Shown here: positions 1-64,000 of the stretch, piece by piece
Layout: every line of letters begins with the position of its first letter
Numbering within the stretch: position 1 is the stretch's first letter
Source of the DNA: an uncultured Desulfarculales bacterium
Lineage (GTDB): Bacteria > Desulfobacterota > Desulfarculia > Desulfarculales > JAHJDS01
Length of the DNA stretch: 64,000 nt
NCBI GenBank assembly: GCA_964569795.1
Contig: CAZMVB010000001.1
Coordinates: forward strand, 195,233 to 259,232
Direction of reading: 5' to 3'
Made by a program: the position numbers and the translations under genes
Notes under the pieces: generated by a model
Database searches by the model: none
What the model was told of the DNA's origin: nothing
The model's input: only the letters and a program-made list of their open reading frames with translations

Positions 1-351
1 ACCGTCGTCGGGCGGGCCCTGATGACCTCGCCCAAGCTGATGCTCCTGGATGAGCCGTCCATGGGCCTGGCCCCGATGCTCATCCGGGAGATCTTCAACA
101 TCATCACCCGCCTGCACGAGCAGGAGGGCATCTCGATCCTGCTGGTCGAGCAGAACGCCAAGCTGGCCCTGAACGTGGCGCCTCACGCCTACGTCATGGA
201 GACCGGCCGGATCGTGATGGACGACTCGTCCGAGAAGCTGATCGAGAACCCGGACATCAAGGATTTCTACCTGGGGCTGACCGATCTGGGCGAGCGGAAG
301 AGTTTCCGCGACGTCAAGCACTACAAACGCCGCAAGCGCTGGCTGGCCTAG
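1..351 (+). CDS. Branched-chain amino acid ABC transporter ATP-binding protein, LivF-like (5' end outside window)
   Basis: The frame is open from nt 1. The translation has RALMTSPKLMLLDEPSMGLAP (Walker B region) and ISILLVEQN. It is clearly similar to the complete LivF-like ORF at 42165-42854. Confidence 0.85.
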   Translation, partial: TVVGRALMTSPKLMLLDEPSMGLAPMLIREIFNIITRLHEQEGISILLVEQNAKLALNVAPHAYVMETGRIVMDDSSEKLIENPDIKDFYLGLTDLGERKSFRDVKHYKRRKRWLA

Positions 352-384
352 CCGCGGCGTCCACGCTGGAAGGAGGTTTCGGAC

Positions 385-993
385 ATGGTGAAAAAAGCCC
401 TGATCCTGCTGACCATCACGGCCTTCATGGTGACCGGCCTGATGGTCCCGGTGGCCTCGGCCAAGGGTATGAGGAAACCGGTCGTTAAACTGATGAGCGT
501 CGAAGTCAGGGAAATTCAGCCCTATTACCTGAACATGAAGAAGGGCCGGGGGGCGATGATGAACCTGGCCTGCGTCTTTTCGATCTACAATCCCAACCGG
601 CGGGCGGTCAATCTCGAGTCCCTGAGCTTCGCCCTGTACTTTGACGACTTCTACGTCAACACCCTGAAGTACCGGGGCAAGATCTGGATCCCGGCCCGCA
701 AGAAGGTCCAGATCGACGTTTACGGCAGCCAGTCGGCCCGGACGATGCTGCTCAGCCTTCTGGTGACCGGCGGGGCCAAGCTCCAGGCCGAGGCCAACGC
801 CTGGAACAAGGCCCATCCCCAGGCCAAGAAGAAAAAGAGCTCCGGGGCCATGGCCATGGGCAATATCCAGCGCTGGTTCACGACCATCGCCGACTACAAG
901 TTCCCGATCTATCTCAAGCAGGGCTCGGCCATCTTCACCATGCGCCGCGCCCGGACGGCGGTGAGGATCAACGTCAAGTACCAGCCCAAGTAA
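385..993 (+). CDS. Exported hypothetical protein, LEA-2/WHy (LEA14-like) fold candidate
   Basis: N-terminal signal peptide MVKKALILLTITAFMVTGLMVPVASA. The body has the beta-rich pattern IYNPNRRAVNLESLSFALYFDD typical of LEA_2 domains. AGGAGG lies upstream of the ATG. Confidence 0.6.
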   Translation: MVKKALILLTITAFMVTGLMVPVASAKGMRKPVVKLMSVEVREIQPYYLNMKKGRGAMMNLACVFSIYNPNRRAVNLESLSFALYFDDFYVNTLKYRGKIWIPARKKVQIDVYGSQSARTMLLSLLVTGGAKLQAEANAWNKAHPQAKKKKSSGAMAMGNIQRWFTTIADYKFPIYLKQGSAIFTMRRARTAVRINVKYQPK

Positions 994-1062
994 CCACCAT
1001 CAGCCGGCCGGACGGTCCCACCTGGCGGCCGTCCGGCCGTCCCCTTTTCGGCGAGGAAAAAA

Positions 1063-2343
1063 ATGGCCGCCATTGACCGCACCAAGGGCTTCCTGGACGA
1101 GGCCATGGAGACCATGGACCCGGATCAGCACCGGGAGTATCTCGGCCGGGAACTGCAGAAGATCGTGGCCCACGCCTACGCCGGCGCGCCGGCGGTCAAG
1201 GACAAGCTCGATCGAGCCGGCGTGGCCCCGGACGACCTCCGGACGGTCGAGGACCTCCAAAAATTACCGGTGACCGAGAAGGCCGAATTGGTCGAGTTGC
1301 AGCGGCAGGACCCGCCCTTCGGCGGCCTGGTGGCCCTGCCCGTGGAGCGCCTCCGGCGCATCTTCGTCTCGCCGGGGCCGATCTACGAGCCGGGCGACCA
1401 GTCCTACCTGGACAACCGCTGGGCCCAGGCCTTTATCGCCGCCGGCTTTCGCGCCGGAGACCGGGGGCTGGTGACCTTCAACTTCAACATGGTCCCCTTC
1501 GCCAACATGCTCGACGACTCGCTGAACATGATCGGCGCCAAGACCATCCCCATGGGCGTGGGCAACACCGACATCCAGGTCCAGACCATGAAGGACCTCC
1601 ACGTCAACGCCTACCTGGGCACCCCCAGCTTCCTGGCCGCCCTGGGGGACAAGGCCGAGGCCCTGGGCTTCGATCTGGCCCGGGACATCGATCTGGCCGT
1701 GGGCTTCGTCGCCGCCGAGATGCTCCCCGAGAGTTTCCGGGCCGAGCTGGAGAACCGGTTCGGGATGACCATCCGGCAGAGCTACGGCACGGCCGACGCC
1801 GGGTGCCTGAGCTACGAGTGCTATCACCTGGGGGGGATGCACGTCCCCTACAACTGCATCGTCGAGATCGTCGATCCGGACACGGGCCGGCAGGTCGAGC
1901 CGGGCTCGCCGGGCGAGGTGGTCTGCACCGTGTTCGACCGGACCTACCCCCTGATCCGCTTCGGCACCGGGGACCTGTCGGCCCTGGACTACGGCCAGTG
2001 CGCCTGCGGCCGGACCACCCCCAAGCTGACCCGGATCATGGGCCGCGTCGATCAGGTGACCAAGGTCAAGGGCATGTTCATCCACCCCGGTCAGGCCCAG
2101 GCCGTGGCCGGGCGCTTCGACCAGGTCCGCTGCTTCCAGGTGGTCGTGACCCGCGCCAAAAACCAGGACGTGATGACCTTCCACTGCGAACTCGAACCCG
2201 GGACCGACATCGGCCAGCTCGAGCCGGCCCTCAAGGCGGCCATTCAGGACGTCCTGCGGCTGCGGGGAGAGGTCGAGTTCGTCGCCCCGGGGACCATCCC
2301 CGAAGGGGCCAAGGTCATCGACGACCGCCGCGTCTGGGACTAG
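1063..2343 (+). CDS. Phenylacetate--CoA ligase family (PaaK-like adenylate-forming enzyme)
   Basis: 426 aa with the PaaK/F390-synthetase pattern: GLVTFNFNMVPF, YGTADAG, IRFGTGDLS and a C-terminal KVKGMFIHP motif. Confidence 0.85.
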   Translation: MAAIDRTKGFLDEAMETMDPDQHREYLGRELQKIVAHAYAGAPAVKDKLDRAGVAPDDLRTVEDLQKLPVTEKAELVELQRQDPPFGGLVALPVERLRRIFVSPGPIYEPGDQSYLDNRWAQAFIAAGFRAGDRGLVTFNFNMVPFANMLDDSLNMIGAKTIPMGVGNTDIQVQTMKDLHVNAYLGTPSFLAALGDKAEALGFDLARDIDLAVGFVAAEMLPESFRAELENRFGMTIRQSYGTADAGCLSYECYHLGGMHVPYNCIVEIVDPDTGRQVEPGSPGEVVCTVFDRTYPLIRFGTGDLSALDYGQCACGRTTPKLTRIMGRVDQVTKVKGMFIHPGQAQAVAGRFDQVRCFQVVVTRAKNQDVMTFHCELEPGTDIGQLEPALKAAIQDVLRLRGEVEFVAPGTIPEGAKVIDDRRVWD

Positions 2344-2636
2344 TTTTTCGGGGGGAGCCGGAACCGCTCCCGTCGAGCGTCGAACTAGTTAAGAGCCGGC
2401 CCACCGGTTTTTCGTCCCCCGAGTCCGGTGACAATGCTGGTTCCACGTCCCAGGCGTTTGGGCGTGGACGATCGACTTTCCTGACCGAATCCGAGACAGG
2501 GCGAACCAAAGGCGCCGCTTTCGTCCAGCGACGATCCCTTCCGGTCCCGCGGTATTTTGTTCCCTGACCGGCGATCTGATATAATTGTTTTCTTGATGGA
2601 CCGACCTTGACTTGCGTCTCATCGGAGGGGGATTGA

Positions 2637-3620
2637 TTGGGCCGGCGGCAAGACATGGACAGCCTCGATCCGACCTCGACCGACCTGCCGGTCGAGCCCG
2701 AGGTGGTCGATCGCCTGCCCTTGGAGGTGGCCTCCGAGGAGGCGCCGCCGCCGGATCAGTTCGACCCTCTCAGGCGCTACCTCTGGGAAATCAGCCGCTA
2801 CAACCTGCTGACCCCGGAAGAGGAAAAGGAACTGGCCGTCCGGTACTACGAGACCGGGGACCGGGAGGCGGCGGCCCGGCTGGTGACCTCGAACCTGCGG
2901 CTGGTGGTCAAGATCGCCATGGACTTCCGGCGCTACTGGATGCGCAACCTCCTCGACCTGATCCAGGAGGGCAACGTCGGGTTGATGCACGCCGTCAAGA
3001 AGTTCAATCCCTACAAGGACGTCAAGCTCAGCTACTATTCCTCCTTCTGGATCAAGGCCTACATCCTCAAGTTCATCATGGACAACTGGAAGCTGGTCAA
3101 GGTGGGCACCACCCAGGCCCAGCGGAAGCTGTTCTACAACCTGCGCAAGGAAAAGGAAAAACTGATCGCCCAGGGGTTCGAGCCCGGACCGGCCCTCCTG
3201 GCCCATCGGCTGGGGGTCAAGGAGGCCGAGGTGACCGAGATGGAGCAGCGCCTGGGCAACTGGGAGGTCTCCCTGGACGCCCCCATGAAGGACGGCTCGG
3301 ACGACACCCGGCAGACGTTTCTCCCCTCCGACGCCCAGCCGGTGGACGAGGCCCTGGCCGAGGACCAGGTCCGGCGGATCTTCACCGACGAGATCCAGAG
3401 GTTCCGCCGGACCCTCAAGGGCAAAAAGAGGGACATCTTTGACCGGCGGATCATGGCCGACAAGCCGGTCACCCTGCGCGAGTTGTCCGAGAGACACAAC
3501 GTCTCCCGGGAGAGGGTCCGCCAGATCGAGTCCCAGTTGATCAAGAACGTGCGCCAGCACATGATCGAGGCCATTCCCGGATTCGAGGAAAACTATGCCG
3601 ATCTGTTGACCAACCTGTGA
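2637..3620 (+). CDS. rpoH: RNA polymerase sigma-32 (heat-shock sigma factor RpoH)
   Basis: Region 2 reads DLIQEGNVGLMHAVKKFNP. There is an RpoH-box-like QAQRKLFYNLRKEKEKL. The region 4 HTH reads LRELSERHNVSRERVRQIESQ. A TTG start follows GGAGGGGG; an alternative ATG is at 2655. Confidence 0.9.
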   Translation: MGRRQDMDSLDPTSTDLPVEPEVVDRLPLEVASEEAPPPDQFDPLRRYLWEISRYNLLTPEEEKELAVRYYETGDREAAARLVTSNLRLVVKIAMDFRRYWMRNLLDLIQEGNVGLMHAVKKFNPYKDVKLSYYSSFWIKAYILKFIMDNWKLVKVGTTQAQRKLFYNLRKEKEKLIAQGFEPGPALLAHRLGVKEAEVTEMEQRLGNWEVSLDAPMKDGSDDTRQTFLPSDAQPVDEALAEDQVRRIFTDEIQRFRRTLKGKKRDIFDRRIMADKPVTLRELSERHNVSRERVRQIESQLIKNVRQHMIEAIPGFEENYADLLTNL

Positions 3621-3689
3621 CTTTTTTCGCCGATGACCAGTCATTTCATCTGATTGACCCTTGTCGGGACATGTGCTATTAAGCTGATC

Positions 3690-5420
3690 ATGTCAAAAAT
3701 CAAGCAAACCTCGGTATTGTGGTTCGGTCTGATTCTGGTCCTGACCGGTTGCGGCTGGTCCCTGGGAAACATGGGTCAGGCCCCGCCCCGGGCGGCCATG
3801 GAGAACTACTTCATGGCCCGGTACTACCTGGACCGGGGCCAGGGAGACCTGGCCGTGAAGTACTATCGCCTGGCCCTGGACTCTGACCCGGAATCGGCCG
3901 TGCTCAACCGGGAGGTGGCCTCGCTCCTGGTGCGGCAGGGCAAGGTCAACGACGCCCTGCCCGTGGCCGCCAAGGCCGTGGACCTGGACCCCAAGAACGT
4001 CAAGGCCCGGCTGCTGCTGGGGGGGATCTACTCGGCCCGGGGCGACTATGACCAGGCCATCGACCAGTACCAGGAGGTGATCCGTCTCGATCCCAAGAAC
4101 GGCGAGGCCCATCTCTATCTGGGCACGCTGTACGCCCAGAAACGGGACTTCGTGGACGCCCTGAAGGTCTTGAAGCGGGTGGTTCAATTGAAGCCCAACT
4201 CGGCCATGGCCCGCTATTACCTGGGCCGGATCCATCTCGAGTTGAAGCAGTACCGGGCGGCCGAGTACCAGTTCAAGCGGTCTCTCCGGCTCAACCCCTT
4301 TTTCCAGGCCTCCCTGTTCGATCTGGGCTACCTCTACGAGGTCCAGGGCCGCAACCACGAGGCCGAGGCCATTTACAAGCGCATCCTGTTCCACCGGCCC
4401 AAGAACGCCCAGGCTCACGACCGCCTGGGCCGGCTGTACCTGCGCACCGGCCGGTACAGCCAGGCCCTGGGGCAGTTCAAGATCATCAAGGGCCTGGGAC
4501 CGCCAACCAAGGGCCTGCGGATCCGGATGGGGCTGATCTACTTCGAGCAGCGGAACTACGCCAAGGCGGCCCAGGAGTTCAACCTGGTCCTGTCCCAGGC
4601 CCCCAAGGACCATCGGGTCCGCTATTTCCTGGCCACGGCCCTGATGCAAAAGGGCGATCTGGCCGCGGCCCGCAAGCAGTTCCTGATGATCCCACCCCAG
4701 GCCAAGGTTTACATCTCCTCGCGGCTGCACCTGGTCTTTGTCCTGGAAAAGATGAAACGCCGGGCCGAGGCGATCAAGGAGATGTTGATCGCCCTGGAGC
4801 ACCATCCCCAATCGGCCCGGCTGCACCTGGGCCTGGCCGGCCTGTACGAACTGGCCAAGGATTATCCCCGGGCCCGGGGCGCCCTGCTCGAGGGGCTGAA
4901 GGCCCATCCCAAAAACGTCGAGCTGCTGTTTCAGTTGGGGGTGATCCTGGACAAGATGGGCCGCAAGGACCTGGCCCTGAAGCAGATGCGGCGGGTGCTG
5001 GCCGTCAAGCCCGATCACGCCGACTCGCTCAACTACATCGCCTACACCCTGGCCGAACAGGGCCGCAACCTGGGCGAGGCCGAACAACTGGTCCAGAAGG
5101 CCCTGGCGGTCAAACCCAACGCCGGGTATATCGTCGATACCCTGGGCTGGGTCTATTTCCGGCAGGGACACTACGACCGGGCCCTGGCCGAGCTGGAAAA
5201 GGCCGCCCGGCTGACCCCGGACGATCCGGTCATCGCCGAGCACCTGGGCGATGTTTACGTCAAAAAGGGTCGGTTGCGACTGGCGGTGATGATGTACCGC
5301 CGCGCCCTGGAACTGAAGCACAAATCGCCCCAGCTCATCAAGAAGCGGATCGTTGAAATTGAAAAGATGCTCCGAAACAGACACAAGCACCCCCGCCGGC
5401 GGGGCCGCAGGAGGCACTGA
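3690..5420 (+). CDS. TPR-repeat lipoprotein
   Basis: The ATG at 3690 gives MSKIKQTSVLWFGLILVLTGC (lipoprotein signal plus lipobox). The rest is serial TPR-like repeats (YYRLALDSDPESA, YQEVIRLDPKNGEAH, YRRALELK). The track ORF begins at a TTG at 3654. Confidence 0.8.
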   Translation: MSKIKQTSVLWFGLILVLTGCGWSLGNMGQAPPRAAMENYFMARYYLDRGQGDLAVKYYRLALDSDPESAVLNREVASLLVRQGKVNDALPVAAKAVDLDPKNVKARLLLGGIYSARGDYDQAIDQYQEVIRLDPKNGEAHLYLGTLYAQKRDFVDALKVLKRVVQLKPNSAMARYYLGRIHLELKQYRAAEYQFKRSLRLNPFFQASLFDLGYLYEVQGRNHEAEAIYKRILFHRPKNAQAHDRLGRLYLRTGRYSQALGQFKIIKGLGPPTKGLRIRMGLIYFEQRNYAKAAQEFNLVLSQAPKDHRVRYFLATALMQKGDLAAARKQFLMIPPQAKVYISSRLHLVFVLEKMKRRAEAIKEMLIALEHHPQSARLHLGLAGLYELAKDYPRARGALLEGLKAHPKNVELLFQLGVILDKMGRKDLALKQMRRVLAVKPDHADSLNYIAYTLAEQGRNLGEAEQLVQKALAVKPNAGYIVDTLGWVYFRQGHYDRALAELEKAARLTPDDPVIAEHLGDVYVKKGRLRLAVMMYRRALELKHKSPQLIKKRIVEIEKMLRNRHKHPRRRGRRRH

Positions 5421-6296
5421 GTGGTCCACCGGGCGGATCGCCGGGTGAGGACCGAGGTTGCAGTCCGAGCACGCCGGCCCTGGTCCCTGGTCTGGGTGTG
5501 GCTGGCCGCGTCGGTCTTTTTTCTGGCGGGCTGTCCGGTCAAGCCGCCGCCCCCGGCCCCGCCGCCGTCGATCCACCCCTCGGCCGAAAAGCTCCTGTCG
5601 CGCCTGGCCAGTCGGGAAAAGGCGGTCAAGAACTTCTGGGCCAAGGTCGAGACCCGCATCAAGAACCAGCGCCGGGAGGCCTCGGCCGACGGGGCCCTGA
5701 TGGGTCTGGCGCCCGACCTGTTGCGCCTGGAGCTGATCGATCCGGTGGGCCGTCCCCGGATGACCTTCACCTCTGACGGCCGGAAGATGGGCCTCTTGGT
5801 CCACTCGGAAGGAAAATTCTACGTTGGACCGGCCAGCCCCCGCAACCTGGGCCGCATCCTGCCCCTGGGGCTGGGGCTCCGCCAGGTGTTCATCCTGCTG
5901 GCGGGCGGGACGCCCCTGATCCGGCACAAATACGGCCGGGTGGACTGGCTGGCCGGACCCGGGCAGTACCGGCTCCGTCTGGGCGGCGATCCGGGCGGGA
6001 TGTATCAGGTCTTGTGGTTCGCCCGGCCCGACCTGCGTCTGGTCAAATCCGAGGTCCTGGACAAGAAATCGCGGGTCCTGTTCCGGGCCGCGTTCTCAGA
6101 TTTCCGAAAGATCGGGCCGGAGCGGTTTCCGATGCACCTGGTCCTGTCCGTGCCGGTGAGCAAGGTCCTGGTCGAGTTCAAGTACGTCTGGCTCAAGGTC
6201 AACCTGACCATGAATCAACTGCCCTTCGCGGTCAGGGCGCCGCAAGGCGTCCAGATAATTAAACTTTCTGGCAAAAAACACAAAAAATCACGATGA
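5421..6296 (+). CDS. Outer-membrane lipoprotein, LolB-like/DUF4292 candidate
   Basis: It has a signal with lipobox (WLAASVFFLAGC) and a beta-rich body. It is coupled to the upstream TPR gene (stop and start adjacent). The true start may be the GTG at 5445. Confidence 0.55.
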   Translation: MVHRADRRVRTEVAVRARRPWSLVWVWLAASVFFLAGCPVKPPPPAPPPSIHPSAEKLLSRLASREKAVKNFWAKVETRIKNQRREASADGALMGLAPDLLRLELIDPVGRPRMTFTSDGRKMGLLVHSEGKFYVGPASPRNLGRILPLGLGLRQVFILLAGGTPLIRHKYGRVDWLAGPGQYRLRLGGDPGGMYQVLWFARPDLRLVKSEVLDKKSRVLFRAAFSDFRKIGPERFPMHLVLSVPVSKVLVEFKYVWLKVNLTMNQLPFAVRAPQGVQIIKLSGKKHKKSR

Positions 6297-6745
6297 AACT
6301 GGTCGCCGACGCCATGCTGGGACGTCTGGCCACCTGGCTGAGGGTCCTCGGCCTGGACACCTTTTTTTCCGCCTCCATGACCGCCCCGGAATTCCTGGTC
6401 TGGGTGGGCCGGGGACGACGGGGGTTGACCCGGCGGACCCTGCTCCGTCATCACCCGGACGTGATCTTTATCGAATCCGACCACTTGCGGGAACAACTGG
6501 TCCAGGCCGTCCGGACCCTGGGTCTGGGCCCCCCCTGGACGGGCCTGTTCACCCGGTGCGTCCGCTGCAACCGGGAACTGTCGCCCCTGGACCGGTCCGA
6601 GGTCTTGGGGCGGGTCCCGGAGTACGTGTATCAGACCGAGGAATTCTATAAACAATGCCCCTCCTGCGGCCGCATTTTCTGGCCGGGGACCCACGTGGCC
6701 CGGATGGCCGATTTATTGGAGGGCCTGGGCCCGGGGACCCGGTAG
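6293..6745 (+). CDS. Mut7-C RNase domain (DUF82) protein with C-terminal zinc ribbon
   Basis: The N-terminus MKLVADAMLGRLATWLRVLGLDT is characteristic of Mut7-C/PIN-like proteins. Zinc-ribbon cysteines are CVRCN...CPSCGRIFWPGTH. There is a 4-nt overlap with the upstream gene. Confidence 0.75.
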   Translation: MKLVADAMLGRLATWLRVLGLDTFFSASMTAPEFLVWVGRGRRGLTRRTLLRHHPDVIFIESDHLREQLVQAVRTLGLGPPWTGLFTRCVRCNRELSPLDRSEVLGRVPEYVYQTEEFYKQCPSCGRIFWPGTHVARMADLLEGLGPGTR

Positions 6746-6865
6746 GGGACATCCCCGACTCGTCAGATCAACTATTTGCCCTGATCCCTTGTTTCCCCCC
6801 TGACGGTCTAGTATTTTTTAATAAAAAGACCTTTCCTGAAAAGGTTCCCCGACAGGAGGAAGAAC

Positions 6866-7354
6866 ATGACCCGACGGATCATCGTCCCCATGGTGGGCCT
6901 GGCCGTGGCAGTGGGCCTGGTGACCCTGGCCCTGGCCGCCGGCGCGCCCCAGATGCCCGGTCCCCAGGGCGCGGCCCTGTGGAATTACATCGCCAAAAAA
7001 TCGCCATACCAGAAATGGAACTACTTCCCGGACCACAAAGGGATGCACCCCGGCAAGGCGCCCCACGGGGCCTTTAACAAGGTCTTTGTCAACCCGGCCG
7101 GACTGTCGGCCAAAAAGCCGCCGTACCCCTACGGGACGATCATCGTCAAGGAAAACTACAACAAGGCCAAAAAGCTGGCGGTCCTGACCGTCATGTACCG
7201 GGTCAAGGGTTACAATCCCGCGGGCGGCGACTGGTTCTGGGCGCTCTACACGCCCGCCGGCCAGGTCAAGCGGGCGGGCAAGCTCAAGAGCTGCATCAAG
7301 TGCCACGCCCTCGTGGCCCAGAGGGGCTGGATTTACACACACAAATTCAAGTAG
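6866..7354 (+). CDS. Cytochrome P460-family c-type haem protein (exported)
   Basis: It has a signal peptide, a single CIKCH haem-binding motif near the C-terminus, and the GGDWFWA motif typical of the P460 family. Confidence 0.65.
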   Translation: MTRRIIVPMVGLAVAVGLVTLALAAGAPQMPGPQGAALWNYIAKKSPYQKWNYFPDHKGMHPGKAPHGAFNKVFVNPAGLSAKKPPYPYGTIIVKENYNKAKKLAVLTVMYRVKGYNPAGGDWFWALYTPAGQVKRAGKLKSCIKCHALVAQRGWIYTHKFK

Positions 7355-7382
7355 CCCCGGCCGGCTCGGATTTTTTGAGGGT

Positions 7383-7410
7383 GGCGGTGAAGATCGCCGC
7401 CCTTTGTTTG
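7383..7410 (+). terminator. Rho-independent terminator candidate after the P460 gene
   Basis: An 8-bp stem (GGCGGTGA / TCGCCGCC, 3-nt loop) is followed by CCTTTGTTTG. Confidence 0.4.
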
Positions 7411-7450
7411 CCCCAGATCAGTGGTGGCAAGAGTTCCTGACATTTTTCCA

Positions 7451-7479
7451 TTGACTGCGCCGCAGTGCATCAGTATGAT
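7451..7479 (+). promoter_or_regulatory. Sigma-70-type promoter of the TA module with overlapping inverted repeat
   Basis: TTGACT-17 nt-TATGAT. The inverted repeat TGCATCA (7466-7472) / TGATGCA (7490-7496) brackets the -10 element and is a plausible antitoxin operator. Confidence 0.4.
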
Positions 7480-7529
7480 ATGAAAAAAGTGATGCATTAA
7501 ATTATGATCATATTTTGGAGTCTGTGTCC

Positions 7530-7775
7530 ATGTCAGTGATTAGAAAGACAATTTCAGTGCCGGATGACTTGGTCGCCGAGGCAGACTCGATCAGAAAATC
7601 AGCCGGGCAGAGCTTCAGCCGCTTCGCCCTGGAGGCGATCAGGGAAAAAGTGGACCGGGAGACGAAACGGAAGCTTGAGGAGGATATCGCACTGGCGGCC
7701 CGGGAGTACAGAAATAATCCAGGTTTCCGGGAGGAAATGGCGTTGTGGGATACGACCGTCGGGGACGGAATGTGA
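7530..7775 (+). CDS. Type II antitoxin (ribbon-helix-helix / MazE-like)
   Basis: A small ORF immediately upstream of a PemK/MazF toxin. The N-terminal beta-strand motif KTISVPDDLVAEAD fits an RHH fold. GGAG lies 9 nt upstream of the ATG at 7530. Confidence 0.7.
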   Translation: MSVIRKTISVPDDLVAEADSIRKSAGQSFSRFALEAIREKVDRETKRKLEEDIALAAREYRNNPGFREEMALWDTTVGDGM

Positions 7776-7785
7776 GGAAGGAAAG

Positions 7786-8118
7786 ATGAATCGAGGTGAT
7801 GTGGTTTGGGTTGATTTGGATATTCAGTACGGCCGGGAGGTCAAAAAGACCAGACCGGCCATTATCGTCTCTGAAGACCTGTTCAATAACGATCCTGACT
7901 ACCCCTTTTTCATCCTGGTCCCCCTGACCAGCACCCTCAAGAGACAGACCGGATTCTGGGCCAGGGTTCGTGGCCCCCGGGGTACCTGGAACACGGCCCT
8001 GTGCGATCAGGTCAAGTCCGTTGACCGGGGGCGTGTAGTTCGGGAAACCAAAGGAAAATTGTCGGACGGGGATATGGAGGCCGTGGACGCCGGCCTGCGG
8101 GTGGTCCTGGGTCTCTAG
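7786..8118 (+). CDS. mazF: Type II toxin, PemK/MazF-family endoribonuclease
   Basis: MNRGDVVWVDLD...GREVKKTRPAIIVS...LVPLTS...CDQVKSVD is the canonical PemK/MazF pattern. The ATG at 7786 follows GGAAGGAAAG. The longer track ORF (from 7564) overlaps the antitoxin. Confidence 0.85.
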   Translation: MNRGDVVWVDLDIQYGREVKKTRPAIIVSEDLFNNDPDYPFFILVPLTSTLKRQTGFWARVRGPRGTWNTALCDQVKSVDRGRVVRETKGKLSDGDMEAVDAGLRVVLGL

Positions 8119-8124
8119 CTGTGT

Positions 8125-8658
8125 TCAGGTGCCGCAGTCGGTGGGATCGCCGGCCAGCTTGTCCAGGGCGTGGGGCAGGGCGGGCAGGATGGCTTCCAGG
8201 CTCTGGGTCGCCCCTTTCTTACTGCCGGGCAGATTGACGATCAGGGTTTTTCGTCGGGTGACGGCCAGGCCCCGGGACAGGGCGGCGTGGGGGGTGTGTT
8301 TCAGGCCGGCGGCCCGGATGGCCTCGGCCAGGCCGGGGACCTCCAGGTGGGCCGCATCAAAGGTGGCCTCAGGGGTGACGTCCGAGGGGGACAGCCCGGT
8401 GCCGCCGGCGGTCAGGATGAGTCTGACCCCCTGGCGGTCGGCCAGGTCCACCAGGGCGGCGGTGATGGCCGCCCGGTCGTCGGGCAAGACCCTGATCTCG
8501 CCGACGTCGAAGCCGGCCGCCCGGAGCATCTCGGCCACGGCCGGCCCGGCGGTGTCCTCCCGCTGGCCAACGGCCCCCTTGGTGGAGATGGTCAGCACCG
8601 CCGCGGTCGTTCCGGTCCGAGCCCCCATGTCGTTTTCGCCTCCCAATTCGGTGGTCAT
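8125..8658 (-). CDS. Molybdenum cofactor biosynthesis protein, MogA/MoaB family
   Basis: AAVLTISTKG...LILTAGGTGLSPSDVTPEAT...NLPGSKKG motifs. The ATG overlaps the stop of the upstream SnoaL gene (ATGA). Confidence 0.85.
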   Translation of the reverse strand: MTTELGGENDMGARTGTTAAVLTISTKGAVGQREDTAGPAVAEMLRAAGFDVGEIRVLPDDRAAITAALVDLADRQGVRLILTAGGTGLSPSDVTPEATFDAAHLEVPGLAEAIRAAGLKHTPHAALSRGLAVTRRKTLIVNLPGSKKGATQSLEAILPALPHALDKLAGDPTDCGT

Positions 8659-9131
8659 TCCCTCAATTTCTTACCCATAACAGCGACTTGGTACTTCGCC
8701 AATAACTCCGGGTCTTCAATTGAGCCGTGATGGTGTACCTGTTTCCAGTGACCATCGATTTTTTGGAAGATTCGGCTGGTGCGAATTGCGAGTGTTATCT
8801 CTTCTTCACCAAGGCGGAAGTAGCCTCGCTCCCTGCCCACTGCATAGAACATCTCTGCTGTCTCGTGGATAGTGTAATCGAAAAATTCGACATACACCTC
8901 GGCCGGCCCATTGAAAATACGCCCATAAACGGATTGAATTTCGGCCCAGCCGCGCTTGATGCCTCCCAGAGGATTGTCCATGGCAATGTCGTCGGACTGT
9001 GCCCAGTTCTCGGACATCATTTGCATGTCGCCTGAATTGAAGGCGCAATAGAACTGAACCAGGGCCTGATATGGTGAAGCTAATTGCCCTTGATCTTCCT
9101 TGCCGGTGATTGCCTGTTGAACCGGGATCAT
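8655..9131 (-). CDS. SnoaL-like / NTF2-fold (DUF4440-type) protein
   Basis: 158 aa with FYCAFNSGDMQMMSENW...GWAEIQSVYGRIF, typical of SnoaL/ketosteroid-isomerase-like proteins. G+C is visibly lower than in the flanks. Confidence 0.65.
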   Translation of the reverse strand: MIPVQQAITGKEDQGQLASPYQALVQFYCAFNSGDMQMMSENWAQSDDIAMDNPLGGIKRGWAEIQSVYGRIFNGPAEVYVEFFDYTIHETAEMFYAVGRERGYFRLGEEEITLAIRTSRIFQKIDGHWKQVHHHGSIEDPELLAKYQVAVMGKKLRE

Positions 9132-9222
9132 TATTTCACCATATATCCCCGACAGAATACGGGGTGGGCCGAAACGGCCGGAACCGCGCCGGCAAGCGTC
9201 CCGATGTGACGGGAACGTCAGG

Positions 9223-11304
9223 CTATGACTCGGCCTCCTCCTGGGCCGCGGCGATGACCTTGTCCTGGAGGTGGGCCGGGACCTCCTCGTAGTGGTCCAG
9301 GTTCATGGTGAACGACCCCCGGCCCCCGGTCATGGAGGTCAGGTCCGGGGCGTACTGGAGGACCTCGGCCATGGGCACCTGGGCCCGGATGACCTGGTTC
9401 TTGCCCTTGGCGTCCACGCCCTGGACGCGGCCCCGCCGGGAGTTGAGGTCGCCCATGATGTCGCCGACGTTCTCCTCGGGCACGGTGATGGCCATGTCCA
9501 TGATCGGCTCGAGCAGGGTGGGCTGGCAGTCGGCCGCGCCCTTCTTGAAGCCGACCGACCCGGCGATCTTGAAGGCCAGTTCGGACGAATCCACCGGGTG
9601 GAAACCGCCGTCGAACAGGGTGACCCGGACGTCCACCACCGGGTAGCCGGCCAGGACCCCGACGGCCAGGGCCTCGGTGATGCCCTTTTCCACGGCCGGG
9701 ATGAAATTGCGGGGGATGGCCCCGCCGACGATCTTGTCCACGAACTCGAAGCCTTCGCCCCGGGGCAGGGGCTCGATCTCGATGGACACGTCGGCGAACT
9801 GGCCCCGGCCGCCGCTCTGTTTCTTGTGGCGGTTGGCGATGGAGGTTTTTTTCTTGATTGTCTCGAGATAGGGGACCTTGGGGGTCAGGAGTTCCACGTC
9901 CACGCCGAACTTGCGCTTGGCCTTTTCGATGGTCGCCTCGAGGTGGACCTGGCCCATGCCCGACAGCAGGATTTCCTTGGTCTGCTCGTCGCGGGTCAGG
10001 CGCAGGGTCGGGTCTTCCTCGGCGATGCGGGTGACGGCCGCGAAGACCTTTTCCTCCTCGCCCTTTTTCTTGGCGGCGATGGCAAAGGACATGATCGGCG
10101 GCAGGGGCTCGGGGGCGGTGAACAGGACCTTGGCCTTGTCCGCGGCCAGGGTGTCCCCGGTGACGGTCTCCTTGAGCTTGGGAATGGCCACCACCTCGCC
10201 CGGCCCGGCCGTCTTGACCGCCGTCTGATTCTTGCCCTCGACCCGGAGGATCTGCCCGAATTTTTCTCGAGCGTCCCGGGTGACGTTGTAGGCCCCGGCG
10301 TCGGCGTCCAGGGTCCCGCTGAAGACCCGGAGCAGTGACAGGCGGCCGGCGTAGGGGTCGGCCACGGTCTTGAACACCAGGGCGGTCAGGGGGGCGCTCT
10401 CGTCGGGGGCGACCTCGGTCGGCTCGCCCGAGGCCGCGTCCGCGGCCTGCCGGGGGCCGCGGTCCAGGGGCGAGGGCAGGACGTCGTTGATCAGGTCCAT
10501 GAGCGGCCCGATGCCCATGTTGTTCACGGCCGAACCGCAGATGACCGGCACGAAGATGCCCTCGAGAATTCCCTTTTTCAGGGCCCCGGCCAGTTCCTGG
10601 TCGGAAAGTTCCTCGCCCTCGAGGTATTTCTCGACCAGGGCGTCGTCGGCCTCGGCCAGGGTCTCGATCATGGACTCGCGGCGCTCGTCCACGGCGTCGG
10701 CCATGTCGGCCGGGACCTCGCCCCGGGTGACCTTGCCCGAGCCGTCGGCCGGGTAGGTCAGGGCCCGGCGGCCGAGCAGATCGACCACCCCGGTAAAGGA
10801 CTCGGCCGCGCCGATGGGCAGTTGGAGGGGCACCGGCCTGGTTTCCAGGGATTGCTCGATGTCCTTGAGGGCGGCCTCGAAGTCGGCCCGCTCCCGGTCC
10901 ATCTTGTTGATGAAGATCAGGCGCGGCAGTCCGAATTCCTCGGCAAAGGCCCAGGCCTTTTCGGTCTGGACCTTGACCTGGTCCACGGCGTCGATGACGA
11001 CCACGGCCGCGTCGGCCACCTGGGCGGCGGCCTTGGTGTCGGACATGAAGTTGTCGTCGCCCGGGGTGTCCATGATGAACACCCGGGTCTTCTTGTACTC
11101 GTAGTTGTGGAGGGACGTGGAGATCGAGGTGTGTCGCTTTATTTCCTCGGGCTCGAAGTCCATGGCCGTGTTGCCGTCATCGACCTTGCCCAGGCGGTCG
11201 ATGGCCTTGGCGTTGAACAGGACGGCCTCGCAGAGGGAAGTCTGGCCCGCGCCGGAGCCGGCCAGGAAAACGACACAGCGCGTCGCACCCACGTTGTCAC
11301 TCAT
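9223..11304 (-). CDS. Elongation factor G paralog with degenerate GTPase motifs
   Basis: Full EF-G domain architecture (G domain, II, III, IV, V). NKMD (G4) and GSA (G5) are present. G1 reads AGSGAGQTS instead of AHxDAGKTT, and G3 reads DTPGDDNF instead of DTPGHVDF. The ATG at 11304 was chosen (MSDNVGATRC). Confidence 0.9.
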   Translation of the reverse strand: MSDNVGATRCVVFLAGSGAGQTSLCEAVLFNAKAIDRLGKVDDGNTAMDFEPEEIKRHTSISTSLHNYEYKKTRVFIMDTPGDDNFMSDTKAAAQVADAAVVVIDAVDQVKVQTEKAWAFAEEFGLPRLIFINKMDRERADFEAALKDIEQSLETRPVPLQLPIGAAESFTGVVDLLGRRALTYPADGSGKVTRGEVPADMADAVDERRESMIETLAEADDALVEKYLEGEELSDQELAGALKKGILEGIFVPVICGSAVNNMGIGPLMDLINDVLPSPLDRGPRQAADAASGEPTEVAPDESAPLTALVFKTVADPYAGRLSLLRVFSGTLDADAGAYNVTRDAREKFGQILRVEGKNQTAVKTAGPGEVVAIPKLKETVTGDTLAADKAKVLFTAPEPLPPIMSFAIAAKKKGEEEKVFAAVTRIAEEDPTLRLTRDEQTKEILLSGMGQVHLEATIEKAKRKFGVDVELLTPKVPYLETIKKKTSIANRHKKQSGGRGQFADVSIEIEPLPRGEGFEFVDKIVGGAIPRNFIPAVEKGITEALAVGVLAGYPVVDVRVTLFDGGFHPVDSSELAFKIAGSVGFKKGAADCQPTLLEPIMDMAITVPEENVGDIMGDLNSRRGRVQGVDAKGKNQVIRAQVPMAEVLQYAPDLTSMTGGRGSFTMNLDHYEEVPAHLQDKVIAAAQEEAES

Positions 11305-11575
11305 GTGTTCACCCTTTTGGTCTGGAGCAGTGGAACCGGGTCCATGCTTGAGAATAATCTTGAATTTGTAGCCGGAAGGCCGAGTCAAGTCAAGAGTTTT
11401 TCCCGGTCAGTGGCGCGGATCGGTCCGGAATCGCGGCCCCGCCGGGGGCTTTTTTTATTGATTTGTTATTGAGCTGTGTTATGTATATACCTTCATCAAA
11501 ACGGGTCGGTCCGGGGACCAGAACGGCGCCCGGGGCCGGGTCGGGCCGATCCCGGATTGATGACGGGGAGAGGGT

Positions 11576-12508
11576 TTGGACTCGCTCTCGGACTGGATCG
11601 AGCGTTTTTTGTCACACCTCCGGGCGGTGGCCTCGGCCGCGGACAATACCCTGGTGGCCTATCGCCGCGATCTGGAGGATTTCGTCCGGTTCGCGGCCCA
11701 GGGCCGCGAAGGCCGGGCAATCGATCCCCGGGAGGTGGGACCGGCCGACATACGGGCCTGGCTGGGATCGCGGCCGGCGGCCAAGGCCAGCCGGGCCCGC
11801 CGTCTGGCGGCCCTGAGGTCATTTTTCCGGTACCTGGTCCGGCAGGGGGCCCTTACGGCCAATCCGGCCGCCCTGGTGGACGCTCCCCGGACGGACAAGA
11901 AGGCCCCGGCCTTCCTGACGGTGGACGAGATGTTCCACCTGCTCGAGACCCTGGACTCGGGCACGGTGTTGGGCCTGAGGGATCGGGCCCTGTTGGAGTT
12001 GCTGTATTCATCGGGGTTGCGGCGGGCCGAACTGTGCGGGTTGAACCTGGTGGACCTGGATTTGACCGCCAAGACGGTCCGGGTCCTGGGCAAGGGGGGC
12101 AAGGAGCGCCTGGTCCCGGTCGGGTCGCGGGCCGTGACAGCCGCCCGGGCCTATCTCGCCCGCCGCGGGGAGTTGCTGGCCGTCAAGACCGGCCGGCCCC
12201 AGGACCCCCGGGCCGTGTTCCTGAACCGGTTCGGCGGGCGGCTGACCGGGAGGAGCGTGGCCCGGATCCTGGACAAGACCATCCAGGCCTGCGCCCTGGC
12301 CCGGCGGGTCAGCCCCCACGCCCTGCGGCACAGTTTCGCCACCCACCTGTTGGGCGGCGGGGCGGACGTGAGGTCGATCCAGGAGATGCTGGGTCACGCC
12401 TCCCTGTCCACCACCCAGAAGTACACCCATCTGGGGATCGAGAAACTGATGGAGGTTTACGATCGGGCCCATCCCCGGGCCGGGGCCGGATCCAAAGAGG
12501 ACACATGA
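11576..12508 (+). CDS. xerC: Tyrosine recombinase XerC/XerD family
   Basis: The N-terminal SAM-like domain reads [27 protein letters not shown]. Catalytic motifs are [25 protein letters not shown] and [14 protein letters not shown]. The position upstream of hslVU is classic for xerC. Confidence 0.9.
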
Positions 12509-13034
12509 ACTTCAGGAGCACGACCATACTGACCGTCCGCCACCGGGACCAGGTGGTTCTGGCCGGGGACGGCCAGGTGACCATGGGCGAGACCATCGTC
12601 AAGGCCGGGGCCCGCAAGGTGCGGCGGATGTACCAGGGCAAGGTCCTGGCCGGTTTCGCCGGGGCCTCGGCCGACGCCATGACCCTGTTCGACCGGCTCG
12701 AGGGCAAGCTGGACCAGTACAAGGGCAACCTGACCCGGGCCGCGGTCGAACTGGCCAAGGACTGGCGCACGGACAAGATCCTGCGGCGGCTGGAGGCCCT
12801 GCTGCTGGCCGTGGACCGGGACCACACCCTGATCATCTCGGGGACCGGCGACGTCATCGAGCCGGACCTGGGTGTGGCCGCCATCGGCTCGGGCGGACCC
12901 TACGCCCTGGCCGCGGCCCGGGCCCTGATGGAGCATTCCGACCTGGACGCGGAGCGGATCGCGCGGGAGGCCATGGCCATCACCGCCGACATCTGCATCT
13001 ACACCAACGACCAGGTCGCGATAGAGGTATTGTA

Positions 13035-13035
<1 letters not shown>
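12505..13035 (+). CDS. hslV: ATP-dependent protease subunit HslV
   Basis: [22 protein letters not shown]...[13 protein letters not shown]...[14 protein letters not shown]. The ATG overlaps the xerC stop (ATGA). The long N-terminal extension in the track ORF (from 11476) is an out-of-frame overlap with xerC and was rejected. Confidence 0.95.
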
Positions 13036-15342
<2,307 letters not shown>

Positions 15343-15348
15343 GCATAA

Positions 15349-16527
15349 GTGAGCGAGACCATGGCCCGGATCGACAAGGTGGTCATGCAGACCTACGGCC
15401 GGAGCCCGGTGGTGCTGGTTGCGGGCGAGGGTTGCCTGGTCTGGGACGAGGACGGCCGCGAGTATCTCGACTTCGTGGCCGGGATAGCCGTCTGCGCCCT
15501 GGGCCACGCCCATCCCAAGCTGGTGGCGGCGGTCTGCGAGCAGATGGGACGGCTGACCCACGTCAGCAACCTGTACTACACCGAGCCCCAGCTCCGGGTG
15601 GCCGAAAAGCTGGTCGCCAACTCGTTCGGGGACCGGGTGTTTTTCTGCAACTCGGGGGCCGAGGCCAACGAGGGGGCCATCAAGCTGGCCCGGGCCTATG
15701 CCAAGCACACGGGCCGCCCCGGGGCCTATCACGTCATCTGCGCCGAGAAGTCCTTTCACGGCCGGACCCTGGCCACCCTGACCGCCACCGGTCAGGACAA
15801 GGTCAAGAAGGGGTTCGAGCCGGTGGTGGACGGTTTTCGGCACGTGCCCTACGGCGATCTGGCGGCCATGGACCAGGCGATGGACGACGCCGTGGCCGCG
15901 GTCCTGGTCGAGCCGGTGCTGGGCGAGGGCGGGGTGATCGTCCCGCCGGACGACTACCTGCCCGGGCTGCGCCAGATGTGCGATGAGCGCGGGGCCCTGC
16001 TCATGTTCGACGAGATCCAGACCGGCCTGGGCCGGACGGGCAGGCTCTGGGGACACGAGCACTGGCCCGTGAAGCCGGACGTGATGACCCTGGCCAAGGG
16101 CCTGGCCGGCGGACTGCCCATGGGGGCCGTGGTGGCCACCGAGGCGGCGGCCGCGGCTCTTTCGCCCGGCATGCACGCCACCACCTTCGGCGCCGGACCG
16201 GTGGTCTGCGCCGCGGCGGCGGTGGTCCTGGAGGAGCTGATCGACCACGGCCTCACGGCCCACGCCGCGGACATGGGGCAACACCTGCGCCGGGGCCTCG
16301 AGGGGCTCAAGGAGCGTCATCCGGATCGGATCAAGGCCGTCCGGGGCCTGGGTCTGCTGGCCGCGGTCGAACTGGACGGACCCGGGGCCGAGGTGGTCCA
16401 GGCCCTGCTGGGCCGGGGTTTTCTGGTCAACTGCATCCAGGACAACGTCCTGCGGTTCATGCCGCCCCTGGTGGTCGAGCCGGACCAGCTCGAGGCCGTG
16501 ATCCAGGCGGTGGACGACGAGCTATGA
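15349..16527 (+). CDS. argD: Acetylornithine aminotransferase
   Basis: Class III aminotransferase: FCNSGAEANEGAIKLAR, LLMFDEIQTGLGRTG, and the PLP-Lys context DVMTLAKGLAGG. GTG start. Confidence 0.9.
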   Translation: MSETMARIDKVVMQTYGRSPVVLVAGEGCLVWDEDGREYLDFVAGIAVCALGHAHPKLVAAVCEQMGRLTHVSNLYYTEPQLRVAEKLVANSFGDRVFFCNSGAEANEGAIKLARAYAKHTGRPGAYHVICAEKSFHGRTLATLTATGQDKVKKGFEPVVDGFRHVPYGDLAAMDQAMDDAVAAVLVEPVLGEGGVIVPPDDYLPGLRQMCDERGALLMFDEIQTGLGRTGRLWGHEHWPVKPDVMTLAKGLAGGLPMGAVVATEAAAAALSPGMHATTFGAGPVVCAAAAVVLEELIDHGLTAHAADMGQHLRRGLEGLKERHPDRIKAVRGLGLLAAVELDGPGAEVVQALLGRGFLVNCIQDNVLRFMPPLVVEPDQLEAVIQAVDDEL

Positions 16528-17450
16528 CCAAGGACCTGCTCCAAATCATGGACCTCTCCCGGGAGGACGTCCAGGCGATCATGGGCCGGACCCGGGAACT
16601 CAAGGACCTGCGCCTGTCCGGCGTGCCCCACCGGAGTTTATTGGGCAAAACCGTCGGCCTGCTGTTCGACAAGCCGTCCACCCGGACCCGGGCCTCGTTC
16701 GAGGCCGGGATGTACCAGCTCGGCGGCCAGGTCATCTTTCTGCCGGGCCGGGACACCCAGCTCTCGCGGGACGAGCCCCTGGGCGACACCGCCCGGGTCC
16801 TGTCGCGCTACCTGGACGGCCTGGTGATCCGGACCTTCGGACACGAGGTCATCGTCGAGCTGGCCGCGGCGGCCACCGTGCCGGTGATCAACGCCCTGAC
16901 CGATTCGTTTCACCCCTGCCAGGTCCTGTCCGACCTGTTCACCGTGCTCGAGGTCAAGGGCCGGGTCGAGGGCCTCAAGTACGCCTGGGTGGGCGACGGC
17001 AACAACATGGCCAACTCCTGGATCAATGCCGCGACCCTGCTGGGCCTGAACCTGGTCCTGGCCTGTCCCGAGGCGTTTCAGCCGGACGGGGCGGTCCTGA
17101 CGCGGGCCCGAGAGCGGGGGGCCAGGGTCAAGGTGGTGATCGACCCGCGGGAGGCCGCGAGTGGGGCGGACGTGGTGTCCACCGACGTCTGGGCCTCCAT
17201 GGGCCAGGAGGCCGAGGCCGAGGAGCGCCGCCGGGCCTTTTCCGACTTCACCGTCAGCGCCGAGCTCCTGGCCGGGGCCCACCCCGAGGCGATCGTCATG
17301 CACTGCCTGCCCGCCCACCGGGGCGAGGAGATCACCGAGGAGGTCCTGATGGGTCCCCGGTCGGTGGTCTTCGACCAGGCTGAAAACAAGATGCACGTCC
17401 AGAAGGCCATCCTCGATCTGTGGCTGGGCAACGGGACCGGAGGTCGATGA
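16524..17450 (+). CDS. argF: Ornithine carbamoyltransferase
   Basis: [21 protein letters not shown] and [10 protein letters not shown] motifs. There is a 4-nt overlap with argD. Confidence 0.95.
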
Positions 17451-18658
17451 TGAACAAGATCGTGCTGGCCTACTCCGGGGGACTGGACACCTCGGTCATC
17501 CTGAAGTGGCTGATCGAGACCTATCAGACCGAGGTCATCGCCTTTGCCGCCGACCTAGGGCAGGGCGAGGAGCTGGGCGGCGTCGAGGCCAAGGCCCTGG
17601 CCACGGGCGCGTCCAAGGTCTTCATCGACGACCGGCGCGACGAGTTCGTCCGGGACTACGTCTTCCCGGCCTTCCGCGGTGCGGCCGTTTACGAGGGGAC
17701 GTACCTGCTGGGCACCTCCCTGGCCCGGCCGCTCATCGCCCAGCGGCAGGTCGAGATCGCCGAGGCCGAAGGGGCCGAGGCGGTCAGTCACGGGGCCACG
17801 GGCAAGGGCAACGACCAGGTCCGCTTCGAGCTGGCCTTTCAGGCCCTGGCCCCCCACCTCAAGATCATCGCCCCCTGGCGGGAATGGAAATTAAATTCCC
17901 GGGAGTCCCTGATCGCCTATGCCCAAAAAAACGGCATCCCGGTCCCGGTGACCAAGGCCAAGCCCTACAGCTCGGACCGCAACCTGCTCCACATCTCCTT
18001 CGAGGGCGGCATTCTGGAGGACCCCTGGGCCGAGCCGCCCGAGGACATGTACGTCCTGAGCGTCTCGCCCGAAAAGGCGCCCGACCGGCCGACCTATGTC
18101 GAGCTTGAATTTGACAGAGGGACGCTTACAGGCCTCGATGGACAGACAATGGGACCGGCGGCGCTGTTGGGCCGGCTGAACGATCTTGGCGGTCAGAACG
18201 GCATCGGCCGGGTGGACATGGTCGAGAACCGTTACGTGGGCATGAAGAGCCGGGGGGTCTATGAGACCCCGGGCGGGACCATCCTCCGGACGGCCCTTCG
18301 GGCGCTCGAGTCGATCACCATGGACCGGGAGGTGATGCACCTCCGCGACTCGCTGGTGCCCCGCTACGCCGAGATGCTCTATTACGGCTACTGGTTCTCG
18401 CCCGAGCGGGAACTGCTTCAACAGTTCATGGACCAGGCCCAGGCCCGGACCACGGGCCTGGCCCGGCTCAAGCTCTACAAGGGCAACTGCGACGTGGTCG
18501 GCCGCAAATCGGAACAATCGCTCTACGACGACAGCTTCGCCACCTTCGAGGCGGACACGGTCTATGACCAGGCCGACGCCACCGGGTTCATCCGGCTGAG
18601 CGGCCTGCGACTGAAGATCAGGCGGCTCCTTGAACTTCAGCAAAAGGCAAGGGACTGA
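17447..18658 (+). CDS. argG: Argininosuccinate synthase
   Basis: [30 protein letters not shown] and [14 protein letters not shown]. The start overlaps the argF stop; an alternative ATG is at 17450. Confidence 0.95.
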
Positions 18659-20047
18659 ATGAGCGACGACCCTCAAAAACCCTGGGGCGGGCGGTTTTCC
18701 GAGAAGACGGCCGAGGTGGTTGACGCCTTCAACCAGTCGGTCAGCTTTGACCAGCGCCTGGCCGTGTACGACATCGAGGGCTCCCTGGCCCACGCCCGGA
18801 TGCTCGAGTCCAAGGGGCTCTTGAGCGCGGACGAGCTGGCGGCCGTGGAGTCCGGCCTGGCCGGCATCCTGGACGAGATCCGGTCCAACGCCTTTGACTG
18901 GGACGAGGCCCTGGAAGACGTCCACATGAACATCGAGGCCCGGCTCACCGAGCGGATCGGCGATCCGGCCAAGAAACTCCACACCGGCCGGAGCCGAAAC
19001 GATCAGGTGGCCCTGGACTTCCGGATGTACGTCCGGGACCATCTGGACCGGATCCGGGGTTTCCTGTACGATCTGAGGCGGGTCCTGGCGACCCGGGCCC
19101 GGGAGCTTTTCGGGGTGATCATGCCCGGCTACACCCACCTCCAGCGGGCCCAGCCGGTGCTCCTGTCCCATCACCTGCTGGCCTACGAGGCCATGCTCGA
19201 GCGCGACGATTCGCGGCTGCGGGACTGCCGGGTCCGGGTCAACGTCTCGCCCCTGGGGGCCGGGGCCCTGGCCGGCTCCGGGTTCGAGCTGGACCCGGGC
19301 CGGGTGGCCGAGGACCTGGGCTTTGACGCCGCCTTCATGAACAGCCTGGACGCGGTCAGCGACCGGGACTTCGCCGTCGAGTTCACGGCCGCCCTGGCCC
19401 TGATCATGGTCCACCTGTCCCGGATGAGCGAGGAGCTGGTCCTGTGGGCCTCGGCCGAGTTCGGGTTCATCACCCTGCCCGACGCCTTTGCCACCGGCAG
19501 CTCGATCATGCCCCAGAAGAAGAACCCGGACGTCCCCGAACTGATCCGGGGCAAGGCCGGCCGGGTCTTCGGCGACCTGACGGCCCTGCTGACCATCCTC
19601 AAGGGCCTGCCCCTGGCCTACAACAAGGACCTCCAGGAGGACAAGGAGGCCGTGTTCGACGCCGTGGAGACCGTCGAGAAATGCCTGACCGTCCTGGGCC
19701 CGATGCTCGAGGTCGTGACCTTTGACGCCGACCGGATGCGGGCCGCCGCCGACGAGGGGCACCTCACGGCCACCGATCTGGCGGATTACCTGGTCGAGAA
19801 GGGCGTCCCTTTCCGGGAGGCCCACGAGGTGGTCGGTCGGGCCGTGGCCCTGGCCGAACAAAAGGGATGCGCCCTGGCCGACCTGGACCTGGCGGCCCTG
19901 TCGCCGCACATCACCGGCGAGGTGCGCGAGGTGTTGCGGGTCGAGGCCTCGGTGGCCCGGCGGCGATTGCCGGGCGGGACGGCCCCGGATCGGGTGCGCC
20001 AGCAACTGGAGGCGGTGGAGAAGAGGTTATGGCCCGAAAGGCGTTGA
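18659..20047 (+). CDS. argH: Argininosuccinate lyase
   Basis: WGGRFSE..., [10 protein letters not shown], and the signature [12 protein letters not shown]. Confidence 0.95.
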
Positions 20048-21168
20048 TCCTGGTCAGCGGCCTGGTGTTCGCCCTGGGGTGCGGCCTGAAGACGCGTCCC
20101 GTTCCGCCCACGCCCCATAATCCCCGGGTGCCGGCGCCGATCCGCTTCGAGCTGGTCCGGGGCGGGGTCCGGTTCCAGTGGACCCGGGCGCCGGGTTACG
20201 ACTCCGGACTCGTGGACAGGGAGGGTCGGGCCATTCGGCACTATTACCGGGGATTCTGGGTGCTGCGGGCCAAGGTCAAGCTGACCCCGGACGACTGCGA
20301 GCGCTGCCCGGTGCGCTACACCCGGACCATTTTTGTCCGCCAGCCGCTGACGCGTAAGGGCCGGCCCCAGGCGCCGGTGGTCACCTGGATCGACCGGGAC
20401 CTGGAGCCGGGGTATCGCTACGCCTACGTCATCCGGGCCACCCTGGACAACTCCCGGAGCTGGATCGACCGGTTCCGGCTGAGCGCGCCCGACGTCCAGA
20501 TCTACTACGGCCAGTACCCGGCCCCGCCCCGGGGGGTGAAGGTCACCTCGGTCGGACCGGGGTACCTGCTGGTCACCTGGGCCCCGCCGCCCGGGCTGCT
20601 GAGCGGCCGCCCCTGGCCGGGGATCATGGGTTACTACCTCTTTCGGCGGGGAGAACGGGGAGGTGCCGCCCGGCTCAACCAGCGGCCGATCACCGACCGC
20701 CGCTTCCTGGACCGCCGGGTCGTCCTGGGCCAAAGGTACCAATATTTTGTCAAGGCCGTCCGGCTGTGGCGGGGCAAGCTGCTGACCGGCGCGCCGTCGC
20801 TGCCGGGCGGCGTGGTCTCCCAGCGGCGGGTCGCCCTGACGGCGCCGCGGAACCTGGCGGCCCACTCCCTGCCCCAGGGCATCGAATTGCGCTGGAGCCC
20901 CAATCCCGAACCGGACGTGGCCGGCTACTTCATCTACCGCCGCCAGGGACGGTTCCAGGTGCCCACCGGCCAGGTCACGGCCGAGCCGCCCATCACCTGG
21001 GGGCCCTGGCGTCAGTTGAACCGGACCCCCGAGCCCCAGGCCTTCCTGGTGGACACCCGCGTCAAGAAGGGGGTCCCTTACGAATACCGCCTCCGGGCGG
21101 TGGACCGGTCCCGGCCGCCCAAGCTCAGCCCCTATACCCGGGCGGTCAAGATCGTTTTCGAACCATGA
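20029..21168 (+). CDS. Lipoprotein with three fibronectin-III-like modules
   Basis: The ATG at 20029 gives [19 protein letters not shown] (lipobox). Three repeats each end in the pattern YxYxV(R/K)A(V/T): YRYAYVIRAT, YQYFVKAV, YEYRLRAV. It overlaps the argH 3' end by 19 nt. Confidence 0.65.
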   Translation: MARKALILVSGLVFALGCGLKTRPVPPTPHNPRVPAPIRFELVRGGVRFQWTRAPGYDSGLVDREGRAIRHYYRGFWVLRAKVKLTPDDCERCPVRYTRTIFVRQPLTRKGRPQAPVVTWIDRDLEPGYRYAYVIRATLDNSRSWIDRFRLSAPDVQIYYGQYPAPPRGVKVTSVGPGYLLVTWAPPPGLLSGRPWPGIMGYYLFRRGERGGAARLNQRPITDRRFLDRRVVLGQRYQYFVKAVRLWRGKLLTGAPSLPGGVVSQRRVALTAPRNLAAHSLPQGIELRWSPNPEPDVAGYFIYRRQGRFQVPTGQVTAEPPITWGPWRQLNRTPEPQAFLVDTRVKKGVPYEYRLRAVDRSRPPKLSPYTRAVKIVFEP

Positions 21169-21184
21169 CGGACGCGCAGGGCCG

Positions 21185-22456
21185 ATGAACCACTTTCAGT
21201 ACCGAGACGGCGTTCTCCACGCCGAGGACGTGCCCCTGACCCGGCTGGCCGACGAGGTGGGCACGCCCCTGTACGTTTACAGCGCCGCCACGTTGAAGCG
21301 GCACTTCCTGGCCTTTGAGGAGGCCTTTGCCGGGCTGGACCATCTGGTCTGCTATTCGGTCAAGGCCAACTCGAACCTGGGGGTCCTGAACCTGCTGGCC
21401 TCGCTGGGGGCGGGCATGGACATCGTCTCGGGCGGCGAGCTGCACCGGGCCCTGTCCGCCGGGGCCGACCCGGGCCGGATCGTCTTCTCCGGGGTGGGCA
21501 AGCAGCGCTGGGAACTGTCCATGGCCCTCGAGGCGGGCATCCTGATGTTCAACGTCGAGTCCGTTCAGGAGCTCGACCTGCTCGACCAGACGGCCCGCGG
21601 CATGCAGAGACGGGCCCCGGCGGCCATCCGGGTCAACCCGGACGTGGACCCGGGGACCCACCCCTACATCGCGACCGGCCTCCGCAAGAGCAAGTTCGGC
21701 CTGCCCATGGAGGCCGCCTGGGACCAGTATCGCCGGGCGGCCGATATGCCCGGGATCGAGATCCGCGGGGTGTCCTGCCACATCGGCTCCCAGTTGACCG
21801 ACATCTCGCCCTTTGGGGACGCCTTGAAGCGCATGCTGGACCTGATCGAGCGGCTGCGCGGGGCCGGGCTGAACATCGACTACCTGGACCTGGGCGGCGG
21901 ACTGGGCATCACCTATGACCAGGAGGAGCCGCCCCATCCGGTCGAGTACGGTCAGGTCATCTCACCGGAAGTCAAGGACACCGGCCTGACCCTGATCCTC
22001 GAGCCGGGCCGGGTCATCGCCGGCAACGCCGGTATCCTGCTCAGCCGGGTGATCTACACCAAGCAGGGCGAGGCCAAGGACTTCGTGGTCGTGGACGGGG
22101 GCATGAACGACCTGATCCGGCCCAGCCTCTACTCGGCCTATCACCAGATCAACCCGGTCGTCGCCACCGAGGGCCCGACCAGCCCCAAGGACATCGTCGG
22201 GCCCATCTGCGAGAGCGGCGATTTCCTGGCCCAGGACCGGCCCCTGGCCGATTTGGCGCCGGGCGACCTGATCGCCGTCATGAGCGCCGGGGCCTACGGG
22301 TTCGTCATGGCCAGCAACTACAACTCCCGGGGCCGGCCGGCCGAGGTCCTGGTCAGCGGCGCCGACTACCATGTCGTGCGGACCCGGGAGAGAATCACCG
22401 ATCTGATCCGGGGCGAGACCGTGCCCGCCGAGTTCATCCAGAGGGCGATCACATGA
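21185..22456 (+). CDS. lysA: Diaminopimelate decarboxylase
   Basis: YSVKANSNLGVL (PLP Lys), HIGSQ, GGGLGI and GPICESGD motifs. Confidence 0.95.
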   Translation: MNHFQYRDGVLHAEDVPLTRLADEVGTPLYVYSAATLKRHFLAFEEAFAGLDHLVCYSVKANSNLGVLNLLASLGAGMDIVSGGELHRALSAGADPGRIVFSGVGKQRWELSMALEAGILMFNVESVQELDLLDQTARGMQRRAPAAIRVNPDVDPGTHPYIATGLRKSKFGLPMEAAWDQYRRAADMPGIEIRGVSCHIGSQLTDISPFGDALKRMLDLIERLRGAGLNIDYLDLGGGLGITYDQEEPPHPVEYGQVISPEVKDTGLTLILEPGRVIAGNAGILLSRVIYTKQGEAKDFVVVDGGMNDLIRPSLYSAYHQINPVVATEGPTSPKDIVGPICESGDFLAQDRPLADLAPGDLIAVMSAGAYGFVMASNYNSRGRPAEVLVSGADYHVVRTRERITDLIRGETVPAEFIQRAIT

Positions 22457-23286
22457 GCCTCGAGGGGACCGAGTTCTTCAAGCTCAGCGGCTCGGGCAAC
22501 GACTTCATCGTCCTGGACAACCGCCGCCGGGTGGTGGCCGAGGACGAGATGGTTCCCCTGGCCCAAGCCCTGTGCCCCCGGGGCCGATCAATCGGGGCCG
22601 ACGGCCTGATCCTCCTCGAGGACTCTGACCGGGTCGATTTCAGGTGGCGCTTCTTCAACGCCGACGGCTCCGAGGCCGAGATGTGCGGCAACGGCGGCCG
22701 GTGCGCCGCCCGGGTGGCCCACCTGATCGGGCTGGCCCCCGAGAAGATGGTCTTCGAGACCCTGGCCGGCGACATCCGGGCCGAAATCCTGCCCGGCGAG
22801 ATCAAGCTGGAGATGGTCCCGCCCGCCGATCTCAGGCTGGACTACGCCCTGGCCGTGGACGGCCGGGAATTGACCCTGTCCAGCCTCAACACCGGCGTGC
22901 CCCACGTCGTCATCTGGACGGACGACCTGGAGCGAGCGGAAGTGATCGACCTGGGACGGAAGATAAGGTATCATGAGACCTATCGTCCCGCTGGGACCAA
23001 CGTCAATTTCGTGCAGGTGTTAGGTCCTGACACCATGGCCATACGAACCTATGAACGTGGGGTCGAAAACGAGACCCTGGCCTGCGGCACCGGTGCGGTG
23101 GCCGCGGCCCTGATCGGAGGCGTCGCCGGCCGGGTAAAATCCCCGGCCGGGATGAAGACCCGGGGTGGGGAAGAGCTGAGGGTCCACTTCCGATTTGACC
23201 GGGATCGTTTTCAAGACGTTTACCTCCAGGGAGGCGCCCGGCTGATCTACCGGGGCGTCCTCTCCAGCGAGGCAGTGGAGGACTGA
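22453..23286 (+). CDS. dapF: Diaminopimelate epimerase
   Basis: FFKLSGSGNDFIV, the first catalytic Cys context EAEMCGNGGRC, and the second ETLACGTGAVA. Confidence 0.9.
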   Translation: MSLEGTEFFKLSGSGNDFIVLDNRRRVVAEDEMVPLAQALCPRGRSIGADGLILLEDSDRVDFRWRFFNADGSEAEMCGNGGRCAARVAHLIGLAPEKMVFETLAGDIRAEILPGEIKLEMVPPADLRLDYALAVDGRELTLSSLNTGVPHVVIWTDDLERAEVIDLGRKIRYHETYRPAGTNVNFVQVLGPDTMAIRTYERGVENETLACGTGAVAAALIGGVAGRVKSPAGMKTRGGEELRVHFRFDRDRFQDVYLQGGARLIYRGVLSSEAVED

Positions 23287-23287
23287 C

Positions 23288-24163
23288 ATGTTTCAAGGTT
23301 CAGGCGTGGCCATCGTCACCCCCTTCCGGGACGGGGCCCTTGATGAAGAGGCCTTTCGGGGCCTGATCGAGTTCCATGTTGAAGGCGGCACGGACTTCAT
23401 CGTGCCCTGCGGCACCACCGGCGAGTCGCCGACGCTCAGTCACGAGGAACATCGCCGGGTGATCAAGACCACGGTCAAGGCCGCGGCCGGCCGGGTCCAG
23501 GTCCTGGCCGGGACCGGGTCCAACAACACGGCCGAGGCCATCGACTTGACCCGGTACGCCAAGGAGGCCGGGGCCGACGGGGCCCTGGTCATCTGTCCCT
23601 ATTACAACAAGCCGACCCAGGCCGGGTTGATCGCCCACTTCCAGACCCTGATCCAGGCCTGCGCCTTCCCCATGGTCATCTACAACATCCAGGGGCGGAC
23701 CGCGATCAACATGACCCCCGAGACCATGGCCCGGCTGGCCGAGGCCCCGGAGATCGCCGGCGTCAAGGAGGCCTCGGGCAATCTGGGCCAGATGTCCGAG
23801 ATCATCCGGCTGACCAGGGGCCTGGACTTCGACGTCCTGTCCGGGGACGACGCCCTGACCCTGCCCCTGATGGCCGTCGGCGGGGTAGGGGTCATCTCCG
23901 TGGTCAGCAACCTGATTCCGGCCGACGTCAAGGCCATGGTCGCGGCCGCCCTGGCCGGCGACTTCGCCACGGCCCGGGACTGGCATTACCGGATGCTGCC
24001 CTTGACCAACGCCATGTTCGTCGAGACCAATCCCATCCCGGTCAAGGCCGCCCTGGGCATGACCGGCCGGATCAGCGGCGAGGTCCGGCTGCCCATGACC
24101 GCGCCGTCCGAGGCCAATCAGGCGGTCATCAAGCGGGCCCTGACCGATTACGGAGTGTTGTAA
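23288..24163 (+). CDS. dapA: 4-hydroxy-tetrahydrodipicolinate synthase
   Basis: GSGVAIVTPF, VPCGTTGESPTLS, YYNKP, and IAGVKEASGN (Schiff-base Lys). Confidence 0.95.
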   Translation: MFQGSGVAIVTPFRDGALDEEAFRGLIEFHVEGGTDFIVPCGTTGESPTLSHEEHRRVIKTTVKAAAGRVQVLAGTGSNNTAEAIDLTRYAKEAGADGALVICPYYNKPTQAGLIAHFQTLIQACAFPMVIYNIQGRTAINMTPETMARLAEAPEIAGVKEASGNLGQMSEIIRLTRGLDFDVLSGDDALTLPLMAVGGVGVISVVSNLIPADVKAMVAAALAGDFATARDWHYRMLPLTNAMFVETNPIPVKAALGMTGRISGEVRLPMTAPSEANQAVIKRALTDYGVL

Positions 24164-24976
24164 ATGGCCGACAAGACCAAGGTGGTGATCTCGGGCGCGG
24201 CCGGGCGGATGGGCGGCCGGTTGATCCACGTCGCCCAGGCCGACCCCAACGTCGTCCTCCAGGGCGTGTTCGAGGCCCCGGACAACCCGGCCGTCGGGCG
24301 GTCGGCCGCCGACGTGGTCGGCCTGCCCGGCCTGGACCTGACGGTGGCCGGCTCCCTGGACGAGGTGGCCGAGGGGGCCGATGTGCTCATCGAGTTCACC
24401 CTGCCCGAGCCCACCATGGTCAACCTGGCCCGGGCGGCCGAATTGAACCTGGCCGTGGTCATCGGGACCACCGGACTCTCCAGCGAGCAGATCGGGGAGC
24501 TGGACACCCTGGCCACGGGCATCCCGGTCGTCTTCTCCCCCAACATGAGCCTCGGGATCAACCTGATGTTCAGGCTGGTCGCCCAGGCCGCCCAGGCCCT
24601 GGGCGACGGCTACGACATCGAGATCTGGGAGGCCCATCACCGCCTCAAAAAGGACGCCCCCTCGGGCACCGCCCTCAAGCTCTACCAGCTCCTGTGCGAG
24701 GCCACCGGCCGCGATCCCGCAACGGCCGGGGTTTACGGCCGGAAGGGGATGATCGGCGAGCGGACCGATGACGAGATCGGCATCCAGGTCATCCGGGCCG
24801 GCGACATCGTCGGCCAGCACACCGTCTTCTTCGGGGGGCTGGGCGAGACGATCGAGATCACCCACCGGGCCCACAGCCGTGACACCTTTGCCCGCGGCGC
24901 CATCCGGGCCGCCCGGTGGGTCGCCGGACGCCAGGCCGGCCTGTACTCCATGGCCGACGTGCTGGGTCTCAAGTAA
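24164..24976 (+). CDS. dapB: 4-hydroxy-tetrahydrodipicolinate reductase
   Basis: KVVISGAAGRMG, VIGTTG, and EAHHRLKKDAPSGTA. Confidence 0.95.
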   Translation: MADKTKVVISGAAGRMGGRLIHVAQADPNVVLQGVFEAPDNPAVGRSAADVVGLPGLDLTVAGSLDEVAEGADVLIEFTLPEPTMVNLARAAELNLAVVIGTTGLSSEQIGELDTLATGIPVVFSPNMSLGINLMFRLVAQAAQALGDGYDIEIWEAHHRLKKDAPSGTALKLYQLLCEATGRDPATAGVYGRKGMIGERTDDEIGIQVIRAGDIVGQHTVFFGGLGETIEITHRAHSRDTFARGAIRAARWVAGRQAGLYSMADVLGLK

Positions 24977-25063
24977 CCGTTGTATCAGATTCGAGAGGCC
25001 GACCCGGTCTTTGCGCCGGGGCGGCCTGTCTCGATTTCGCCGGAACCGGCCGACGAGGACCCC

Positions 25064-26230
25064 ATGAGCTTCATCGAACCCGCCGACAGAATCAAGCGCC
25101 TGCCGCCCTACCTGTTCAAGGAGATCGACCGCCAGCGGGACGAGGTCGCGGCCCGGGGCGTGGACATCATCGACCTGGGGGTGGGCGACCCGGACCTGCC
25201 CACCCCGGACCATATCATCGCCGCCGGCCAGAAGGCCATGGCCAACCCGGCCCATCATCGCTATCCCAGCTATTCGGGCATGGAAAACTTCCGGGAGACC
25301 GCCGCCGCCTGGTTCGACGGCAGGTTCGGCGTGGCCCTGGACCTGGATCAGGTCGTGACCCTGATCGGCTCCAAGGAGGGGGTGGCCCATTTCCCCCTGG
25401 CCTACGTCAATCCGGGCGATCTGGTCCTGGCCGCCAGCCCGGCCTATCCGGTCTTCGCCACCAACGCCATGTTCTGCGGCGGCGAGGTCCACTTGGTCCC
25501 CCTGACCCGGGAAAACGGATTCCTGCCCGATCTGACGGCCATCCCCGAGGACCTGGCCGCCCGGGCCAAGATTTTTTATGTCAACTACCCCAACAATCCC
25601 ACCGGGGCCGTGGCCGACCTGGACTTCTTCGAGCGCCTGGTGGACTTTTGCCGCCGGCACCAGATCATCCTGATGCACGACGCGGCCTACAGCGAGATGT
25701 GGCTCGACGATTTCGTCCCGCCCAGCGTCCTCCAGGTCCAAGGGGCCCGGGAACTGGCCGTCGAGTTCCTTTCCCTGTCCAAGACCTATAACATGACCGG
25801 CTGGCGGCTCGGATTCGCCGTGGGCGGCGCCGACCTGATCGGCAACCTGGGCCAGGTCAAGTCCCAGATCGACTCGGGGGCCTTCGAGGCCGTCCAGATG
25901 GCCGGCATCGAGGCCCTGACCGGCGATCAGTCGTGCGTGGCCGAGTTGCGACATATCTACCGCCGCCGCCGGGACATCCTGACGGCCGGCCTGAGGGGCC
26001 TGGGCCTGGACGTGGAGCCGCCCCGGGCCACCTTCTACATCTGGGCGCCGGTGCCCGCCGGTTACACCTCGGCCCGGTTCGCCTCGCTTTTGCTGACCGA
26101 GGCCGGCGTGGTCTGCACCCCGGGCAACGGCTTCGGCGACCCGGGCGAGGGCTTTGTCCGGTTCGCCCTGTGCGTGCCCGAAGACCGGCTCCAGGAGGCC
26201 GTGGATCGGCTGGGGAAGATAAATCTCTAG
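25064..26230 (+). CDS. dapL: LL-diaminopimelate aminotransferase (class I aminotransferase, DapL-type)
   Basis: RIKRLPPYLFKEID...IIDLGVGDPDLPTP, NYPNNPTG, and SLSKTYNMTGWRLG (PLP Lys). The dapFAB neighbours lack dapC/D/E in the window, which supports the DapL route. Start chosen at MSFIEP; the track ORF starts at 24980. Confidence 0.75.
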   Translation: MSFIEPADRIKRLPPYLFKEIDRQRDEVAARGVDIIDLGVGDPDLPTPDHIIAAGQKAMANPAHHRYPSYSGMENFRETAAAWFDGRFGVALDLDQVVTLIGSKEGVAHFPLAYVNPGDLVLAASPAYPVFATNAMFCGGEVHLVPLTRENGFLPDLTAIPEDLAARAKIFYVNYPNNPTGAVADLDFFERLVDFCRRHQIILMHDAAYSEMWLDDFVPPSVLQVQGARELAVEFLSLSKTYNMTGWRLGFAVGGADLIGNLGQVKSQIDSGAFEAVQMAGIEALTGDQSCVAELRHIYRRRRDILTAGLRGLGLDVEPPRATFYIWAPVPAGYTSARFASLLLTEAGVVCTPGNGFGDPGEGFVRFALCVPEDRLQEAVDRLGKINL

Positions 26231-26356
26231 TCCGCTCGACGGGAGCAGTTCTTGCCGCTTCGGCCCACCCCAGGACCGCTGGTATGGATGATTGTCCGCG
26301 CCGAACCGCCGAGAACGGGGAATCGCCACCGTCACTATCATCAGGGGACGATAAAA

Positions 26357-26845
26357 GTGCGCGGCGTGTTCCTGGGACTGGGCTCGAACCTGGGGGATCG
26401 GGCCGCCAACATCGACCGGGGACTGGCCCGGCTGGCCGATCACCCGGACATAATCGTGCGCCGGGTGTCGCCCCTGTACGAGACCGCCCCGGTCGGACCG
26501 GTCGGCCCCGGCGATTTTCTCAACGGCGCGGCCGAAATCGAGACGCAACTTGAGCCGGAGCCGCTTTTGGGTATATTATTGGCCACGGAAAAGTTGCTGG
26601 GCCGGGTCCGGACCGGGCGCCCGGGGCCGCGGACGCTGGATCTCGACCTCCTGCTCTACGGTCGCGAGATCATCGACCAGCCGGGACTGATCGTGCCCCA
26701 TCCCCGACTCCACCAGCGGTGGTTCGTGCTGCTGCCCCTGGCGGACATCGCCCCCGGGGTGATCGTCCCGACCCAGGGTCGAACGATCCGGGAACTGTGC
26801 GCGGCCCTGCCCGACGACGGCGGTGTGACACGGGTGGAACGGTGA
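26357..26845 (+). CDS. folK: 2-amino-4-hydroxy-6-hydroxymethyldihydropteridine diphosphokinase
   Basis: FLGLGSNLGDR..., SPLYETAPVG, RTLDLDLLLYG and VPHPRLHQRWFVL. The GTG at 26357 was preferred; alternatives are upstream (26252/26288). Confidence 0.85.
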   Translation: MRGVFLGLGSNLGDRAANIDRGLARLADHPDIIVRRVSPLYETAPVGPVGPGDFLNGAAEIETQLEPEPLLGILLATEKLLGRVRTGRPGPRTLDLDLLLYGREIIDQPGLIVPHPRLHQRWFVLLPLADIAPGVIVPTQGRTIRELCAALPDDGGVTRVER

Positions 26846-27132
26846 TCCTCAAAATAATCCTGCTGGCCCTGGTGGCCTTTATCCTGTATCGGGTCCTCAG
26901 GTCCGTCTTTCTGCCCGACGCCGCCGTCCGGCCCAAGGTCGAGCGACGGCGCCGGTCGAGGACGGATCCCGGGACGCGGGTCATCGAGGACGAGATGGTC
27001 CAGGACCCCCACTGCGGCACCTATCTGCCCCGGCGGGAGGCCCTCAAGGACCGGCGCGGCGGCCAGACCGTTTTCTTTTGCAGCCGTGAATGTCGTGACG
27101 CCTATCTGGAAGATCTGAGGAGGGAAAAGTGA
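26842..27132 (+). CDS. Small membrane-anchored zinc-ribbon protein (PP0621-like)
   Basis: The GTG overlaps the folK stop. It has an N-terminal TM helix (ILKIILLALVAFILYRVL) and C-terminal HCGTYLP...FFCSRECRDAY Cys/His motifs. Its stop overlaps the next gene's GTG. Confidence 0.55.
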   Translation: MILKIILLALVAFILYRVLRSVFLPDAAVRPKVERRRRSRTDPGTRVIEDEMVQDPHCGTYLPRREALKDRRGGQTVFFCSRECRDAYLEDLRREK

Positions 27133-27785
27133 AGTTTTTCATCGACACGGCCAATATCGACGAGATCAAGGCCGCCCTGGATATCGGCATCCTGGACGGG
27201 GTGACCACCAACCCGTCCCTGGTCTCCAGGGAGGTCACCGGCCTGGACAAGGCCCGCGCCCACCTCAAGCAGATCTGCGACCTGGTCGAGGACCGGCCGG
27301 TCAGCGTCGAGGCCGTCAGCGAAAAGTATGACGACCTGGTGGCCGAGGCCCGGGACCTGGCCACCATCGCCGACAACGCCGTGATCAAGGTCCCCATGAC
27401 CATCGACGGCATAAAGACGGTCAACGCCCTGGCCCCCGAGGGCATCGAGTTCAACGTCACCCTGGTCTTCTCGCCCATCCAGGTCCTGGTGGCGGCCAAG
27501 GTCGGGGCGGCCTACGTCAGCCCCTTTGTCGGACGCCTCGACGACGTCGGCCATGACGGCATGGAGCTCATCGCCCAGGCCGTGGAGATCATCGGCAACT
27601 ACGGCTACGACACCGAGGTCCTGGTGGCCTCGATCCGGCACCCGATGCACGTCGTCCGCGCGGCGATGATGGGCGCCGACGTGGCCACCATTCCCTACAA
27701 GGTCATCGCCCAGATGATCAAGCATCCCTTGACCGACATCGGCATAGACAAGTTCCTGGCCGACTGGAAGAAGGTCGCCGGATAG
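27129..27785 (+). CDS. Fructose-6-phosphate aldolase / short transaldolase (TalC/Fsa type)
   Basis: KFFIDTANIDEIK..., GVTTNPSL, VIKVPMT (Schiff-base Lys), and SPFVGRLDD. Confidence 0.9.
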   Translation: MKFFIDTANIDEIKAALDIGILDGVTTNPSLVSREVTGLDKARAHLKQICDLVEDRPVSVEAVSEKYDDLVAEARDLATIADNAVIKVPMTIDGIKTVNALAPEGIEFNVTLVFSPIQVLVAAKVGAAYVSPFVGRLDDVGHDGMELIAQAVEIIGNYGYDTEVLVASIRHPMHVVRAAMMGADVATIPYKVIAQMIKHPLTDIGIDKFLADWKKVAG

Positions 27786-27789
27786 GTCC

Positions 27790-28383
27790 ATGTTGTTTCG
27801 GGGATTGCCCAGGGTGGTCAATCTACCCAACACCCTGACCCTGTCGCGCATCATCAGCGTGCCCCTGGTGGTCTGGCTGTTGTGGGTCCCCGAGCCCGCG
27901 CCCGAGAGGAACCTGGCCGCGGCGGTCATCTTCGGCCTGGCCGCGGCCACGGACCTGCTCGACGGTTTCCTGGCCCGCCGCCGCGACGCGGTCACGGCCG
28001 TGGGCAAGCTCCTGGACCCGGTGGCCGACAAGCTCCTGGTCGCCGCCGGGCTGATCATGCTCGCCCTGGCCGGACGGGTGCCGACCTGGATGGTCTGGGT
28101 CATCCTGGGACGCGAGGTCCTGGTCAGCACCATCCGGGTCCTCGCCCTCAGGGAGGGCCTGATCATCTCCGCCCATTTCCTGGGCAAGAACAAGGCCCTG
28201 TTTCAGATGACCGCCATCTTCTTCCTGATCCTGGACAGCCACATCATAGTCTGGGGAAATCTGTCCCTGGGGATGCTGCTCATCTGGGTGGCCCTGGTCC
28301 TGACCGTCATCTCCGGGGCCGAGTACCTCTGGCGCTTCGGCTATCTCTTTTTGGGGCCGGGAAACGGCAACGCAAAATCTTGA
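27790..28383 (+). CDS. pgsA: CDP-diacylglycerol--glycerol-3-phosphate 3-phosphatidyltransferase
   Basis: NLPNTLTLSRI... and the CDP-alcohol phosphotransferase motif DLLDGFLARR...GKLLDPVADK. Confidence 0.9.
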   Translation: MLFRGLPRVVNLPNTLTLSRIISVPLVVWLLWVPEPAPERNLAAAVIFGLAAATDLLDGFLARRRDAVTAVGKLLDPVADKLLVAAGLIMLALAGRVPTWMVWVILGREVLVSTIRVLALREGLIISAHFLGKNKALFQMTAIFFLILDSHIIVWGNLSLGMLLIWVALVLTVISGAEYLWRFGYLFLGPGNGNAKS

Positions 28384-28420
28384 CAACCCCAATTCCCTGG
28401 GCTAACCTCATAGCTCTTGA

Positions 28421-28495
<75 letters not shown>

Positions 28496-28499
28496 AAAA

Positions 28500-28575
28500 G
28501 GCGGCATAGCCAAGTGGCTAAGGCAGCGGTCTGCAAAACCGTTATTCACCGGTTCGAATCCGGTTGCCGCCTCCA
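28500..28575 (+). tRNA. tRNA-Cys (anticodon GCA)
   Basis: The acceptor is GGCGGCA/TGCCGCC, the anticodon loop is CTGCAAA, the T-arm is ACCGG-TTCGAAT-CCGGT, and CCA is encoded. Confidence 0.9.
28551..28575 (+). repeat. Direct repeat copy 1 (3' end of tRNA-Cys; attL-like)
   Basis: GGTTCGAATCCGGTTGCCGCCTCCA is identical over 25 nt to 56831-56855. Confidence 0.85.
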
Positions 28576-28721
28576 TTGTTTCGATTAAAATCAATTAAAT
28601 ACTTTTGTGAATTGCCGGGAAACGACCGGGAAAAACCGCGAAAAATCAATGCCCGCTCTCTAGCTTCACCACCTTGTCTTTCCGGTACAATTTAACCAGG
28701 CGCGTCGCATCTGCTCCAGAA

Positions 28722-28872
28722 GGCTTCCCCCGCCCGCGCGGGGATCGACCTTCGAGAGCCCGCTCGATCCTCCCCCTGGTCTGGTTTCCCCCGCCCGCGC
28801 GGGGATCGACCGGTCATCTCCTCGAGGCTGAATTCATTCTGATCGTTTCCCCCGCCCGCGCGGGGATCGACC
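28722..28872 (+). CRISPR. Orphan mini-CRISPR array, type I-E-like repeats (3 repeats, 2 spacers)
   Basis: There are three 29-nt repeats: GGCTTCCCCCGCCCGCGCGGGGATCGACC (28722-28750), GGTTTCC... (28783-28811) and CGTTTCC... (28844-28872). They are separated by unique 32-nt spacers (28751-28782, 28812-28843). The internal palindrome CCCCGC/GCGGGG and the 29/32 geometry match E. coli-type I-E arrays. No cas genes are in the window. Confidence 0.7.
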
Positions 28873-28997
28873 CGTACGACCCGGCTTCGAGGTCCATTTT
28901 TCTTGGCCAATCAAACTCTAGTTCTTATTAAAAGTAACCACAACTGAAAATAATGGCCGATATTTTTTGTATTAGTAAAATCGTGGATGAATTTTTA

Positions 28998-29026
28998 TTG
29001 ACAACAATCAGGGCGTCGAATAAGAT
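28998..29026 (+). promoter_or_regulatory. Sigma-70-type promoter candidate for the XRE-cupin regulator/ort cluster
   Basis: TTGACA-17 nt-TAAGAT in AT-rich DNA, about 80 nt upstream of the ATG at 29108. Confidence 0.35.
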
Positions 29027-29107
29027 GGTACGCATCCTGGTCGGATACGGCCCCTTCCCCCTGTAGCGAGACATCCACGGTACGACGACGTAAGGCAATC
29101 GTTTATT

Positions 29108-29734
29108 ATGCCAAAAAAACGACAGGTTATATCATCTGAGGCGGCCGCGGCCGAAGGCCTTGCACCTGTTTCCACCCTGGAGGTGGTCTCGGAGCGATTG
29201 GGCGCCAAGATCAGACGGATCCGGAACGCCGAGCGTCTGACCCTTTCCGACCTGGGTGAAAAAACTGGTCTGAGCGTCAGCTTCCTGTCCCAGGTGGAAC
29301 GGGACCTCAACGATCCGTCGATCAACTCCATGCGCAAGATCGCCAATGCCCTGGGTTGCCCCCTGACCACCTTTTTCGAGGACCAGTTCCAGTCAGCCGG
29401 GCCGGTGGTCCGCAAGCACGAGCGGCGGGTCCTGTTCAACACCCAGTCCCGCCTGACATATCAGCTTCTATCCCGGTTTCAGGGCGGCCGCATCGAGTTG
29501 CTGATGACCATGCTCGAGCCGGGGACCGCCAACGTGGAGCAGCCCATGTCCCACATCGGCGAGGAGGCGGCCCTGATCATTCAGGGCGAATGTTGGTTCG
29601 AATTGGGAGAGGAAGGGTTCAGCCTCAACGAGGGTGACGCCATCTATATCCACGAAAACAAGGCCCACCGGTTCACCAACACCGGCGCGGAGACCTTGAT
29701 AATCGTGTCGGCCATTTCACCGCCCGGGTTCTGA
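29108..29734 (+). CDS. XRE-family HTH transcriptional regulator with C-terminal cupin domain (PuuR-like architecture)
   Basis: The HTH_3 segment reads LGAKIRRIRNAERLTLSDLGEKTGLSVSFLSQVERD. The cupin segment reads GEEAALIIQGECWFELGEEGFSLNEGDAIYIHENKAHRFTN. Confidence 0.85.
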   Translation: MPKKRQVISSEAAAAEGLAPVSTLEVVSERLGAKIRRIRNAERLTLSDLGEKTGLSVSFLSQVERDLNDPSINSMRKIANALGCPLTTFFEDQFQSAGPVVRKHERRVLFNTQSRLTYQLLSRFQGGRIELLMTMLEPGTANVEQPMSHIGEEAALIIQGECWFELGEEGFSLNEGDAIYIHENKAHRFTNTGAETLIIVSAISPPGF

Positions 29735-29751
29735 ACGACCCACCCGGGGGG

Positions 29752-30093
29752 GTGGGGACGACGGGGGAGATCACGATCGTGAAGGAAGCCTGCCGGGGGG
29801 ACCTGGTCCAGATCCTGTGCGTCGTCCTGGCGCCGGCGGACCGTCCCGAAAACCTCCCGCCGTCCACCCGGGCCGTGCCCTACCAGGCCTGGATCAAGGG
29901 CCTGTTGGTGGACGACCGCGCCCGCGTCGGCGACCAGGTGACCATCGAGACCTCTATCGGCCGACGTCTTTCCGGAAGGCTCCAGGCCGTGAATCCGACC
30001 TATGACCACGGTTTCGGCCGACCCCGGCCGGAACTCCTGCCGGCGGCCGTCCTGGCTCGGCAGTGGCGCTCCGACCCCGGGAGGGAAGGTTAG
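29752..30093 (+). CDS. ortA: 2-amino-4-oxopentanoate thiolase alpha subunit (OrtA)
   Basis: About 110 aa matching my recollection of the OrtA pattern: GD.VQI..VVL.P..R....P..T..VP...W.KG.L...A.VGD.V.IET.IGRR..G.L..VNP.Y.H.FG.P.PELL. It lies immediately upstream of and overlapping an OrtB-like PLP enzyme. Confidence 0.7.
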   Translation: MGTTGEITIVKEACRGDLVQILCVVLAPADRPENLPPSTRAVPYQAWIKGLLVDDRARVGDQVTIETSIGRRLSGRLQAVNPTYDHGFGRPRPELLPAAVLARQWRSDPGREG

Positions 30094-31511
30094 TGGACAC
30101 CGGCTTTCAGGCGGTCATGGCCCGCAAGGGCGACATCCTGCGCCGCACCACGGGGATCGACTACAACGCCTTCGAGTGGTCGCCGCTGGCCTTTGACTAC
30201 GAGGGCCTGATGGCCTCGGGCGGCTACGACGATGACCGCATCAGGGAGTTGCTGGCCGAGACCGGGGTGGGCGACACCCCCCTGGTCGAGCTGAAGAACC
30301 TGACCGGCCTGGTCCGCTCCATCGCCCCGCCCGGCAAGGGAGCCCGCATCTTTGTCAAGGACGAGGCGGCCAATCCCAGCGGCAGTTTCAAGGACCGGCG
30401 GGCGGCCCTGTCGGTCTATCACGCCGCCCGGCTGGGCTTCGAGGGGGTGGTCGCGGCCAGCTCGGGCAACTACGGCGCCGCCGTGGCCTCCCAGGCGGCC
30501 AAGCGCAACCTCAAGTGCATTGTGTTGCAGGAGACCTTTGACAGCCGCAAGAAGGGCCAGCCCGAGATCCTGGAAAAGACCCGGGCCTGCGAGGCCTACG
30601 GGGCCGAGGTCTGGCAACTGACCGTCGGACCGGAGCTGTTCTACATCATGCTCCGGGTCCTGGAGGAGACCGGTTTCTTCGCCGCCTCGCTCTACGTCCC
30701 GACCGCGGTCCAGGGCATCGAGACCCTGGGCCGGGAGCTGGCCGAACAGGTCAAGGAACGGACCGGCCGCTTCCCCGACGTGGTGGCCGTCACCCACGCC
30801 GGCGGGGGCAACGTCACCGGCACGGCCCGGGGCCTGAGCCGGGCCGGCAGCGGGTCAACGGCGGTCATCGGCGTGTCGGTGGACCTCCAGGGCCTGCACA
30901 TGGCCAGCGACGAGGACTTCAATCGCAAGTCGTTCACCACCGGCCATTCCGGTTATGGCATCCCCTTCGCCACCTGGCCGGACCGGACCGACGTGCCGCG
31001 CAACTGCGCCCGGGCCCTGAGGTACCTGGACCGTTATGTGCTGGTCAAACAGGGCGACGTCTTTTTCGTGACCGAGCTCCTGGCCAAGCTGGAGGGCATG
31101 GAGCGCGGGCCGGCGGGCAACACCTCGCTCACCGGGGCGATGGCCATCGCCCAGGAGATGGACCAAGACCAGATCCTGGTGGTTCAGGAGACCGAGTACA
31201 CCGCCGCCGGCAAGCTGCCGTCCTCGCAGCTGACCTTTGCCCAGGAAAACGGAGTCACCGTCCGGACCGGCGATCCGGCCGAGGGCGTGCCCGGCCGGTC
31301 GATCGTCATCCCCGAAAGTCTGGACCAGATCCGGGTCCAGGACTGGGACATGACCGGGCTCCGCCGGTCCTACATCAAAAACGCGTTCCGGGCCGCGGGC
31401 GACCACCAGCCCACCGCCCGGGACTTGGAGTTCCTGGCGGCCGATTCCAAGTCATCGGTCGAGTTCGTCACCTCGACCTGGGAGGAGATCGGCCGGGAAG
31501 GGGCGACCTGA
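30093..31511 (+). CDS. ortB: 2-amino-4-oxopentanoate thiolase beta subunit (OrtB), fold-type II PLP enzyme
   Basis: The PLP-Lys motif is NPSGSFKDRRAA, with a glycine-rich segment VVAASSGNYGAAVA. The size (about 470 aa) and the pairing with ortA fit. The GTG at 30093 overlaps the ortA stop after GGGAGGGAAGG; alternative starts are 30063 and 30117. Confidence 0.75.
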   Translation: MDTGFQAVMARKGDILRRTTGIDYNAFEWSPLAFDYEGLMASGGYDDDRIRELLAETGVGDTPLVELKNLTGLVRSIAPPGKGARIFVKDEAANPSGSFKDRRAALSVYHAARLGFEGVVAASSGNYGAAVASQAAKRNLKCIVLQETFDSRKKGQPEILEKTRACEAYGAEVWQLTVGPELFYIMLRVLEETGFFAASLYVPTAVQGIETLGRELAEQVKERTGRFPDVVAVTHAGGGNVTGTARGLSRAGSGSTAVIGVSVDLQGLHMASDEDFNRKSFTTGHSGYGIPFATWPDRTDVPRNCARALRYLDRYVLVKQGDVFFVTELLAKLEGMERGPAGNTSLTGAMAIAQEMDQDQILVVQETEYTAAGKLPSSQLTFAQENGVTVRTGDPAEGVPGRSIVIPESLDQIRVQDWDMTGLRRSYIKNAFRAAGDHQPTARDLEFLAADSKSSVEFVTSTWEEIGREGAT

Positions 31512-31584
31512 CCCGGCGCGGTCCGGACAGATGCCTGATGGCCGCCCGAGGACAACCACCGACACCCGACCGGGGGAAGGGGCC

Positions 31585-32019
31585 ATGAGCGACCAGATCA
31601 AAACGGTTGACCAGTTCTTCACCGCCATGAACCGGTACGACGTCCCGGGCATGGCCGCCCTGCTGGCCGATGACGTCGTCGCCTGGGAGGTGGCCGAGGC
31701 CGAGGCCTGCCGCGGCCGGGACGCGTTTGCCAAATCCTACACCGAGCTGTTCATTGGCTACCCCGACTGCCGGTGCGAAATCCTGGAAAGGCACGACGCC
31801 GGCCGGGACGTGATCTACGAGGTCCGCTGGGCGGCGACCAACACCGGCGTTTACAAGGGCGTGCCCCCGACCGGCAAACCGGTCGAGCTCCGGATCGCCT
31901 ATTTCTTCAAGTTCGAGGGCGACCGGATCGCCCGGATCACCGAGTACTACGATCTGGCCACCCTGCTCGTCCAGCAGGGCCAGCTTCTAACACCCAACGG
32001 CCAGGGGAGTCAGGCATGA
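31585..32019 (+). CDS. SnoaL-like / ester-cyclase-like NTF2-fold protein
   Basis: VDQFFTAMNRYDVPGMAALLADDVV...GVPPTGKPVELRIAYFFKFEGDRIARITEYYD is typical of the SnoaL polyketide-cyclase-like family. The ATG follows GGGGGAAGGGG. Confidence 0.7.
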   Translation: MSDQIKTVDQFFTAMNRYDVPGMAALLADDVVAWEVAEAEACRGRDAFAKSYTELFIGYPDCRCEILERHDAGRDVIYEVRWAATNTGVYKGVPPTGKPVELRIAYFFKFEGDRIARITEYYDLATLLVQQGQLLTPNGQGSQA

Positions 32020-33284
32020 TCTCGGCCACGGAATGGGAAATCCTGCGGGAAATAAAAAGTCGGCGGGCCCTGGAGCATATCGAGAGACTGTGCGCCTTGG
32101 GCGACCGGTTCGTGGGGACCGAGGGCGACCGGAAGGCGATCGACTATGTCCGGCGCCATTTCGAGCGATGCGGCCTGGAGATCAAGGAGACGCCGATCAC
32201 CGCGCCGTGCTTCATCGAGGAAAGTCCGCCGACCCTCCGGATCGAGGCCACGGGCCAGACCCTGACCGGCCTGTCCCCCTATCTCGGCCCGCCGACGCCC
32301 AAGGGCGGCGTCACCGGCGACGTGGTCGAAGTGGGCGAGGGGACGGAGGCCGACTTCGAGGGGATCGACGTGGACGGCAAGATCTGCCTCCTGATCGAAA
32401 AGGGGCTGGGGTATCTCAAGTTCTGGCTGGGAACCCTGGCCCAGCGGGCCGCCCGGCGCGGGGCCGTGGGCCTGATCGTGATCCATCCCATGCCCTGGCC
32501 CTACCGCAATTCCATGGAGGCCGGCAACAGCCACGTCGCCGATCGCTTCTGCTATCCCCAGCTCCCGGCCATGACCCTCTCGGCCGTGGAGGGGGCCAGG
32601 TTGATGTATGAACTGGGTCAGGGCCACACCCGGGTCCACCTGGAGGTCCACACCCTGATCGAGGAGCGCGACAGCCTGATCGTCTCCGGCGTCAAGAAGG
32701 GCGGCGAGTTCCCCGACGAGCGGGCGGCCATCCTGGGACACCGGGACACCGCCGTCCCGCCCGGGGCCAACGACAACACCAGCGGCACGGCCTGCGTGCT
32801 CACCCTGGCCGAGGTCCTGAGCGGGCGGGACTCCCGCCGGGGCTTCGAGTTCATCTCGTCCACGGCCGAGGACGGGGCCACCCTGGGGGCCTACCTCTAC
32901 TGCCAGGCGCATAAAGAAGAACTGCAGCGGAACATGAAGTGCCTGATCGACACGGACATGATCAGCGTCGGCGGCCAGATCAAGCAGGTCGCCAAGGGGC
33001 TGTGGCCCGACGCCGACCCGGTTCACGCCACGGGATGGCTGATGGACCTGGTCGATGAGGTGGCCGAGGACCTGGGCTACTACTTCGGCCGAATGGAGGC
33101 CGCCTGGGGCGTGGCCGAGAGCGCCCGGTTCCTGGACATCGGCGTGCCGTCCACCTGGTTCTGGGCCCCGGACGACCCCTATTACCACTCCACCGAGGAC
33201 AGCCCGGACAAGATCAACCCCAACAGCCTCAAGGCGGTGATGGACGTCTCGGCGGTGGTCATGTGGCGGCTGGCCCAGGAGTAG
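32016..33284 (+). CDS. M28-family metallopeptidase with PA domain
   Basis: ATGA overlap with the upstream gene. The PA-domain-like segment is GDVVEVGEGTEADFEGIDVDGKICLL. The M28 zinc motif is ILGHRDTAVPPGANDNTSG. The usual EE pair reads AED here. Confidence 0.8.
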   Translation: MISATEWEILREIKSRRALEHIERLCALGDRFVGTEGDRKAIDYVRRHFERCGLEIKETPITAPCFIEESPPTLRIEATGQTLTGLSPYLGPPTPKGGVTGDVVEVGEGTEADFEGIDVDGKICLLIEKGLGYLKFWLGTLAQRAARRGAVGLIVIHPMPWPYRNSMEAGNSHVADRFCYPQLPAMTLSAVEGARLMYELGQGHTRVHLEVHTLIEERDSLIVSGVKKGGEFPDERAAILGHRDTAVPPGANDNTSGTACVLTLAEVLSGRDSRRGFEFISSTAEDGATLGAYLYCQAHKEELQRNMKCLIDTDMISVGGQIKQVAKGLWPDADPVHATGWLMDLVDEVAEDLGYYFGRMEAAWGVAESARFLDIGVPSTWFWAPDDPYYHSTEDSPDKINPNSLKAVMDVSAVVMWRLAQE

Positions 33285-33349
33285 GCCGGGTCCGACGGAG
33301 GACGGGGGCGACCTCCGGGACCTGAAGAAAAACTTGCACGGGGGCGGGG

Positions 33350-34990
33350 ATGTTTTCCCTCCTCATTAAAAACGTCAAGCTGGTGGACGGCCGGGGCAAT
33401 CCCTGGCAATGGGCCGACGTCGGGCTCGACGGCCCGATCGTCGCCGCCGTGGGCCGCCTGGAAGAGGCCGAGGCCGAGCGGGTGATCGACGGCCAGGGAC
33501 GGGTGCTGGCCCCTGGATTCATCGACATGCACTCCCACGCCGACCTGGTCTTTCTGAGCGAGCGCCAGACCGAGCTGTTGGAGGGCCGGATCCGGCAGGG
33601 AATCACCACCGAGATCGTGGGCAACTGCGGCATCGGCCTGGCCCCGATCAAGGATCAGGACAAGTCGGCCTACGCCGCCAGCGTGGGCTGGATGACGCCG
33701 GAGACGGTCCCCTGGACCTGGAACAGCACGGCCGACTACCTCGACGCCCTGGAGGCCAAGGGGGTCCCGATCAACGTCGGCACCCTGACCGGCCACGGCG
33801 CGATCCGCTGCCTGGCCAAGGGCTTCGCCGGCGGCCTGGCCCTGTCCGCGGAACTCGAGGTCATGACCCAGGCCCTGGCCCGCAGTCTGGAGCAGGGCTC
33901 CTTTGGTCTGTCCAACGGCCTGATCTACCCGCCGGGCATGTTCGCCGACACCGCCGAGTTCATCGAGCTGGGCCGGGTGGTGGCCCATTACGACCGGCTG
34001 CTGACCAGCCACGTCCGGGGATCGAGCGAGACCGACGTCGAGGCCGAGGGGGAACTGATCACCATCGGCCGGGAGGCCGGCTGCCGGGTCCACCGCTCCC
34101 ACAACGAGGTCGTGGGCCGCGACCACTGGCCCAAGATCGAGACGACCCTGAAAATGGACGAGGAGGCCCGGCGGCAAGGGGTGGACATCGCCTTTGACAT
34201 GTTCCCCTACACCGCGGCGATGACGATGATGGTCGCCATCTACCCGCCCTGGACCCTGGACGGCGGCTGGGATCGGTTTTTGGAAAGGGTCCAGGACCCG
34301 GCCACCCGGTCCCGCATGGAGCGGGACATCGAGACAATGGTGCCCCGGTGGCCGACCTGGCTCCCGGGCTCCTGGCCCCACAACCTGGTCAAGGCCTGCG
34401 GCTGGGACCTGATCCACATCGGCTACATCCCCAGCCAAAGGAACAAGGAGTTCGAGGGGCTGAACCTGGCCGAACTGGGCCGGCGTCTGGGCAAGTCCCC
34501 CTTTGACGCCATCACCGACCTGATGATCGAGGAACAGGGGGCCATCAGCCAGCTCATCTTCGGGGTGTCCGGCGACCGCCAGACCGAGGAGGCCCTCAAA
34601 AAGATCATGACCCACCGTCTGGGCGGCTTTGCCACCGACGCCGTGGACATCGGTCAGGGCCGGCCCCACCCGGCGTCCTACGGCACTTTTCCGCGGATCC
34701 TGGGCCGCTACGTCCGGGAACTGGGGCTGCTCGGCCTGGAGGACGCCGTCCGCCGGATGACCTCCTTCCCGGCGGCCCGGCTGGGGATCAAGGACCGGGG
34801 CGCGGTCGCCGTGGGGTACCAGGCCGACCTGGTGCTCTTCGATCCGGAGACCATCGCCGACCGGGCGACCTACGAGGAGCCCCGGCAATTCCCGGTGGGT
34901 CTGGACTACGTCATCGTCAACGGCCAGGTCCTGGTGGAAGGAGACCGCCTCCATCCCATCCGGCCGGGCCGGGTGTTGCGCAAAACCTAG
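33350..34990 (+). CDS. N-acyl-D-amino-acid deacylase (D-aminoacylase) family amidohydrolase
   Basis: IKNVKLVDGRG...VLAPGFIDMHSHADL (HxH metal motif), 546 aa, and the D-aminoacylase-type C-terminus ADLVLFDPETIADRATYEEP...G...V.VNG. Confidence 0.8.
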   Translation: MFSLLIKNVKLVDGRGNPWQWADVGLDGPIVAAVGRLEEAEAERVIDGQGRVLAPGFIDMHSHADLVFLSERQTELLEGRIRQGITTEIVGNCGIGLAPIKDQDKSAYAASVGWMTPETVPWTWNSTADYLDALEAKGVPINVGTLTGHGAIRCLAKGFAGGLALSAELEVMTQALARSLEQGSFGLSNGLIYPPGMFADTAEFIELGRVVAHYDRLLTSHVRGSSETDVEAEGELITIGREAGCRVHRSHNEVVGRDHWPKIETTLKMDEEARRQGVDIAFDMFPYTAAMTMMVAIYPPWTLDGGWDRFLERVQDPATRSRMERDIETMVPRWPTWLPGSWPHNLVKACGWDLIHIGYIPSQRNKEFEGLNLAELGRRLGKSPFDAITDLMIEEQGAISQLIFGVSGDRQTEEALKKIMTHRLGGFATDAVDIGQGRPHPASYGTFPRILGRYVRELGLLGLEDAVRRMTSFPAARLGIKDRGAVAVGYQADLVLFDPETIADRATYEEPRQFPVGLDYVIVNGQVLVEGDRLHPIRPGRVLRKT

Positions 34991-35037
34991 CGCCCTCGCC
35001 CGAAACCGGCGGGGGACAAACTGAACGGGGGAAAGCC

Positions 35038-35874
35038 ATGACAGCCAGTGATGCGGTCCTGACGAACCCGATCTTCGAGGCCATCAACCGGGTGGGCCAG
35101 TCGCCCCAGGAGGCGATCCACGTCTGGGGGCAGGGCCTGGCCGTCCACCACGGCAACCTGCTGGCCGGCCTGGACGCCAACGTGGACCGGGCCGAGGTCC
35201 GCCAGGCGATCCTGAGAGACATCTGGAAGTTCGTCCAGTCCCAGGGTCTGACCGCGGTCAATGACGGTCTGGGGCTCACGGCCGAGCCGGATCTGGACGC
35301 CCTGAACGCGCTCATGGCCGCAATCCTGGCCGACGCCGGGCACCCCAAATTGACCGGCCTGGGGGCGGACGTCAACGAGTCCCTGGTCAACTGGGTCAAG
35401 GCCTTCACCCTGTACGACTGGGCGGCCTACACCTATCTCGAAAAACACCTGGGCTCGAAAGAGGGCCTCAAGATCTACATGGGGCTGTGGGAGTCCTTCG
35501 CCCTGGGCGTCCTGCCGGACATGAAGGCGGCCCTGGGCATCACCAGCGCCGAGGACCTGGACATGGCCATGATCAAGACCCTGTCCGAGCACTACTGGGC
35601 GGCCATCGGCTGCGCCAGCAACACCACCCGGTTCGACGACAACGTGTACGAGGCCGAACTGAGCGACTGCGCCTACTGGCTGAATATGAAGGACATGCTG
35701 GGCGAGGACCTGTCCCGGTCCATGACCCTCAAGACCGAGGCGGCGGTGTCGGTCAACTACTACGACGCCATCCTCAAGGCCCTGGGCGTCTTTGACCGGT
35801 ACTCGTTCACCATGGACCGGTTCCAGTGCTGCGGCGACGACCACTGCCGGGTCCGGTTCGAGCGCCGCGGCTAG
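35038..35874 (+). CDS. Uncharacterised protein, paralog A of a Cys-motif family (ATC-hydrolase-like?)
   Basis: Coding-like composition. The C-terminal half aligns by eye with ORF 37591-38193 (FTLYDW../FTLHDF.., DMAMIK/DDLIK, SDCAYW/TDCPYT, QCCGDDHCRVRFERR/QLCRTNDACEFTYRRK). Confidence 0.6.
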   Translation: MTASDAVLTNPIFEAINRVGQSPQEAIHVWGQGLAVHHGNLLAGLDANVDRAEVRQAILRDIWKFVQSQGLTAVNDGLGLTAEPDLDALNALMAAILADAGHPKLTGLGADVNESLVNWVKAFTLYDWAAYTYLEKHLGSKEGLKIYMGLWESFALGVLPDMKAALGITSAEDLDMAMIKTLSEHYWAAIGCASNTTRFDDNVYEAELSDCAYWLNMKDMLGEDLSRSMTLKTEAAVSVNYYDAILKALGVFDRYSFTMDRFQCCGDDHCRVRFERRG

Positions 35875-35925
35875 AAACGTCCGACCCCCGGGGCGGTCGG
35901 AGCGCTGACAAGGAGGGCGGGATTC

Positions 35926-36414
35926 ATGGCTTCCATCCTGATCATCTATCAGTCCCAGACGGGAAACACCCGGGCCATGGCCGAGGCGATCGAGGCCGGC
36001 GTCCGGGACGAGGGCGTGGACGTCGTCCGCAAGGACATCGCCGCGGCCAGCATCGACGACCTGCCTGACTTCGACGGCGTGATCATCGGATCGCCGACCT
36101 ATTTCGCCGCGACCACGGCCGAGGTCAAGCGGTTCATCGACGACAGCATCAAGTATTACAAAAAACTTGACGGCAAGGTGGGCGCCGCCTTCACCTCCTG
36201 CGGCGATCTGGGGGGCGGCGGGGAGACGGCCATCCTGGACATCCTGCGGTCCTTCCTCGTTCACGGCATGCTCGTCCCCGGGTACGTCGAGGGCGGCCAC
36301 TATGGTCCGGTGTCGGTCGGACATCCGGACGAGGAACGAAAACAAGTCTGCCGGTCATTCGGGTCCCGAGTGGCCCGGGTGGTCAAGGCCGTGGCCGGCG
36401 TGGTGACCGTTTGA
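35926..36414 (+). CDS. Flavodoxin-fold FMN protein (flavodoxin/WrbA-like)
   Basis: ILIIYQSQTGNTRAMAEAI...VIIGSPTYFAATTAEVKRFID is a classic flavodoxin FMN-binding pattern. Confidence 0.85.
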   Translation: MASILIIYQSQTGNTRAMAEAIEAGVRDEGVDVVRKDIAAASIDDLPDFDGVIIGSPTYFAATTAEVKRFIDDSIKYYKKLDGKVGAAFTSCGDLGGGGETAILDILRSFLVHGMLVPGYVEGGHYGPVSVGHPDEERKQVCRSFGSRVARVVKAVAGVVTV

Positions 36415-36434
36415 GGGCGGCCCGGGGGTGAACC

Positions 36435-37538
36435 ATGATTGTCGGCGTTCCCAAGGAAATAAAGGCGGCCGAAAGACGGGTCTCCCTCACGCCGGCCGGG
36501 GTCAAGGCCCTGACCGACGCTGACCACACGGTGCTGATCGAACGGGCGGCCGGCGAGGGCAGCGGCTTCACCGACGAGTCTTACCAGCGAGCCGGGGCCC
36601 AAATCCGGTCCGGGGCGGAGGAGGTCTGGATCGAGGCGGAGATGATCCTCAAGGTCAAGGAGCCGGTCGAGCCGGAATTCGACCGGATGCGGCCCGGGTT
36701 GATCGTGTTCACCTACCTCCATCTGGCCGCAAACGCCGAACTGACCCGGAAGCTGTTGGAGGCCGGGGTCGTGGGGCTGGCCTATGAGACCATCCAGACC
36801 GATGACCGCCGCTTGCCCCTCCTGGCGCCCATGAGCGCCGTGGCCGGGCGGCTGTCCATCCAGGCCGGGGCCTTCAGCCTGGAGACCAACAACGGCGGCC
36901 GGGGGGTCCTGCTCAGCGGCGTGCCCGGCGTTCGACCGGCCAAGGTGGTCATCCTGGGCGCCGGAGTGGCCGGTCTCAACGCCTGCCTCATCGCCGTGGG
37001 CATCGGCGCCCGGGTCTCGGTCCTGGACATCAACCACGACCGCCTCGAGGCCTTGAGCCATCTGACCGGCGGGCGGGCGGTGACCCTGATGTCCAACCAG
37101 GTCAGCGTCGAGGAGGAAGTCAGCCGGGCCGACTTGGTCATCGGCTCGGTGCTCATCCCCGGCGCCAAGGCGCCCAAGCTGATCCCCCGGGAACTGGTCA
37201 AGAACATGAAGCCCGGGGCGGCCATCGTTGACATCTCCATCGACCAGGGAGGCTGCTGCGAGACCAGCCTGCCCACGACCCACTTCGAACCGACCTATGT
37301 CGAGGACGGAGTGGTCCATTACTGCGTCACCAACATGCCGGGCGTGGTGCCCCGGACCTCCACCCTGGCCCTGACCAACGCCACCCTCCCTTACATTCTT
37401 GAGGTGGCCGACAAGGGCTATCAGAGGGCCGTGGCCGAAAACCCCGAAATAGCCGCGGGGCTGAACCTGCTGGAGGGAAAACTGGTGAACGAGGCCGTGG
37501 CCCGCAGCCTGGGCCTACCCCTGTCCACCATGAACTAG
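36435..37538 (+). CDS. ald: Alanine dehydrogenase
   Basis: [23 protein letters not shown]..., the NAD fold [13 protein letters not shown], and DISIDQGGC; 367 aa. Confidence 0.9.
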
Positions 37539-37590
37539 GCCCGTCCGGGCCGGGAGAATTTGGAAACAACTCTTTTCAGGGAGGCAAGTC

Positions 37591-38193
37591 ATGTCAGAAC
37601 AAGCACCGGCTTTCGCCCCGATTCGTTATGACAACGTCATCAAGAATTACCAGGAGATGGCCAAGACCAAGCCCTATCTGACCTTCGAGTACGGGCTGGA
37701 GGCGATGCTGACCATCTTCACCCTGCACGACTTCTCCATGTTCCATGAACTGGAGGAGGAGTTCGGGACCGAGAAGGCGGTCGAGCTCTACGGCCGGATC
37801 TGGAAGCGGCGGACCTACCTGGAGTGGCCGGGGCTGCTGCAGTTCATCGGCAAGAAGGAGGGCGACCGGATCGACATGGACGATCTGATCAAGATCATGG
37901 AGGTCTATTTCGAGACCTTCGGCAACCCGATCTTCCTGGCCCGGCGGACCGATGACGAGGTGACCTTCCGGGTCACCGACTGCCCCTACACCACCCAGAT
38001 CCTGTGGCCCATGTTCCCGGCCGAGGAGAACCTGGCCTACAACGACAAGATCCAGGTAGAATGCAACTACGCCATCTTCGAGACCTTCCTCGAACTGGCC
38101 GGCCTGGAGGGCAAGTGGATCTTCGGTTTCCCGTCGCAGTTGTGTCGGACCAACGACGCCTGCGAGTTCACCTATCGCCGGAAGAAGTTCTAA
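37591..38193 (+). CDS. Uncharacterised protein, paralog B of the Cys-motif family
   Basis: See 35038-35874. It shares the FTLxD, DCxY and C...D.C.F.(Y/F).RR motifs. AGGGAGG lies upstream of the ATG. Confidence 0.6.
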   Translation: MSEQAPAFAPIRYDNVIKNYQEMAKTKPYLTFEYGLEAMLTIFTLHDFSMFHELEEEFGTEKAVELYGRIWKRRTYLEWPGLLQFIGKKEGDRIDMDDLIKIMEVYFETFGNPIFLARRTDDEVTFRVTDCPYTTQILWPMFPAEENLAYNDKIQVECNYAIFETFLELAGLEGKWIFGFPSQLCRTNDACEFTYRRKKF

Positions 38194-38289
38194 CCCGCCG
38201 GCCGGTCCCGGGCCCGACGCGGCAACGGGCCGGGTCGGGGGCGATCCGGGGGGGGGTTGGTGGCCTTAACACAGTTTGGAGGGGAAGAC

Positions 38290-39468
38290 ATGAAAAAGTT
38301 TGTGATCATCACCCTGGTGATCGCCGTCGCCGTCGCCGTGGGCCTGACGGCCCTGTCCGGCTCCCTGGTGGCGGCCAAGAAAAAAGGCCCGATCAAGATC
38401 GGCGCGGTGCTCAACTTCACCGGACCGATCGCCTTCATCGGTCCCATCTTCAAACGGGGCATCGTCCAGGCCCTGGAGGAGGTCAAATACACGGTCGGGG
38501 GCCGCAAGATCGTGCTGATCGTCGAGGACGCCGCCTCCAGTCCGGCCAAGTGCGTCGAGAAGGTCAAGAAGCTGGTCGAACGGGACAAGGTCCAGATCAT
38601 CATCGGCCCGCTCATGGGTGACGCCCAGTTGGCCATCGCCCCCTATCTGAAGCGGAAGAAGGTCCTGATCTCGACCCTGTACTGCGGCGACATCAAGCTG
38701 ACCAACTATCCCAACTGGCTGATCTATCCGACGACCCTGGTCGGCCTGACCGCGCCCGTGGGCTGGTACGCCGCCGACCGGGGCTGGAAGCGGATGGTGA
38801 CCATCGGCTCGGACTACGCGGGCGGCCGCGGCTTCATCAAGGGCATCAAGCTCGGGTTCGAGCAGAGGGGCGGCAAGGTGGTCCAGCAGATCTGGGCCCC
38901 GGTCGGCACCCGGGATTACGGCCCGGCCCTGTCCAACGTCACCCGGAAGGCCGACTGCTCGGCTTACTTCGTGGCCAGCCCGACCGAGGTCCTGCGGTTT
39001 CTGCCCCAGTACCGTCAGTTCGTCGGCCCCCGGCTGCCCCTCCTGGCGACCACCGCCGCGGCAGACATGCCCGAGGCGATCATGAAGCAGCTCAAGAAGA
39101 ACGTCCTGGGCCTCGAGGGCCAGGCCCTGTACATCAACACCCGGAAGGACCCGGTCAACATGGCCTTTGTCAAGGCCATGAAGAAACGCTGGGGCAAGGT
39201 ACCCGGAGGCCTGGAGAGCAATTCCTACTGCATCACCAGGGCCATCCTGTCCGGTCTCAAGGCCACCGGCGGAGACGAGTCATTCGACAAGCTCAAGCCG
39301 GCCATCTTGAAGATCAAGCTCCAGACGCCCCAGGGGCCCCTGTCCTGGACCCGGCACGGCGTGGCGGTGACCGACTGCTACATCGCCCGGGCGACGTTCA
39401 AGAACGGTCACTGGTTCTGGCAGCCGATCAAGATCTATAAGGCGGTCATGGATCCGCGGCTGAAGTAG
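38290..39468 (+). CDS. ABC transporter substrate-binding protein (branched-chain amino acid/LivK-type, family 4)
   Basis: Signal peptide MKKFVIITLVIAVAVAVGLTALSGSLVAA, then the PIKIGAVLNFTGPIA pattern of Leu/Ile/Val-binding proteins. Confidence 0.9.
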   Translation: MKKFVIITLVIAVAVAVGLTALSGSLVAAKKKGPIKIGAVLNFTGPIAFIGPIFKRGIVQALEEVKYTVGGRKIVLIVEDAASSPAKCVEKVKKLVERDKVQIIIGPLMGDAQLAIAPYLKRKKVLISTLYCGDIKLTNYPNWLIYPTTLVGLTAPVGWYAADRGWKRMVTIGSDYAGGRGFIKGIKLGFEQRGGKVVQQIWAPVGTRDYGPALSNVTRKADCSAYFVASPTEVLRFLPQYRQFVGPRLPLLATTAAADMPEAIMKQLKKNVLGLEGQALYINTRKDPVNMAFVKAMKKRWGKVPGGLESNSYCITRAILSGLKATGGDESFDKLKPAILKIKLQTPQGPLSWTRHGVAVTDCYIARATFKNGHWFWQPIKIYKAVMDPRLK

Positions 39469-39482
39469 TCCGGAAAAAAAGC

Positions 39483-39512
39483 TTCGGGGCGGGGCGAGGG
39501 TCCCGCCCCGAA
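39483..39512 (+). other. GC-rich intercistronic hairpin between binding-protein and permease genes
   Basis: An 11-bp perfect stem (TTCGGGGCGGG / CCCGCCCCGAA) with an 8-nt loop. No U-tract follows on the + strand, so it is a possible mRNA stabiliser or attenuator. Confidence 0.35.
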
Positions 39513-39549
39513 ACATCGCCCCGCCGGCAAACCTACCGGGTGAGACGCC

Positions 39550-40410
39550 ATGTCCTGGTTCCTGGTCAATCTCTTCAACGGCCTGTCCTACGGCATGGTC
39601 TTGTTTCTGATCGCCTCGGGCATGTCCATCGTCATGGGGGCCATGGGCATCACCAACCTGGCTCACGGGGCCCTGTACATGGTCGGGGCCTACATCGGAT
39701 GGACGGTGGCCGTCAAGCTCGGGGCCGGATTCTGGCTGGGCGTGGCCGCCGGCGGGGTGGCCGCCGGACTGGTGGGCCTGGTGATCGAGCGTGGTTTTCT
39801 GCGTTTTCTGTACAAACAGGCCAACGAACAGGTCCTGCTGACCTTTGGATTCGTGTACATCATTTCCAACCTGTGCCTCTGGATCTGGGGGGGCTGGCCG
39901 CGGATGGCCTTCACCGCCGACTTTTTGACCGGGACCTTCCCCCTCCTGGACCGGACCTACCCCAAGGCCCGCCTGGCGACGATCGTCCTGGGTCTTATCG
40001 TGGCGGTGGGGCTGTGGTGGGTCCAGGAAAGAACCCGGGTCGGGGCCATGGTCCGGGCCGGCATGGACGACAAGGAAACGGCCCAGGCCCTGGGCATCAA
40101 TCTGGAACGGGTTTTCGCGATCATGTTTTTCGGGGCCTCGTTCGTGGCCGGCCTGGCCGGGGTGTTGGGGGCCCAGATGCTGGGCGTCAACCCGAACATG
40201 GGCATGGAGATCCTGCTGCTGGCCTTGATCGTGATCATCGTCGGCGGCGTGGGATCGGTCGGCGGCGCCCTGGTGGGCGGGGTGCTGATCGGCCTGATCG
40301 ACGCCTTCGGCCGGGCGGTCCTCCCGCAACTGTCCATGTTCATCATGTACCTGGCCATGGTCATTGTCCTGACTATCCGGCCCAGCGGACTCTTGGGTCG
40401 AAAGAACTGA
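39550..40410 (+). CDS. livH: Branched-chain amino acid ABC transporter permease (LivH-type)
   Basis: MSWFLVNLFNGLSYGMVLFLIASGMSIVMG...TNLAHGALYMVGAY is a canonical LivH N-terminus; the protein is polytopic. Confidence 0.9.
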   Translation: MSWFLVNLFNGLSYGMVLFLIASGMSIVMGAMGITNLAHGALYMVGAYIGWTVAVKLGAGFWLGVAAGGVAAGLVGLVIERGFLRFLYKQANEQVLLTFGFVYIISNLCLWIWGGWPRMAFTADFLTGTFPLLDRTYPKARLATIVLGLIVAVGLWWVQERTRVGAMVRAGMDDKETAQALGINLERVFAIMFFGASFVAGLAGVLGAQMLGVNPNMGMEILLLALIVIIVGGVGSVGGALVGGVLIGLIDAFGRAVLPQLSMFIMYLAMVIVLTIRPSGLLGRKN

Positions 40411-40413
40411 GCC

Positions 40414-41433
40414 ATGCAGGTGACCGAATCGCTTTCCCTGAAGACGCCCCCGATGACGCTTCCCCGGGTTGGACACCCCTGGGTGGGATTCGTCGGCCTG
40501 ACGGTCCTTCTGGCCGGACTCCCCCTGCTGGTGACCGGATATTACCAGGGCCTGATGACCCGGTTTCTGATCTACGGCCTGTTCGCCGTGAGCTACAATT
40601 TGGCCTTTGGCTACACCGGGTTGCTGTCCCTGGGGCACGGCGCCTTTTTCGGGGCCGGGGCCTACTGCGTCGCTTTGTTGACGATGCACGCCGGGATCGA
40701 TTCCCTGTGGGTCGGGGCGCCGCTGGGGGTGGCCACGGCCGTTTTGGTGGCGGCCCTGTTCGGCCTGATCGCCCTCAGGGCCTCGGGTATCTACTTTCTG
40801 CTGGTGACCTTTGCCCTGGGTCAGATGTGTTTCAGCGTGGCCTGGAACTTCAAGTGGTTCAACTCGCCGGGGATGAGGGGCATCACCGGCCTGGACCTGC
40901 CGACCCTGGGCATTAAGGGCCTGGCCCTGACGACCGCCAGCTATTACTATCTGGTCCTGGGGATCTTCCTGGCCAGCCTGGTGGTGCTTCACCTGATCGT
41001 CCGCTCTCCCTTCGGCCTGTCCCTGGTGGGCATCAGGGAGGACGAGGCCCGGATGGAGGCCGTGGGCTACAACACCTGGCTGCACAAGTATCTGGCCTTT
41101 GTCATCTCGGGGCTGTTCTGCGGCCTGGCCGGGGTGCTGTTCGCCTATTACAACAACATGGTGGAACCGAATCACCTGGCGGTGGACACCTCGTTTTTAC
41201 CGATGGTCATGGCCATCATCGGCGGTCAGGGAACCTTGTTCGGACCCATTGTCGGGGCGGCGTTGATCGTCTTCTTCCAGGAAGTGGTCAGCGAGGTCAT
41301 GCCCATCCGGTGGCCTCTGGTCCTGGGCGGCCTGTTCGTGGTGTCGATCATGCTCGCCCGGCAGGGGGTCTGGGTGTATCTGAAAACGCTCATCGTCAGG
41401 ATCGGCCCAGGTCATGGAAGCGCTGAGAGTTGA
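40414..41433 (+). CDS. livM: Branched-chain amino acid ABC transporter permease (LivM-type)
   Basis: YNLAFGYTGLLSLGHGAFFGAGAY is the LivM signature; the protein is polytopic. Confidence 0.9.
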   Translation: MQVTESLSLKTPPMTLPRVGHPWVGFVGLTVLLAGLPLLVTGYYQGLMTRFLIYGLFAVSYNLAFGYTGLLSLGHGAFFGAGAYCVALLTMHAGIDSLWVGAPLGVATAVLVAALFGLIALRASGIYFLLVTFALGQMCFSVAWNFKWFNSPGMRGITGLDLPTLGIKGLALTTASYYYLVLGIFLASLVVLHLIVRSPFGLSLVGIREDEARMEAVGYNTWLHKYLAFVISGLFCGLAGVLFAYYNNMVEPNHLAVDTSFLPMVMAIIGGQGTLFGPIVGAALIVFFQEVVSEVMPIRWPLVLGGLFVVSIMLARQGVWVYLKTLIVRIGPGHGSAES

Positions 41434-42157
41434 GGACTTGAAAAAAAGCTTCGGCGGAGTTCAGGCCGTGGCCGGGGTGACCTTTGACGTCGCGGTCGGG
41501 GAGCATCTGGTGATCATCGGCCCCAACGGGGCCGGCAAGACCACGCTCCTGAATCTGATCAACGGCCAGTGGACCCCTTCCGGGGGACGGATCGAATTCT
41601 TCGGCCGGGACGTCACCCGGATGTCCACCCATCGCCGCTCTCACCTGGGCATGGCCCGGGCCTTTCAGACGATCAGCCTCCTGGCCAACCTTTCGCTTCT
41701 GGAAAACGTCCTGCTGACCCTGTATGGAACCACGCCTTACCGGTTCCGGATGTTCATGCGGATGGAGGGGTTCGCCGACATCGTCGAATCGGCCCGGCGG
41801 ATCCTGTCCTCGCTGGACCTGTGGGCCCGACGGGACGAGCCCCTCAACAGCATTTCCTACGGCGAACAACGTCGCCTGGAGATCAGCCTGGGGCTGGCCC
41901 TGGAACCGAAAATGCTGCTCTTGGACGAGCCCAGCGCCGGCCTGACCAAGGAGGAGAGTCAGGTCGTGGTGGACATCATCCGGAACCTGGCCGAGGACCA
42001 GACGTTGCTGATCGTGGACCATGACATGGAACTGGTCTTCGAGGTCGCCTCGCGGATCATCGTCCTGCACCAGGGGCTGGTCATCGCCGACGGACCGCCG
42101 GGCGAAATCCAGAACGACCAGCGGGTCAGGGAAGTCTATATGGGCGTGGACGAGTGA
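41414..42157 (+). CDS. livG: ABC transporter ATP-binding protein (LivG-type)
   Basis: Walker A GPNGAGKTT, signature YGEQRRLEI, Walker B LLLLDEPSAG. It overlaps the livM end. Confidence 0.9.
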   Translation: MEALRVEDLKKSFGGVQAVAGVTFDVAVGEHLVIIGPNGAGKTTLLNLINGQWTPSGGRIEFFGRDVTRMSTHRRSHLGMARAFQTISLLANLSLLENVLLTLYGTTPYRFRMFMRMEGFADIVESARRILSSLDLWARRDEPLNSISYGEQRRLEISLGLALEPKMLLLDEPSAGLTKEESQVVVDIIRNLAEDQTLLIVDHDMELVFEVASRIIVLHQGLVIADGPPGEIQNDQRVREVYMGVDE

Positions 42158-42164
42158 GGCGGCC

Positions 42165-42854
42165 ATGCTGCACCTGAAGGACCTACACACCTATTACGGC
42201 GATACCCACGTCCTCCAGGGCCTGTCCCTGGACGTCGGGCCGGGGGCGGTGGTCGCCCTGTTGGGCCGTAACGGCATGGGCAAGACGACCACCATCCGGT
42301 CCATCCTTGGCCTGACCCCGCCCCGCAGCGGTTCGATCCGCTTCCAGGACCAGGAACTGACCCGCCTTAAGAGCCACCAGGTCGCCAGGCTGGGCATCGG
42401 CCTGGTGCCCCAGGGCCGCAACATCTTTCCGTCGCTTAGCGTCCGGGAAAACCTGACCGTGGCCGCCCGGAGTTCGGGCTGGAACCTGGACCAGGTTTAC
42501 CAGCACTTTCCCATCCTGCGGGATCGGGCCGGTCTCAAAGGGAACCTGCTCAGCGGCGGCGAGCAGCAGATGCTGGCCATCGCCCGGGCCTTGATGACCA
42601 ACCCGGATCTGATGCTCATGGACGAGCCGTCCGAGGGCCTGGCGCCGATGATCGTTCGCCTGATCGGCGACATCATCATTCAATTGAAGGAAACCGGAAT
42701 CTCGCTGCTACTGGTCGAACAGAACTATCCCCTGGCCCGGCGCGTGGCAGACTACGTCTATGTCATCGCCAAGGGAGAGATCGTCTATCATGCCCCGATG
42801 GGCGACCTGGATGAAAACGAAGAGATCAAGGTCAAATACTTGTGTGCCACTTGA
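42165..42854 (+). CDS. livF: ABC transporter ATP-binding protein (LivF-type)
   Basis: Walker A GRNGMGKTT, signature LSGGEQQMLAI, Walker B LMLMDEPSEG. The ATG at 42165 was chosen (MLHLKDLHTYYG). Confidence 0.9.
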   Translation: MLHLKDLHTYYGDTHVLQGLSLDVGPGAVVALLGRNGMGKTTTIRSILGLTPPRSGSIRFQDQELTRLKSHQVARLGIGLVPQGRNIFPSLSVRENLTVAARSSGWNLDQVYQHFPILRDRAGLKGNLLSGGEQQMLAIARALMTNPDLMLMDEPSEGLAPMIVRLIGDIIIQLKETGISLLLVEQNYPLARRVADYVYVIAKGEIVYHAPMGDLDENEEIKVKYLCAT

Positions 42855-43559
42855 GGTCATATTGGAGAAAGTAGGGGCGGTCGCCGTCACCGTGTCCATT
42901 CCAGGCCAAGGGCGAATCAAAGTATGATCCCCGTTACCCGCATTGCTGGCCAAAATTGCATGAGCAGAGATATCGCTCAGGACCAGACCCTCCTGCCGGC
43001 TTCCCCTTGTCCAGATATGGTCGGCTTGTATGGCTCGGCCTTGATTGGTGCCACAAAAAGGCCGTTCGTCAATCCAGTGGACCAATATCTTGACATTCGG
43101 CCAGCCGGCTGAAGTCAACATAGATTGGTCACACCTCGCCACACACCCTGGATTCAGTAAGTCCTTCCACGGCCGGCCCGATGCTTCCCAAAAGCGCAAT
43201 GCCAGGGCCCGCCCTTGACCTGAGCCAGGGTGGCGGAGACAAGGCCCGGGAGGGTGATCGGCCGGGCTCAGTCGAACGTCAACGGTTCGGCCTCGTCCGG
43301 TACTTCGTCTGGCAGGGAAACCGGGATGGCCAGGTTCTCGACGATCTTGTCGGTCGTTTCCGGGGGCAATCGTTTTTCGGCCCTGGATAATCGAATCCGG
43401 AGGGGGGCGACGCCTGGCAAATTCCGGGTGGAGCGGTCCGTGGTGGCCTCCTCTAATTCCGGGGAGGGGACTTGAAAACGGTTCCCCGCGAACCCAATTT
43501 TCAGAAAACACATCCAACCCCGGCGTCGGATCGCGGCCGGTTTGGACCTGGGAGCGTAC

Positions 43560-44807
43560 ATGTCTTCCGTCCCTCACGAGCCTGACGCGCCCGAATCCCA
43601 GGCACCGGAGGTCGCTTTCCGGACCCTGTTCATCGTCCTGGCCATTGCCGTGGCCGTGTCCAACCTGGGGGCCGGATTCATCTCGCCCCTGCTGCCGGTG
43701 TACGCCCAGATGATGGGCGCCGGGGGCTTTCTGATCGGGCTGATATTTTCGTCCTTTTCCGTGGCCCGGGTGATCTTCATGCCCCTGGCCGGGGCCGCCT
43801 CAGACCGCTGGGGGCGCAAGACCTTCATCATGGCCGGCCTGTTCTTTTATGCCCTGTGTTCGGTCGGTTACATCTTCGCCCAGGAGGCCTGGCTCCTGGT
43901 GGGCATTCGGTTTTTCCAGGGGATGGCCTCGGCCCTGGTCTTCCCCATCGCCATGGCCGCCGTGGCCGACCTGACCCCCGTGGAAAAGGCGGGCACCGTG
44001 GTCGGGTCCTTCAACGCCCCGGTCTATATCGGCCTGGGATTTGGTCCGTTGCTGGGCGGGATCATGGCCGACTGGATCAGCATCGAGGTCAATTTCTGGG
44101 CCATGGGCGTGTTGAGCCTGTCCGCCCTGCTGGTCGTGGCGATCCTGATGCCCCGGATCGGCCGGCGCAAGAAAAAGAGCCCGGTCCGGATCAAATCGTG
44201 GGCCATGCTGGCCGACGGCACCTTTCGGGCGGTCTTTGCCCTGCGCTTTGCCCAGTCCGTGGGCCTGGGGGTGATGACCGCCTTCCTGCCGCTGTTGGGG
44301 CATATGATCGGACTGTCCATGGCCGTTCTGGGCATCGGCCTGGCGGTCAAGATCCTGACGGCGGCCCTGCTGATGCGCCCCCTGGGCAAGCTGGCCGACC
44401 GCTACAACCGGGTGATTCTGTGCGCTGTCGGGTCGTCCCTGTGCATGATGTCCTTGTTGGCGGCGACGATCATCGACGAGGTGATCGGTTTCTTCGCGGT
44501 CTGCCTGATGTGGGGCACGGCCAGCGCCCTGAGCGTGCCGGCCATGACCACCCTGGTCATCGCCCGGGGCAAGATGCTCGAGGCCGGCATGGGCCGGGCC
44601 ATGGGCCTGTTCAACCTGGCCCTGTCAGCCGGTTTCGCCACCGGGCCCATCACCCTGGGCGGCTTCTACGATCTGATGAAGCCCGACGGCGCCTTCCTGG
44701 CCGCGGCCGGGGTGCTGCTAACCGGGATCGTCGTCTTCCTGAGCCAGGTCAAGCGGCTCCAGGTGGTGGCCCGGCCGGCCCCTTCGGCGGTTTCGGGTCC
44801 GGCCTGA
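43560..44807 (+). CDS. MFS transporter
   Basis: About 12 TM segments. The MFS motif A-like segment is PLAGAASDRWGRK, between TM2 and TM3. Confidence 0.85.
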   Translation: MSSVPHEPDAPESQAPEVAFRTLFIVLAIAVAVSNLGAGFISPLLPVYAQMMGAGGFLIGLIFSSFSVARVIFMPLAGAASDRWGRKTFIMAGLFFYALCSVGYIFAQEAWLLVGIRFFQGMASALVFPIAMAAVADLTPVEKAGTVVGSFNAPVYIGLGFGPLLGGIMADWISIEVNFWAMGVLSLSALLVVAILMPRIGRRKKKSPVRIKSWAMLADGTFRAVFALRFAQSVGLGVMTAFLPLLGHMIGLSMAVLGIGLAVKILTAALLMRPLGKLADRYNRVILCAVGSSLCMMSLLAATIIDEVIGFFAVCLMWGTASALSVPAMTTLVIARGKMLEAGMGRAMGLFNLALSAGFATGPITLGGFYDLMKPDGAFLAAAGVLLTGIVVFLSQVKRLQVVARPAPSAVSGPA

Positions 44808-46290
44808 GGCCGCGGCCGGTCGGCTCCCGGTCCGGGCCCCGGGCCGAGCCGTCGCGCCGGGGATCGGCCACGCCGATGAACTCGTCCCTCTCCAGAAGGA
44901 CCAGTTGCACGCAACCCAGGTAAAAGGAATAAGGCCCGCGCCTCACCACCCTGAAGCCGCGCCGAGCAAGTTCCAGGGGCACCTCTGGTCTCATCCGCGA
45001 GGCCTCCAGGCTGACCCGCCCCTCGACCGAGCAGTGGAGCCGGGGCGCGCTGACCGCCTCCAGGGGCGGCTGGCTTGCCAGACGCAGCATCACCTGGACC
45101 ATGGCCGGGGCGATCCGGGAACTGCCCGGCGAGCCGATGACCAGCCAGGGTTTTTTGTCACGCAAGACGATGGTCGGGGCCACCTGGGACCAGGGCAGGG
45201 CCCCGGGCCGCAGGTAGTGGGGGTGGTTCTCGTCGTCGTACTCGAAGGAGCCCATGTAGTTGTTGTAAAGAAAACCCAGGTCGGGACACATCGTCCGGGC
45301 GCCGAAGGCCCGTTCCACGGACTGGGTCAGGGACACGGCGTTTCCGAAGACGTCCATGATTGACAGGTGGGTGGTGTGGCCGCCGCCCAGGGCCCGCCGG
45401 CGATCGCTGGGCAGATCGTCGCGTTCGAGCAGGGTTTGGCGGATGGTCTGGGCCAGGCGGACCGCGCCGGCCGGGTCGTCCGGGTCGCACGGGTCGTCCG
45501 TGGCATAGCCCAGCCGGTCCAGCATTCTTAAGAGGGCCTCGCCCGCCCCGGGCGGGCCGTCACTGAAGACCTCCCGGTCGCCGAACCTTCCCGTCACCGG
45601 CGCCCTTGATTCGGGCCAGGGAATCCGGGCCAGGTCAGAGGCCTGGATCAGACCACCGTGGTCGGCCATGTCCCGGCAGATCAGCCGGGCGATTTCGCCC
45701 TGGTAGAAGTCCTCGATCCCCTGCCCGGCCAGGCGTCTGAGCGTTTCGGCCAGGGCCGGCTGCCGAATGATCATCCCGGGCGCGGGGGGTAAGGCCCCGT
45801 CTTTCAGGAAGACCTCCCCGGCCGGGCCGCCCCGCAGCCGGTGACACCACTTTTTGAGTCGGGAGGCCTGGAGGGGACTTACCGGAAAACCCTCCCCGGC
45901 CAGGGCCACGGCCGGCGCGATAAGTTCGGCCAGGGGCCGGGTGCCCAGCCGCCGCCGGGCGTATTCCAGGACGGCCGGGGTGGTGGGCACGGTCGAGGCC
46001 CGGTGGCCGTTGAACCGCTTCTCGGGGTTCGGCCGATGGCCCAGGGCCCGGGCCGGAGGCCGGGAGGTGCCGTCCAGGACAAAGACCCGGTCCTGGTTGG
46101 CCTGGTAAACGGTCATCACTGTTTGCCCGCCCAGGCCCGAGGCCGACGGCTCGCAGACGCTCAGGGCAAAGGCCGCCGCCACGGCGGCGTCAATGGCGTT
46201 GCCCCCGGTGGCGAGGATGCGGGCGGCCGGGTCGGTGGCCAGGTCGCGGGCCGTGGAGACCATGCCCCAGGGCGAGGCGGCCTGCCGCAT
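44749..46290 (-). CDS. ggt: Gamma-glutamyltranspeptidase-family Ntn hydrolase, no signal peptide
   Basis: GGNAIDAAVAAAFALSVCEP, the autoprocessing/nucleophile context GGGHTTHLSIMD, and GSPGSSRI. The ATG at 46290 was preferred; the track ORF starts at a GTG at 46341, which would overlap the upstream gene. The 3' end overlaps the convergent MFS gene by 59 nt. Confidence 0.85.
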   Translation of the reverse strand: MRQAASPWGMVSTARDLATDPAARILATGGNAIDAAVAAAFALSVCEPSASGLGGQTVMTVYQANQDRVFVLDGTSRPPARALGHRPNPEKRFNGHRASTVPTTPAVLEYARRRLGTRPLAELIAPAVALAGEGFPVSPLQASRLKKWCHRLRGGPAGEVFLKDGALPPAPGMIIRQPALAETLRRLAGQGIEDFYQGEIARLICRDMADHGGLIQASDLARIPWPESRAPVTGRFGDREVFSDGPPGAGEALLRMLDRLGYATDDPCDPDDPAGAVRLAQTIRQTLLERDDLPSDRRRALGGGHTTHLSIMDVFGNAVSLTQSVERAFGARTMCPDLGFLYNNYMGSFEYDDENHPHYLRPGALPWSQVAPTIVLRDKKPWLVIGSPGSSRIAPAMVQVMLRLASQPPLEAVSAPRLHCSVEGRVSLEASRMRPEVPLELARRGFRVVRRGPYSFYLGCVQLVLLERDEFIGVADPRRDGSARGPDREPTGRGLRPDPKPPKGPAGPPPGAA

Positions 46291-46306
46291 GGGCCCGCGG
46301 CCGCAG

Positions 46307-48493
46307 TCAGGCCCCGAGGGCCGGCGGGTCGAGGCGGGCACGTTCGTCCCTCGGCTGTCCGATTAGAAAACGGGCCAACAAAAGCGTTCGCTGGACGAGG
46401 CTGATGCGCTGGACCGCCTCCCGGGGGGTGCACAGGTCCCGGGTCATCGGTCCCAGGCCGCTCAGGGCGGGCACCCCCGATGGGGCCAGCCCGGCCACCG
46501 TGGGCCAGCGCGAGGACATGGCCTTGAGGGTCACGTCCCATTCGCCGGCCGCGGCGGCCAGGGTCCGGACCAGGTTCTGGCCGCCGGGATCGGGCATCAG
46601 GGGCGGACGGTCCGAGATCAGGTTCAGGCTGGCCCCGAGTCCGTCGGGGACGAACAGGTCCCTGATCTTGGCCTCGAGGGCCAGGGCCTTGTCCAGGTCC
46701 AGGTACGAGATCGAGATGGTGGCCACGGCCCGATGGGGCGGCGACAGGGGCAGGCTGACCGTGTGCAGGTTCGAGACGAAGACCGTCACCTCCTCGGCCG
46801 GATCGGTCAGCCCCAGGGCCTCGTCGAGCCGGGCCAGCAGGCGGCGGATCAGGCGCGGTCTCTCCCGGGGAGGTCCGGTGGGCACCTCCCGGGCCGTGAC
46901 CTGGAGGCGGTACTGGCGCAGGCCCCGGGCCTGGTTGACCAGCCGATCCTCGCGGGTGGCGGGCCGCAGGACCAGGACCTGGCCGGCCTTGTCCATGGCC
47001 CGCCGGATCAGGTCCCGGCTGTACCGGCAGTCGGCCCCCTCATCGGCGTAGGCCAGCACCCCCAGGGGCCGGTGCCGCAGGAGCTGATGGTGCCGCAGGG
47101 CGGCCAGGGCGAACCGGACCATGGCCCAGGGCGCCCGGGCCTGGCCCACTCCGTCGCCGGACAGCCACTCTGGATCGCGCCGAAAGGCCTGCCACGGCAT
47201 GGCGGCGTCCATCGGGACGTCCAGGTGACCGACCAGCAGGGTCCCGCCTTCGAGGCCGGCCTCGGTTTGCCAGGTCCAGACCGTCTTCTGGTCCGACAAT
47301 TCGTTCACCGGCGTCAGTCCCAGGCCGACCAGCTTGTCGTCCAGTCGCTGCTGGGCCATCTGGATCCCGACCGGATCGTCGGTCCGGCTGGACAGGGCGC
47401 ACCACTTTTCGACCTCGCGCTCGAGCTGGTCCCGGTGGGCGGTGACGTGGTCGAACATTGCCCGGCTGACGTCCTGTTTTCGGCCGCCGATCCGGGGCGC
47501 GGCCGGCGTCCCGAAGTAGCGGGCCGCGGCCACCTCGATCAGGCGGTTCATCAGGGCGTTGTAGTCGAACCCCATGGCTGCGGCGGCAATGACGTAGGAC
47601 CCCCGGGGGCCGATGCTGGGCAGGCTGTTGATCTCCAGCAGGTACAACTCGCCCGAGGCGTCAAGACGCAGATCCACCCGCGCGCAATCATAGCAGCCCA
47701 GGGCCTTGAAGGCCCGCAGGGCGATGTCCCTGGCCTGGGCGGCCGTCTCCTCGGAAAGGGACGCCGGACAGACGACCCGGTTGGTCCGGCCGGACAGCCC
47801 CCTCTTGTCCTCGTAGGTATAGATGGGCGGACCGCTTTTACCGAAGATGATCTCGGCCGGCCGGAAGGTCTCGGGCGGATTGTTGCCCAGGACCCCGACG
47901 TTGATCTCCCGGCCGGCGATGAACCGCTCGACCAGGGCCGGCTGCTGAAAGGTCTCGAAGATGACGTCGGTCGCGGCCCGCAACTCGGCCTCGGTCTCGA
48001 CGATCTTGACCCCGAAGGAGACGGCCTCGTTCTTGGGCTTGGCGATCAGGGGATACTCCAGCTCCGGCGGGGGAAAGTCGGGTCCGTCCAGGACCACGAA
48101 GTCCGGGGTGGGCAGCCCGGCCTGCTTGAACAGGACCTTGGCCACGACCTTGTCCAGGGCCAGGGAGTGGGCCAGCGGCCCGGAGCCGACGTAGGGGATG
48201 CCGACCATTTCCAGGATGGACGGGACGTGGGTGTACCGGGCCTGGCCCTGGATGCCGTAGGACAGGTTGAACACCAGACCCGGCCGCTCGCCCTTGACCA
48301 CCCGGGGCATGAACTCCTCGAGCCGGTCGATCAGGTCCTTGTCCCCCTCGAAGGCGGCCACCTGGTGGCCGCCGGCCTTGAGGGCCTTGACAATGCCCCG
48401 GATCGTGTCCTCGGCGTACTTCTCCCGGTTGGGGATGCCGAAGAGGTTGATGACGTTCTGGCTTTCCCAGTTGTAAACGACCGCGATCTTCAC
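46307..48493 (-). CDS. Fusion protein: Ddl-like ATP-grasp ligase (N) + M20-family peptidase-like domain (C)
   Basis: The N-terminal ~330 aa read MKIAVVYN...LDKVVAKVLFKQAGLPTP...YPLIAKPKNEAVSFGV...ARVDLRLDASGELYLLEINSLP (ATP-grasp). The C-terminal ~390 aa read LLVGHLDVPMD...LAYADEGADC (M20-like HxD and DE motifs). GTG start. Confidence 0.8.
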   Translation of the reverse strand: MKIAVVYNWESQNVINLFGIPNREKYAEDTIRGIVKALKAGGHQVAAFEGDKDLIDRLEEFMPRVVKGERPGLVFNLSYGIQGQARYTHVPSILEMVGIPYVGSGPLAHSLALDKVVAKVLFKQAGLPTPDFVVLDGPDFPPPELEYPLIAKPKNEAVSFGVKIVETEAELRAATDVIFETFQQPALVERFIAGREINVGVLGNNPPETFRPAEIIFGKSGPPIYTYEDKRGLSGRTNRVVCPASLSEETAAQARDIALRAFKALGCYDCARVDLRLDASGELYLLEINSLPSIGPRGSYVIAAAAMGFDYNALMNRLIEVAAARYFGTPAAPRIGGRKQDVSRAMFDHVTAHRDQLEREVEKWCALSSRTDDPVGIQMAQQRLDDKLVGLGLTPVNELSDQKTVWTWQTEAGLEGGTLLVGHLDVPMDAAMPWQAFRRDPEWLSGDGVGQARAPWAMVRFALAALRHHQLLRHRPLGVLAYADEGADCRYSRDLIRRAMDKAGQVLVLRPATREDRLVNQARGLRQYRLQVTAREVPTGPPRERPRLIRRLLARLDEALGLTDPAEEVTVFVSNLHTVSLPLSPPHRAVATISISYLDLDKALALEAKIRDLFVPDGLGASLNLISDRPPLMPDPGGQNLVRTLAAAAGEWDVTLKAMSSRWPTVAGLAPSGVPALSGLGPMTRDLCTPREAVQRISLVQRTLLLARFLIGQPRDERARLDPPALGA

Positions 48494-48517
48494 CGTAATA
48501 CCTTTCGGCCAACGCCT

Positions 48518-49642
48518 TCAGCCGACAAAGGTGGAGGTCAGTCTAGCCAGGCCGATTTGATACACCGGCCGGGTGTAGTCATCCAGCCAGTAGGCCCCGG
48601 GGTTGCTCGGAAAGATCAGGAACCGCCCCCGGTCCTGGCGGCCGGGGGCCCGGTGGAACCGCATGAACACCTGGCCCTCGGCCAGGCCGACGATCTCGAT
48701 CTTTCCCCGGGCATGGGACATGACGAACCGGGCCCGCTTGGCCAGGCCCGAACACCGGGCCCGGGCCCCCTCGACGATCAAATAGGCCTCCTCCACGGGC
48801 ACGGCGTAGGTCCGGTTGCCCACCGTGGGACGGCACTGGAACACGTAGTAGGGGGCCACCCCGAGGAAGGACAGCTCGCTCCACAACCGGGCCAGGTCCT
48901 CCGGATCGTCGTTGACCCCCCGGATCAGCGGGGTCTGCTGACAGATGGCCGCCCCGGTCCGCTGGAGCAGCCCGACGGCCTCCCGTGCCGGCCGGCTCAG
49001 CTCCCGCCAGTGGTTGAACTGGATCATGAAGTACAGCCGCCTGTCTCCCCGGGAAAAACGCGCGGCCAACCCGAGCAGGGCCGGGTCGTCCAGGATCCGC
49101 CACGGATTGAAGGCCGGCATCTTGGTCCCCAGCCGGACGATTTTCACGTGATCGATGGCCATCAACTCGCCGAGGATCGACTCCAGGGCCGGCGTCGAGC
49201 GCATCAAGGCGTCTCCGCCGGTCAGCAGGACGTTGTTGACCTCGTCATGGGCGCGGATGTAGGTGATGCCCTGGCTGACGTCCTTCGAGACCTCCTCGGA
49301 TCGCTCGAAGAACAGGCGCTTGCGGAAGCAGAAGCGGCATCGGCCGCCGCACAGATCGCTGACCAGCAGGACGGCCGTGGACGGGTATTTGTGCTGGAGG
49401 CCCGGCAGGATGGTGTAACTGGCCTCCGCGGAGGGGTCGGTCTGCCCCCAGGGTTCCAGTTCGGCCGCGTCCGGGATGATGATCCGGCGAATGGGGTCGG
49501 CCGGGTCGTCCCAGTCGATCAGGGACAGATAGTAGTCGTTGGCCCCGAATTCGAATTCCCGGGCCACCGGCTCGAGAGTTTTTCGTACAGTGGCCCGCAG
49601 ACCGAGGACCTGGTCCAGCGCGGACACGTATTTCGGTGTCAT
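48518..49642 (-). CDS. Divergent KamA-family radical SAM/PLP aminomutase-like protein (substrate unknown)
   Basis: CGGRCRFC (CxxxCxxC), GGDALM and VNDD are present. It reads YYVFQCRPTVG and FVMSHARGK where lysine 2,3-aminomutases have QCD and DAPGGGGK. The ATG at 49642 lies 7-8 nt after AGGAG. Confidence 0.8.
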   Translation of the reverse strand: MTPKYVSALDQVLGLRATVRKTLEPVAREFEFGANDYYLSLIDWDDPADPIRRIIIPDAAELEPWGQTDPSAEASYTILPGLQHKYPSTAVLLVSDLCGGRCRFCFRKRLFFERSEEVSKDVSQGITYIRAHDEVNNVLLTGGDALMRSTPALESILGELMAIDHVKIVRLGTKMPAFNPWRILDDPALLGLAARFSRGDRRLYFMIQFNHWRELSRPAREAVGLLQRTGAAICQQTPLIRGVNDDPEDLARLWSELSFLGVAPYYVFQCRPTVGNRTYAVPVEEAYLIVEGARARCSGLAKRARFVMSHARGKIEIVGLAEGQVFMRFHRAPGRQDRGRFLIFPSNPGAYWLDDYTRPVYQIGLARLTSTFVG

Positions 49643-49728
49643 CGGTTTGCTCCTGAACAAAAAGAGCCTGAGATCGCTCTTGGTTGTCTTCCTGGGTCAG
49701 GTCTTGATTCACGCCGGGTGACCTCCTG

Positions 49729-50316
49729 TTAGTGTAAAAAGGGGATCCGGAAGAAGAGGAACCAGCCGTTGACCAGCAGCAGGCATCCCCCGCCGGCCAT
49801 GGCCATGGCCATGATGAAGAACCGACCCGAGGCGGCGATCATGGCGATGGAGGCCAGGATGATGGCGATCTGGAGGAAGACCTGGCTGTAGTCGAGATAG
49901 GGGTCCCGGTCCTGTCCCAGGGCCAGCAGTCTTTCCTGGGCCCGGGCGTCCTTCATGATCTTGGCCTTCTCGGCCTTGAAGCGCCCCACCTCGGCCTTCA
50001 TCCGGGCCACGCGGTCCACCAGGCGCCTTTTGGCCTCGGGGGTCATGGTCCCCCCGCGCTCGACCAGGCTCAGTTCCATCAGGCCGGTCAGCGAGGCGTA
50101 AAGGTGCTGGCGGATGGTCTTGGCCTGGTAGTAGGCCCACTGGTTCGAGGCCCTCTGCTGGGCCAGCATGATTTCCTTGGTGTTGTTGCCGCCGACCAGG
50201 GCGGCGATGGACAGCAGCACGGCAAAGACAGCCGTGGTCAGACCGACCCGCTTGGTGAACGGGCTGACGCCCTTGTCCGCGTGCCTGTCCGGTTCGGGCA
50301 GTTCCATATCGACCAT
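49729..50316 (-). CDS. DUF4337-like membrane protein
   Basis: It has a TM segment (GLTTAVFAVLLSIAALVGG), a coiled region (NQWAYYQAKTIRQ...) and a C-terminal TM pair. This matches my recollection of the DUF4337 architecture. Confidence 0.65.
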   Translation of the reverse strand: MVDMELPEPDRHADKGVSPFTKRVGLTTAVFAVLLSIAALVGGNNTKEIMLAQQRASNQWAYYQAKTIRQHLYASLTGLMELSLVERGGTMTPEAKRRLVDRVARMKAEVGRFKAEKAKIMKDARAQERLLALGQDRDPYLDYSQVFLQIAIILASIAMIAASGRFFIMAMAMAGGGCLLLVNGWFLFFRIPFLH

Positions 50317-50372
50317 GTCTCGTGTCGCTCCGAATCATCTCCGCCCGGAAACTCGTCCCGGCCGGCTGCGGT

Positions 50373-50918
50373 TCAGTTCAGGCGGCCGACCCGTTCTGAC
50401 CGCTCGGCCGCGGCTTTTCTCCGGGAAACGCCCACCACCTTGACGAAGATGACCTTGTCGTCCTCGGGGGCGTAAAAGTCCTCGAGGCGGGCCGTCTCGA
50501 CGTATCCCCGCCCCTCGTAGAAACCCCGGGTCGGCGCGTACTTGGGGCCGGACGAGGTATCGACGTAGATCCGGCGCCCTCCGGCCTTGATCACCCGCCG
50601 CTCGACCTCGGCCAGCAGCAGGCGACCGATGCCCTGGCCCCTCAGGTTCCGCCAGACCACGATCCAGTACAGGTCCCAACTGCTGGCCGTGGCGGGAATG
50701 GGACCGTAACAGGCGTAACCCAAGGGGGAGTCGTCCAGTTCGGCGAACAGGAAATGGTAACCGCTGTCCAGCCCCTTGGCCAGGCGCTCCTCGACCAGTT
50801 GGCCGGCGATCTCGACCTCTTCCCGGTGGAAAAAGCCGGAGCCGGCACACATCCGCCGCACCAGGTCCGGGTCGGTCGCCTTGACCCGGTCGCGCCAGGT
50901 TAGTTTGGAACGCCGCAC
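50373..50918 (-). CDS. GNAT-family N-acetyltransferase
   Basis: The acetyl-CoA motif A is WRNLRGQGIGRLLLAEVERR. The GTG at 50918 lies 14 nt after the upstream stop. The longer track ORF (to 51284) overlaps the upstream gene out of frame. Confidence 0.75.
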   Translation of the reverse strand: MRRSKLTWRDRVKATDPDLVRRMCAGSGFFHREEVEIAGQLVEERLAKGLDSGYHFLFAELDDSPLGYACYGPIPATASSWDLYWIVVWRNLRGQGIGRLLLAEVERRVIKAGGRRIYVDTSSGPKYAPTRGFYEGRGYVETARLEDFYAPEDDKVIFVKVVGVSRRKAAAERSERVGRLN

Positions 50919-50932
50919 CCCAGCCCCCTGAC

Positions 50933-52021
50933 TCAGGCCGTGACCGACCGCTCGTCCGGCCGCGGCCCGGTCCCGAGGGCCGCCGGTAACGGCCAGGCTT
51001 CGGTCCGGCCCCGGCGGCCGGGACCGGGCCGGTTGGCGTCGGCCATGATCCGGGACAGCACCTGGGCCGGGGACAGGCCGGCCCGCTGGGCGGCGGCCAT
51101 GAAGCCGGCCTCGGCCTCGAGACAGGGATTGGCGTTGGCCTCGAGGATAAAGGGGCGGCCGTCCGTATCCACCCGGAAGTCGATCCGGGCCCAGCCCCGA
51201 AAACCGAAGCAGCGCCAGGCCGCCAGGCTCAAGTCGGTCAGGGTCTGAAGCAGGGCCCGGTCGCCCTCGGGAAAATCGAAGCAACGTCGGGTGTGCCGGT
51301 ACTCAAAGGAATTTTCAACCCACTTGGCCCGGTAACCGACCACCCGGGGCCGGTCGGGACCATAGCCCTCGAACTCGATCTCGGCCGGGGGCAGCGCCTC
51401 GGGGCCGGTCTCGGTGGCCAGAAGGGACAGGTTGAATTCCCGGCCGGGGACAAACGCCTCGGCAAAGTAACGGACGCCCGTGACGTGAAAGAGGTCCTGG
51501 AGCCGCTCCCGGATTTGATCCGGGTCGTCGCCCGGGACCACCGAGTCGTCGTCCAGGCCCCTGGAGCCGTGCTCCCAGACCGACTTGATGATGTATTGGG
51601 AGGCCGGGGGTTCCGGCGAGATGAAACAGCGGTCGTCGAGCCACCCCGGGGTGGGCAGGCCGGCCCGGCAAAGGGCCGCCTTGGCCGCCAGCTTGTCCGA
51701 GGACAGGGCCATGGCCCGTCCGTCGGCCCCGGTGAAGGCCAGACCCAGGGTGGCCAGCAACTCGGGCGGCCGGTGGATCAGGCGTTCCTCTCCCCAGGGG
51801 GCCTCGACCAGATTGAAGACCAGGTCCGGGGCGGAGTTGATCAGCCGGCTCAGCGCGGCGGTCGATCCGGACCAGGCCGCCCGTTCCACCCGATGCCCCA
51901 GGTCCGCCAGGAGGCGGGACACCTGGTCGGCCTGGACCAGGTTGTCCTGCCGGTCCGGATCCAGGGTCACCCCGGGCGGGTCGTGGAGGACCACGATCTT
52001 CATGGTCGCCGTCTCCGTCAT
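50933..52021 (-). CDS. Ddl-like ATP-grasp ligase 2
   Basis: MKIVVLHD..., SSDKLAAKAALCRAGLPTP, YIIKSVWEHGSRGL, and WARIDFRVDTDGRPFILEANANP. The ATG at 52021 overlaps the upstream stop (ATGA). Confidence 0.8.
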   Translation of the reverse strand: MTETATMKIVVLHDPPGVTLDPDRQDNLVQADQVSRLLADLGHRVERAAWSGSTAALSRLINSAPDLVFNLVEAPWGEERLIHRPPELLATLGLAFTGADGRAMALSSDKLAAKAALCRAGLPTPGWLDDRCFISPEPPASQYIIKSVWEHGSRGLDDDSVVPGDDPDQIRERLQDLFHVTGVRYFAEAFVPGREFNLSLLATETGPEALPPAEIEFEGYGPDRPRVVGYRAKWVENSFEYRHTRRCFDFPEGDRALLQTLTDLSLAAWRCFGFRGWARIDFRVDTDGRPFILEANANPCLEAEAGFMAAAQRAGLSPAQVLSRIMADANRPGPGRRGRTEAWPLPAALGTGPRPDERSVTA

Positions 52022-53052
52022 GAGGACCCCAGGGCCGCCCGAAAGGGGCCTGTCCCCGTCCGCGGCCAGGTCCGGTCGAGCCCGGCGCGCTTGCGGGCGG
52101 AGCGGACGATCCGGTCGATCAGCTCGGAAAAAGATATCCCGGCCAGACCGCACAGGATCGGCAGGTCCGAGTGATGGGGGTGCAGGCCGGCCAGGGGGTT
52201 GATCTCCAGGAAGTGGGGCCGGCCCGATTTGTCCAGGCGGATATCAACCCGGCCGGCGTCCCGGCAGCCGAGGCCGCGGTAAACCGCCAGGGCCAGGGCG
52301 GCGATGTCCCGGCCCTCGGCCCGGCCGGCCAGCCGGTAGCTGACCCGGTGCTCGCTCTCTTCCTTGTTGACGAACGAGTACACCCCCGGTTCGGCCCCCG
52401 GCCCCAGGAGGACCTCCATCACCCCCACCACCTCGGCCCGGGCCCCGGTGCCGACGATCCCGACGGTGAACTCCCGGCCCGGCAGAAAGGTCTCGACCAG
52501 GACCGGCTGGCGATAGGCGGCCAGCAGGTCGCGGCAGGCCCGCACCAGGGCGGCCCGGTCCATCAGGCGCGAGCCCGGGCCGATGCCCTTGCCCGTGCCC
52601 TCGGCCACGGGCTTGGCGAACAGGGGGAAGGGCAGATCGATCTCGGGGGCCTCCTCGATGGAGCTGACCACCGCGAAATCGGGCGTGGGCAGACCCAGGT
52701 CCCGGACCACCCGCTTGGCCATGCCCTTGTGCAGGGTCAGGGTCAGCACCAGCGGATCGGAAAAGGTGTAAGGCAGACCAAAAGCCTCGAGCAGGCAGGG
52801 CACCTGGGCCTCCCGCCCGTAGCCGGACACGCCCTCGGCGATGTTGAACACCAGGTCCCAGCGCCGGCCCTCGGCCAGACGCTCCACCAGGCGCGGCAGG
52901 CGGCCGATCCGCTCGGGCTGATGGCCCAGGCCGGCCAGGGTCTCCTCCAGGGCGGCGACGGTCTCCTCAGAGTCGAATTCAGCCACCTCTTCGGGGCCGA
53001 AGCCGGCCGCCCGGTAGTCATCCCGCAGGTCATAGGTCAGGCCGATGTGCAT
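52018..53052 (-). CDS. Ddl-like ATP-grasp ligase 1
   Basis: TLHKGMAKRVVRDLGLPTP, FPLFAKPVAEGTGKGI, and AGRVDIRLDKSGRPHFLEINPLAGL. Confidence 0.8.
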   Translation of the reverse strand: MHIGLTYDLRDDYRAAGFGPEEVAEFDSEETVAALEETLAGLGHQPERIGRLPRLVERLAEGRRWDLVFNIAEGVSGYGREAQVPCLLEAFGLPYTFSDPLVLTLTLHKGMAKRVVRDLGLPTPDFAVVSSIEEAPEIDLPFPLFAKPVAEGTGKGIGPGSRLMDRAALVRACRDLLAAYRQPVLVETFLPGREFTVGIVGTGARAEVVGVMEVLLGPGAEPGVYSFVNKEESEHRVSYRLAGRAEGRDIAALALAVYRGLGCRDAGRVDIRLDKSGRPHFLEINPLAGLHPHHSDLPILCGLAGISFSELIDRIVRSARKRAGLDRTWPRTGTGPFRAALGSS

Positions 53053-53065
53053 CTGACACCTCGGA

Positions 53066-54406
53066 TCATGAGCACCCGGCGCCGGTGTCCGGGTAGAGGT
53101 AGAGATCGTCCCGGAAGTTGCGGAGGATCAGGTTGCCTCCGTCCCGGCCGGCCACCGCCTCGGGACAGAGGGCCACCTTGCCGCCCCCGCCCGGGGCGTC
53201 GATGACATAGGTCGGCACGGCGTAGCCGCTGATGTGGCCCCGCAGGCCCTGGATGATCTCGAGCCCCTTGGCCACCGCGGTCCGGAAGTGGGCCGAGCCG
53301 GAGATGGGGTCGCACTGGTACAGGTAGTAGGGTCGGACCCGCATCCGGAGCAACCCCCGCATCAACTCGGCCATGGTAGCCACGTCGTCGTTCACCCCGG
53401 CCAGGAGCACCGTCTGGCTGCCCAGGGGGATGCCGGCGTTGGCCAGACGGGCGCAGGCCGCCGCCGCCTCGGGGGTCAGTTCCAGGGGATGGGTGAAGTG
53501 GAGGCTCATGAACAGGGGGTGGTAGCGCTTGAGCATCCGGACCAGACCGGTGGTGATCCGCTGGGGCAGCACGGCCGGGACCTTGGTCCCCAGGCGGATG
53601 ATCTCGACGTGCTTGATTTGGCGGAGACGGGCCAGGATCCACTCCAGGTTGCGGTTGCTCAGGGTGAGCGGATCGCCGCCCGAGACGACCACGTCACGGA
53701 TCTGCGGCGTGGCCTCGATGTAGGCCAGGGCCGCCTCGAGGCGGCGCCGGCCGCTGTGCCCCCCGCCGTGCCCGCCCACCAGGCGCGAGCGGGTGCAGTA
53801 GCGGCAGTAGGTCGAACAGAACCGGGTGACCAGCAGCAGGACCCGGTCCGGATAGCGATGGACCAGCCCCGGGGCGACCTCGTCCGCCGACTCGCCCAGG
53901 GGGTCGTCGGCCTCGCCCGGGCCGACCACGGACTCGGCAGTAACCGGCACGACGCACCGCCGGATGGGGTGCCCCGGGTCGTCGGGGTCGATCAGACTGA
54001 GGTAGTAAGGCGTGACCGCCATGGGCAGCCTCCGCTCCCCCCCGGAAAAGGCCTGGGCCTCCTCCGGGGTCAGCCGAATCATCGGATCGAGTCGTCCCGG
54101 ACCGGTCACCCGATGGCGGAGCTGCCACCGCCAGTCGTTCCAGTCGGCCCGGGTGCTGTCCGGGAAAAACCGCTGGTAAAAGGCCTTGGCCCGCTGGTTG
54201 ACGATGATGCCGTTGGTCTGCTTGACGGCTTCGAGTCTGGCCCTCGATCGGACGGGATCATCGTCCGTCTCCAGGGGAACGGCCAGGGTCAGCGCCCCTC
54301 GGGAGGGAGGTTTGTCTTCCTCGGTCGAGGATTCCCCTCTGTCCCCCAGGGGCGCGGCGCCGGCCGCCGCCTCGCTTCGGGCCGCCAAGCGGTCTTTCCG
54401 GGTCAT
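53066..54406 (-). CDS. kamA: Lysine 2,3-aminomutase (radical SAM/PLP)
   Basis: CSTYCRYCTR radical-SAM cluster, SGGDPL, GVNDD, YYLYQCDPISGSAHFR and YVIDAPGGGGK (both lysine-epsilon-binding Asp positions and the PLP Lys context). The ATG at 54406 lies 5-6 nt after GGAGG. Confidence 0.9.
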   Translation of the reverse strand: MTRKDRLAARSEAAAGAAPLGDRGESSTEEDKPPSRGALTLAVPLETDDDPVRSRARLEAVKQTNGIIVNQRAKAFYQRFFPDSTRADWNDWRWQLRHRVTGPGRLDPMIRLTPEEAQAFSGGERRLPMAVTPYYLSLIDPDDPGHPIRRCVVPVTAESVVGPGEADDPLGESADEVAPGLVHRYPDRVLLLVTRFCSTYCRYCTRSRLVGGHGGGHSGRRRLEAALAYIEATPQIRDVVVSGGDPLTLSNRNLEWILARLRQIKHVEIIRLGTKVPAVLPQRITTGLVRMLKRYHPLFMSLHFTHPLELTPEAAAACARLANAGIPLGSQTVLLAGVNDDVATMAELMRGLLRMRVRPYYLYQCDPISGSAHFRTAVAKGLEIIQGLRGHISGYAVPTYVIDAPGGGGKVALCPEAVAGRDGGNLILRNFRDDLYLYPDTGAGCS

Positions 54407-54459
54407 TTTCACCTCCAAACTCAAGTTGGGTTCATTCCTGCCCTCCGGGCGGCCGGTCC

Positions 54460-54726
54460 TCAATCCAGGAGCCGGTAGCCTTCCACCCGGATCAATCCCT
54501 CACCCCGGGCCGAACGCCTCCGCCGGCCCGTGACCATCACCTCGCGCCCGACCAGGTGGTCGATCCCTTTGGCCGAACCGGACGTCTCGACCCGGTACTC
54601 CTGTTCGTCAAAGGTGGACAGGACCACGCCAATCACCCGCCCGTCCCGATCCCACTCCACGGGGATGATCAGGCCGCGGATCTCGATCCGCTCGCCACCG
54701 TCGGACTCGGTTCGGGTCACGTCCAC
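54460..54726 (-). CDS. Small (88 aa) hypothetical protein, first gene of the sigma-54 operon
   Basis: An open frame with a GTG start about 70 nt downstream of the predicted sigma-54 start site. It is beta-rich and charged and ends ...RVEGYRLLD. I recognise no family. Confidence 0.45.
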   Translation of the reverse strand: MDVTRTESDGGERIEIRGLIIPVEWDRDGRVIGVVLSTFDEQEYRVETSGSAKGIDHLVGREVMVTGRRRRSARGEGLIRVEGYRLLD

Positions 54727-54804
54727 CTCTCGGCCAGGGCGGTCAATGATTACCTGGCCCTCAGCGGCCCCAAGGGGCCCCGCTGATGGCCCGCGCCCTG
54801 TAAT

Positions 54805-54820
54805 GGCAACGGCCGTGCCA
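54805..54820 (-). promoter_or_regulatory. Sigma-54 (-24/-12) promoter
   Basis: The minus strand reads TGGCACGGCCGTTGCC, which matches TGGCACG-N4-TTGCW at every position except the last. It lies about 80 nt upstream of the first ORF and downstream of an EBP gene and palindromic sites. Confidence 0.75.
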
Positions 54821-54873
54821 TATTTTTAATTTATTGTTTTAATTGAATAAATTTAAAGCAAGCGGCCAGTTCA

Positions 54874-54888
54874 GGAACTACGAGTTCC
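54874..54888. promoter_or_regulatory. Palindromic upstream activator site A (GGAAC-N5-GTTCC)
   Basis: GGAACTACGAGTTCC followed by GAT, about 55-70 nt upstream of the -24 element. Confidence 0.55.
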
Positions 54889-54977
54889 GATATCAGATCG
54901 AAAAGGCAGACAGGGCCGGGCCATGGCGGGAGTCTTTTTGGACAACTTATTGAATTTACATTAACTTATTAAATTTG

Positions 54978-54992
54978 CGAACCGGAAGTTCC
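54978..54992. promoter_or_regulatory. Palindromic upstream activator site B
   Basis: CGAACCGGAAGTTCC followed by GAT, preceded by the AT-rich module TTACATTAACTTATTAAATTTG. Confidence 0.55.
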
Positions 54993-55007
54993 GATTAAAC
55001 GCGACTC

Positions 55008-55022
55008 AGAACTCAGAGTTCC
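55008..55022. promoter_or_regulatory. Palindromic upstream activator site C
   Basis: AGAACTCAGAGTTCC followed by GGT. Confidence 0.5.
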
Positions 55023-55062
55023 GGTTTGACAGCCATGGATTGACATTAATTTATTAAATATA

Positions 55063-55077
55063 CGAATGAGAAGTTCC
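55063..55077. promoter_or_regulatory. Palindromic upstream activator site D
   Basis: CGAATGAGAAGTTCC followed by GAT, preceded by the AT-rich module TTGACATTAATTTATTAAATATA, which is nearly identical to the module before site B. Confidence 0.5.
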
Positions 55078-55123
55078 GATCAATGACGATTCAGAAGGCG
55101 GGTTTCGATTTAATAACCATTGG

Positions 55124-56572
55124 CTACTTATAATCCTCCTTGCGCAGCCCATGCCTGGTCATCAGTTTGTGGAGTTGCCGGGTGGTCACGCCGGCGGCCC
55201 GGGCACTCTTGTCGATGCGGCCCTGGTTGGCGGTCAAGATCGACTGGAGGTATTGGCGCTCGATCAGTTCCAGGCCGCGGCGGCGGACCTCGGCCAGGGG
55301 CGGGGCGGCCGGGGTCTCGCCCGGGGGCGGGAGGGACCGGGTGGCCAGGAGCTCGACCGGGACCACGTCCACGGTCAGGACCGGTGAGTTGGCCAGGATG
55401 TAGGCCCGCTCGATGATGTTTTCCAGTTCGCGGATGTTGCCCGGCCAGTAGTATCCGGTCAGGGCGGCCATGAGTTCGCTTTGCACGCCCTTGATGTTCT
55501 TGCCGTAGGTCCGGTTGAGCCGCCCCAGGAGGCCCTCGACCAAAAGGGGGACGTCCTCGGTCCGGTCCCGCAGGGCGGGCAGGTCGATGGGGAAGACGTT
55601 GAGCCGGTAAAAAAGGTCCCGCCGGAACAGACCCTTGTCGCAGAGGTCGGCCAGGTCCTGGTTGGTGGCGGCCACGATCCGGACGTCCACCTCGATGGGG
55701 ATCTCGCCGCCGACCCGGCTGAATTGCTTTTCCTGAAGGACCTCGAGGAGGCGGATCTGGGTGGCCGGACTGACGGTGCCGATCTCGTCCAGGAAGATGG
55801 TCCCCCCCTGGGCGATCTCGAACTTGCCCAGCTTGCGCTTGACGGCGCCGGTGAAGGCGCCCTTTTCATGGCCGAAGAGTTCGCTTTCGATCAGGGTCTC
55901 GGCCATGGCCCCGCAGTGCACGGCGATGAAGGGTCCCTCGGCCCGGTGGCTCAGGCCGTGGATGACCTTGGCCATCAGGCTCTTGCCGGTCCCGGTTTCA
56001 CCGGTGAGCAGGACCGTGGTCTTGGTCCTGGCCACCGACTTGATCTTGTCCAGGGCCGACTTCATGGCCGGGGAGTCGGTCCGCATCCCCCGGAACAGGT
56101 CGCCCCGCCACGAATTCTCCCGGAGGTGGGCCAGTTCGGACTCGATCTGCCGCCACTCGGACAGGCTGTCGATGACAAAGCCGATCTCGGCCGGATCCAC
56201 GGGATAGGTCAGATATTCGCTGGCCCCGGCCCTGACGGCGGTCACCGCCCGCCGGATCTGGGCCTGGTCGGACATGACGATGATCGGGGCGGTGGCGTAG
56301 GCCTCCCAGTAGGGCTGCAGGGCCTGGGTGTAGTCGGCCCGGCCGTCGCGGTTCGGGCCGCTCTCCAGAAACGATAGGTCGATGAAGGTGTACTCGTACC
56401 TCTTGCGCCTGAACGTCTCCAGGCAGGCCTCCCTGGTGGCGGCCAGATCGACCTTGAATTCGCGGTCGAAGTGGGCCCGGATGATCTCGGCCGCCTCGTG
56501 GTTGGTCGTGCCCAGCAGAATTGACTTCAAGACCGCACCCGGTGTTCGTTTTGGGGCAAGTCTAGACCACAC
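55124..56572 (-). CDS. Sigma-54-dependent transcriptional activator (NtrC-type EBP) with atypical receiver domain
   Basis: The AAA+ core has [15 protein letters not shown] (Walker A), the GAFTGA loop (EKGAFTGAV) and [10 protein letters not shown]. The C-terminal Fis-type HTH is [21 protein letters not shown]. The N-terminal ~120 aa are receiver-like. GTG start after GGAAGAGG. Confidence 0.9.
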
Positions 56573-56830
56573 CCTCTTCCTGGCGCAATTTTTTTAGTCG
56601 CCGGCCGAGGACCTGTCGGGTGAAGTTAAGTCGGGCGAAGGGGGAAGACAACCGGAGGCCGCCACCTATTTTTCGCGGAGGCGCTGCTGGGCGCCTGCGA
56701 CCGGGCCTGGCTGGTCCTGGGCTTCGCCACCTCCGCCGCCCAGGTGGGGCCCTGATCCGGTTTGACCGGGAAACGCACAGAATATCTTTTAAAATACCAA
56801 AAACAACAAAATGTTATATGGATGTTAAGT

Positions 56831-56855
56831 GGTTCGAATCCGGTTGCCGCCTCCA
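56831..56855 (+). repeat. Direct repeat copy 2: orphan 3' fragment of tRNA-Cys (attR-like)
   Basis: GGTTCGAATCCGGTTGCCGCCTCCA is identical to 28551-28575. No upstream tRNA body is present, and it is preceded by AT-rich DNA. Confidence 0.85.
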
Positions 56856-57042
56856 CCCGGGGGGCTGAATTTCCTGGGGCCTTTTTCGTTGGGTCGGCTA
56901 AATTCAGGCGCTGGATTTTTCGGGGTTTAATTCAAGGCGTCATGAATCGACAGCGATTCAATATTTCTTCAGCGGTCCGGCAGGGCCGGTTTTTTTTTCA
57001 AAGCAAAGTTATTCACGGACCGAGGGGCCCGTTTTTCTGGCC

Positions 57043-57089
57043 AAAAAAGCAGAAGACTTCCCCTCGCCGAGACGAGAAGGAAGTCTCCT
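57043..57089 (-). terminator. Rho-independent terminator of the RRM gene
   Basis: On the minus strand, the stem AGACTTCC/GGAAGTCT (8 bp, plus an inner CTCG/CGAG stem) is followed by GCTTTTTTGG. Confidence 0.5.
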
Positions 57090-57132
57090 GGTTTAAATGC
57101 GGCCTATGCCGCTGGGGTGATCGAATCCGGTC

Positions 57133-57405
57133 TTACCAGCGGCGCTGCGGGCGCGGCTCGCGGGGCTTGGCCTCGTTCACCTTCAGGGTCCGGCCGTCCA
57201 GTTCCACGCCGTTGAGGGCCTCGATGGCGGCCTGGGCGGCCTCGCCGTCCTCCATTTCCACGAACCCGAAGCCCCGCGGCCGGCCGGTGTCCCGGTCGGT
57301 GATCAGATTGGCCGACTGCACGGTGCCGTATTGCTCGAACAGGGCCCGCACGGCATCTTCGGTGGAATCATAGGACAAATTGCCCACGTAAATGTTCTTT
57401 CCCAT
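57133..57405 (-). CDS. RRM-type RNA-binding protein
   Basis: RNP-2 is IYVGNL and RNP-1 is RGFGFVEM; 90 aa with a basic tail. Confidence 0.9.
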
Positions 57406-57554
57406 TTCTTCAAAACTCCTTCGAGAAAAATACAGGTCCCCCTCACGGGGGGCAACTCCGGCGCAACGAGCTTAACTTATTGGCTGAGATATTCGCGGCC
57501 ACTGCCGGCGGATCTGAGCGGTCGGTGTCAGCTTATTGCCCAACTTAAATCTAA

Positions 57555-57582
57555 ATTATATTTTCGTATTTGGTATTGTCAA
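57555..57582 (-). promoter_or_regulatory. Consensus sigma-70 promoter for the RRM gene
   Basis: The minus strand reads TTGACA-16 nt-TATAAT. This implies a 5' UTR of about 140 nt. Confidence 0.5.
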
Positions 57583-57663
57583 TAAGTTTCGGTGGAATTT
57601 ATAAAAAATACCTGCCTCGATCCGCACCCCCCTGTACCCGCCCGGGGGTTCGTCCCGGCCGGA

Positions 57664-58275
57664 TCACCCCCTGCGCCGAAGGCGAAACAGGGTGCCGACG
57701 ATCAGGTATGAGGCCACGGCCAGGGCGATGCCCCCGGCCACGTCGGCCCAGTAGTGCTGGCCGACCAGGACCGTGCTCAGGCAGACCAGCAGCGCCACCA
57801 CCAGGCTGCCCAAAATCGTCCAGCGGCCGGCCCCGCCGGCCCAACAAAAGATGAAGCCCAGCGCGGCGAACAGGCAGTGCGACGACGGAAAGCAATTGGC
57901 CGGGGCGTCTCCGGCCGCCACCAGTCGCATCAGCCGCCGGGGCAGGCCCGGGCCGTCGTAGCTCATCCGGGCCATGGCCACCGGGTACAGCCAGTAGATC
58001 GCCAGCGAGGCGGCCATGGCCAGGCCGTAAGTGGCCACCAGCTTCTCGAACTTCTCGGCCGGCCAATTGTAAAACAGGGGCCAGACCAAGAGGGCCAGCG
58101 ATCCGAAGATATAGGGGTACACGGCCAGGGGAACGAACAGACCGGGCGACGGCCAGGTGACGCCGCGGGCCACGCCCAGGGCGTTCAGCCGGGTATAGAT
58201 CAGGTACCACCCCGCCCACATGGCCGCCAGGACGACCACCCGGCCCAGGTGACCCAACCAGGATAGGGAGCGCAT
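57664..58275 (-). CDS. PAP2-superfamily membrane phosphatase/phosphotransferase
   Basis: FPSSHC (PSGH-like) and STVLVGQHYWADVAGG (SRx5Hx3D-like) motifs with multiple TM segments. The ATG at 58275 was preferred; the track ORF extends to 58380. Confidence 0.7.
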   Translation of the reverse strand: MRSLSWLGHLGRVVVLAAMWAGWYLIYTRLNALGVARGVTWPSPGLFVPLAVYPYIFGSLALLVWPLFYNWPAEKFEKLVATYGLAMAASLAIYWLYPVAMARMSYDGPGLPRRLMRLVAAGDAPANCFPSSHCLFAALGFIFCWAGGAGRWTILGSLVVALLVCLSTVLVGQHYWADVAGGIALAVASYLIVGTLFRLRRRG

Positions 58276-58551
58276 GATTGTCCGCCTCAAGTTGCCGGTT
58301 CGTCCGGCCATCCTCGGATCATCAATAGCATAACCCGTCTTCCTGAAGGGACGCAAAAATCCGGTAATGCCCCTGGTCATGAAATGGGTCCCCGTCCTTA
58401 TCGGATTGAGGGCTGGCCCTTATTTTCAGGTGGCCCCCCATATCTCATATGTGTCTGAGGTGGACCTTTTGAATTTGCGCCGAGGGGCGGGGTGGGGTAT
58501 GTTTGTAAACGATTCCGGAGCGATCCGGGGTCAATCTCGAGACCGGGGGGA

Positions 58552-59475
58552 GTGGTGTCGTTCCCGAACAAAGTCGCGGTGGTGGTCTGTCTTTGCCTGG
58601 CGGTCGGCCTGACGCCGGTTGCGGCCTCGGCGGGCTGGATTTTCGGGGACGATCCCTTCAGCCTGATCTCCCAGCGCGACCTGTGGCACGACCAGGCCGT
58701 CTGCTGCTGGCGGCATTACGGCCGTCTGCTGGGTTGGGTGGTCGCCCCCGGGCAGGGGGGGCCGGATCGGGCCGCCTTCGAGGCCTACGTCAAACAGCGG
58801 GTCTTGGCCCTGAACCAGCGCGAGGCCGCCCTGACCCTGTGGCAGAAAAAACTGCATGAGATCGCCCGGCGGTTGGAACGGGTCGCCGCCGGGGGCCGGC
58901 CGAATCCGGCCCCGGGTGGACGGAAGGCCGCGACCCCGGTCCGCTCGGCGGCGCCCCTCTGGACGGCCCTGAAGGGCGCCGCCTGCGACGTGGTCTTCAT
59001 CCTGGACGCCTCGGGCAGCATGCGCCGGGTCATGGACTTTCCCCACCTGAGGCGCTTTGACATGGCCCGCTACAAGGTCCTCGAGCTGGTTCGCGACCTG
59101 CCGTCGGGCTCCCGGTTCGCCCTGAGGGTCTTCGGCTCCCGGACCGGCAACCGTCAGGCCGACCGGGTCCGGGGCTGCCGGGATTCCATCCTGCTGAAAA
59201 AGCTCGGTACCCCCGGGCCCCGGACCCTGATCAAACTTTTGTGGCGGGTCAGGCCCAGCGGCTGGACCTGCATCGGCTGGTCCATGCTGCAGGCCCTGAA
59301 CCACGATCTGCACGCTTCCCGGCGAAAATGTCGGGCGATTGTGGTAATATCTGATGGAGACGATCAATGCGAATTCATGCACGGTCGGCTGAGGGACATC
59401 GAGGCCCGGGTCAGGGCCCGCGGCGTGAAGGTCTTTCAGATCCACATCGGTCCCGTGACCTCGACCGCGCGCTGA
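58552..59475 (+). CDS. Exported von Willebrand factor A domain protein
   Basis: A GTG start gives a signal peptide (VVSFPNKVAVVVCLCLAVGLTPVAASA). The MIDAS motif is VVFILDASGSM, with a later VVISDGDD. Confidence 0.7.
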   Translation: MVSFPNKVAVVVCLCLAVGLTPVAASAGWIFGDDPFSLISQRDLWHDQAVCCWRHYGRLLGWVVAPGQGGPDRAAFEAYVKQRVLALNQREAALTLWQKKLHEIARRLERVAAGGRPNPAPGGRKAATPVRSAAPLWTALKGAACDVVFILDASGSMRRVMDFPHLRRFDMARYKVLELVRDLPSGSRFALRVFGSRTGNRQADRVRGCRDSILLKKLGTPGPRTLIKLLWRVRPSGWTCIGWSMLQALNHDLHASRRKCRAIVVISDGDDQCEFMHGRLRDIEARVRARGVKVFQIHIGPVTSTAR

Positions 59476-59505
59476 AGACGGTCTTTACAACCTGGGGAGG
59501 ACGGC

Positions 59506-60144
59506 ATGAAACTGAAGCATTGGATGAGCACCAATCCGATCACGGTCAATCCGGACACCTCGCTCATGGACGCCCGGAAGCTGATGGAGGATCATCGCAT
59601 CCGGCGCCTGCCGGTGGTGGACAAGAAAGACCGCCTCAAGGGTATCGTCACCTGGCGGAACATCATCGAGGCCTCGCCCTCGGCCGCGACCACCCTGTCG
59701 GTCCATGAGATCAACTACCTGGTGGCCAAGATGAAGGTCAGCGAGGTCATGAGTCGGGACGTGAAGACCTTCAACCCCGACGACACCCTTTTCGGCCCGC
59801 TGCGCCTCGGGGTCAAGGAGGGCATCGGCGCCTTCCCCGTGGTCGAGGACGACAAGCTGGTCGGCATCGTCACCGAGACCGAGATCATCCGGGCCATGAT
59901 GGAGATCTTCGGCGTCATGGACCCGGACTCCTGGCTGATCGCCCTGGTCAACGTCGATCTCGAGATGGGCGGCTTCCGCCAACTGTCCGACATCCTGGAC
60001 AAGTCGCCCGTCACCGTCCTGGGGATGTTTTCCCTGCCCATGAGATCGGTCGATCGCTCCCGCGTGTTCATCCGGATGCGGGGCAAGGGTATCGATGAGG
60101 TCAAGCAATCCTTGACCGCCGCCGGTTATCAGATCGAAGACTGA
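59506..60144 (+). CDS. CBS-domain pair protein (AcuB-like)
   Basis: There are two CBS repeats: MSTNPITVNPDTSLMDARKLMEDHRIRRLPVVD, and MSRDVKTFNPDDTL...GAFPVVEDDKLVGIVTETEIIRA. Confidence 0.8.
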   Translation: MKLKHWMSTNPITVNPDTSLMDARKLMEDHRIRRLPVVDKKDRLKGIVTWRNIIEASPSAATTLSVHEINYLVAKMKVSEVMSRDVKTFNPDDTLFGPLRLGVKEGIGAFPVVEDDKLVGIVTETEIIRAMMEIFGVMDPDSWLIALVNVDLEMGGFRQLSDILDKSPVTVLGMFSLPMRSVDRSRVFIRMRGKGIDEVKQSLTAAGYQIED

Positions 60145-60227
60145 CCTCGGTCGCCAGTTCGGATTAAGCCCAGCCCCCGGGCGGTCCTGCCCCCGGGGGT
60201 TTTACTCATTTTTTCGGAGCGGGGTTC

Positions 60228-61931
60228 ATGGTCTTCGTTCTGGGCGCCCTCCTGGCGGTGGTCACCCTTTTTATGGGGTGGCTGGGCTGGCGGGGGACCC
60301 ATACCTCCCGGGACTACCTGATCGCCGGGCGTTCGGTCCGGCCGTCGGTCATGGGCCTGAGTTACGGCGTCACCCTGGCGTCGCCGGCCATGATCCTGGG
60401 ACTGGTCAGTCTGGGGGGCGGCCCTGGACCGGATTTCCTGGGGCCGGTCCTGCTCGGTCTGTTGCTCGGCCTGGTCCTGGCCTTTGTTTTCGTCGGCCGG
60501 CGGACCGCGGCCCTGGGGGCGGCCCTGGACAGTCAGACCTGGCCCGAACTGCTCGCCCAGCGCTACCAGTCCGTCGGCCTCCGGACATTTACCGGCCTGA
60601 TCATCTTCCTGGCCGCGGCCGCGGTGGCCGCGGCCGTGCTGACCGACGTTGCCCGCTGGTTGAGCGGGGCCACCGGGATTCCCCAGGTCTTCCTCGTGCT
60701 CGGGATCGCCCTGGTGGTGGCCCTGGTGGTCGTCCTGGGTGGTCTCAAGGGGGTGATGTACAACCATGTCTTTCAGGCGGCCCTGGTGGTGGCGGTCCTG
60801 GCGGCCGCGGCCCTGGTCACCTGGCTGGTCCTGGGTCAACTGGGGGCGGCGAGGCGACCCCTGGCCTCCCTGAACCATCTGAGTCCGCATCACCCCCAGG
60901 TCAACGGCTGGCTGGTCTGGACGTTTTTTCCGTGGACCCTGACCGCCGGTCTGGTCGGCGGTCTGATGCTGGGTCTGGCGGCCCAGCCCCAGTTGGCCTT
61001 GCGTTTCCTGACCGTGAGACGGTCGCGGCGGGTGACCGGGGCGTTTTTCTGGGCGGCCGCGTTCATCCTGGTCATGGTCGGGGCGGCCTGGGCCCTGGGC
61101 AACTGGTCCGGTCAGATCTACTGGGCCAAGATCGGCCAGGCGGCCGAAGGGATCGCCCCGGCCCCGGGTCTGAATCTGCTCCCAGTCCAGGGTCCCGACG
61201 TCCTGGCCGTGGTCATGGACCGCTTCCTCCCGGGTTGGATCAAGGTCCTGCTGGGACTGGGCCTGTCGGTCGCGGCCCTGGCCGTCCTGTCCTCCCTGGT
61301 CCATTTGGCCGGCGTCTCCCTGGGGCGGGACGTCCTGGCCCACGTCTGGAGACGCCACGTCCGGGGGGGACACGCCATGGTCCTTTTGGCCCGGTTCGGA
61401 GCGGCCCTGAGCGTGATCGCCGCCGTGTTGTGGGCCCGCTGGCTGCCCGGCCCGGTGCTGAACATGGCCGCCTGGTCGTTCGTCTCCCTGGCCGCCATCG
61501 CCTGGCTGCCGGCCTACGGCCTGGGGCTCTACTGGCGGGGCATGACCCGGGCCGGGGCCTGGTCGTCGCTGTTGGTCGGCCTGTCGGTCTGGCTGCTCCA
61601 TTTACTGTTCGTGGGGGCCCGGACCGCGCCGGCCATCGGTCTGTGCCAGTGGCTCTTGGACCGTCCCACGGTCCTGGCCGACCTGGGCCCCCGGGCCCTG
61701 GGATGGAGCTGGTGGTCCGGCGATCTCGGGGTCCTGCTCCGGCCGCTGGTGGAACCGGTCAGCGGCTGGTGGCGGCTCCAGTTCGTGAACCCGATTCCGC
61801 TCCTGCTGCCCCTGTCCCTGGTGACGGCGGTGGCCGTGTCCCAGCTCACCCGTCGGCCCGACTCGGACCACCTCGATCGCTGCTGGCGGGCCTTCCGGCG
61901 GGGTCCCAGGAGGGGTTCTCTGTCGGCTTGA
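60228..61931 (+). CDS. Sodium:solute symporter family transporter
   Basis: The N-terminus has the RDYLIAGRSVRP motif typical of SSS proteins. The 567-aa protein is highly hydrophobic and polytopic. Confidence 0.7.
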   Translation: MVFVLGALLAVVTLFMGWLGWRGTHTSRDYLIAGRSVRPSVMGLSYGVTLASPAMILGLVSLGGGPGPDFLGPVLLGLLLGLVLAFVFVGRRTAALGAALDSQTWPELLAQRYQSVGLRTFTGLIIFLAAAAVAAAVLTDVARWLSGATGIPQVFLVLGIALVVALVVVLGGLKGVMYNHVFQAALVVAVLAAAALVTWLVLGQLGAARRPLASLNHLSPHHPQVNGWLVWTFFPWTLTAGLVGGLMLGLAAQPQLALRFLTVRRSRRVTGAFFWAAAFILVMVGAAWALGNWSGQIYWAKIGQAAEGIAPAPGLNLLPVQGPDVLAVVMDRFLPGWIKVLLGLGLSVAALAVLSSLVHLAGVSLGRDVLAHVWRRHVRGGHAMVLLARFGAALSVIAAVLWARWLPGPVLNMAAWSFVSLAAIAWLPAYGLGLYWRGMTRAGAWSSLLVGLSVWLLHLLFVGARTAPAIGLCQWLLDRPTVLADLGPRALGWSWWSGDLGVLLRPLVEPVSGWWRLQFVNPIPLLLPLSLVTAVAVSQLTRRPDSDHLDRCWRAFRRGPRRGSLSA

Positions 61932-61963
61932 TCAACGGTCGACTTTTGAACTATACTAGCCCT

Positions 61964-62920
61964 ATGGCGCGACCGAAAAAACGACGGTGGACGATCGGCT
62001 TGACGCTGACCGCCGTGGTCGCGGCCTTGGCCGTCGGCGCCCTGACCGTCTATACCCACCTCAGGTACCAGGTCTCGCCGGTGGAGTATCTGGCCCGCCT
62101 GCTGTCGCCTCGGGCCCCCTCGCCCAAGACCACTCCTGCTCCGGTTCGGGTCATCGACCTGGACAAGCCCCTGGACAAGATCCACCGCGATCGGCGTCAG
62201 GCCGCGGACATGAAGCGCTACGGCCTGGTCAAGAGCCTCAAGATCGTCGCCCGGTCCACCGACATCATCAAGGCCCCCCCCTATGAACTCAAGATGGCCC
62301 GGGTGATGGACCTGATCAACCGCCGCCGCCTCATCGAGGGTCTGCCCCGTCTGGACCGGCAGGCCGTGTTCGGGGTCCGCCGGGTGCGGCCGGGGGACAA
62401 CCTGTGGGACATCCACAAAAGGGTGTTGTCCGAGATGCTGGGCCGGTTCGGCCTGCGACTGACCCGGGCCGCCGACCGTCCCGGAACCGGCGTGGGACGG
62501 ATCCTGCTCTACGCCCAGAAACGGGTCTATCTCTACAACCTCCAGACCGAGGACCTATTCTCGGTTAAAAAGGGGCAGGGCGGGGTGCCCTGGCTGACGC
62601 CGGTGGTCGAGCGGATCGTCAGGCGCGACCTGAACAAGATCTACCCCGACCAGGACCTGATCATCTTCAACCTGGGCGATCTCGAGCCCCTGCGGCAATG
62701 GCTCGTCAGTCTTCAGGCCATCAAGGGCAAGGTGACCCTCAAGGACCTGGACCGGATCAAACTGGACGTGGCCAGCAACCGGCTGGAACTGCCGCCGTTG
62801 CCCCGGGGACGCCAGGTCATCCGGAACAAGATCGCCCCGTCGGCCGGCGCGGCATCGGAAGGCCCCTCGCGCCCGGAGGCTCCGCCCTGGAGTTTTGCCT
62901 GGCCGGATCGGGTCCGGTGA
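61964..62920 (+). CDS. Membrane-anchored hypothetical protein (possible LysM-like segment)
   Basis: The ATG at 61964 gives MARPKKRRWTIGLTLTAVVAALAVGALTV (N-terminal anchor). VRPGDNLWDIHKRVL resembles a LysM core. The upstream part of the track ORF (60278-) is an out-of-frame shadow of the symporter gene. Confidence 0.55.
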   Translation: MARPKKRRWTIGLTLTAVVAALAVGALTVYTHLRYQVSPVEYLARLLSPRAPSPKTTPAPVRVIDLDKPLDKIHRDRRQAADMKRYGLVKSLKIVARSTDIIKAPPYELKMARVMDLINRRRLIEGLPRLDRQAVFGVRRVRPGDNLWDIHKRVLSEMLGRFGLRLTRAADRPGTGVGRILLYAQKRVYLYNLQTEDLFSVKKGQGGVPWLTPVVERIVRRDLNKIYPDQDLIIFNLGDLEPLRQWLVSLQAIKGKVTLKDLDRIKLDVASNRLELPPLPRGRQVIRNKIAPSAGAASEGPSRPEAPPWSFAWPDRVR

Positions 62921-62974
62921 CCGCCGCCCCGCCCCCCGCCTTTTCCTCGATCCTGTGGTCATCCGGACCGGACC

Positions 62975-63748
62975 TTGGGTTTCGCGCTTAAAAAACTGGT
63001 CGGGTTTTTCGTAACCAATCCCCTGCTGTACGTCCTGGGCCTGATCTTGATCGGCTGGCTGGCGCTCCGCTTCGGCCGGTGGCGGCGGACGGGGAAGGGA
63101 CTGATCCTGCTCGGCCTGGTGGCGGCCTACGTCACCTTTTTCGGGCCCTTCGGTCAACTGGCGGTGTCGGGCCTCGAATCGCGGTACCGGCCGCTGACCG
63201 TCGGCCCCGAGCTGGCCTCGGTCCGCTGGATCGTGGTCCTGAGCGGCGGGTTGTACTCGACGTCCCGGGGTCCGGGGCCCTGGGGTTCCCTGCGGGGGAC
63301 CTCGCTCCGCCGGACCCTGGAGGGGGTGCGCCTGGCCCGGGCCCTGCCCGGGGCGAAACTGCTGCTGACCGGCGGCGTGGGCCGGGGACGGACGACCGAG
63401 GCCCGGCTCATGGCCGAGGCGACCCGGTTGTTGGGGATCGCCCCGGCGAGGGTCGTCATCGACGAAAAACCGTGGGACACCGAGGCCCAGGCGACGAGCG
63501 TGGCCGCCCGGGTGGGCCCCGGCCCGGTGATCCTGGTCACCTCGGCCAATCACCTTCCCCGGGCGACGGCCCTGTTCCGCCGGGCCAGGGTGACGGTCAT
63601 CCCGGCCCCGACCGACTTTCGGGTCGGCCGGGTTACCCTCCACTGGACCGACTTCTTCATCCCCCGAATCGAATCGGCCCGGTTGTGGCGGGTGGCCCTG
63701 CACGCGTACCTGGGCCGGTGGTGGGCCTGGCTGCGGGGCCGGATCTGA
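62975..63748 (+). CDS. DUF218 (YdcF/ElyC/SanA-like) protein
   Basis: N-terminal TM segments, then WIVVLSGG...LLLTGG...DEKPWDTEAQA...ILVTSANHLPRA, typical of DUF218. TTG start. Confidence 0.7.
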   Translation: MGFALKKLVGFFVTNPLLYVLGLILIGWLALRFGRWRRTGKGLILLGLVAAYVTFFGPFGQLAVSGLESRYRPLTVGPELASVRWIVVLSGGLYSTSRGPGPWGSLRGTSLRRTLEGVRLARALPGAKLLLTGGVGRGRTTEARLMAEATRLLGIAPARVVIDEKPWDTEAQATSVAARVGPGPVILVTSANHLPRATALFRRARVTVIPAPTDFRVGRVTLHWTDFFIPRIESARLWRVALHAYLGRWWAWLRGRI

Positions 63749-63750
63749 AC

Positions 63751-64000
63751 CTAGCGCAGGCCGCCCTTGATCGGCCCGAAACAGAGGATGTACAAGGGGT
63801 CCAGTTCCTCCCGGCCCAGCACCCGGCGCACCTCGCCGTCGTAAAAGGCCCCCACCCCGCAGCAGCCCCAGCCCAGGGCCGTGGCCGCCAGAGAGATGCG
63901 CTGGCCGATCAGGCCGGCCTCGAGCATCACCTCCCGGTAGCTCCGCTCGCCCCGGGTGCGGGCCAGGCCGGCCAGGGGGGCGGCCAGGATCAGGTTGACC
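63751..64000 (-). CDS. Nitroreductase-superfamily (SagB/ThcOx-like) protein, 5' end outside window
   Basis: My own translation of the minus strand gives ...SYREVMLEAGLIGQRISLAATALGWGCCGVGAFYDGEVRRVLGREELDPLYILCFGPIKGGLR*, the conserved C-terminal pattern of nitroreductase/SagB-type proteins. It is absent from the ORF track because it is truncated. Confidence 0.55.
   Translation of the reverse strand, partial: VNLILAAPLAGLARTRGERSYREVMLEAGLIGQRISLAATALGWGCCGVGAFYDGEVRRVLGREELDPLYILCFGPIKGGLR

Follow-up and report, generated by a model that had tools for sequence, protein, structure and literature searches.

We analysed a window of 64,000 nucleotides from an uncultured Desulfarculales bacterium. 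On its minus strand, nine co-directional genes (g1 to g9, 54726→44749) lie downstream of a sigma-54-type control region (Table 1). An ORF check together with Pfam and NCBIfam scans bore out the nine reading frames and the domain content given to them in the original prediction, which had been made from the letters alone. The genes overlap or are spaced by 13–86 nt. The claimed ATGA overlap of g3 and g4 is present in the sequence, although another possible g4 ATG, 18 nt further on, is preceded by a better Shine-Dalgarno sequence and fits the N-terminus of the family. A consensus scan found no sigma-70-like promoter inside the operon and only weak internal hairpins. The flanks code for Liv ABC, MFS and AlaDH proteins, and the MFS gene, convergent with g9, is also kept in the related locus L084. 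The locus had been placed on a putative island, but GC and GC3 are uniform and there is neither an integrase gene nor an adjacent tRNA gene.

Table 1. Features of the operon and its control region (window coordinates).
Feature	Position	Strand	Description
NtrC-type sigma-54 EBP	55124..56572	-	Sigma54_activat 227 bits, AAA_lid_14, Response_reg 28 bits (Pfam)
Four CGGAAC-N5-GTTC(C) palindromes	54873-54889, 54979-54993, 55007-55023, 55064-55078	.	within 54873..55078; predicted UAS
Sigma-54 -24/-12 element TGGCACGGCCGTTGC	54806..54820	-	exact TGGCAC-N5-TTGC
g1	54460-54726	-	88 aa, DUF5818-like; Pfam DUF5818 23.5 bits, cutoff 27
g2, KamA1	53066-54406	-	CSTYCRYC, QCD, DAPGGGGK motifs; radical SAM/PLP
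g3, Ddl1	52018-53052	-	ATP-grasp; Dala_Dala_lig_C 83.9 bits
g4, Ddl2	50933-52024	-	ATP-grasp; Dala_Dala_lig_C 50.5 bits; alternative start 52003
g5	50373-50918	-	small GNAT; Acetyltransf_1 46.6 bits
g6	49729-50316	-	DUF4337 membrane protein, 137 bits
Hairpin + T-run, g6-g7 gap	49662-49681	-	weak; 6 pairs, 3 GC (consensus scan)
g7, KamA2	48518-49642	-	divergent KamA-family radical SAM/PLP; 2A5H E=7e-49
g8	46307-48493	-	Dala_Dala_lig_C 137.5 bits + M20-like domain (Peptidase_M20 19 bits, cutoff 24.6)
g9	44749-46341	-	G_glu_transpept 336 bits; without signal peptide

The original prediction treated the nine genes as one co-conserved system. The co-occurrence census did not agree: complete nine-gene synteny was found in only one relative, L084 (89% identical), and beyond it two cassettes were almost always apart. 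Cassette A consists of KamA, two ATP-grasp ligases and the GNAT, and was colinear in 35/80 metagenome loci. It is very widespread (at least 597 metagenome matches) and strongly colinear in bacteria of anaerobic sediment and sludge. The cassette stands alone, without g6–g9, in Desulfoferula and an Omnitrophica MAG, and none of the 80 cassette-A metagenome loci had g6–g9 or FGase within 10 kb. A gene for an HDAC-type deacetylase was present in about 20 cassette-A loci (about a quarter), and a g1-like protein and a sigma-54 activator were occasional additions. Cassette B consists of the ligase::CPG2-like fusion, the cytoplasmic GGT and usually FGase, and about 70 of the 80 genomes, drawn from many phyla, had it. 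The g9 homologue followed the g8 homologue in 68/83 loci; g8, g9 and FGase were adjacent and co-directional in 55–68 loci from many phyla, with CorA, MgtE and MscS as recurring neighbours. The window itself has no FGase, the usual last member. About 70/80 cassette-B loci were without any cassette-A gene, and most cassette-B loci had no KamA within 10 kb. Linkage of A and B was limited to three lineages (window/L084, L064 and partly L043); a shared product is therefore not required. The DUF4337 gene g6, confined among 170 loci to the window, L001 and L084, is a lineage-specific insertion between the cassettes, and the hairpin at this junction is a possible attenuator. The locus is thus a real operon under a dedicated sigma-54 switch, yet one that joins two separately conserved cassettes in one lineage.

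The activator encoded next to the operon has a weak receiver domain, an AAA+ sigma-54 interaction domain and HTH_8, and GAFTGA is visible in its translation. A palindrome scan of the window gave three exact matches and one with one mismatch, all inside one 206-bp stretch; CGGAACTCTTGGTTCCG lies at the equivalent position in L084. The four palindromes are predicted to be EBP binding sites. The promoter element TGGCACGGCCGTTGC was the sole match at ≤1 mismatch in the 64 kb. About three matches are expected by chance at one mismatch, and therefore its position, ~80 nt upstream of g1, counts. The element is conserved upstream of the orthologous cassette in L084 (identical), in Desulfoferula mesophila (L087), where TGGCACGGCGTTTGCT lies 73 nt upstream of a g1-like gene, and in L043 as TGGCACGGTAGTTGCT. 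An EBP homologue lies ahead of cassette A in L084, L087, L123, L128, L132, L134 and L043. These findings uphold both the near-consensus -24/-12 promoter and the dedicated EBP control claimed earlier.

Using an HMM from six g1 homologues, we found a g1-like protein in 15 further loci. Where an EBP is present, the g1-like gene always lies between it and the first enzyme gene; among cassette-A metagenome loci, g1-like proteins occur in about 9/80 and follow the EBP, not the enzymes. g1 is the promoter-proximal gene of the EBP-controlled cassette versions. The C-termini of g1-like proteins are unrelated (GYRLLD, DSFT, IGLV, EILS), and in a single fusion case, in Desulfoferula, a PG_binding_1 domain is fused to the g1-like domain, with a hydrophobic segment between the two.

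Comparison of KamA1 with PDB 2A5H (E=1e-129) showed that C125/C129/C132, R134, D293, D330 and K337 are all present. On NCBIfam it exceeded the KamA family cutoff (336.6 > 199.2) and fell below that of the AblA equivalog (442.7 < 525.4). Judged by the retained lysine-binding Asp293 and Asp330, KamA1 is a lysine-type 2,3-aminomutase, as had been claimed. In KamA2, Arg and Ser replace these two residues and are near-invariant across its family, and the CxxxCxxC motif, R134 and the PLP lysine are retained. KamA2 scored under all NCBIfam cutoffs, that of the KamA family (182 < 199) included, and its score with the model for glutamate 2,3-aminomutase was only 201 bits (cutoff 650). The replacements fit the earlier claim of a second aminomutase of different specificity. 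Cassette B is adjoined by four independent KamA kinds. The KamA2 type occurs in the window and L084, just upstream of GGT in L085 and of g8–g9 in L004; an Eam-like kind with Lys at the Asp293 site occurs in L053 and L062 (564 and 602 bits with the model for glutamate 2,3-aminomutase vs 428–444 with that for AblA); a 605-aa kind, again with Lys at this site, occurs in L038 and L076; and L064 has cassette A's own KamA. Lys at the Asp293 site in other cassette-B KamAs suggests an acidic substrate. KamA2, with Arg and Ser at the two sites, is predicted to be an aminomutase for an acidic amino acid.

The three ligases share the Ddl/Van fold, and K97, K144, E180, K215, R255, D257, E270 and N272 are invariant in g3 (59 homologues), g4 and g8; the catalytic core of g4 is invariant in 73 homologues. 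However, true Ddl identity was rejected for all three: the NCBIfam Ddl cutoffs, every one of them in the case of g3, were missed by a wide margin, and each family departs in its own way from the E15/S150/Y216 triad and L282. The substitutions are H63 to E, S150 to T, Y216 to E and L282 to D in g3, Y216 to W and S150 to A in g4, and T/K at 216 with R/Q/K at position 15 in g8, where the alignment to DdlB is uncertain. By these residues, g3 appears to be an ATP-grasp amide ligase with an acidic substrate pocket (E63, E216 and D282 gained), and g3, g4 and g8 look like three catalytically intact amide ligases. Together with the GNAT, they argue for the ribosome-independent amide-bond chemistry of the original prediction. 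On NCBIfam, g5 gave only sub-threshold rimI-like matches and did not match the AblB model; g4 homologues fused to a GNAT (Ddl2::GNAT) were seen in P0276 and P0301.

The g8 profile matched Ddl (1e-41) and CPG2 (3e-13) in PDB, and g8 homologues are ~55% identical across phyla. Its C-terminal domain is homologous to CPG2, a glutamate-releasing enzyme, but four of the five zinc ligands are lost: relative to CPG2, D141 is Q (variable), E176 is G (invariant), E200 is R and H385 is C or Y, and H112 and E175 remain. The M20 domain is thus unlikely to be the amidohydrolase-type enzyme that had been proposed. g9 resembles GGT, CapD and cephalosporin acylase in its Ntn-hydrolase fold, in the autoprocessing nucleophile T323 (Thr in all 66 clade members) and in the kept E419. 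It differs from GGT in the acids that bind the donor alpha-ammonium group, E438 being Y in 66/66 members and D441 being A or S; G482 is S, and the NCBIfam GGT score is below the cutoff (280 < 358). The N-termini of the clade are hydrophilic, in agreement with the cytoplasmic GGT claimed before. g9 thus belongs to the GGT family of Ntn hydrolases, is cytoplasmic, and lacks the alpha-amino-binding acids in its altered donor pocket.

We found no pathway matching the gene set in the literature searched; both cassettes are so far undescribed, and the statement that the set fits none of the described systems stands. Cassette A resembles AblA/AblB in a GNAT that neighbours a lysine 2,3-aminomutase with D293/D330 and in what would be a beta-amino-acid product unused in proteins. 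It differs in the AblA equivalog score of KamA1 (443 < 525), in a g5 without an AblB-model match, in the two ATP-grasp ligases between aminomutase and GNAT, in the HDAC-type deacetylase of ~25% of cassette-A loci and in sigma-54/EBP control. NAGGN is an osmolyte dipeptide made without ribosomes by a trio of the Ngg GNAT::ATP-grasp protein, AsnO and an M42 peptidase. The pairing of GNAT and ATP-grasp, the peptidase-family domain alongside and the Ddl2::GNAT fusions are reminiscent of it, but the operon lacks an amidotransferase and a trio-model match, the fusion has the reversed domain order, and aminomutases are present, hence beta-amino-acid building blocks. As with PylB/PylC, a radical SAM lysine rearrangement would be followed by ATP-grasp amide coupling of the product; PylB, however, lies outside the KamA family, and PylD is absent here. 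Ruzicka and Frey are said to have described in 2007 a glutamate 2,3-aminomutase of the KamA family in which a basic residue replaces Asp293, the residue that binds the lysine epsilon-ammonium. A basic residue at this site (Arg in KamA2, Lys in the L053/L062 KamAs) is shared with Eam (TIGR04368), whereas KamA2 has Ser, not Asn, at the D330 site, MSHxxGK instead of DAPGGGGK, and belongs to a separate broad family (~60% identity) that includes Methanomicrobiales and Nitrospinota. The ATP-grasp + M20 pairing in g8 recalls LysX/LysK, but the ligases are Ddl-type, not RimK-type, and nothing like the LysW carrier, with its conserved acidic C-terminus, is present. In Pbo, the KamA-like gene adjoins the ATP-grasp ligase gene (pboF/pboG; PMC8473136), but the cluster is an NRPS-containing island of Pseudomonas (P. 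syringae). The abl operon of methanogens is induced by salt (PMC1224877).

Given these data, we tentatively favour a reading that could well hold: cassettes A (beta-lysine) and B (probably beta-glutamate), expressed from one sigma-54 promoter, would produce and turn over small compounds in which beta-amino acids are amide-linked. The EBP, bound to the four palindromes, would fire the promoter, and one minus-strand transcript probably spans both cassettes. KamA1 would convert L-lysine to beta-lysine, g3 and g4 would each form one amide bond, with the Ddl fold but without Ddl specificity, and g5 would cap an amine. The cassette-A product may be an N-acetylated di-/tripeptide or short oligomer containing beta-lysine, and the HDAC-type amidohydrolase of related loci would render the acetylation reversible. 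At the site that binds the lysine epsilon-ammonium in lysine 2,3-aminomutase, KamA2 carries a cationic residue; it would isomerise an acidic amino acid, in the simplest case turning L-glutamate into beta-glutamate. The g8 ligase would then link a partner to this product or to glutamate, and the CPG2-like domain is probably a module for glutamate/ligand binding or for oligomerisation. With its nucleophile kept and no pocket for a free alpha-ammonium, g9 may cleave a non-canonical glutamyl amide, helped elsewhere by FGase. The operon probably serves to accumulate cytoplasmic solutes derived from beta-amino acids and to turn them over in a regulated way; the pointers to an osmolyte role are habitat impressions and neighbouring genes.

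It is unlikely that all nine enzymes form one assembly line for a single N-acetylated hetero-oligopeptide of beta-lysine and a second beta-amino acid, trimmed or turned over by the GGT and the M20 domain. The close gene spacing, the single promoter, the synteny in L084 and the cassette-A genes beside cassette B in L064 and L043 would suit it. Nevertheless, 0/80 cassette-A loci have g6–g9 or FGase within 10 kb, ~70/80 cassette-B loci are devoid of cassette-A genes, L084 at 89% identity is not independent evidence, and the M20 domain has no metal site. We regard as decidedly unlikely a tagging system in which the ligases and the GNAT attach beta-lysine or glutamate to g1 or another target, as RimK/RimI, tubulin-tyrosine ligase-like enzymes or LysW/LysX do, and the GGT and M20-like domain act as eraser and reader. 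The LysW/RimK-type carrier of the original prediction did not hold, with g1-like genes in a minority of cassette-A loci (~9/80, linked to the EBP rather than the enzymes), g1-like C-termini not conserved, Ddl-type ligases without a RimK or LysX Pfam match, and a small partner gene usually missing from cassette B. What speaks for tagging is the conserved small protein at the operon head, RimI as the best, sub-threshold GNAT match, faint precomputed TTL (PF03133) matches on g8 homologues, and a catalytically dead M20 domain that could serve as a recognition module. Of the earlier interpretation overall, the aminomutases, ligases, GNAT and EBP were supported, and the nine-gene co-conservation, M20 amidohydrolase, carrier and island were not.

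Nitrogen-regulated catabolism or salvage, with import and breakdown of lysine, glutamate, gamma-glutamyl or N-acyl peptides and with ATP-dependent ligation as activation or protection, as in gamma-glutamylation pathways, also seems distinctly improbable. The kamDE, kdd, kce, kal and oxidoreductase genes are absent from the operon, three ATP-using ligases and an acetyltransferase fit degradation poorly, and the transporter genes lie outside both conserved cassettes. Yet lysine fermentation begins with KamA, the NtrC-type EBP with sigma-54, the nearby Liv-type ABC transporter, MFS and alanine dehydrogenase genes and the hydrolase families GGT, FGase and M20 are compatible with catabolism, and a true M20 peptidase adjoins g8 in L043 and L053. 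Very improbable is a bioactive secondary metabolite, a cationic beta-lysine peptide from cassette A, for which streptothricin with its beta-lysine chains or the KamA-like/ATP-grasp pair of Pbo would be the parallel, with GNAT and HDAC for self-protection and activation and the MFS protein as exporter. Streptothricin acetyltransferases are GNATs that act on the beta-lysine amine, a GNAT + HDAC pair is present, and the MFS gene convergent on g9 is kept in L084, which speaks for it, and the Pbo cluster pairs a KamA-like gene with an ATP-grasp L-amino-acid ligase (PMC8473136). But cassette A is very widespread and highly colinear, a pattern seen more typically in primary or stress metabolism, it contains no tailoring enzymes or resistance target, and the MFS gene is not kept with it elsewhere. 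Least credible is cell-envelope modification, in which a peptidoglycan precursor would receive beta-lysine, or a peptide of it, from the Ddl-like ligases: these have other residues at the Ddl specificity positions, neither cassette has Mur, flippase or transpeptidase genes, and the Desulfoferula fusion to PG_binding_1, which with the Ddl fold would favour it, is one case. Some ATP-grasp ligases do attach side-chain residues to precursors of peptidoglycan, for example the D-aspartate ligase of E. faecium.

Besides its low score on the glutamate 2,3-aminomutase model and its Ser at the D330 site, two further points weigh against the prediction for KamA2. For beta-glutamate in methanogens, NMR evidence speaks against an aminomutase route (Roberts 2005). 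The KamA2 homologues of Methanoculleus and Nitrospinota lie in unrelated, housekeeping-like gene neighbourhoods and may have another substrate.

The nine open reading frames, g1 to g9, all lie on the minus strand from position 54726 down to 44749, and adjacent frames overlap or are separated by 13-86 nt. Pfam and NCBIfam scans recovered every domain that the original prediction had named for them.

Positions and assignments of the operon genes and of other elements in the window
Feature	Position	Strand	Assignment	Basis
g1		minus	small protein	weak DUF5818 match
g2 (KamA1)		minus	KamA-family radical SAM protein with LAM_C domain	Pfam/NCBIfam
g3, g4 (Ddl1, Ddl2)		minus	two Dala_Dala_lig_C ATP-grasp proteins	Pfam/NCBIfam
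g5		minus	GNAT	Pfam/NCBIfam
g6		minus	DUF4337 membrane protein	Pfam/NCBIfam
g7 (KamA2)		minus	second KamA-family protein, far more divergent	Pfam/NCBIfam
g8		minus	728-aa ATP-grasp protein with weak M20 match	Pfam/NCBIfam
g9		minus	GGT	Pfam/NCBIfam
Activator	55124-56572		NtrC-type activator, directly upstream of g1-g9	
g6-g7 gap	49643-49728	minus	short ORF opening with GTG at 49712	
Hairpin in g6-g7 gap	49681-49662		weak hairpin and T-run	
tRNA pair	28421-28575		tRNA-Gly(GCC)/tRNA-Cys(GCA)	Rfam
Lower-GC stretch	28001-30000		GC 0.59, against about 0.66 for the window	

The element TGGCAC-N5-TTGC has a single match in the 64-kb window, about 80 nt ahead of g1. With one mismatch allowed, about three chance matches are expected in the window, and the sequence alone is not decisive. 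The same element also precedes the orthologous genes in L084 (a relative of 89% identity), in L087 (Desulfoferula mesophila, about 54% protein identity) and in a third locus, L043. The three exact copies of the palindrome CGGAAC-N5-GTTC in the window, and one copy with a single mismatch, cluster 55-260 bp upstream of the element. A consensus scan found no sigma-70-like promoter inside the operon, where the hairpins are only weak. Conservation of the element, the palindrome cluster and the lack of an internal sigma-70-like promoter together make the sigma-54 promoter convincing. GG-N10-GC stands at the correct distance, the sigma-54 enhancer-binding protein (EBP) encoded upstream has the GAFTGA motif, and putative EBP sites lie upstream, so that the predicted sigma-54-driven operon is well supported at the sequence level.

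The suggestion that the operon sits on a genomic island was abandoned. GC and third-position GC are uniform, the nearest tRNA genes are 16 kb away, and the flanks encode a Liv-type ABC transporter and MFS, alanine dehydrogenase, PAP2, VWA, CBS and SSF proteins, with no integrase. The tRNA pair lies within the lower-GC stretch and is unrelated to the operon; these tRNAs are the only Rfam matches in the window, where Rfam detected no riboswitch or leader. The g6-g7 gap contains a short ORF (MNQDLTQEDNQER...) that starts with GTG behind a strong Shine-Dalgarno sequence (AGGAGG) and may encode a leader peptide. The equivalent ORF in L084 (9933-9992) has 19 codons (MNEVLTQEDNQERFNPLFV, then a stop) and ends just ahead of the KamA2 ribosome-binding site. 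In the window, CAG replaces this stop codon and the ORF therefore continues out of frame across g7.

A g8 profile search with one genome per species returned 356 relatives, and all window proteins were mapped onto the best 80 of these 356 loci. Among these 80, g9 came directly after g8 on the same strand in 68, and unbiased clustering of neighbouring ORFs revealed a third conserved gene directly after g9 in 55, encoding a protein of the N-formylglutamate-amidohydrolase family (FGase, PF05013). FGase was not found in the window. The hosts of this unit, cassette B, include Planctomycetota, Desulfobacterota, Chromatiaceae, Nitrospinota, Zixibacteria, Verrucomicrobiota and Acidobacteriota, among others, and g8 is about 55% identical throughout these loci across phyla. 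Nearly all of the 80 loci lacked g1-g7. The converse search, with a g4 profile against metagenome contigs, gave at least 597 matches. In 35 of the best 80 of these, the order KamA-Ddl-Ddl-GNAT (cassette A, g2-g5) was complete on one strand, and most of the remainder were cut by contig ends; none of the 80 had g6, g7, g8, g9 or FGase within 10 kb. Cassette A also occurs on its own as a four-gene unit in an Omnitrophica MAG and in the complete D. mesophila genome, where a sigma-54 activator again precedes it.

The predicted single system of nine genes thus resolves into two separately conserved cassettes, all nine genes being kept only in L084, and the picture of three ligases and two aminomutases acting together dissolves into two modules, as which the genes are better studied. 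The DUF4337 gene, g6, is lineage-specific and lies at the cassette junction. Three arrangements join parts of both cassettes: the lineage of the window and L084; L064, in which KamA-GNAT-Ddl-Ddl is convergent with g8-g9-FGase; and L043, with the order EBP, g1-like gene, Ddl1, Ddl2, true M20 peptidase, PEP carboxylase, g8, g9 and FGase. Given only three such arrangements, a functional relationship between the cassettes is plausible but not obligatory.

KamA1 aligned with the lysine 2,3-aminomutase structure of Clostridium subterminale (2A5H, E=1e-129). On this alignment g2 keeps the cysteines of the CxxxCxxC radical SAM cluster motif (C125, C129 and C132), the carboxylate-binding R134 and the PLP lysine K337, and it has the motifs QCD and IDAPGGGGK. 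Asp293 and Asp330, which we take from the published structure to bind the epsilon-ammonium group of lysine, are kept in g2 and in its L064 orthologue. The score of g2 was 336.6 for the KamA family (TIGR00238, cutoff 199.2) and 442.7 for the AblA equivalog (cutoff 525.4). Despite missing the AblA cutoff, KamA1 is, judged by these residues, a lysine-type enzyme, in agreement with the original assignment as a lysine 2,3-aminomutase.

Proteins resembling g1 share the motif G-x-x-I-P-V-x-W-D...T-x-D-E-x-E-Y. Among the best 80 of the at least 597 cassette-A metagenome loci, about 9 encode such a protein; L084, L087 and L089 do so too, as do four loci of cassette B (L008, L032, L042 and L043). Where there is an activator gene, the g1-like gene always lies between it and the first enzyme gene. 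The C-termini of these proteins are unrelated to one another. The g1-like protein appears to behave as part of a regulatory front end rather than as a LysW-type carrier. The LysW/LysX carrier, which had been put forward as an alternative, was rejected on the basis of the unrelated C-termini, with no conserved acidic one, and of the presence of g1-like proteins in a minority of loci; a RimK Pfam match was also lacking. In D. mesophila (AP028679; L087 4947-5591), the g1-like domain is combined with a hydrophobic segment, an Ala/Pro/Lys-rich linker and PG_binding_1, a fusion that hints at a possible envelope role for the small protein in some lineages.

The ATP-grasp core (K97, K144, E180, K215, R255, D257, E270 and N272) is invariant in 59 homologues of g3, 73 of g4 and 100 of g8. 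Numbering follows E. coli DdlB, whose sequence agreed at the 14 numbered residues checked. The Ddl triad E15/S150/Y216 is replaced by E/T/E in g3, D/A/W in g4 and R(Q,K)/V/T(K) in g8, and the best NCBIfam Ddl scores were 138, 91 and 172, respectively, against a cutoff of 243. The three proteins therefore keep the Ddl catalytic core but fall outside Ddl by triad and curated cutoffs. In g3, Glu at 63 and 216 and Asp at 282 are all largely or fully invariant, giving an acidic pocket that would accommodate a diamino compound, for instance beta-lysine. In g4, an invariant Trp occupies position 216.

Rosetta-stone fusions of Ddl2 with GNAT exist among the homologues, and g5 had no match to the AblB model at E<=0.01 in NCBIfam. 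About 20 of the best 80 of the at least 597 cassette-A loci carry an HDAC-family amidohydrolase of about 580 aa, mostly between Ddl2 and GNAT. The pairing of an acetyltransferase with a deacetylase of the acetyl-lysine/acetyl-polyamine type points to reversible acetylation of a side-chain amine. The HDAC protein, which the window lacks, begins with about 270 aa that match no Pfam family, and the histone-deacetylase-family domain follows (e.g. L091, about 11004-12809). About 10 of the same 80 loci have a Cys-rich small protein between KamA and Ddl1 (about 170-190 aa, CxxC...CC motifs, no Pfam match), for example L149 (8427-9011), L089 (6464-6973) and some eight others.

KamA2 retains the cluster motif together with Arg134 and the PLP lysine; its Asp293 and Asp330 sites are occupied by Arg and Ser, respectively. 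The latter two residues are nearly invariant in a large family of about 60% identity, with members in Methanoculleus, Methanofollis, ANME-2, Nitrospinota and Latescibacteria. KamA2 scored below every NCBIfam cutoff, that of the KamA family included, and reached 200.9 bits on the glutamate 2,3-aminomutase model (TIGR04368, cutoff 650). In the glutamate enzyme described by Ruzicka and Frey in 2007, a basic residue reportedly occupies the Asp293 site and Asn the Asp330 site (K332/N369); g7 has Arg at the former, but Ser rather than Asn at the latter. A KamA2-clade gene lies directly ahead of g8-g9(-FGase) in L004 and directly ahead of the g9 orthologue, with no g8, in L085. KamAs of other lineages have come to adjoin cassette B independently. 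In L053 and L062, the KamA adjoining g8 has Lys at the Asp293 site and scored 564-602 bits on the glutamate 2,3-aminomutase model versus 428-444 on AblA, and the 605-aa KamA adjoining cassette B in L038 and L076 has Lys there too. Apart from cassette A's own, all KamAs beside cassette B thus carry a basic residue at the position of Asp in the lysine enzyme, and we infer from this that the KamA2 substrate is acidic, most simply glutamate converted to beta-glutamate. Most of the best 80 of the 356 cassette-B loci have no KamA nearby, and the contexts of KamA2 homologues in Methanoculleus and Nitrospinota are unrelated and uninformative. As a further caveat, NMR work summarised in a review (PMC1224877) speaks against an aminomutase as the source of beta-glutamate in methanogens. 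A 62%-identical KamA2 paralogue (P0130; L172) comes from a sequencing run in which the window sequence also occurs (Logan SRR14802574), and a second copy of the family is therefore carried by this organism or by a neighbour of it. An exact look-up of g3 gave no match, and apart from this run the window sequence was seen only in one NCBI contig.

In its N-terminal half, g8 is predicted to be a competent Ddl-fold ligase, with Arg/Gln/Lys at DdlB position 15, where the N-terminal alignment is uncertain, and Thr/Lys at 216. The C-terminal domain, originally taken for an M20 amidohydrolase, scored 19 bits on Pfam M20 (cutoff 24.6) and matched 1CG2 by profile over about 300 residues (E=3e-13). Carboxypeptidase G2 (CPG2) releases glutamate from N-acyl-glutamates. 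Its zinc ligands are H112, D141, E176, E200 and H385, in a numbering that was checked against the alignment letters. g8 keeps only H112 of these five, plus the catalytic E175, and has a variable Q for D141, an invariant G for E176, R for E200 and C/Y for H385. Thus, the M20 homology and fold stand, but four of five zinc ligands are lost. The domain is highly conserved despite this loss, and we read it as a putative ligand-binding or oligomerisation module rather than a di-zinc peptidase. A Foldseek search with the g8 model (pLDDT 69.5) matched Ddl structures only and did not inform on the C-terminal domain.

For g9, the predicted cytoplasmic GGT was borne out by a Pfam GGT match of 336 bits and the absence of a signal peptide. 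The nucleophile T323 aligns with the first residue of the small subunits in PDB structures, and this Thr is invariant in 66 members of the g9 clade. The acidic residues that hold the donor alpha-ammonium in Bacillus GGT are replaced in the clade (E438 by Tyr in 66/66, D441 by Ala or Ser), as is G482 by Ser, and the TIGR00066 score was 280 against a cutoff of 358. By its pocket, its location and this score, g9 falls outside canonical gamma-glutamyltranspeptidases. Since the donor-pocket acids are replaced and the Thr is kept, g9 looks like an active amidase for something other than an ordinary gamma-glutamyl compound.

Neither cassette could be assigned to AblAB, Eam, Ddl, canonical GGT, M20 peptidases, LysW/LysX or the NAGGN trio, and each resembles parts of these. 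In the AblA/AblB operon, AblB is next to AblA without further enzymes, whereas here two ligases intervene and g5 has no AblB-model match. [quoted passage not shown] In the searchable literature, the only precedent found for a KamA-like gene beside an ATP-grasp ligase gene is the Pseudomonas syringae Pbo cluster, which has an uncharacterised product (PMC8473136). A full-text literature search found no description of either cassette. In keeping with the original claim of an undescribed system, both look undescribed within that literature; they are variants of ATP-grasp/aminomutase small-amide biosynthesis and not a categorically new mechanism.

We propose a single transcript that is turned on by the activator together with sigma-54. 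Cassette A would make beta-lysine and then, through two ATP-dependent amide bonds and N-acetylation, a small capped peptide. Cassette B would make an acidic beta-amino acid and couple it through g8, and g9 would hydrolyse the g8-type amide or a related one. This proposal starts from the observed enzyme families, active-site states, cassette structure and promoter. Its conjectural parts are the products, the trigger, co-transcription and all substrates except lysine, and we hold the mechanism as a whole tentatively, at slightly under an even chance. A single line of nine enzymes, which the unbroken run of genes in the window and L084 would fit, is unlikely given the separate conservation of the cassettes. 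Protein tagging is quite improbable, with the g1-like proteins resembling a front end more than a carrier. Catabolism regulated by nitrogen, here through the NtrC-type activator, is likewise quite doubtful beside a gene set with three ligases. The beta-lysine predicted from KamA1 could instead enter a bioactive peptide, which we consider very unlikely, and modification of the envelope, at which the D. mesophila fusion hints, is less likely still.

A further reading, also quite unlikely, is that the two cassettes jointly build a beta-peptide independently of ribosomes and NRPS. This would be an acetyl-capped oligo- or polyamide of beta-lysine and beta-glutamate, serving as a cyanophycin-like cytoplasmic nitrogen store or a polyionic osmoprotectant, with the GGT-like protein, FGase and HDAC as dedicated depolymerases. 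If true, the KamA2 family would be a second, convergent glutamate 2,3-aminomutase and could explain beta-glutamate in Methanomicrobiales. Lysine fermentation was a separate candidate and was rejected, since kamDE, kdd and kce are all missing. In L085 alone, a BKACE gene lies 5 kb from KamA2.

Returning to the proposed pair of small-amide modules, both are well conserved and occur in abundance, A with at least 597 metagenome matches and B with 356 species-level genomes; they can be tested directly, and the searchable literature has no product on record. Solving them would add beta-amino-acid metabolites to the stress and nitrogen physiology of bacteria, mainly those of anaerobic sediments, and would establish what a large KamA subfamily, also found in methanogens, acts on, which bears on the origin of beta-glutamate. 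It would also make sense of a cytoplasmic GGT clade whose donor pocket has been rebuilt and give three new specificities for Ddl-fold ligases.

Among the best 80 of the 356 cassette-B loci, CorA, MgtE and MscS-type channels recur as neighbours in 5-7 loci each, and an EctB-like aminotransferase occurs once. Record titles give the impression that many cassette-B genomes come from marine or saline sediments. In L043, the true M20 peptidase and the PEP carboxylase, which is of archaeal type (PEPcase_2), lie between Ddl1-Ddl2 and g8-g9-FGase (4688-7760), in one co-directional run behind the sigma-54 activator. L053 likewise combines a true M20 (11366-12646) with its Eam-like KamA. A DHH/DHHA1 phosphoesterase lies beside KamA2 or g8 in three loci of different lineages (L004 2387-3586, L062 4814-5836 and L085 7305-8309).
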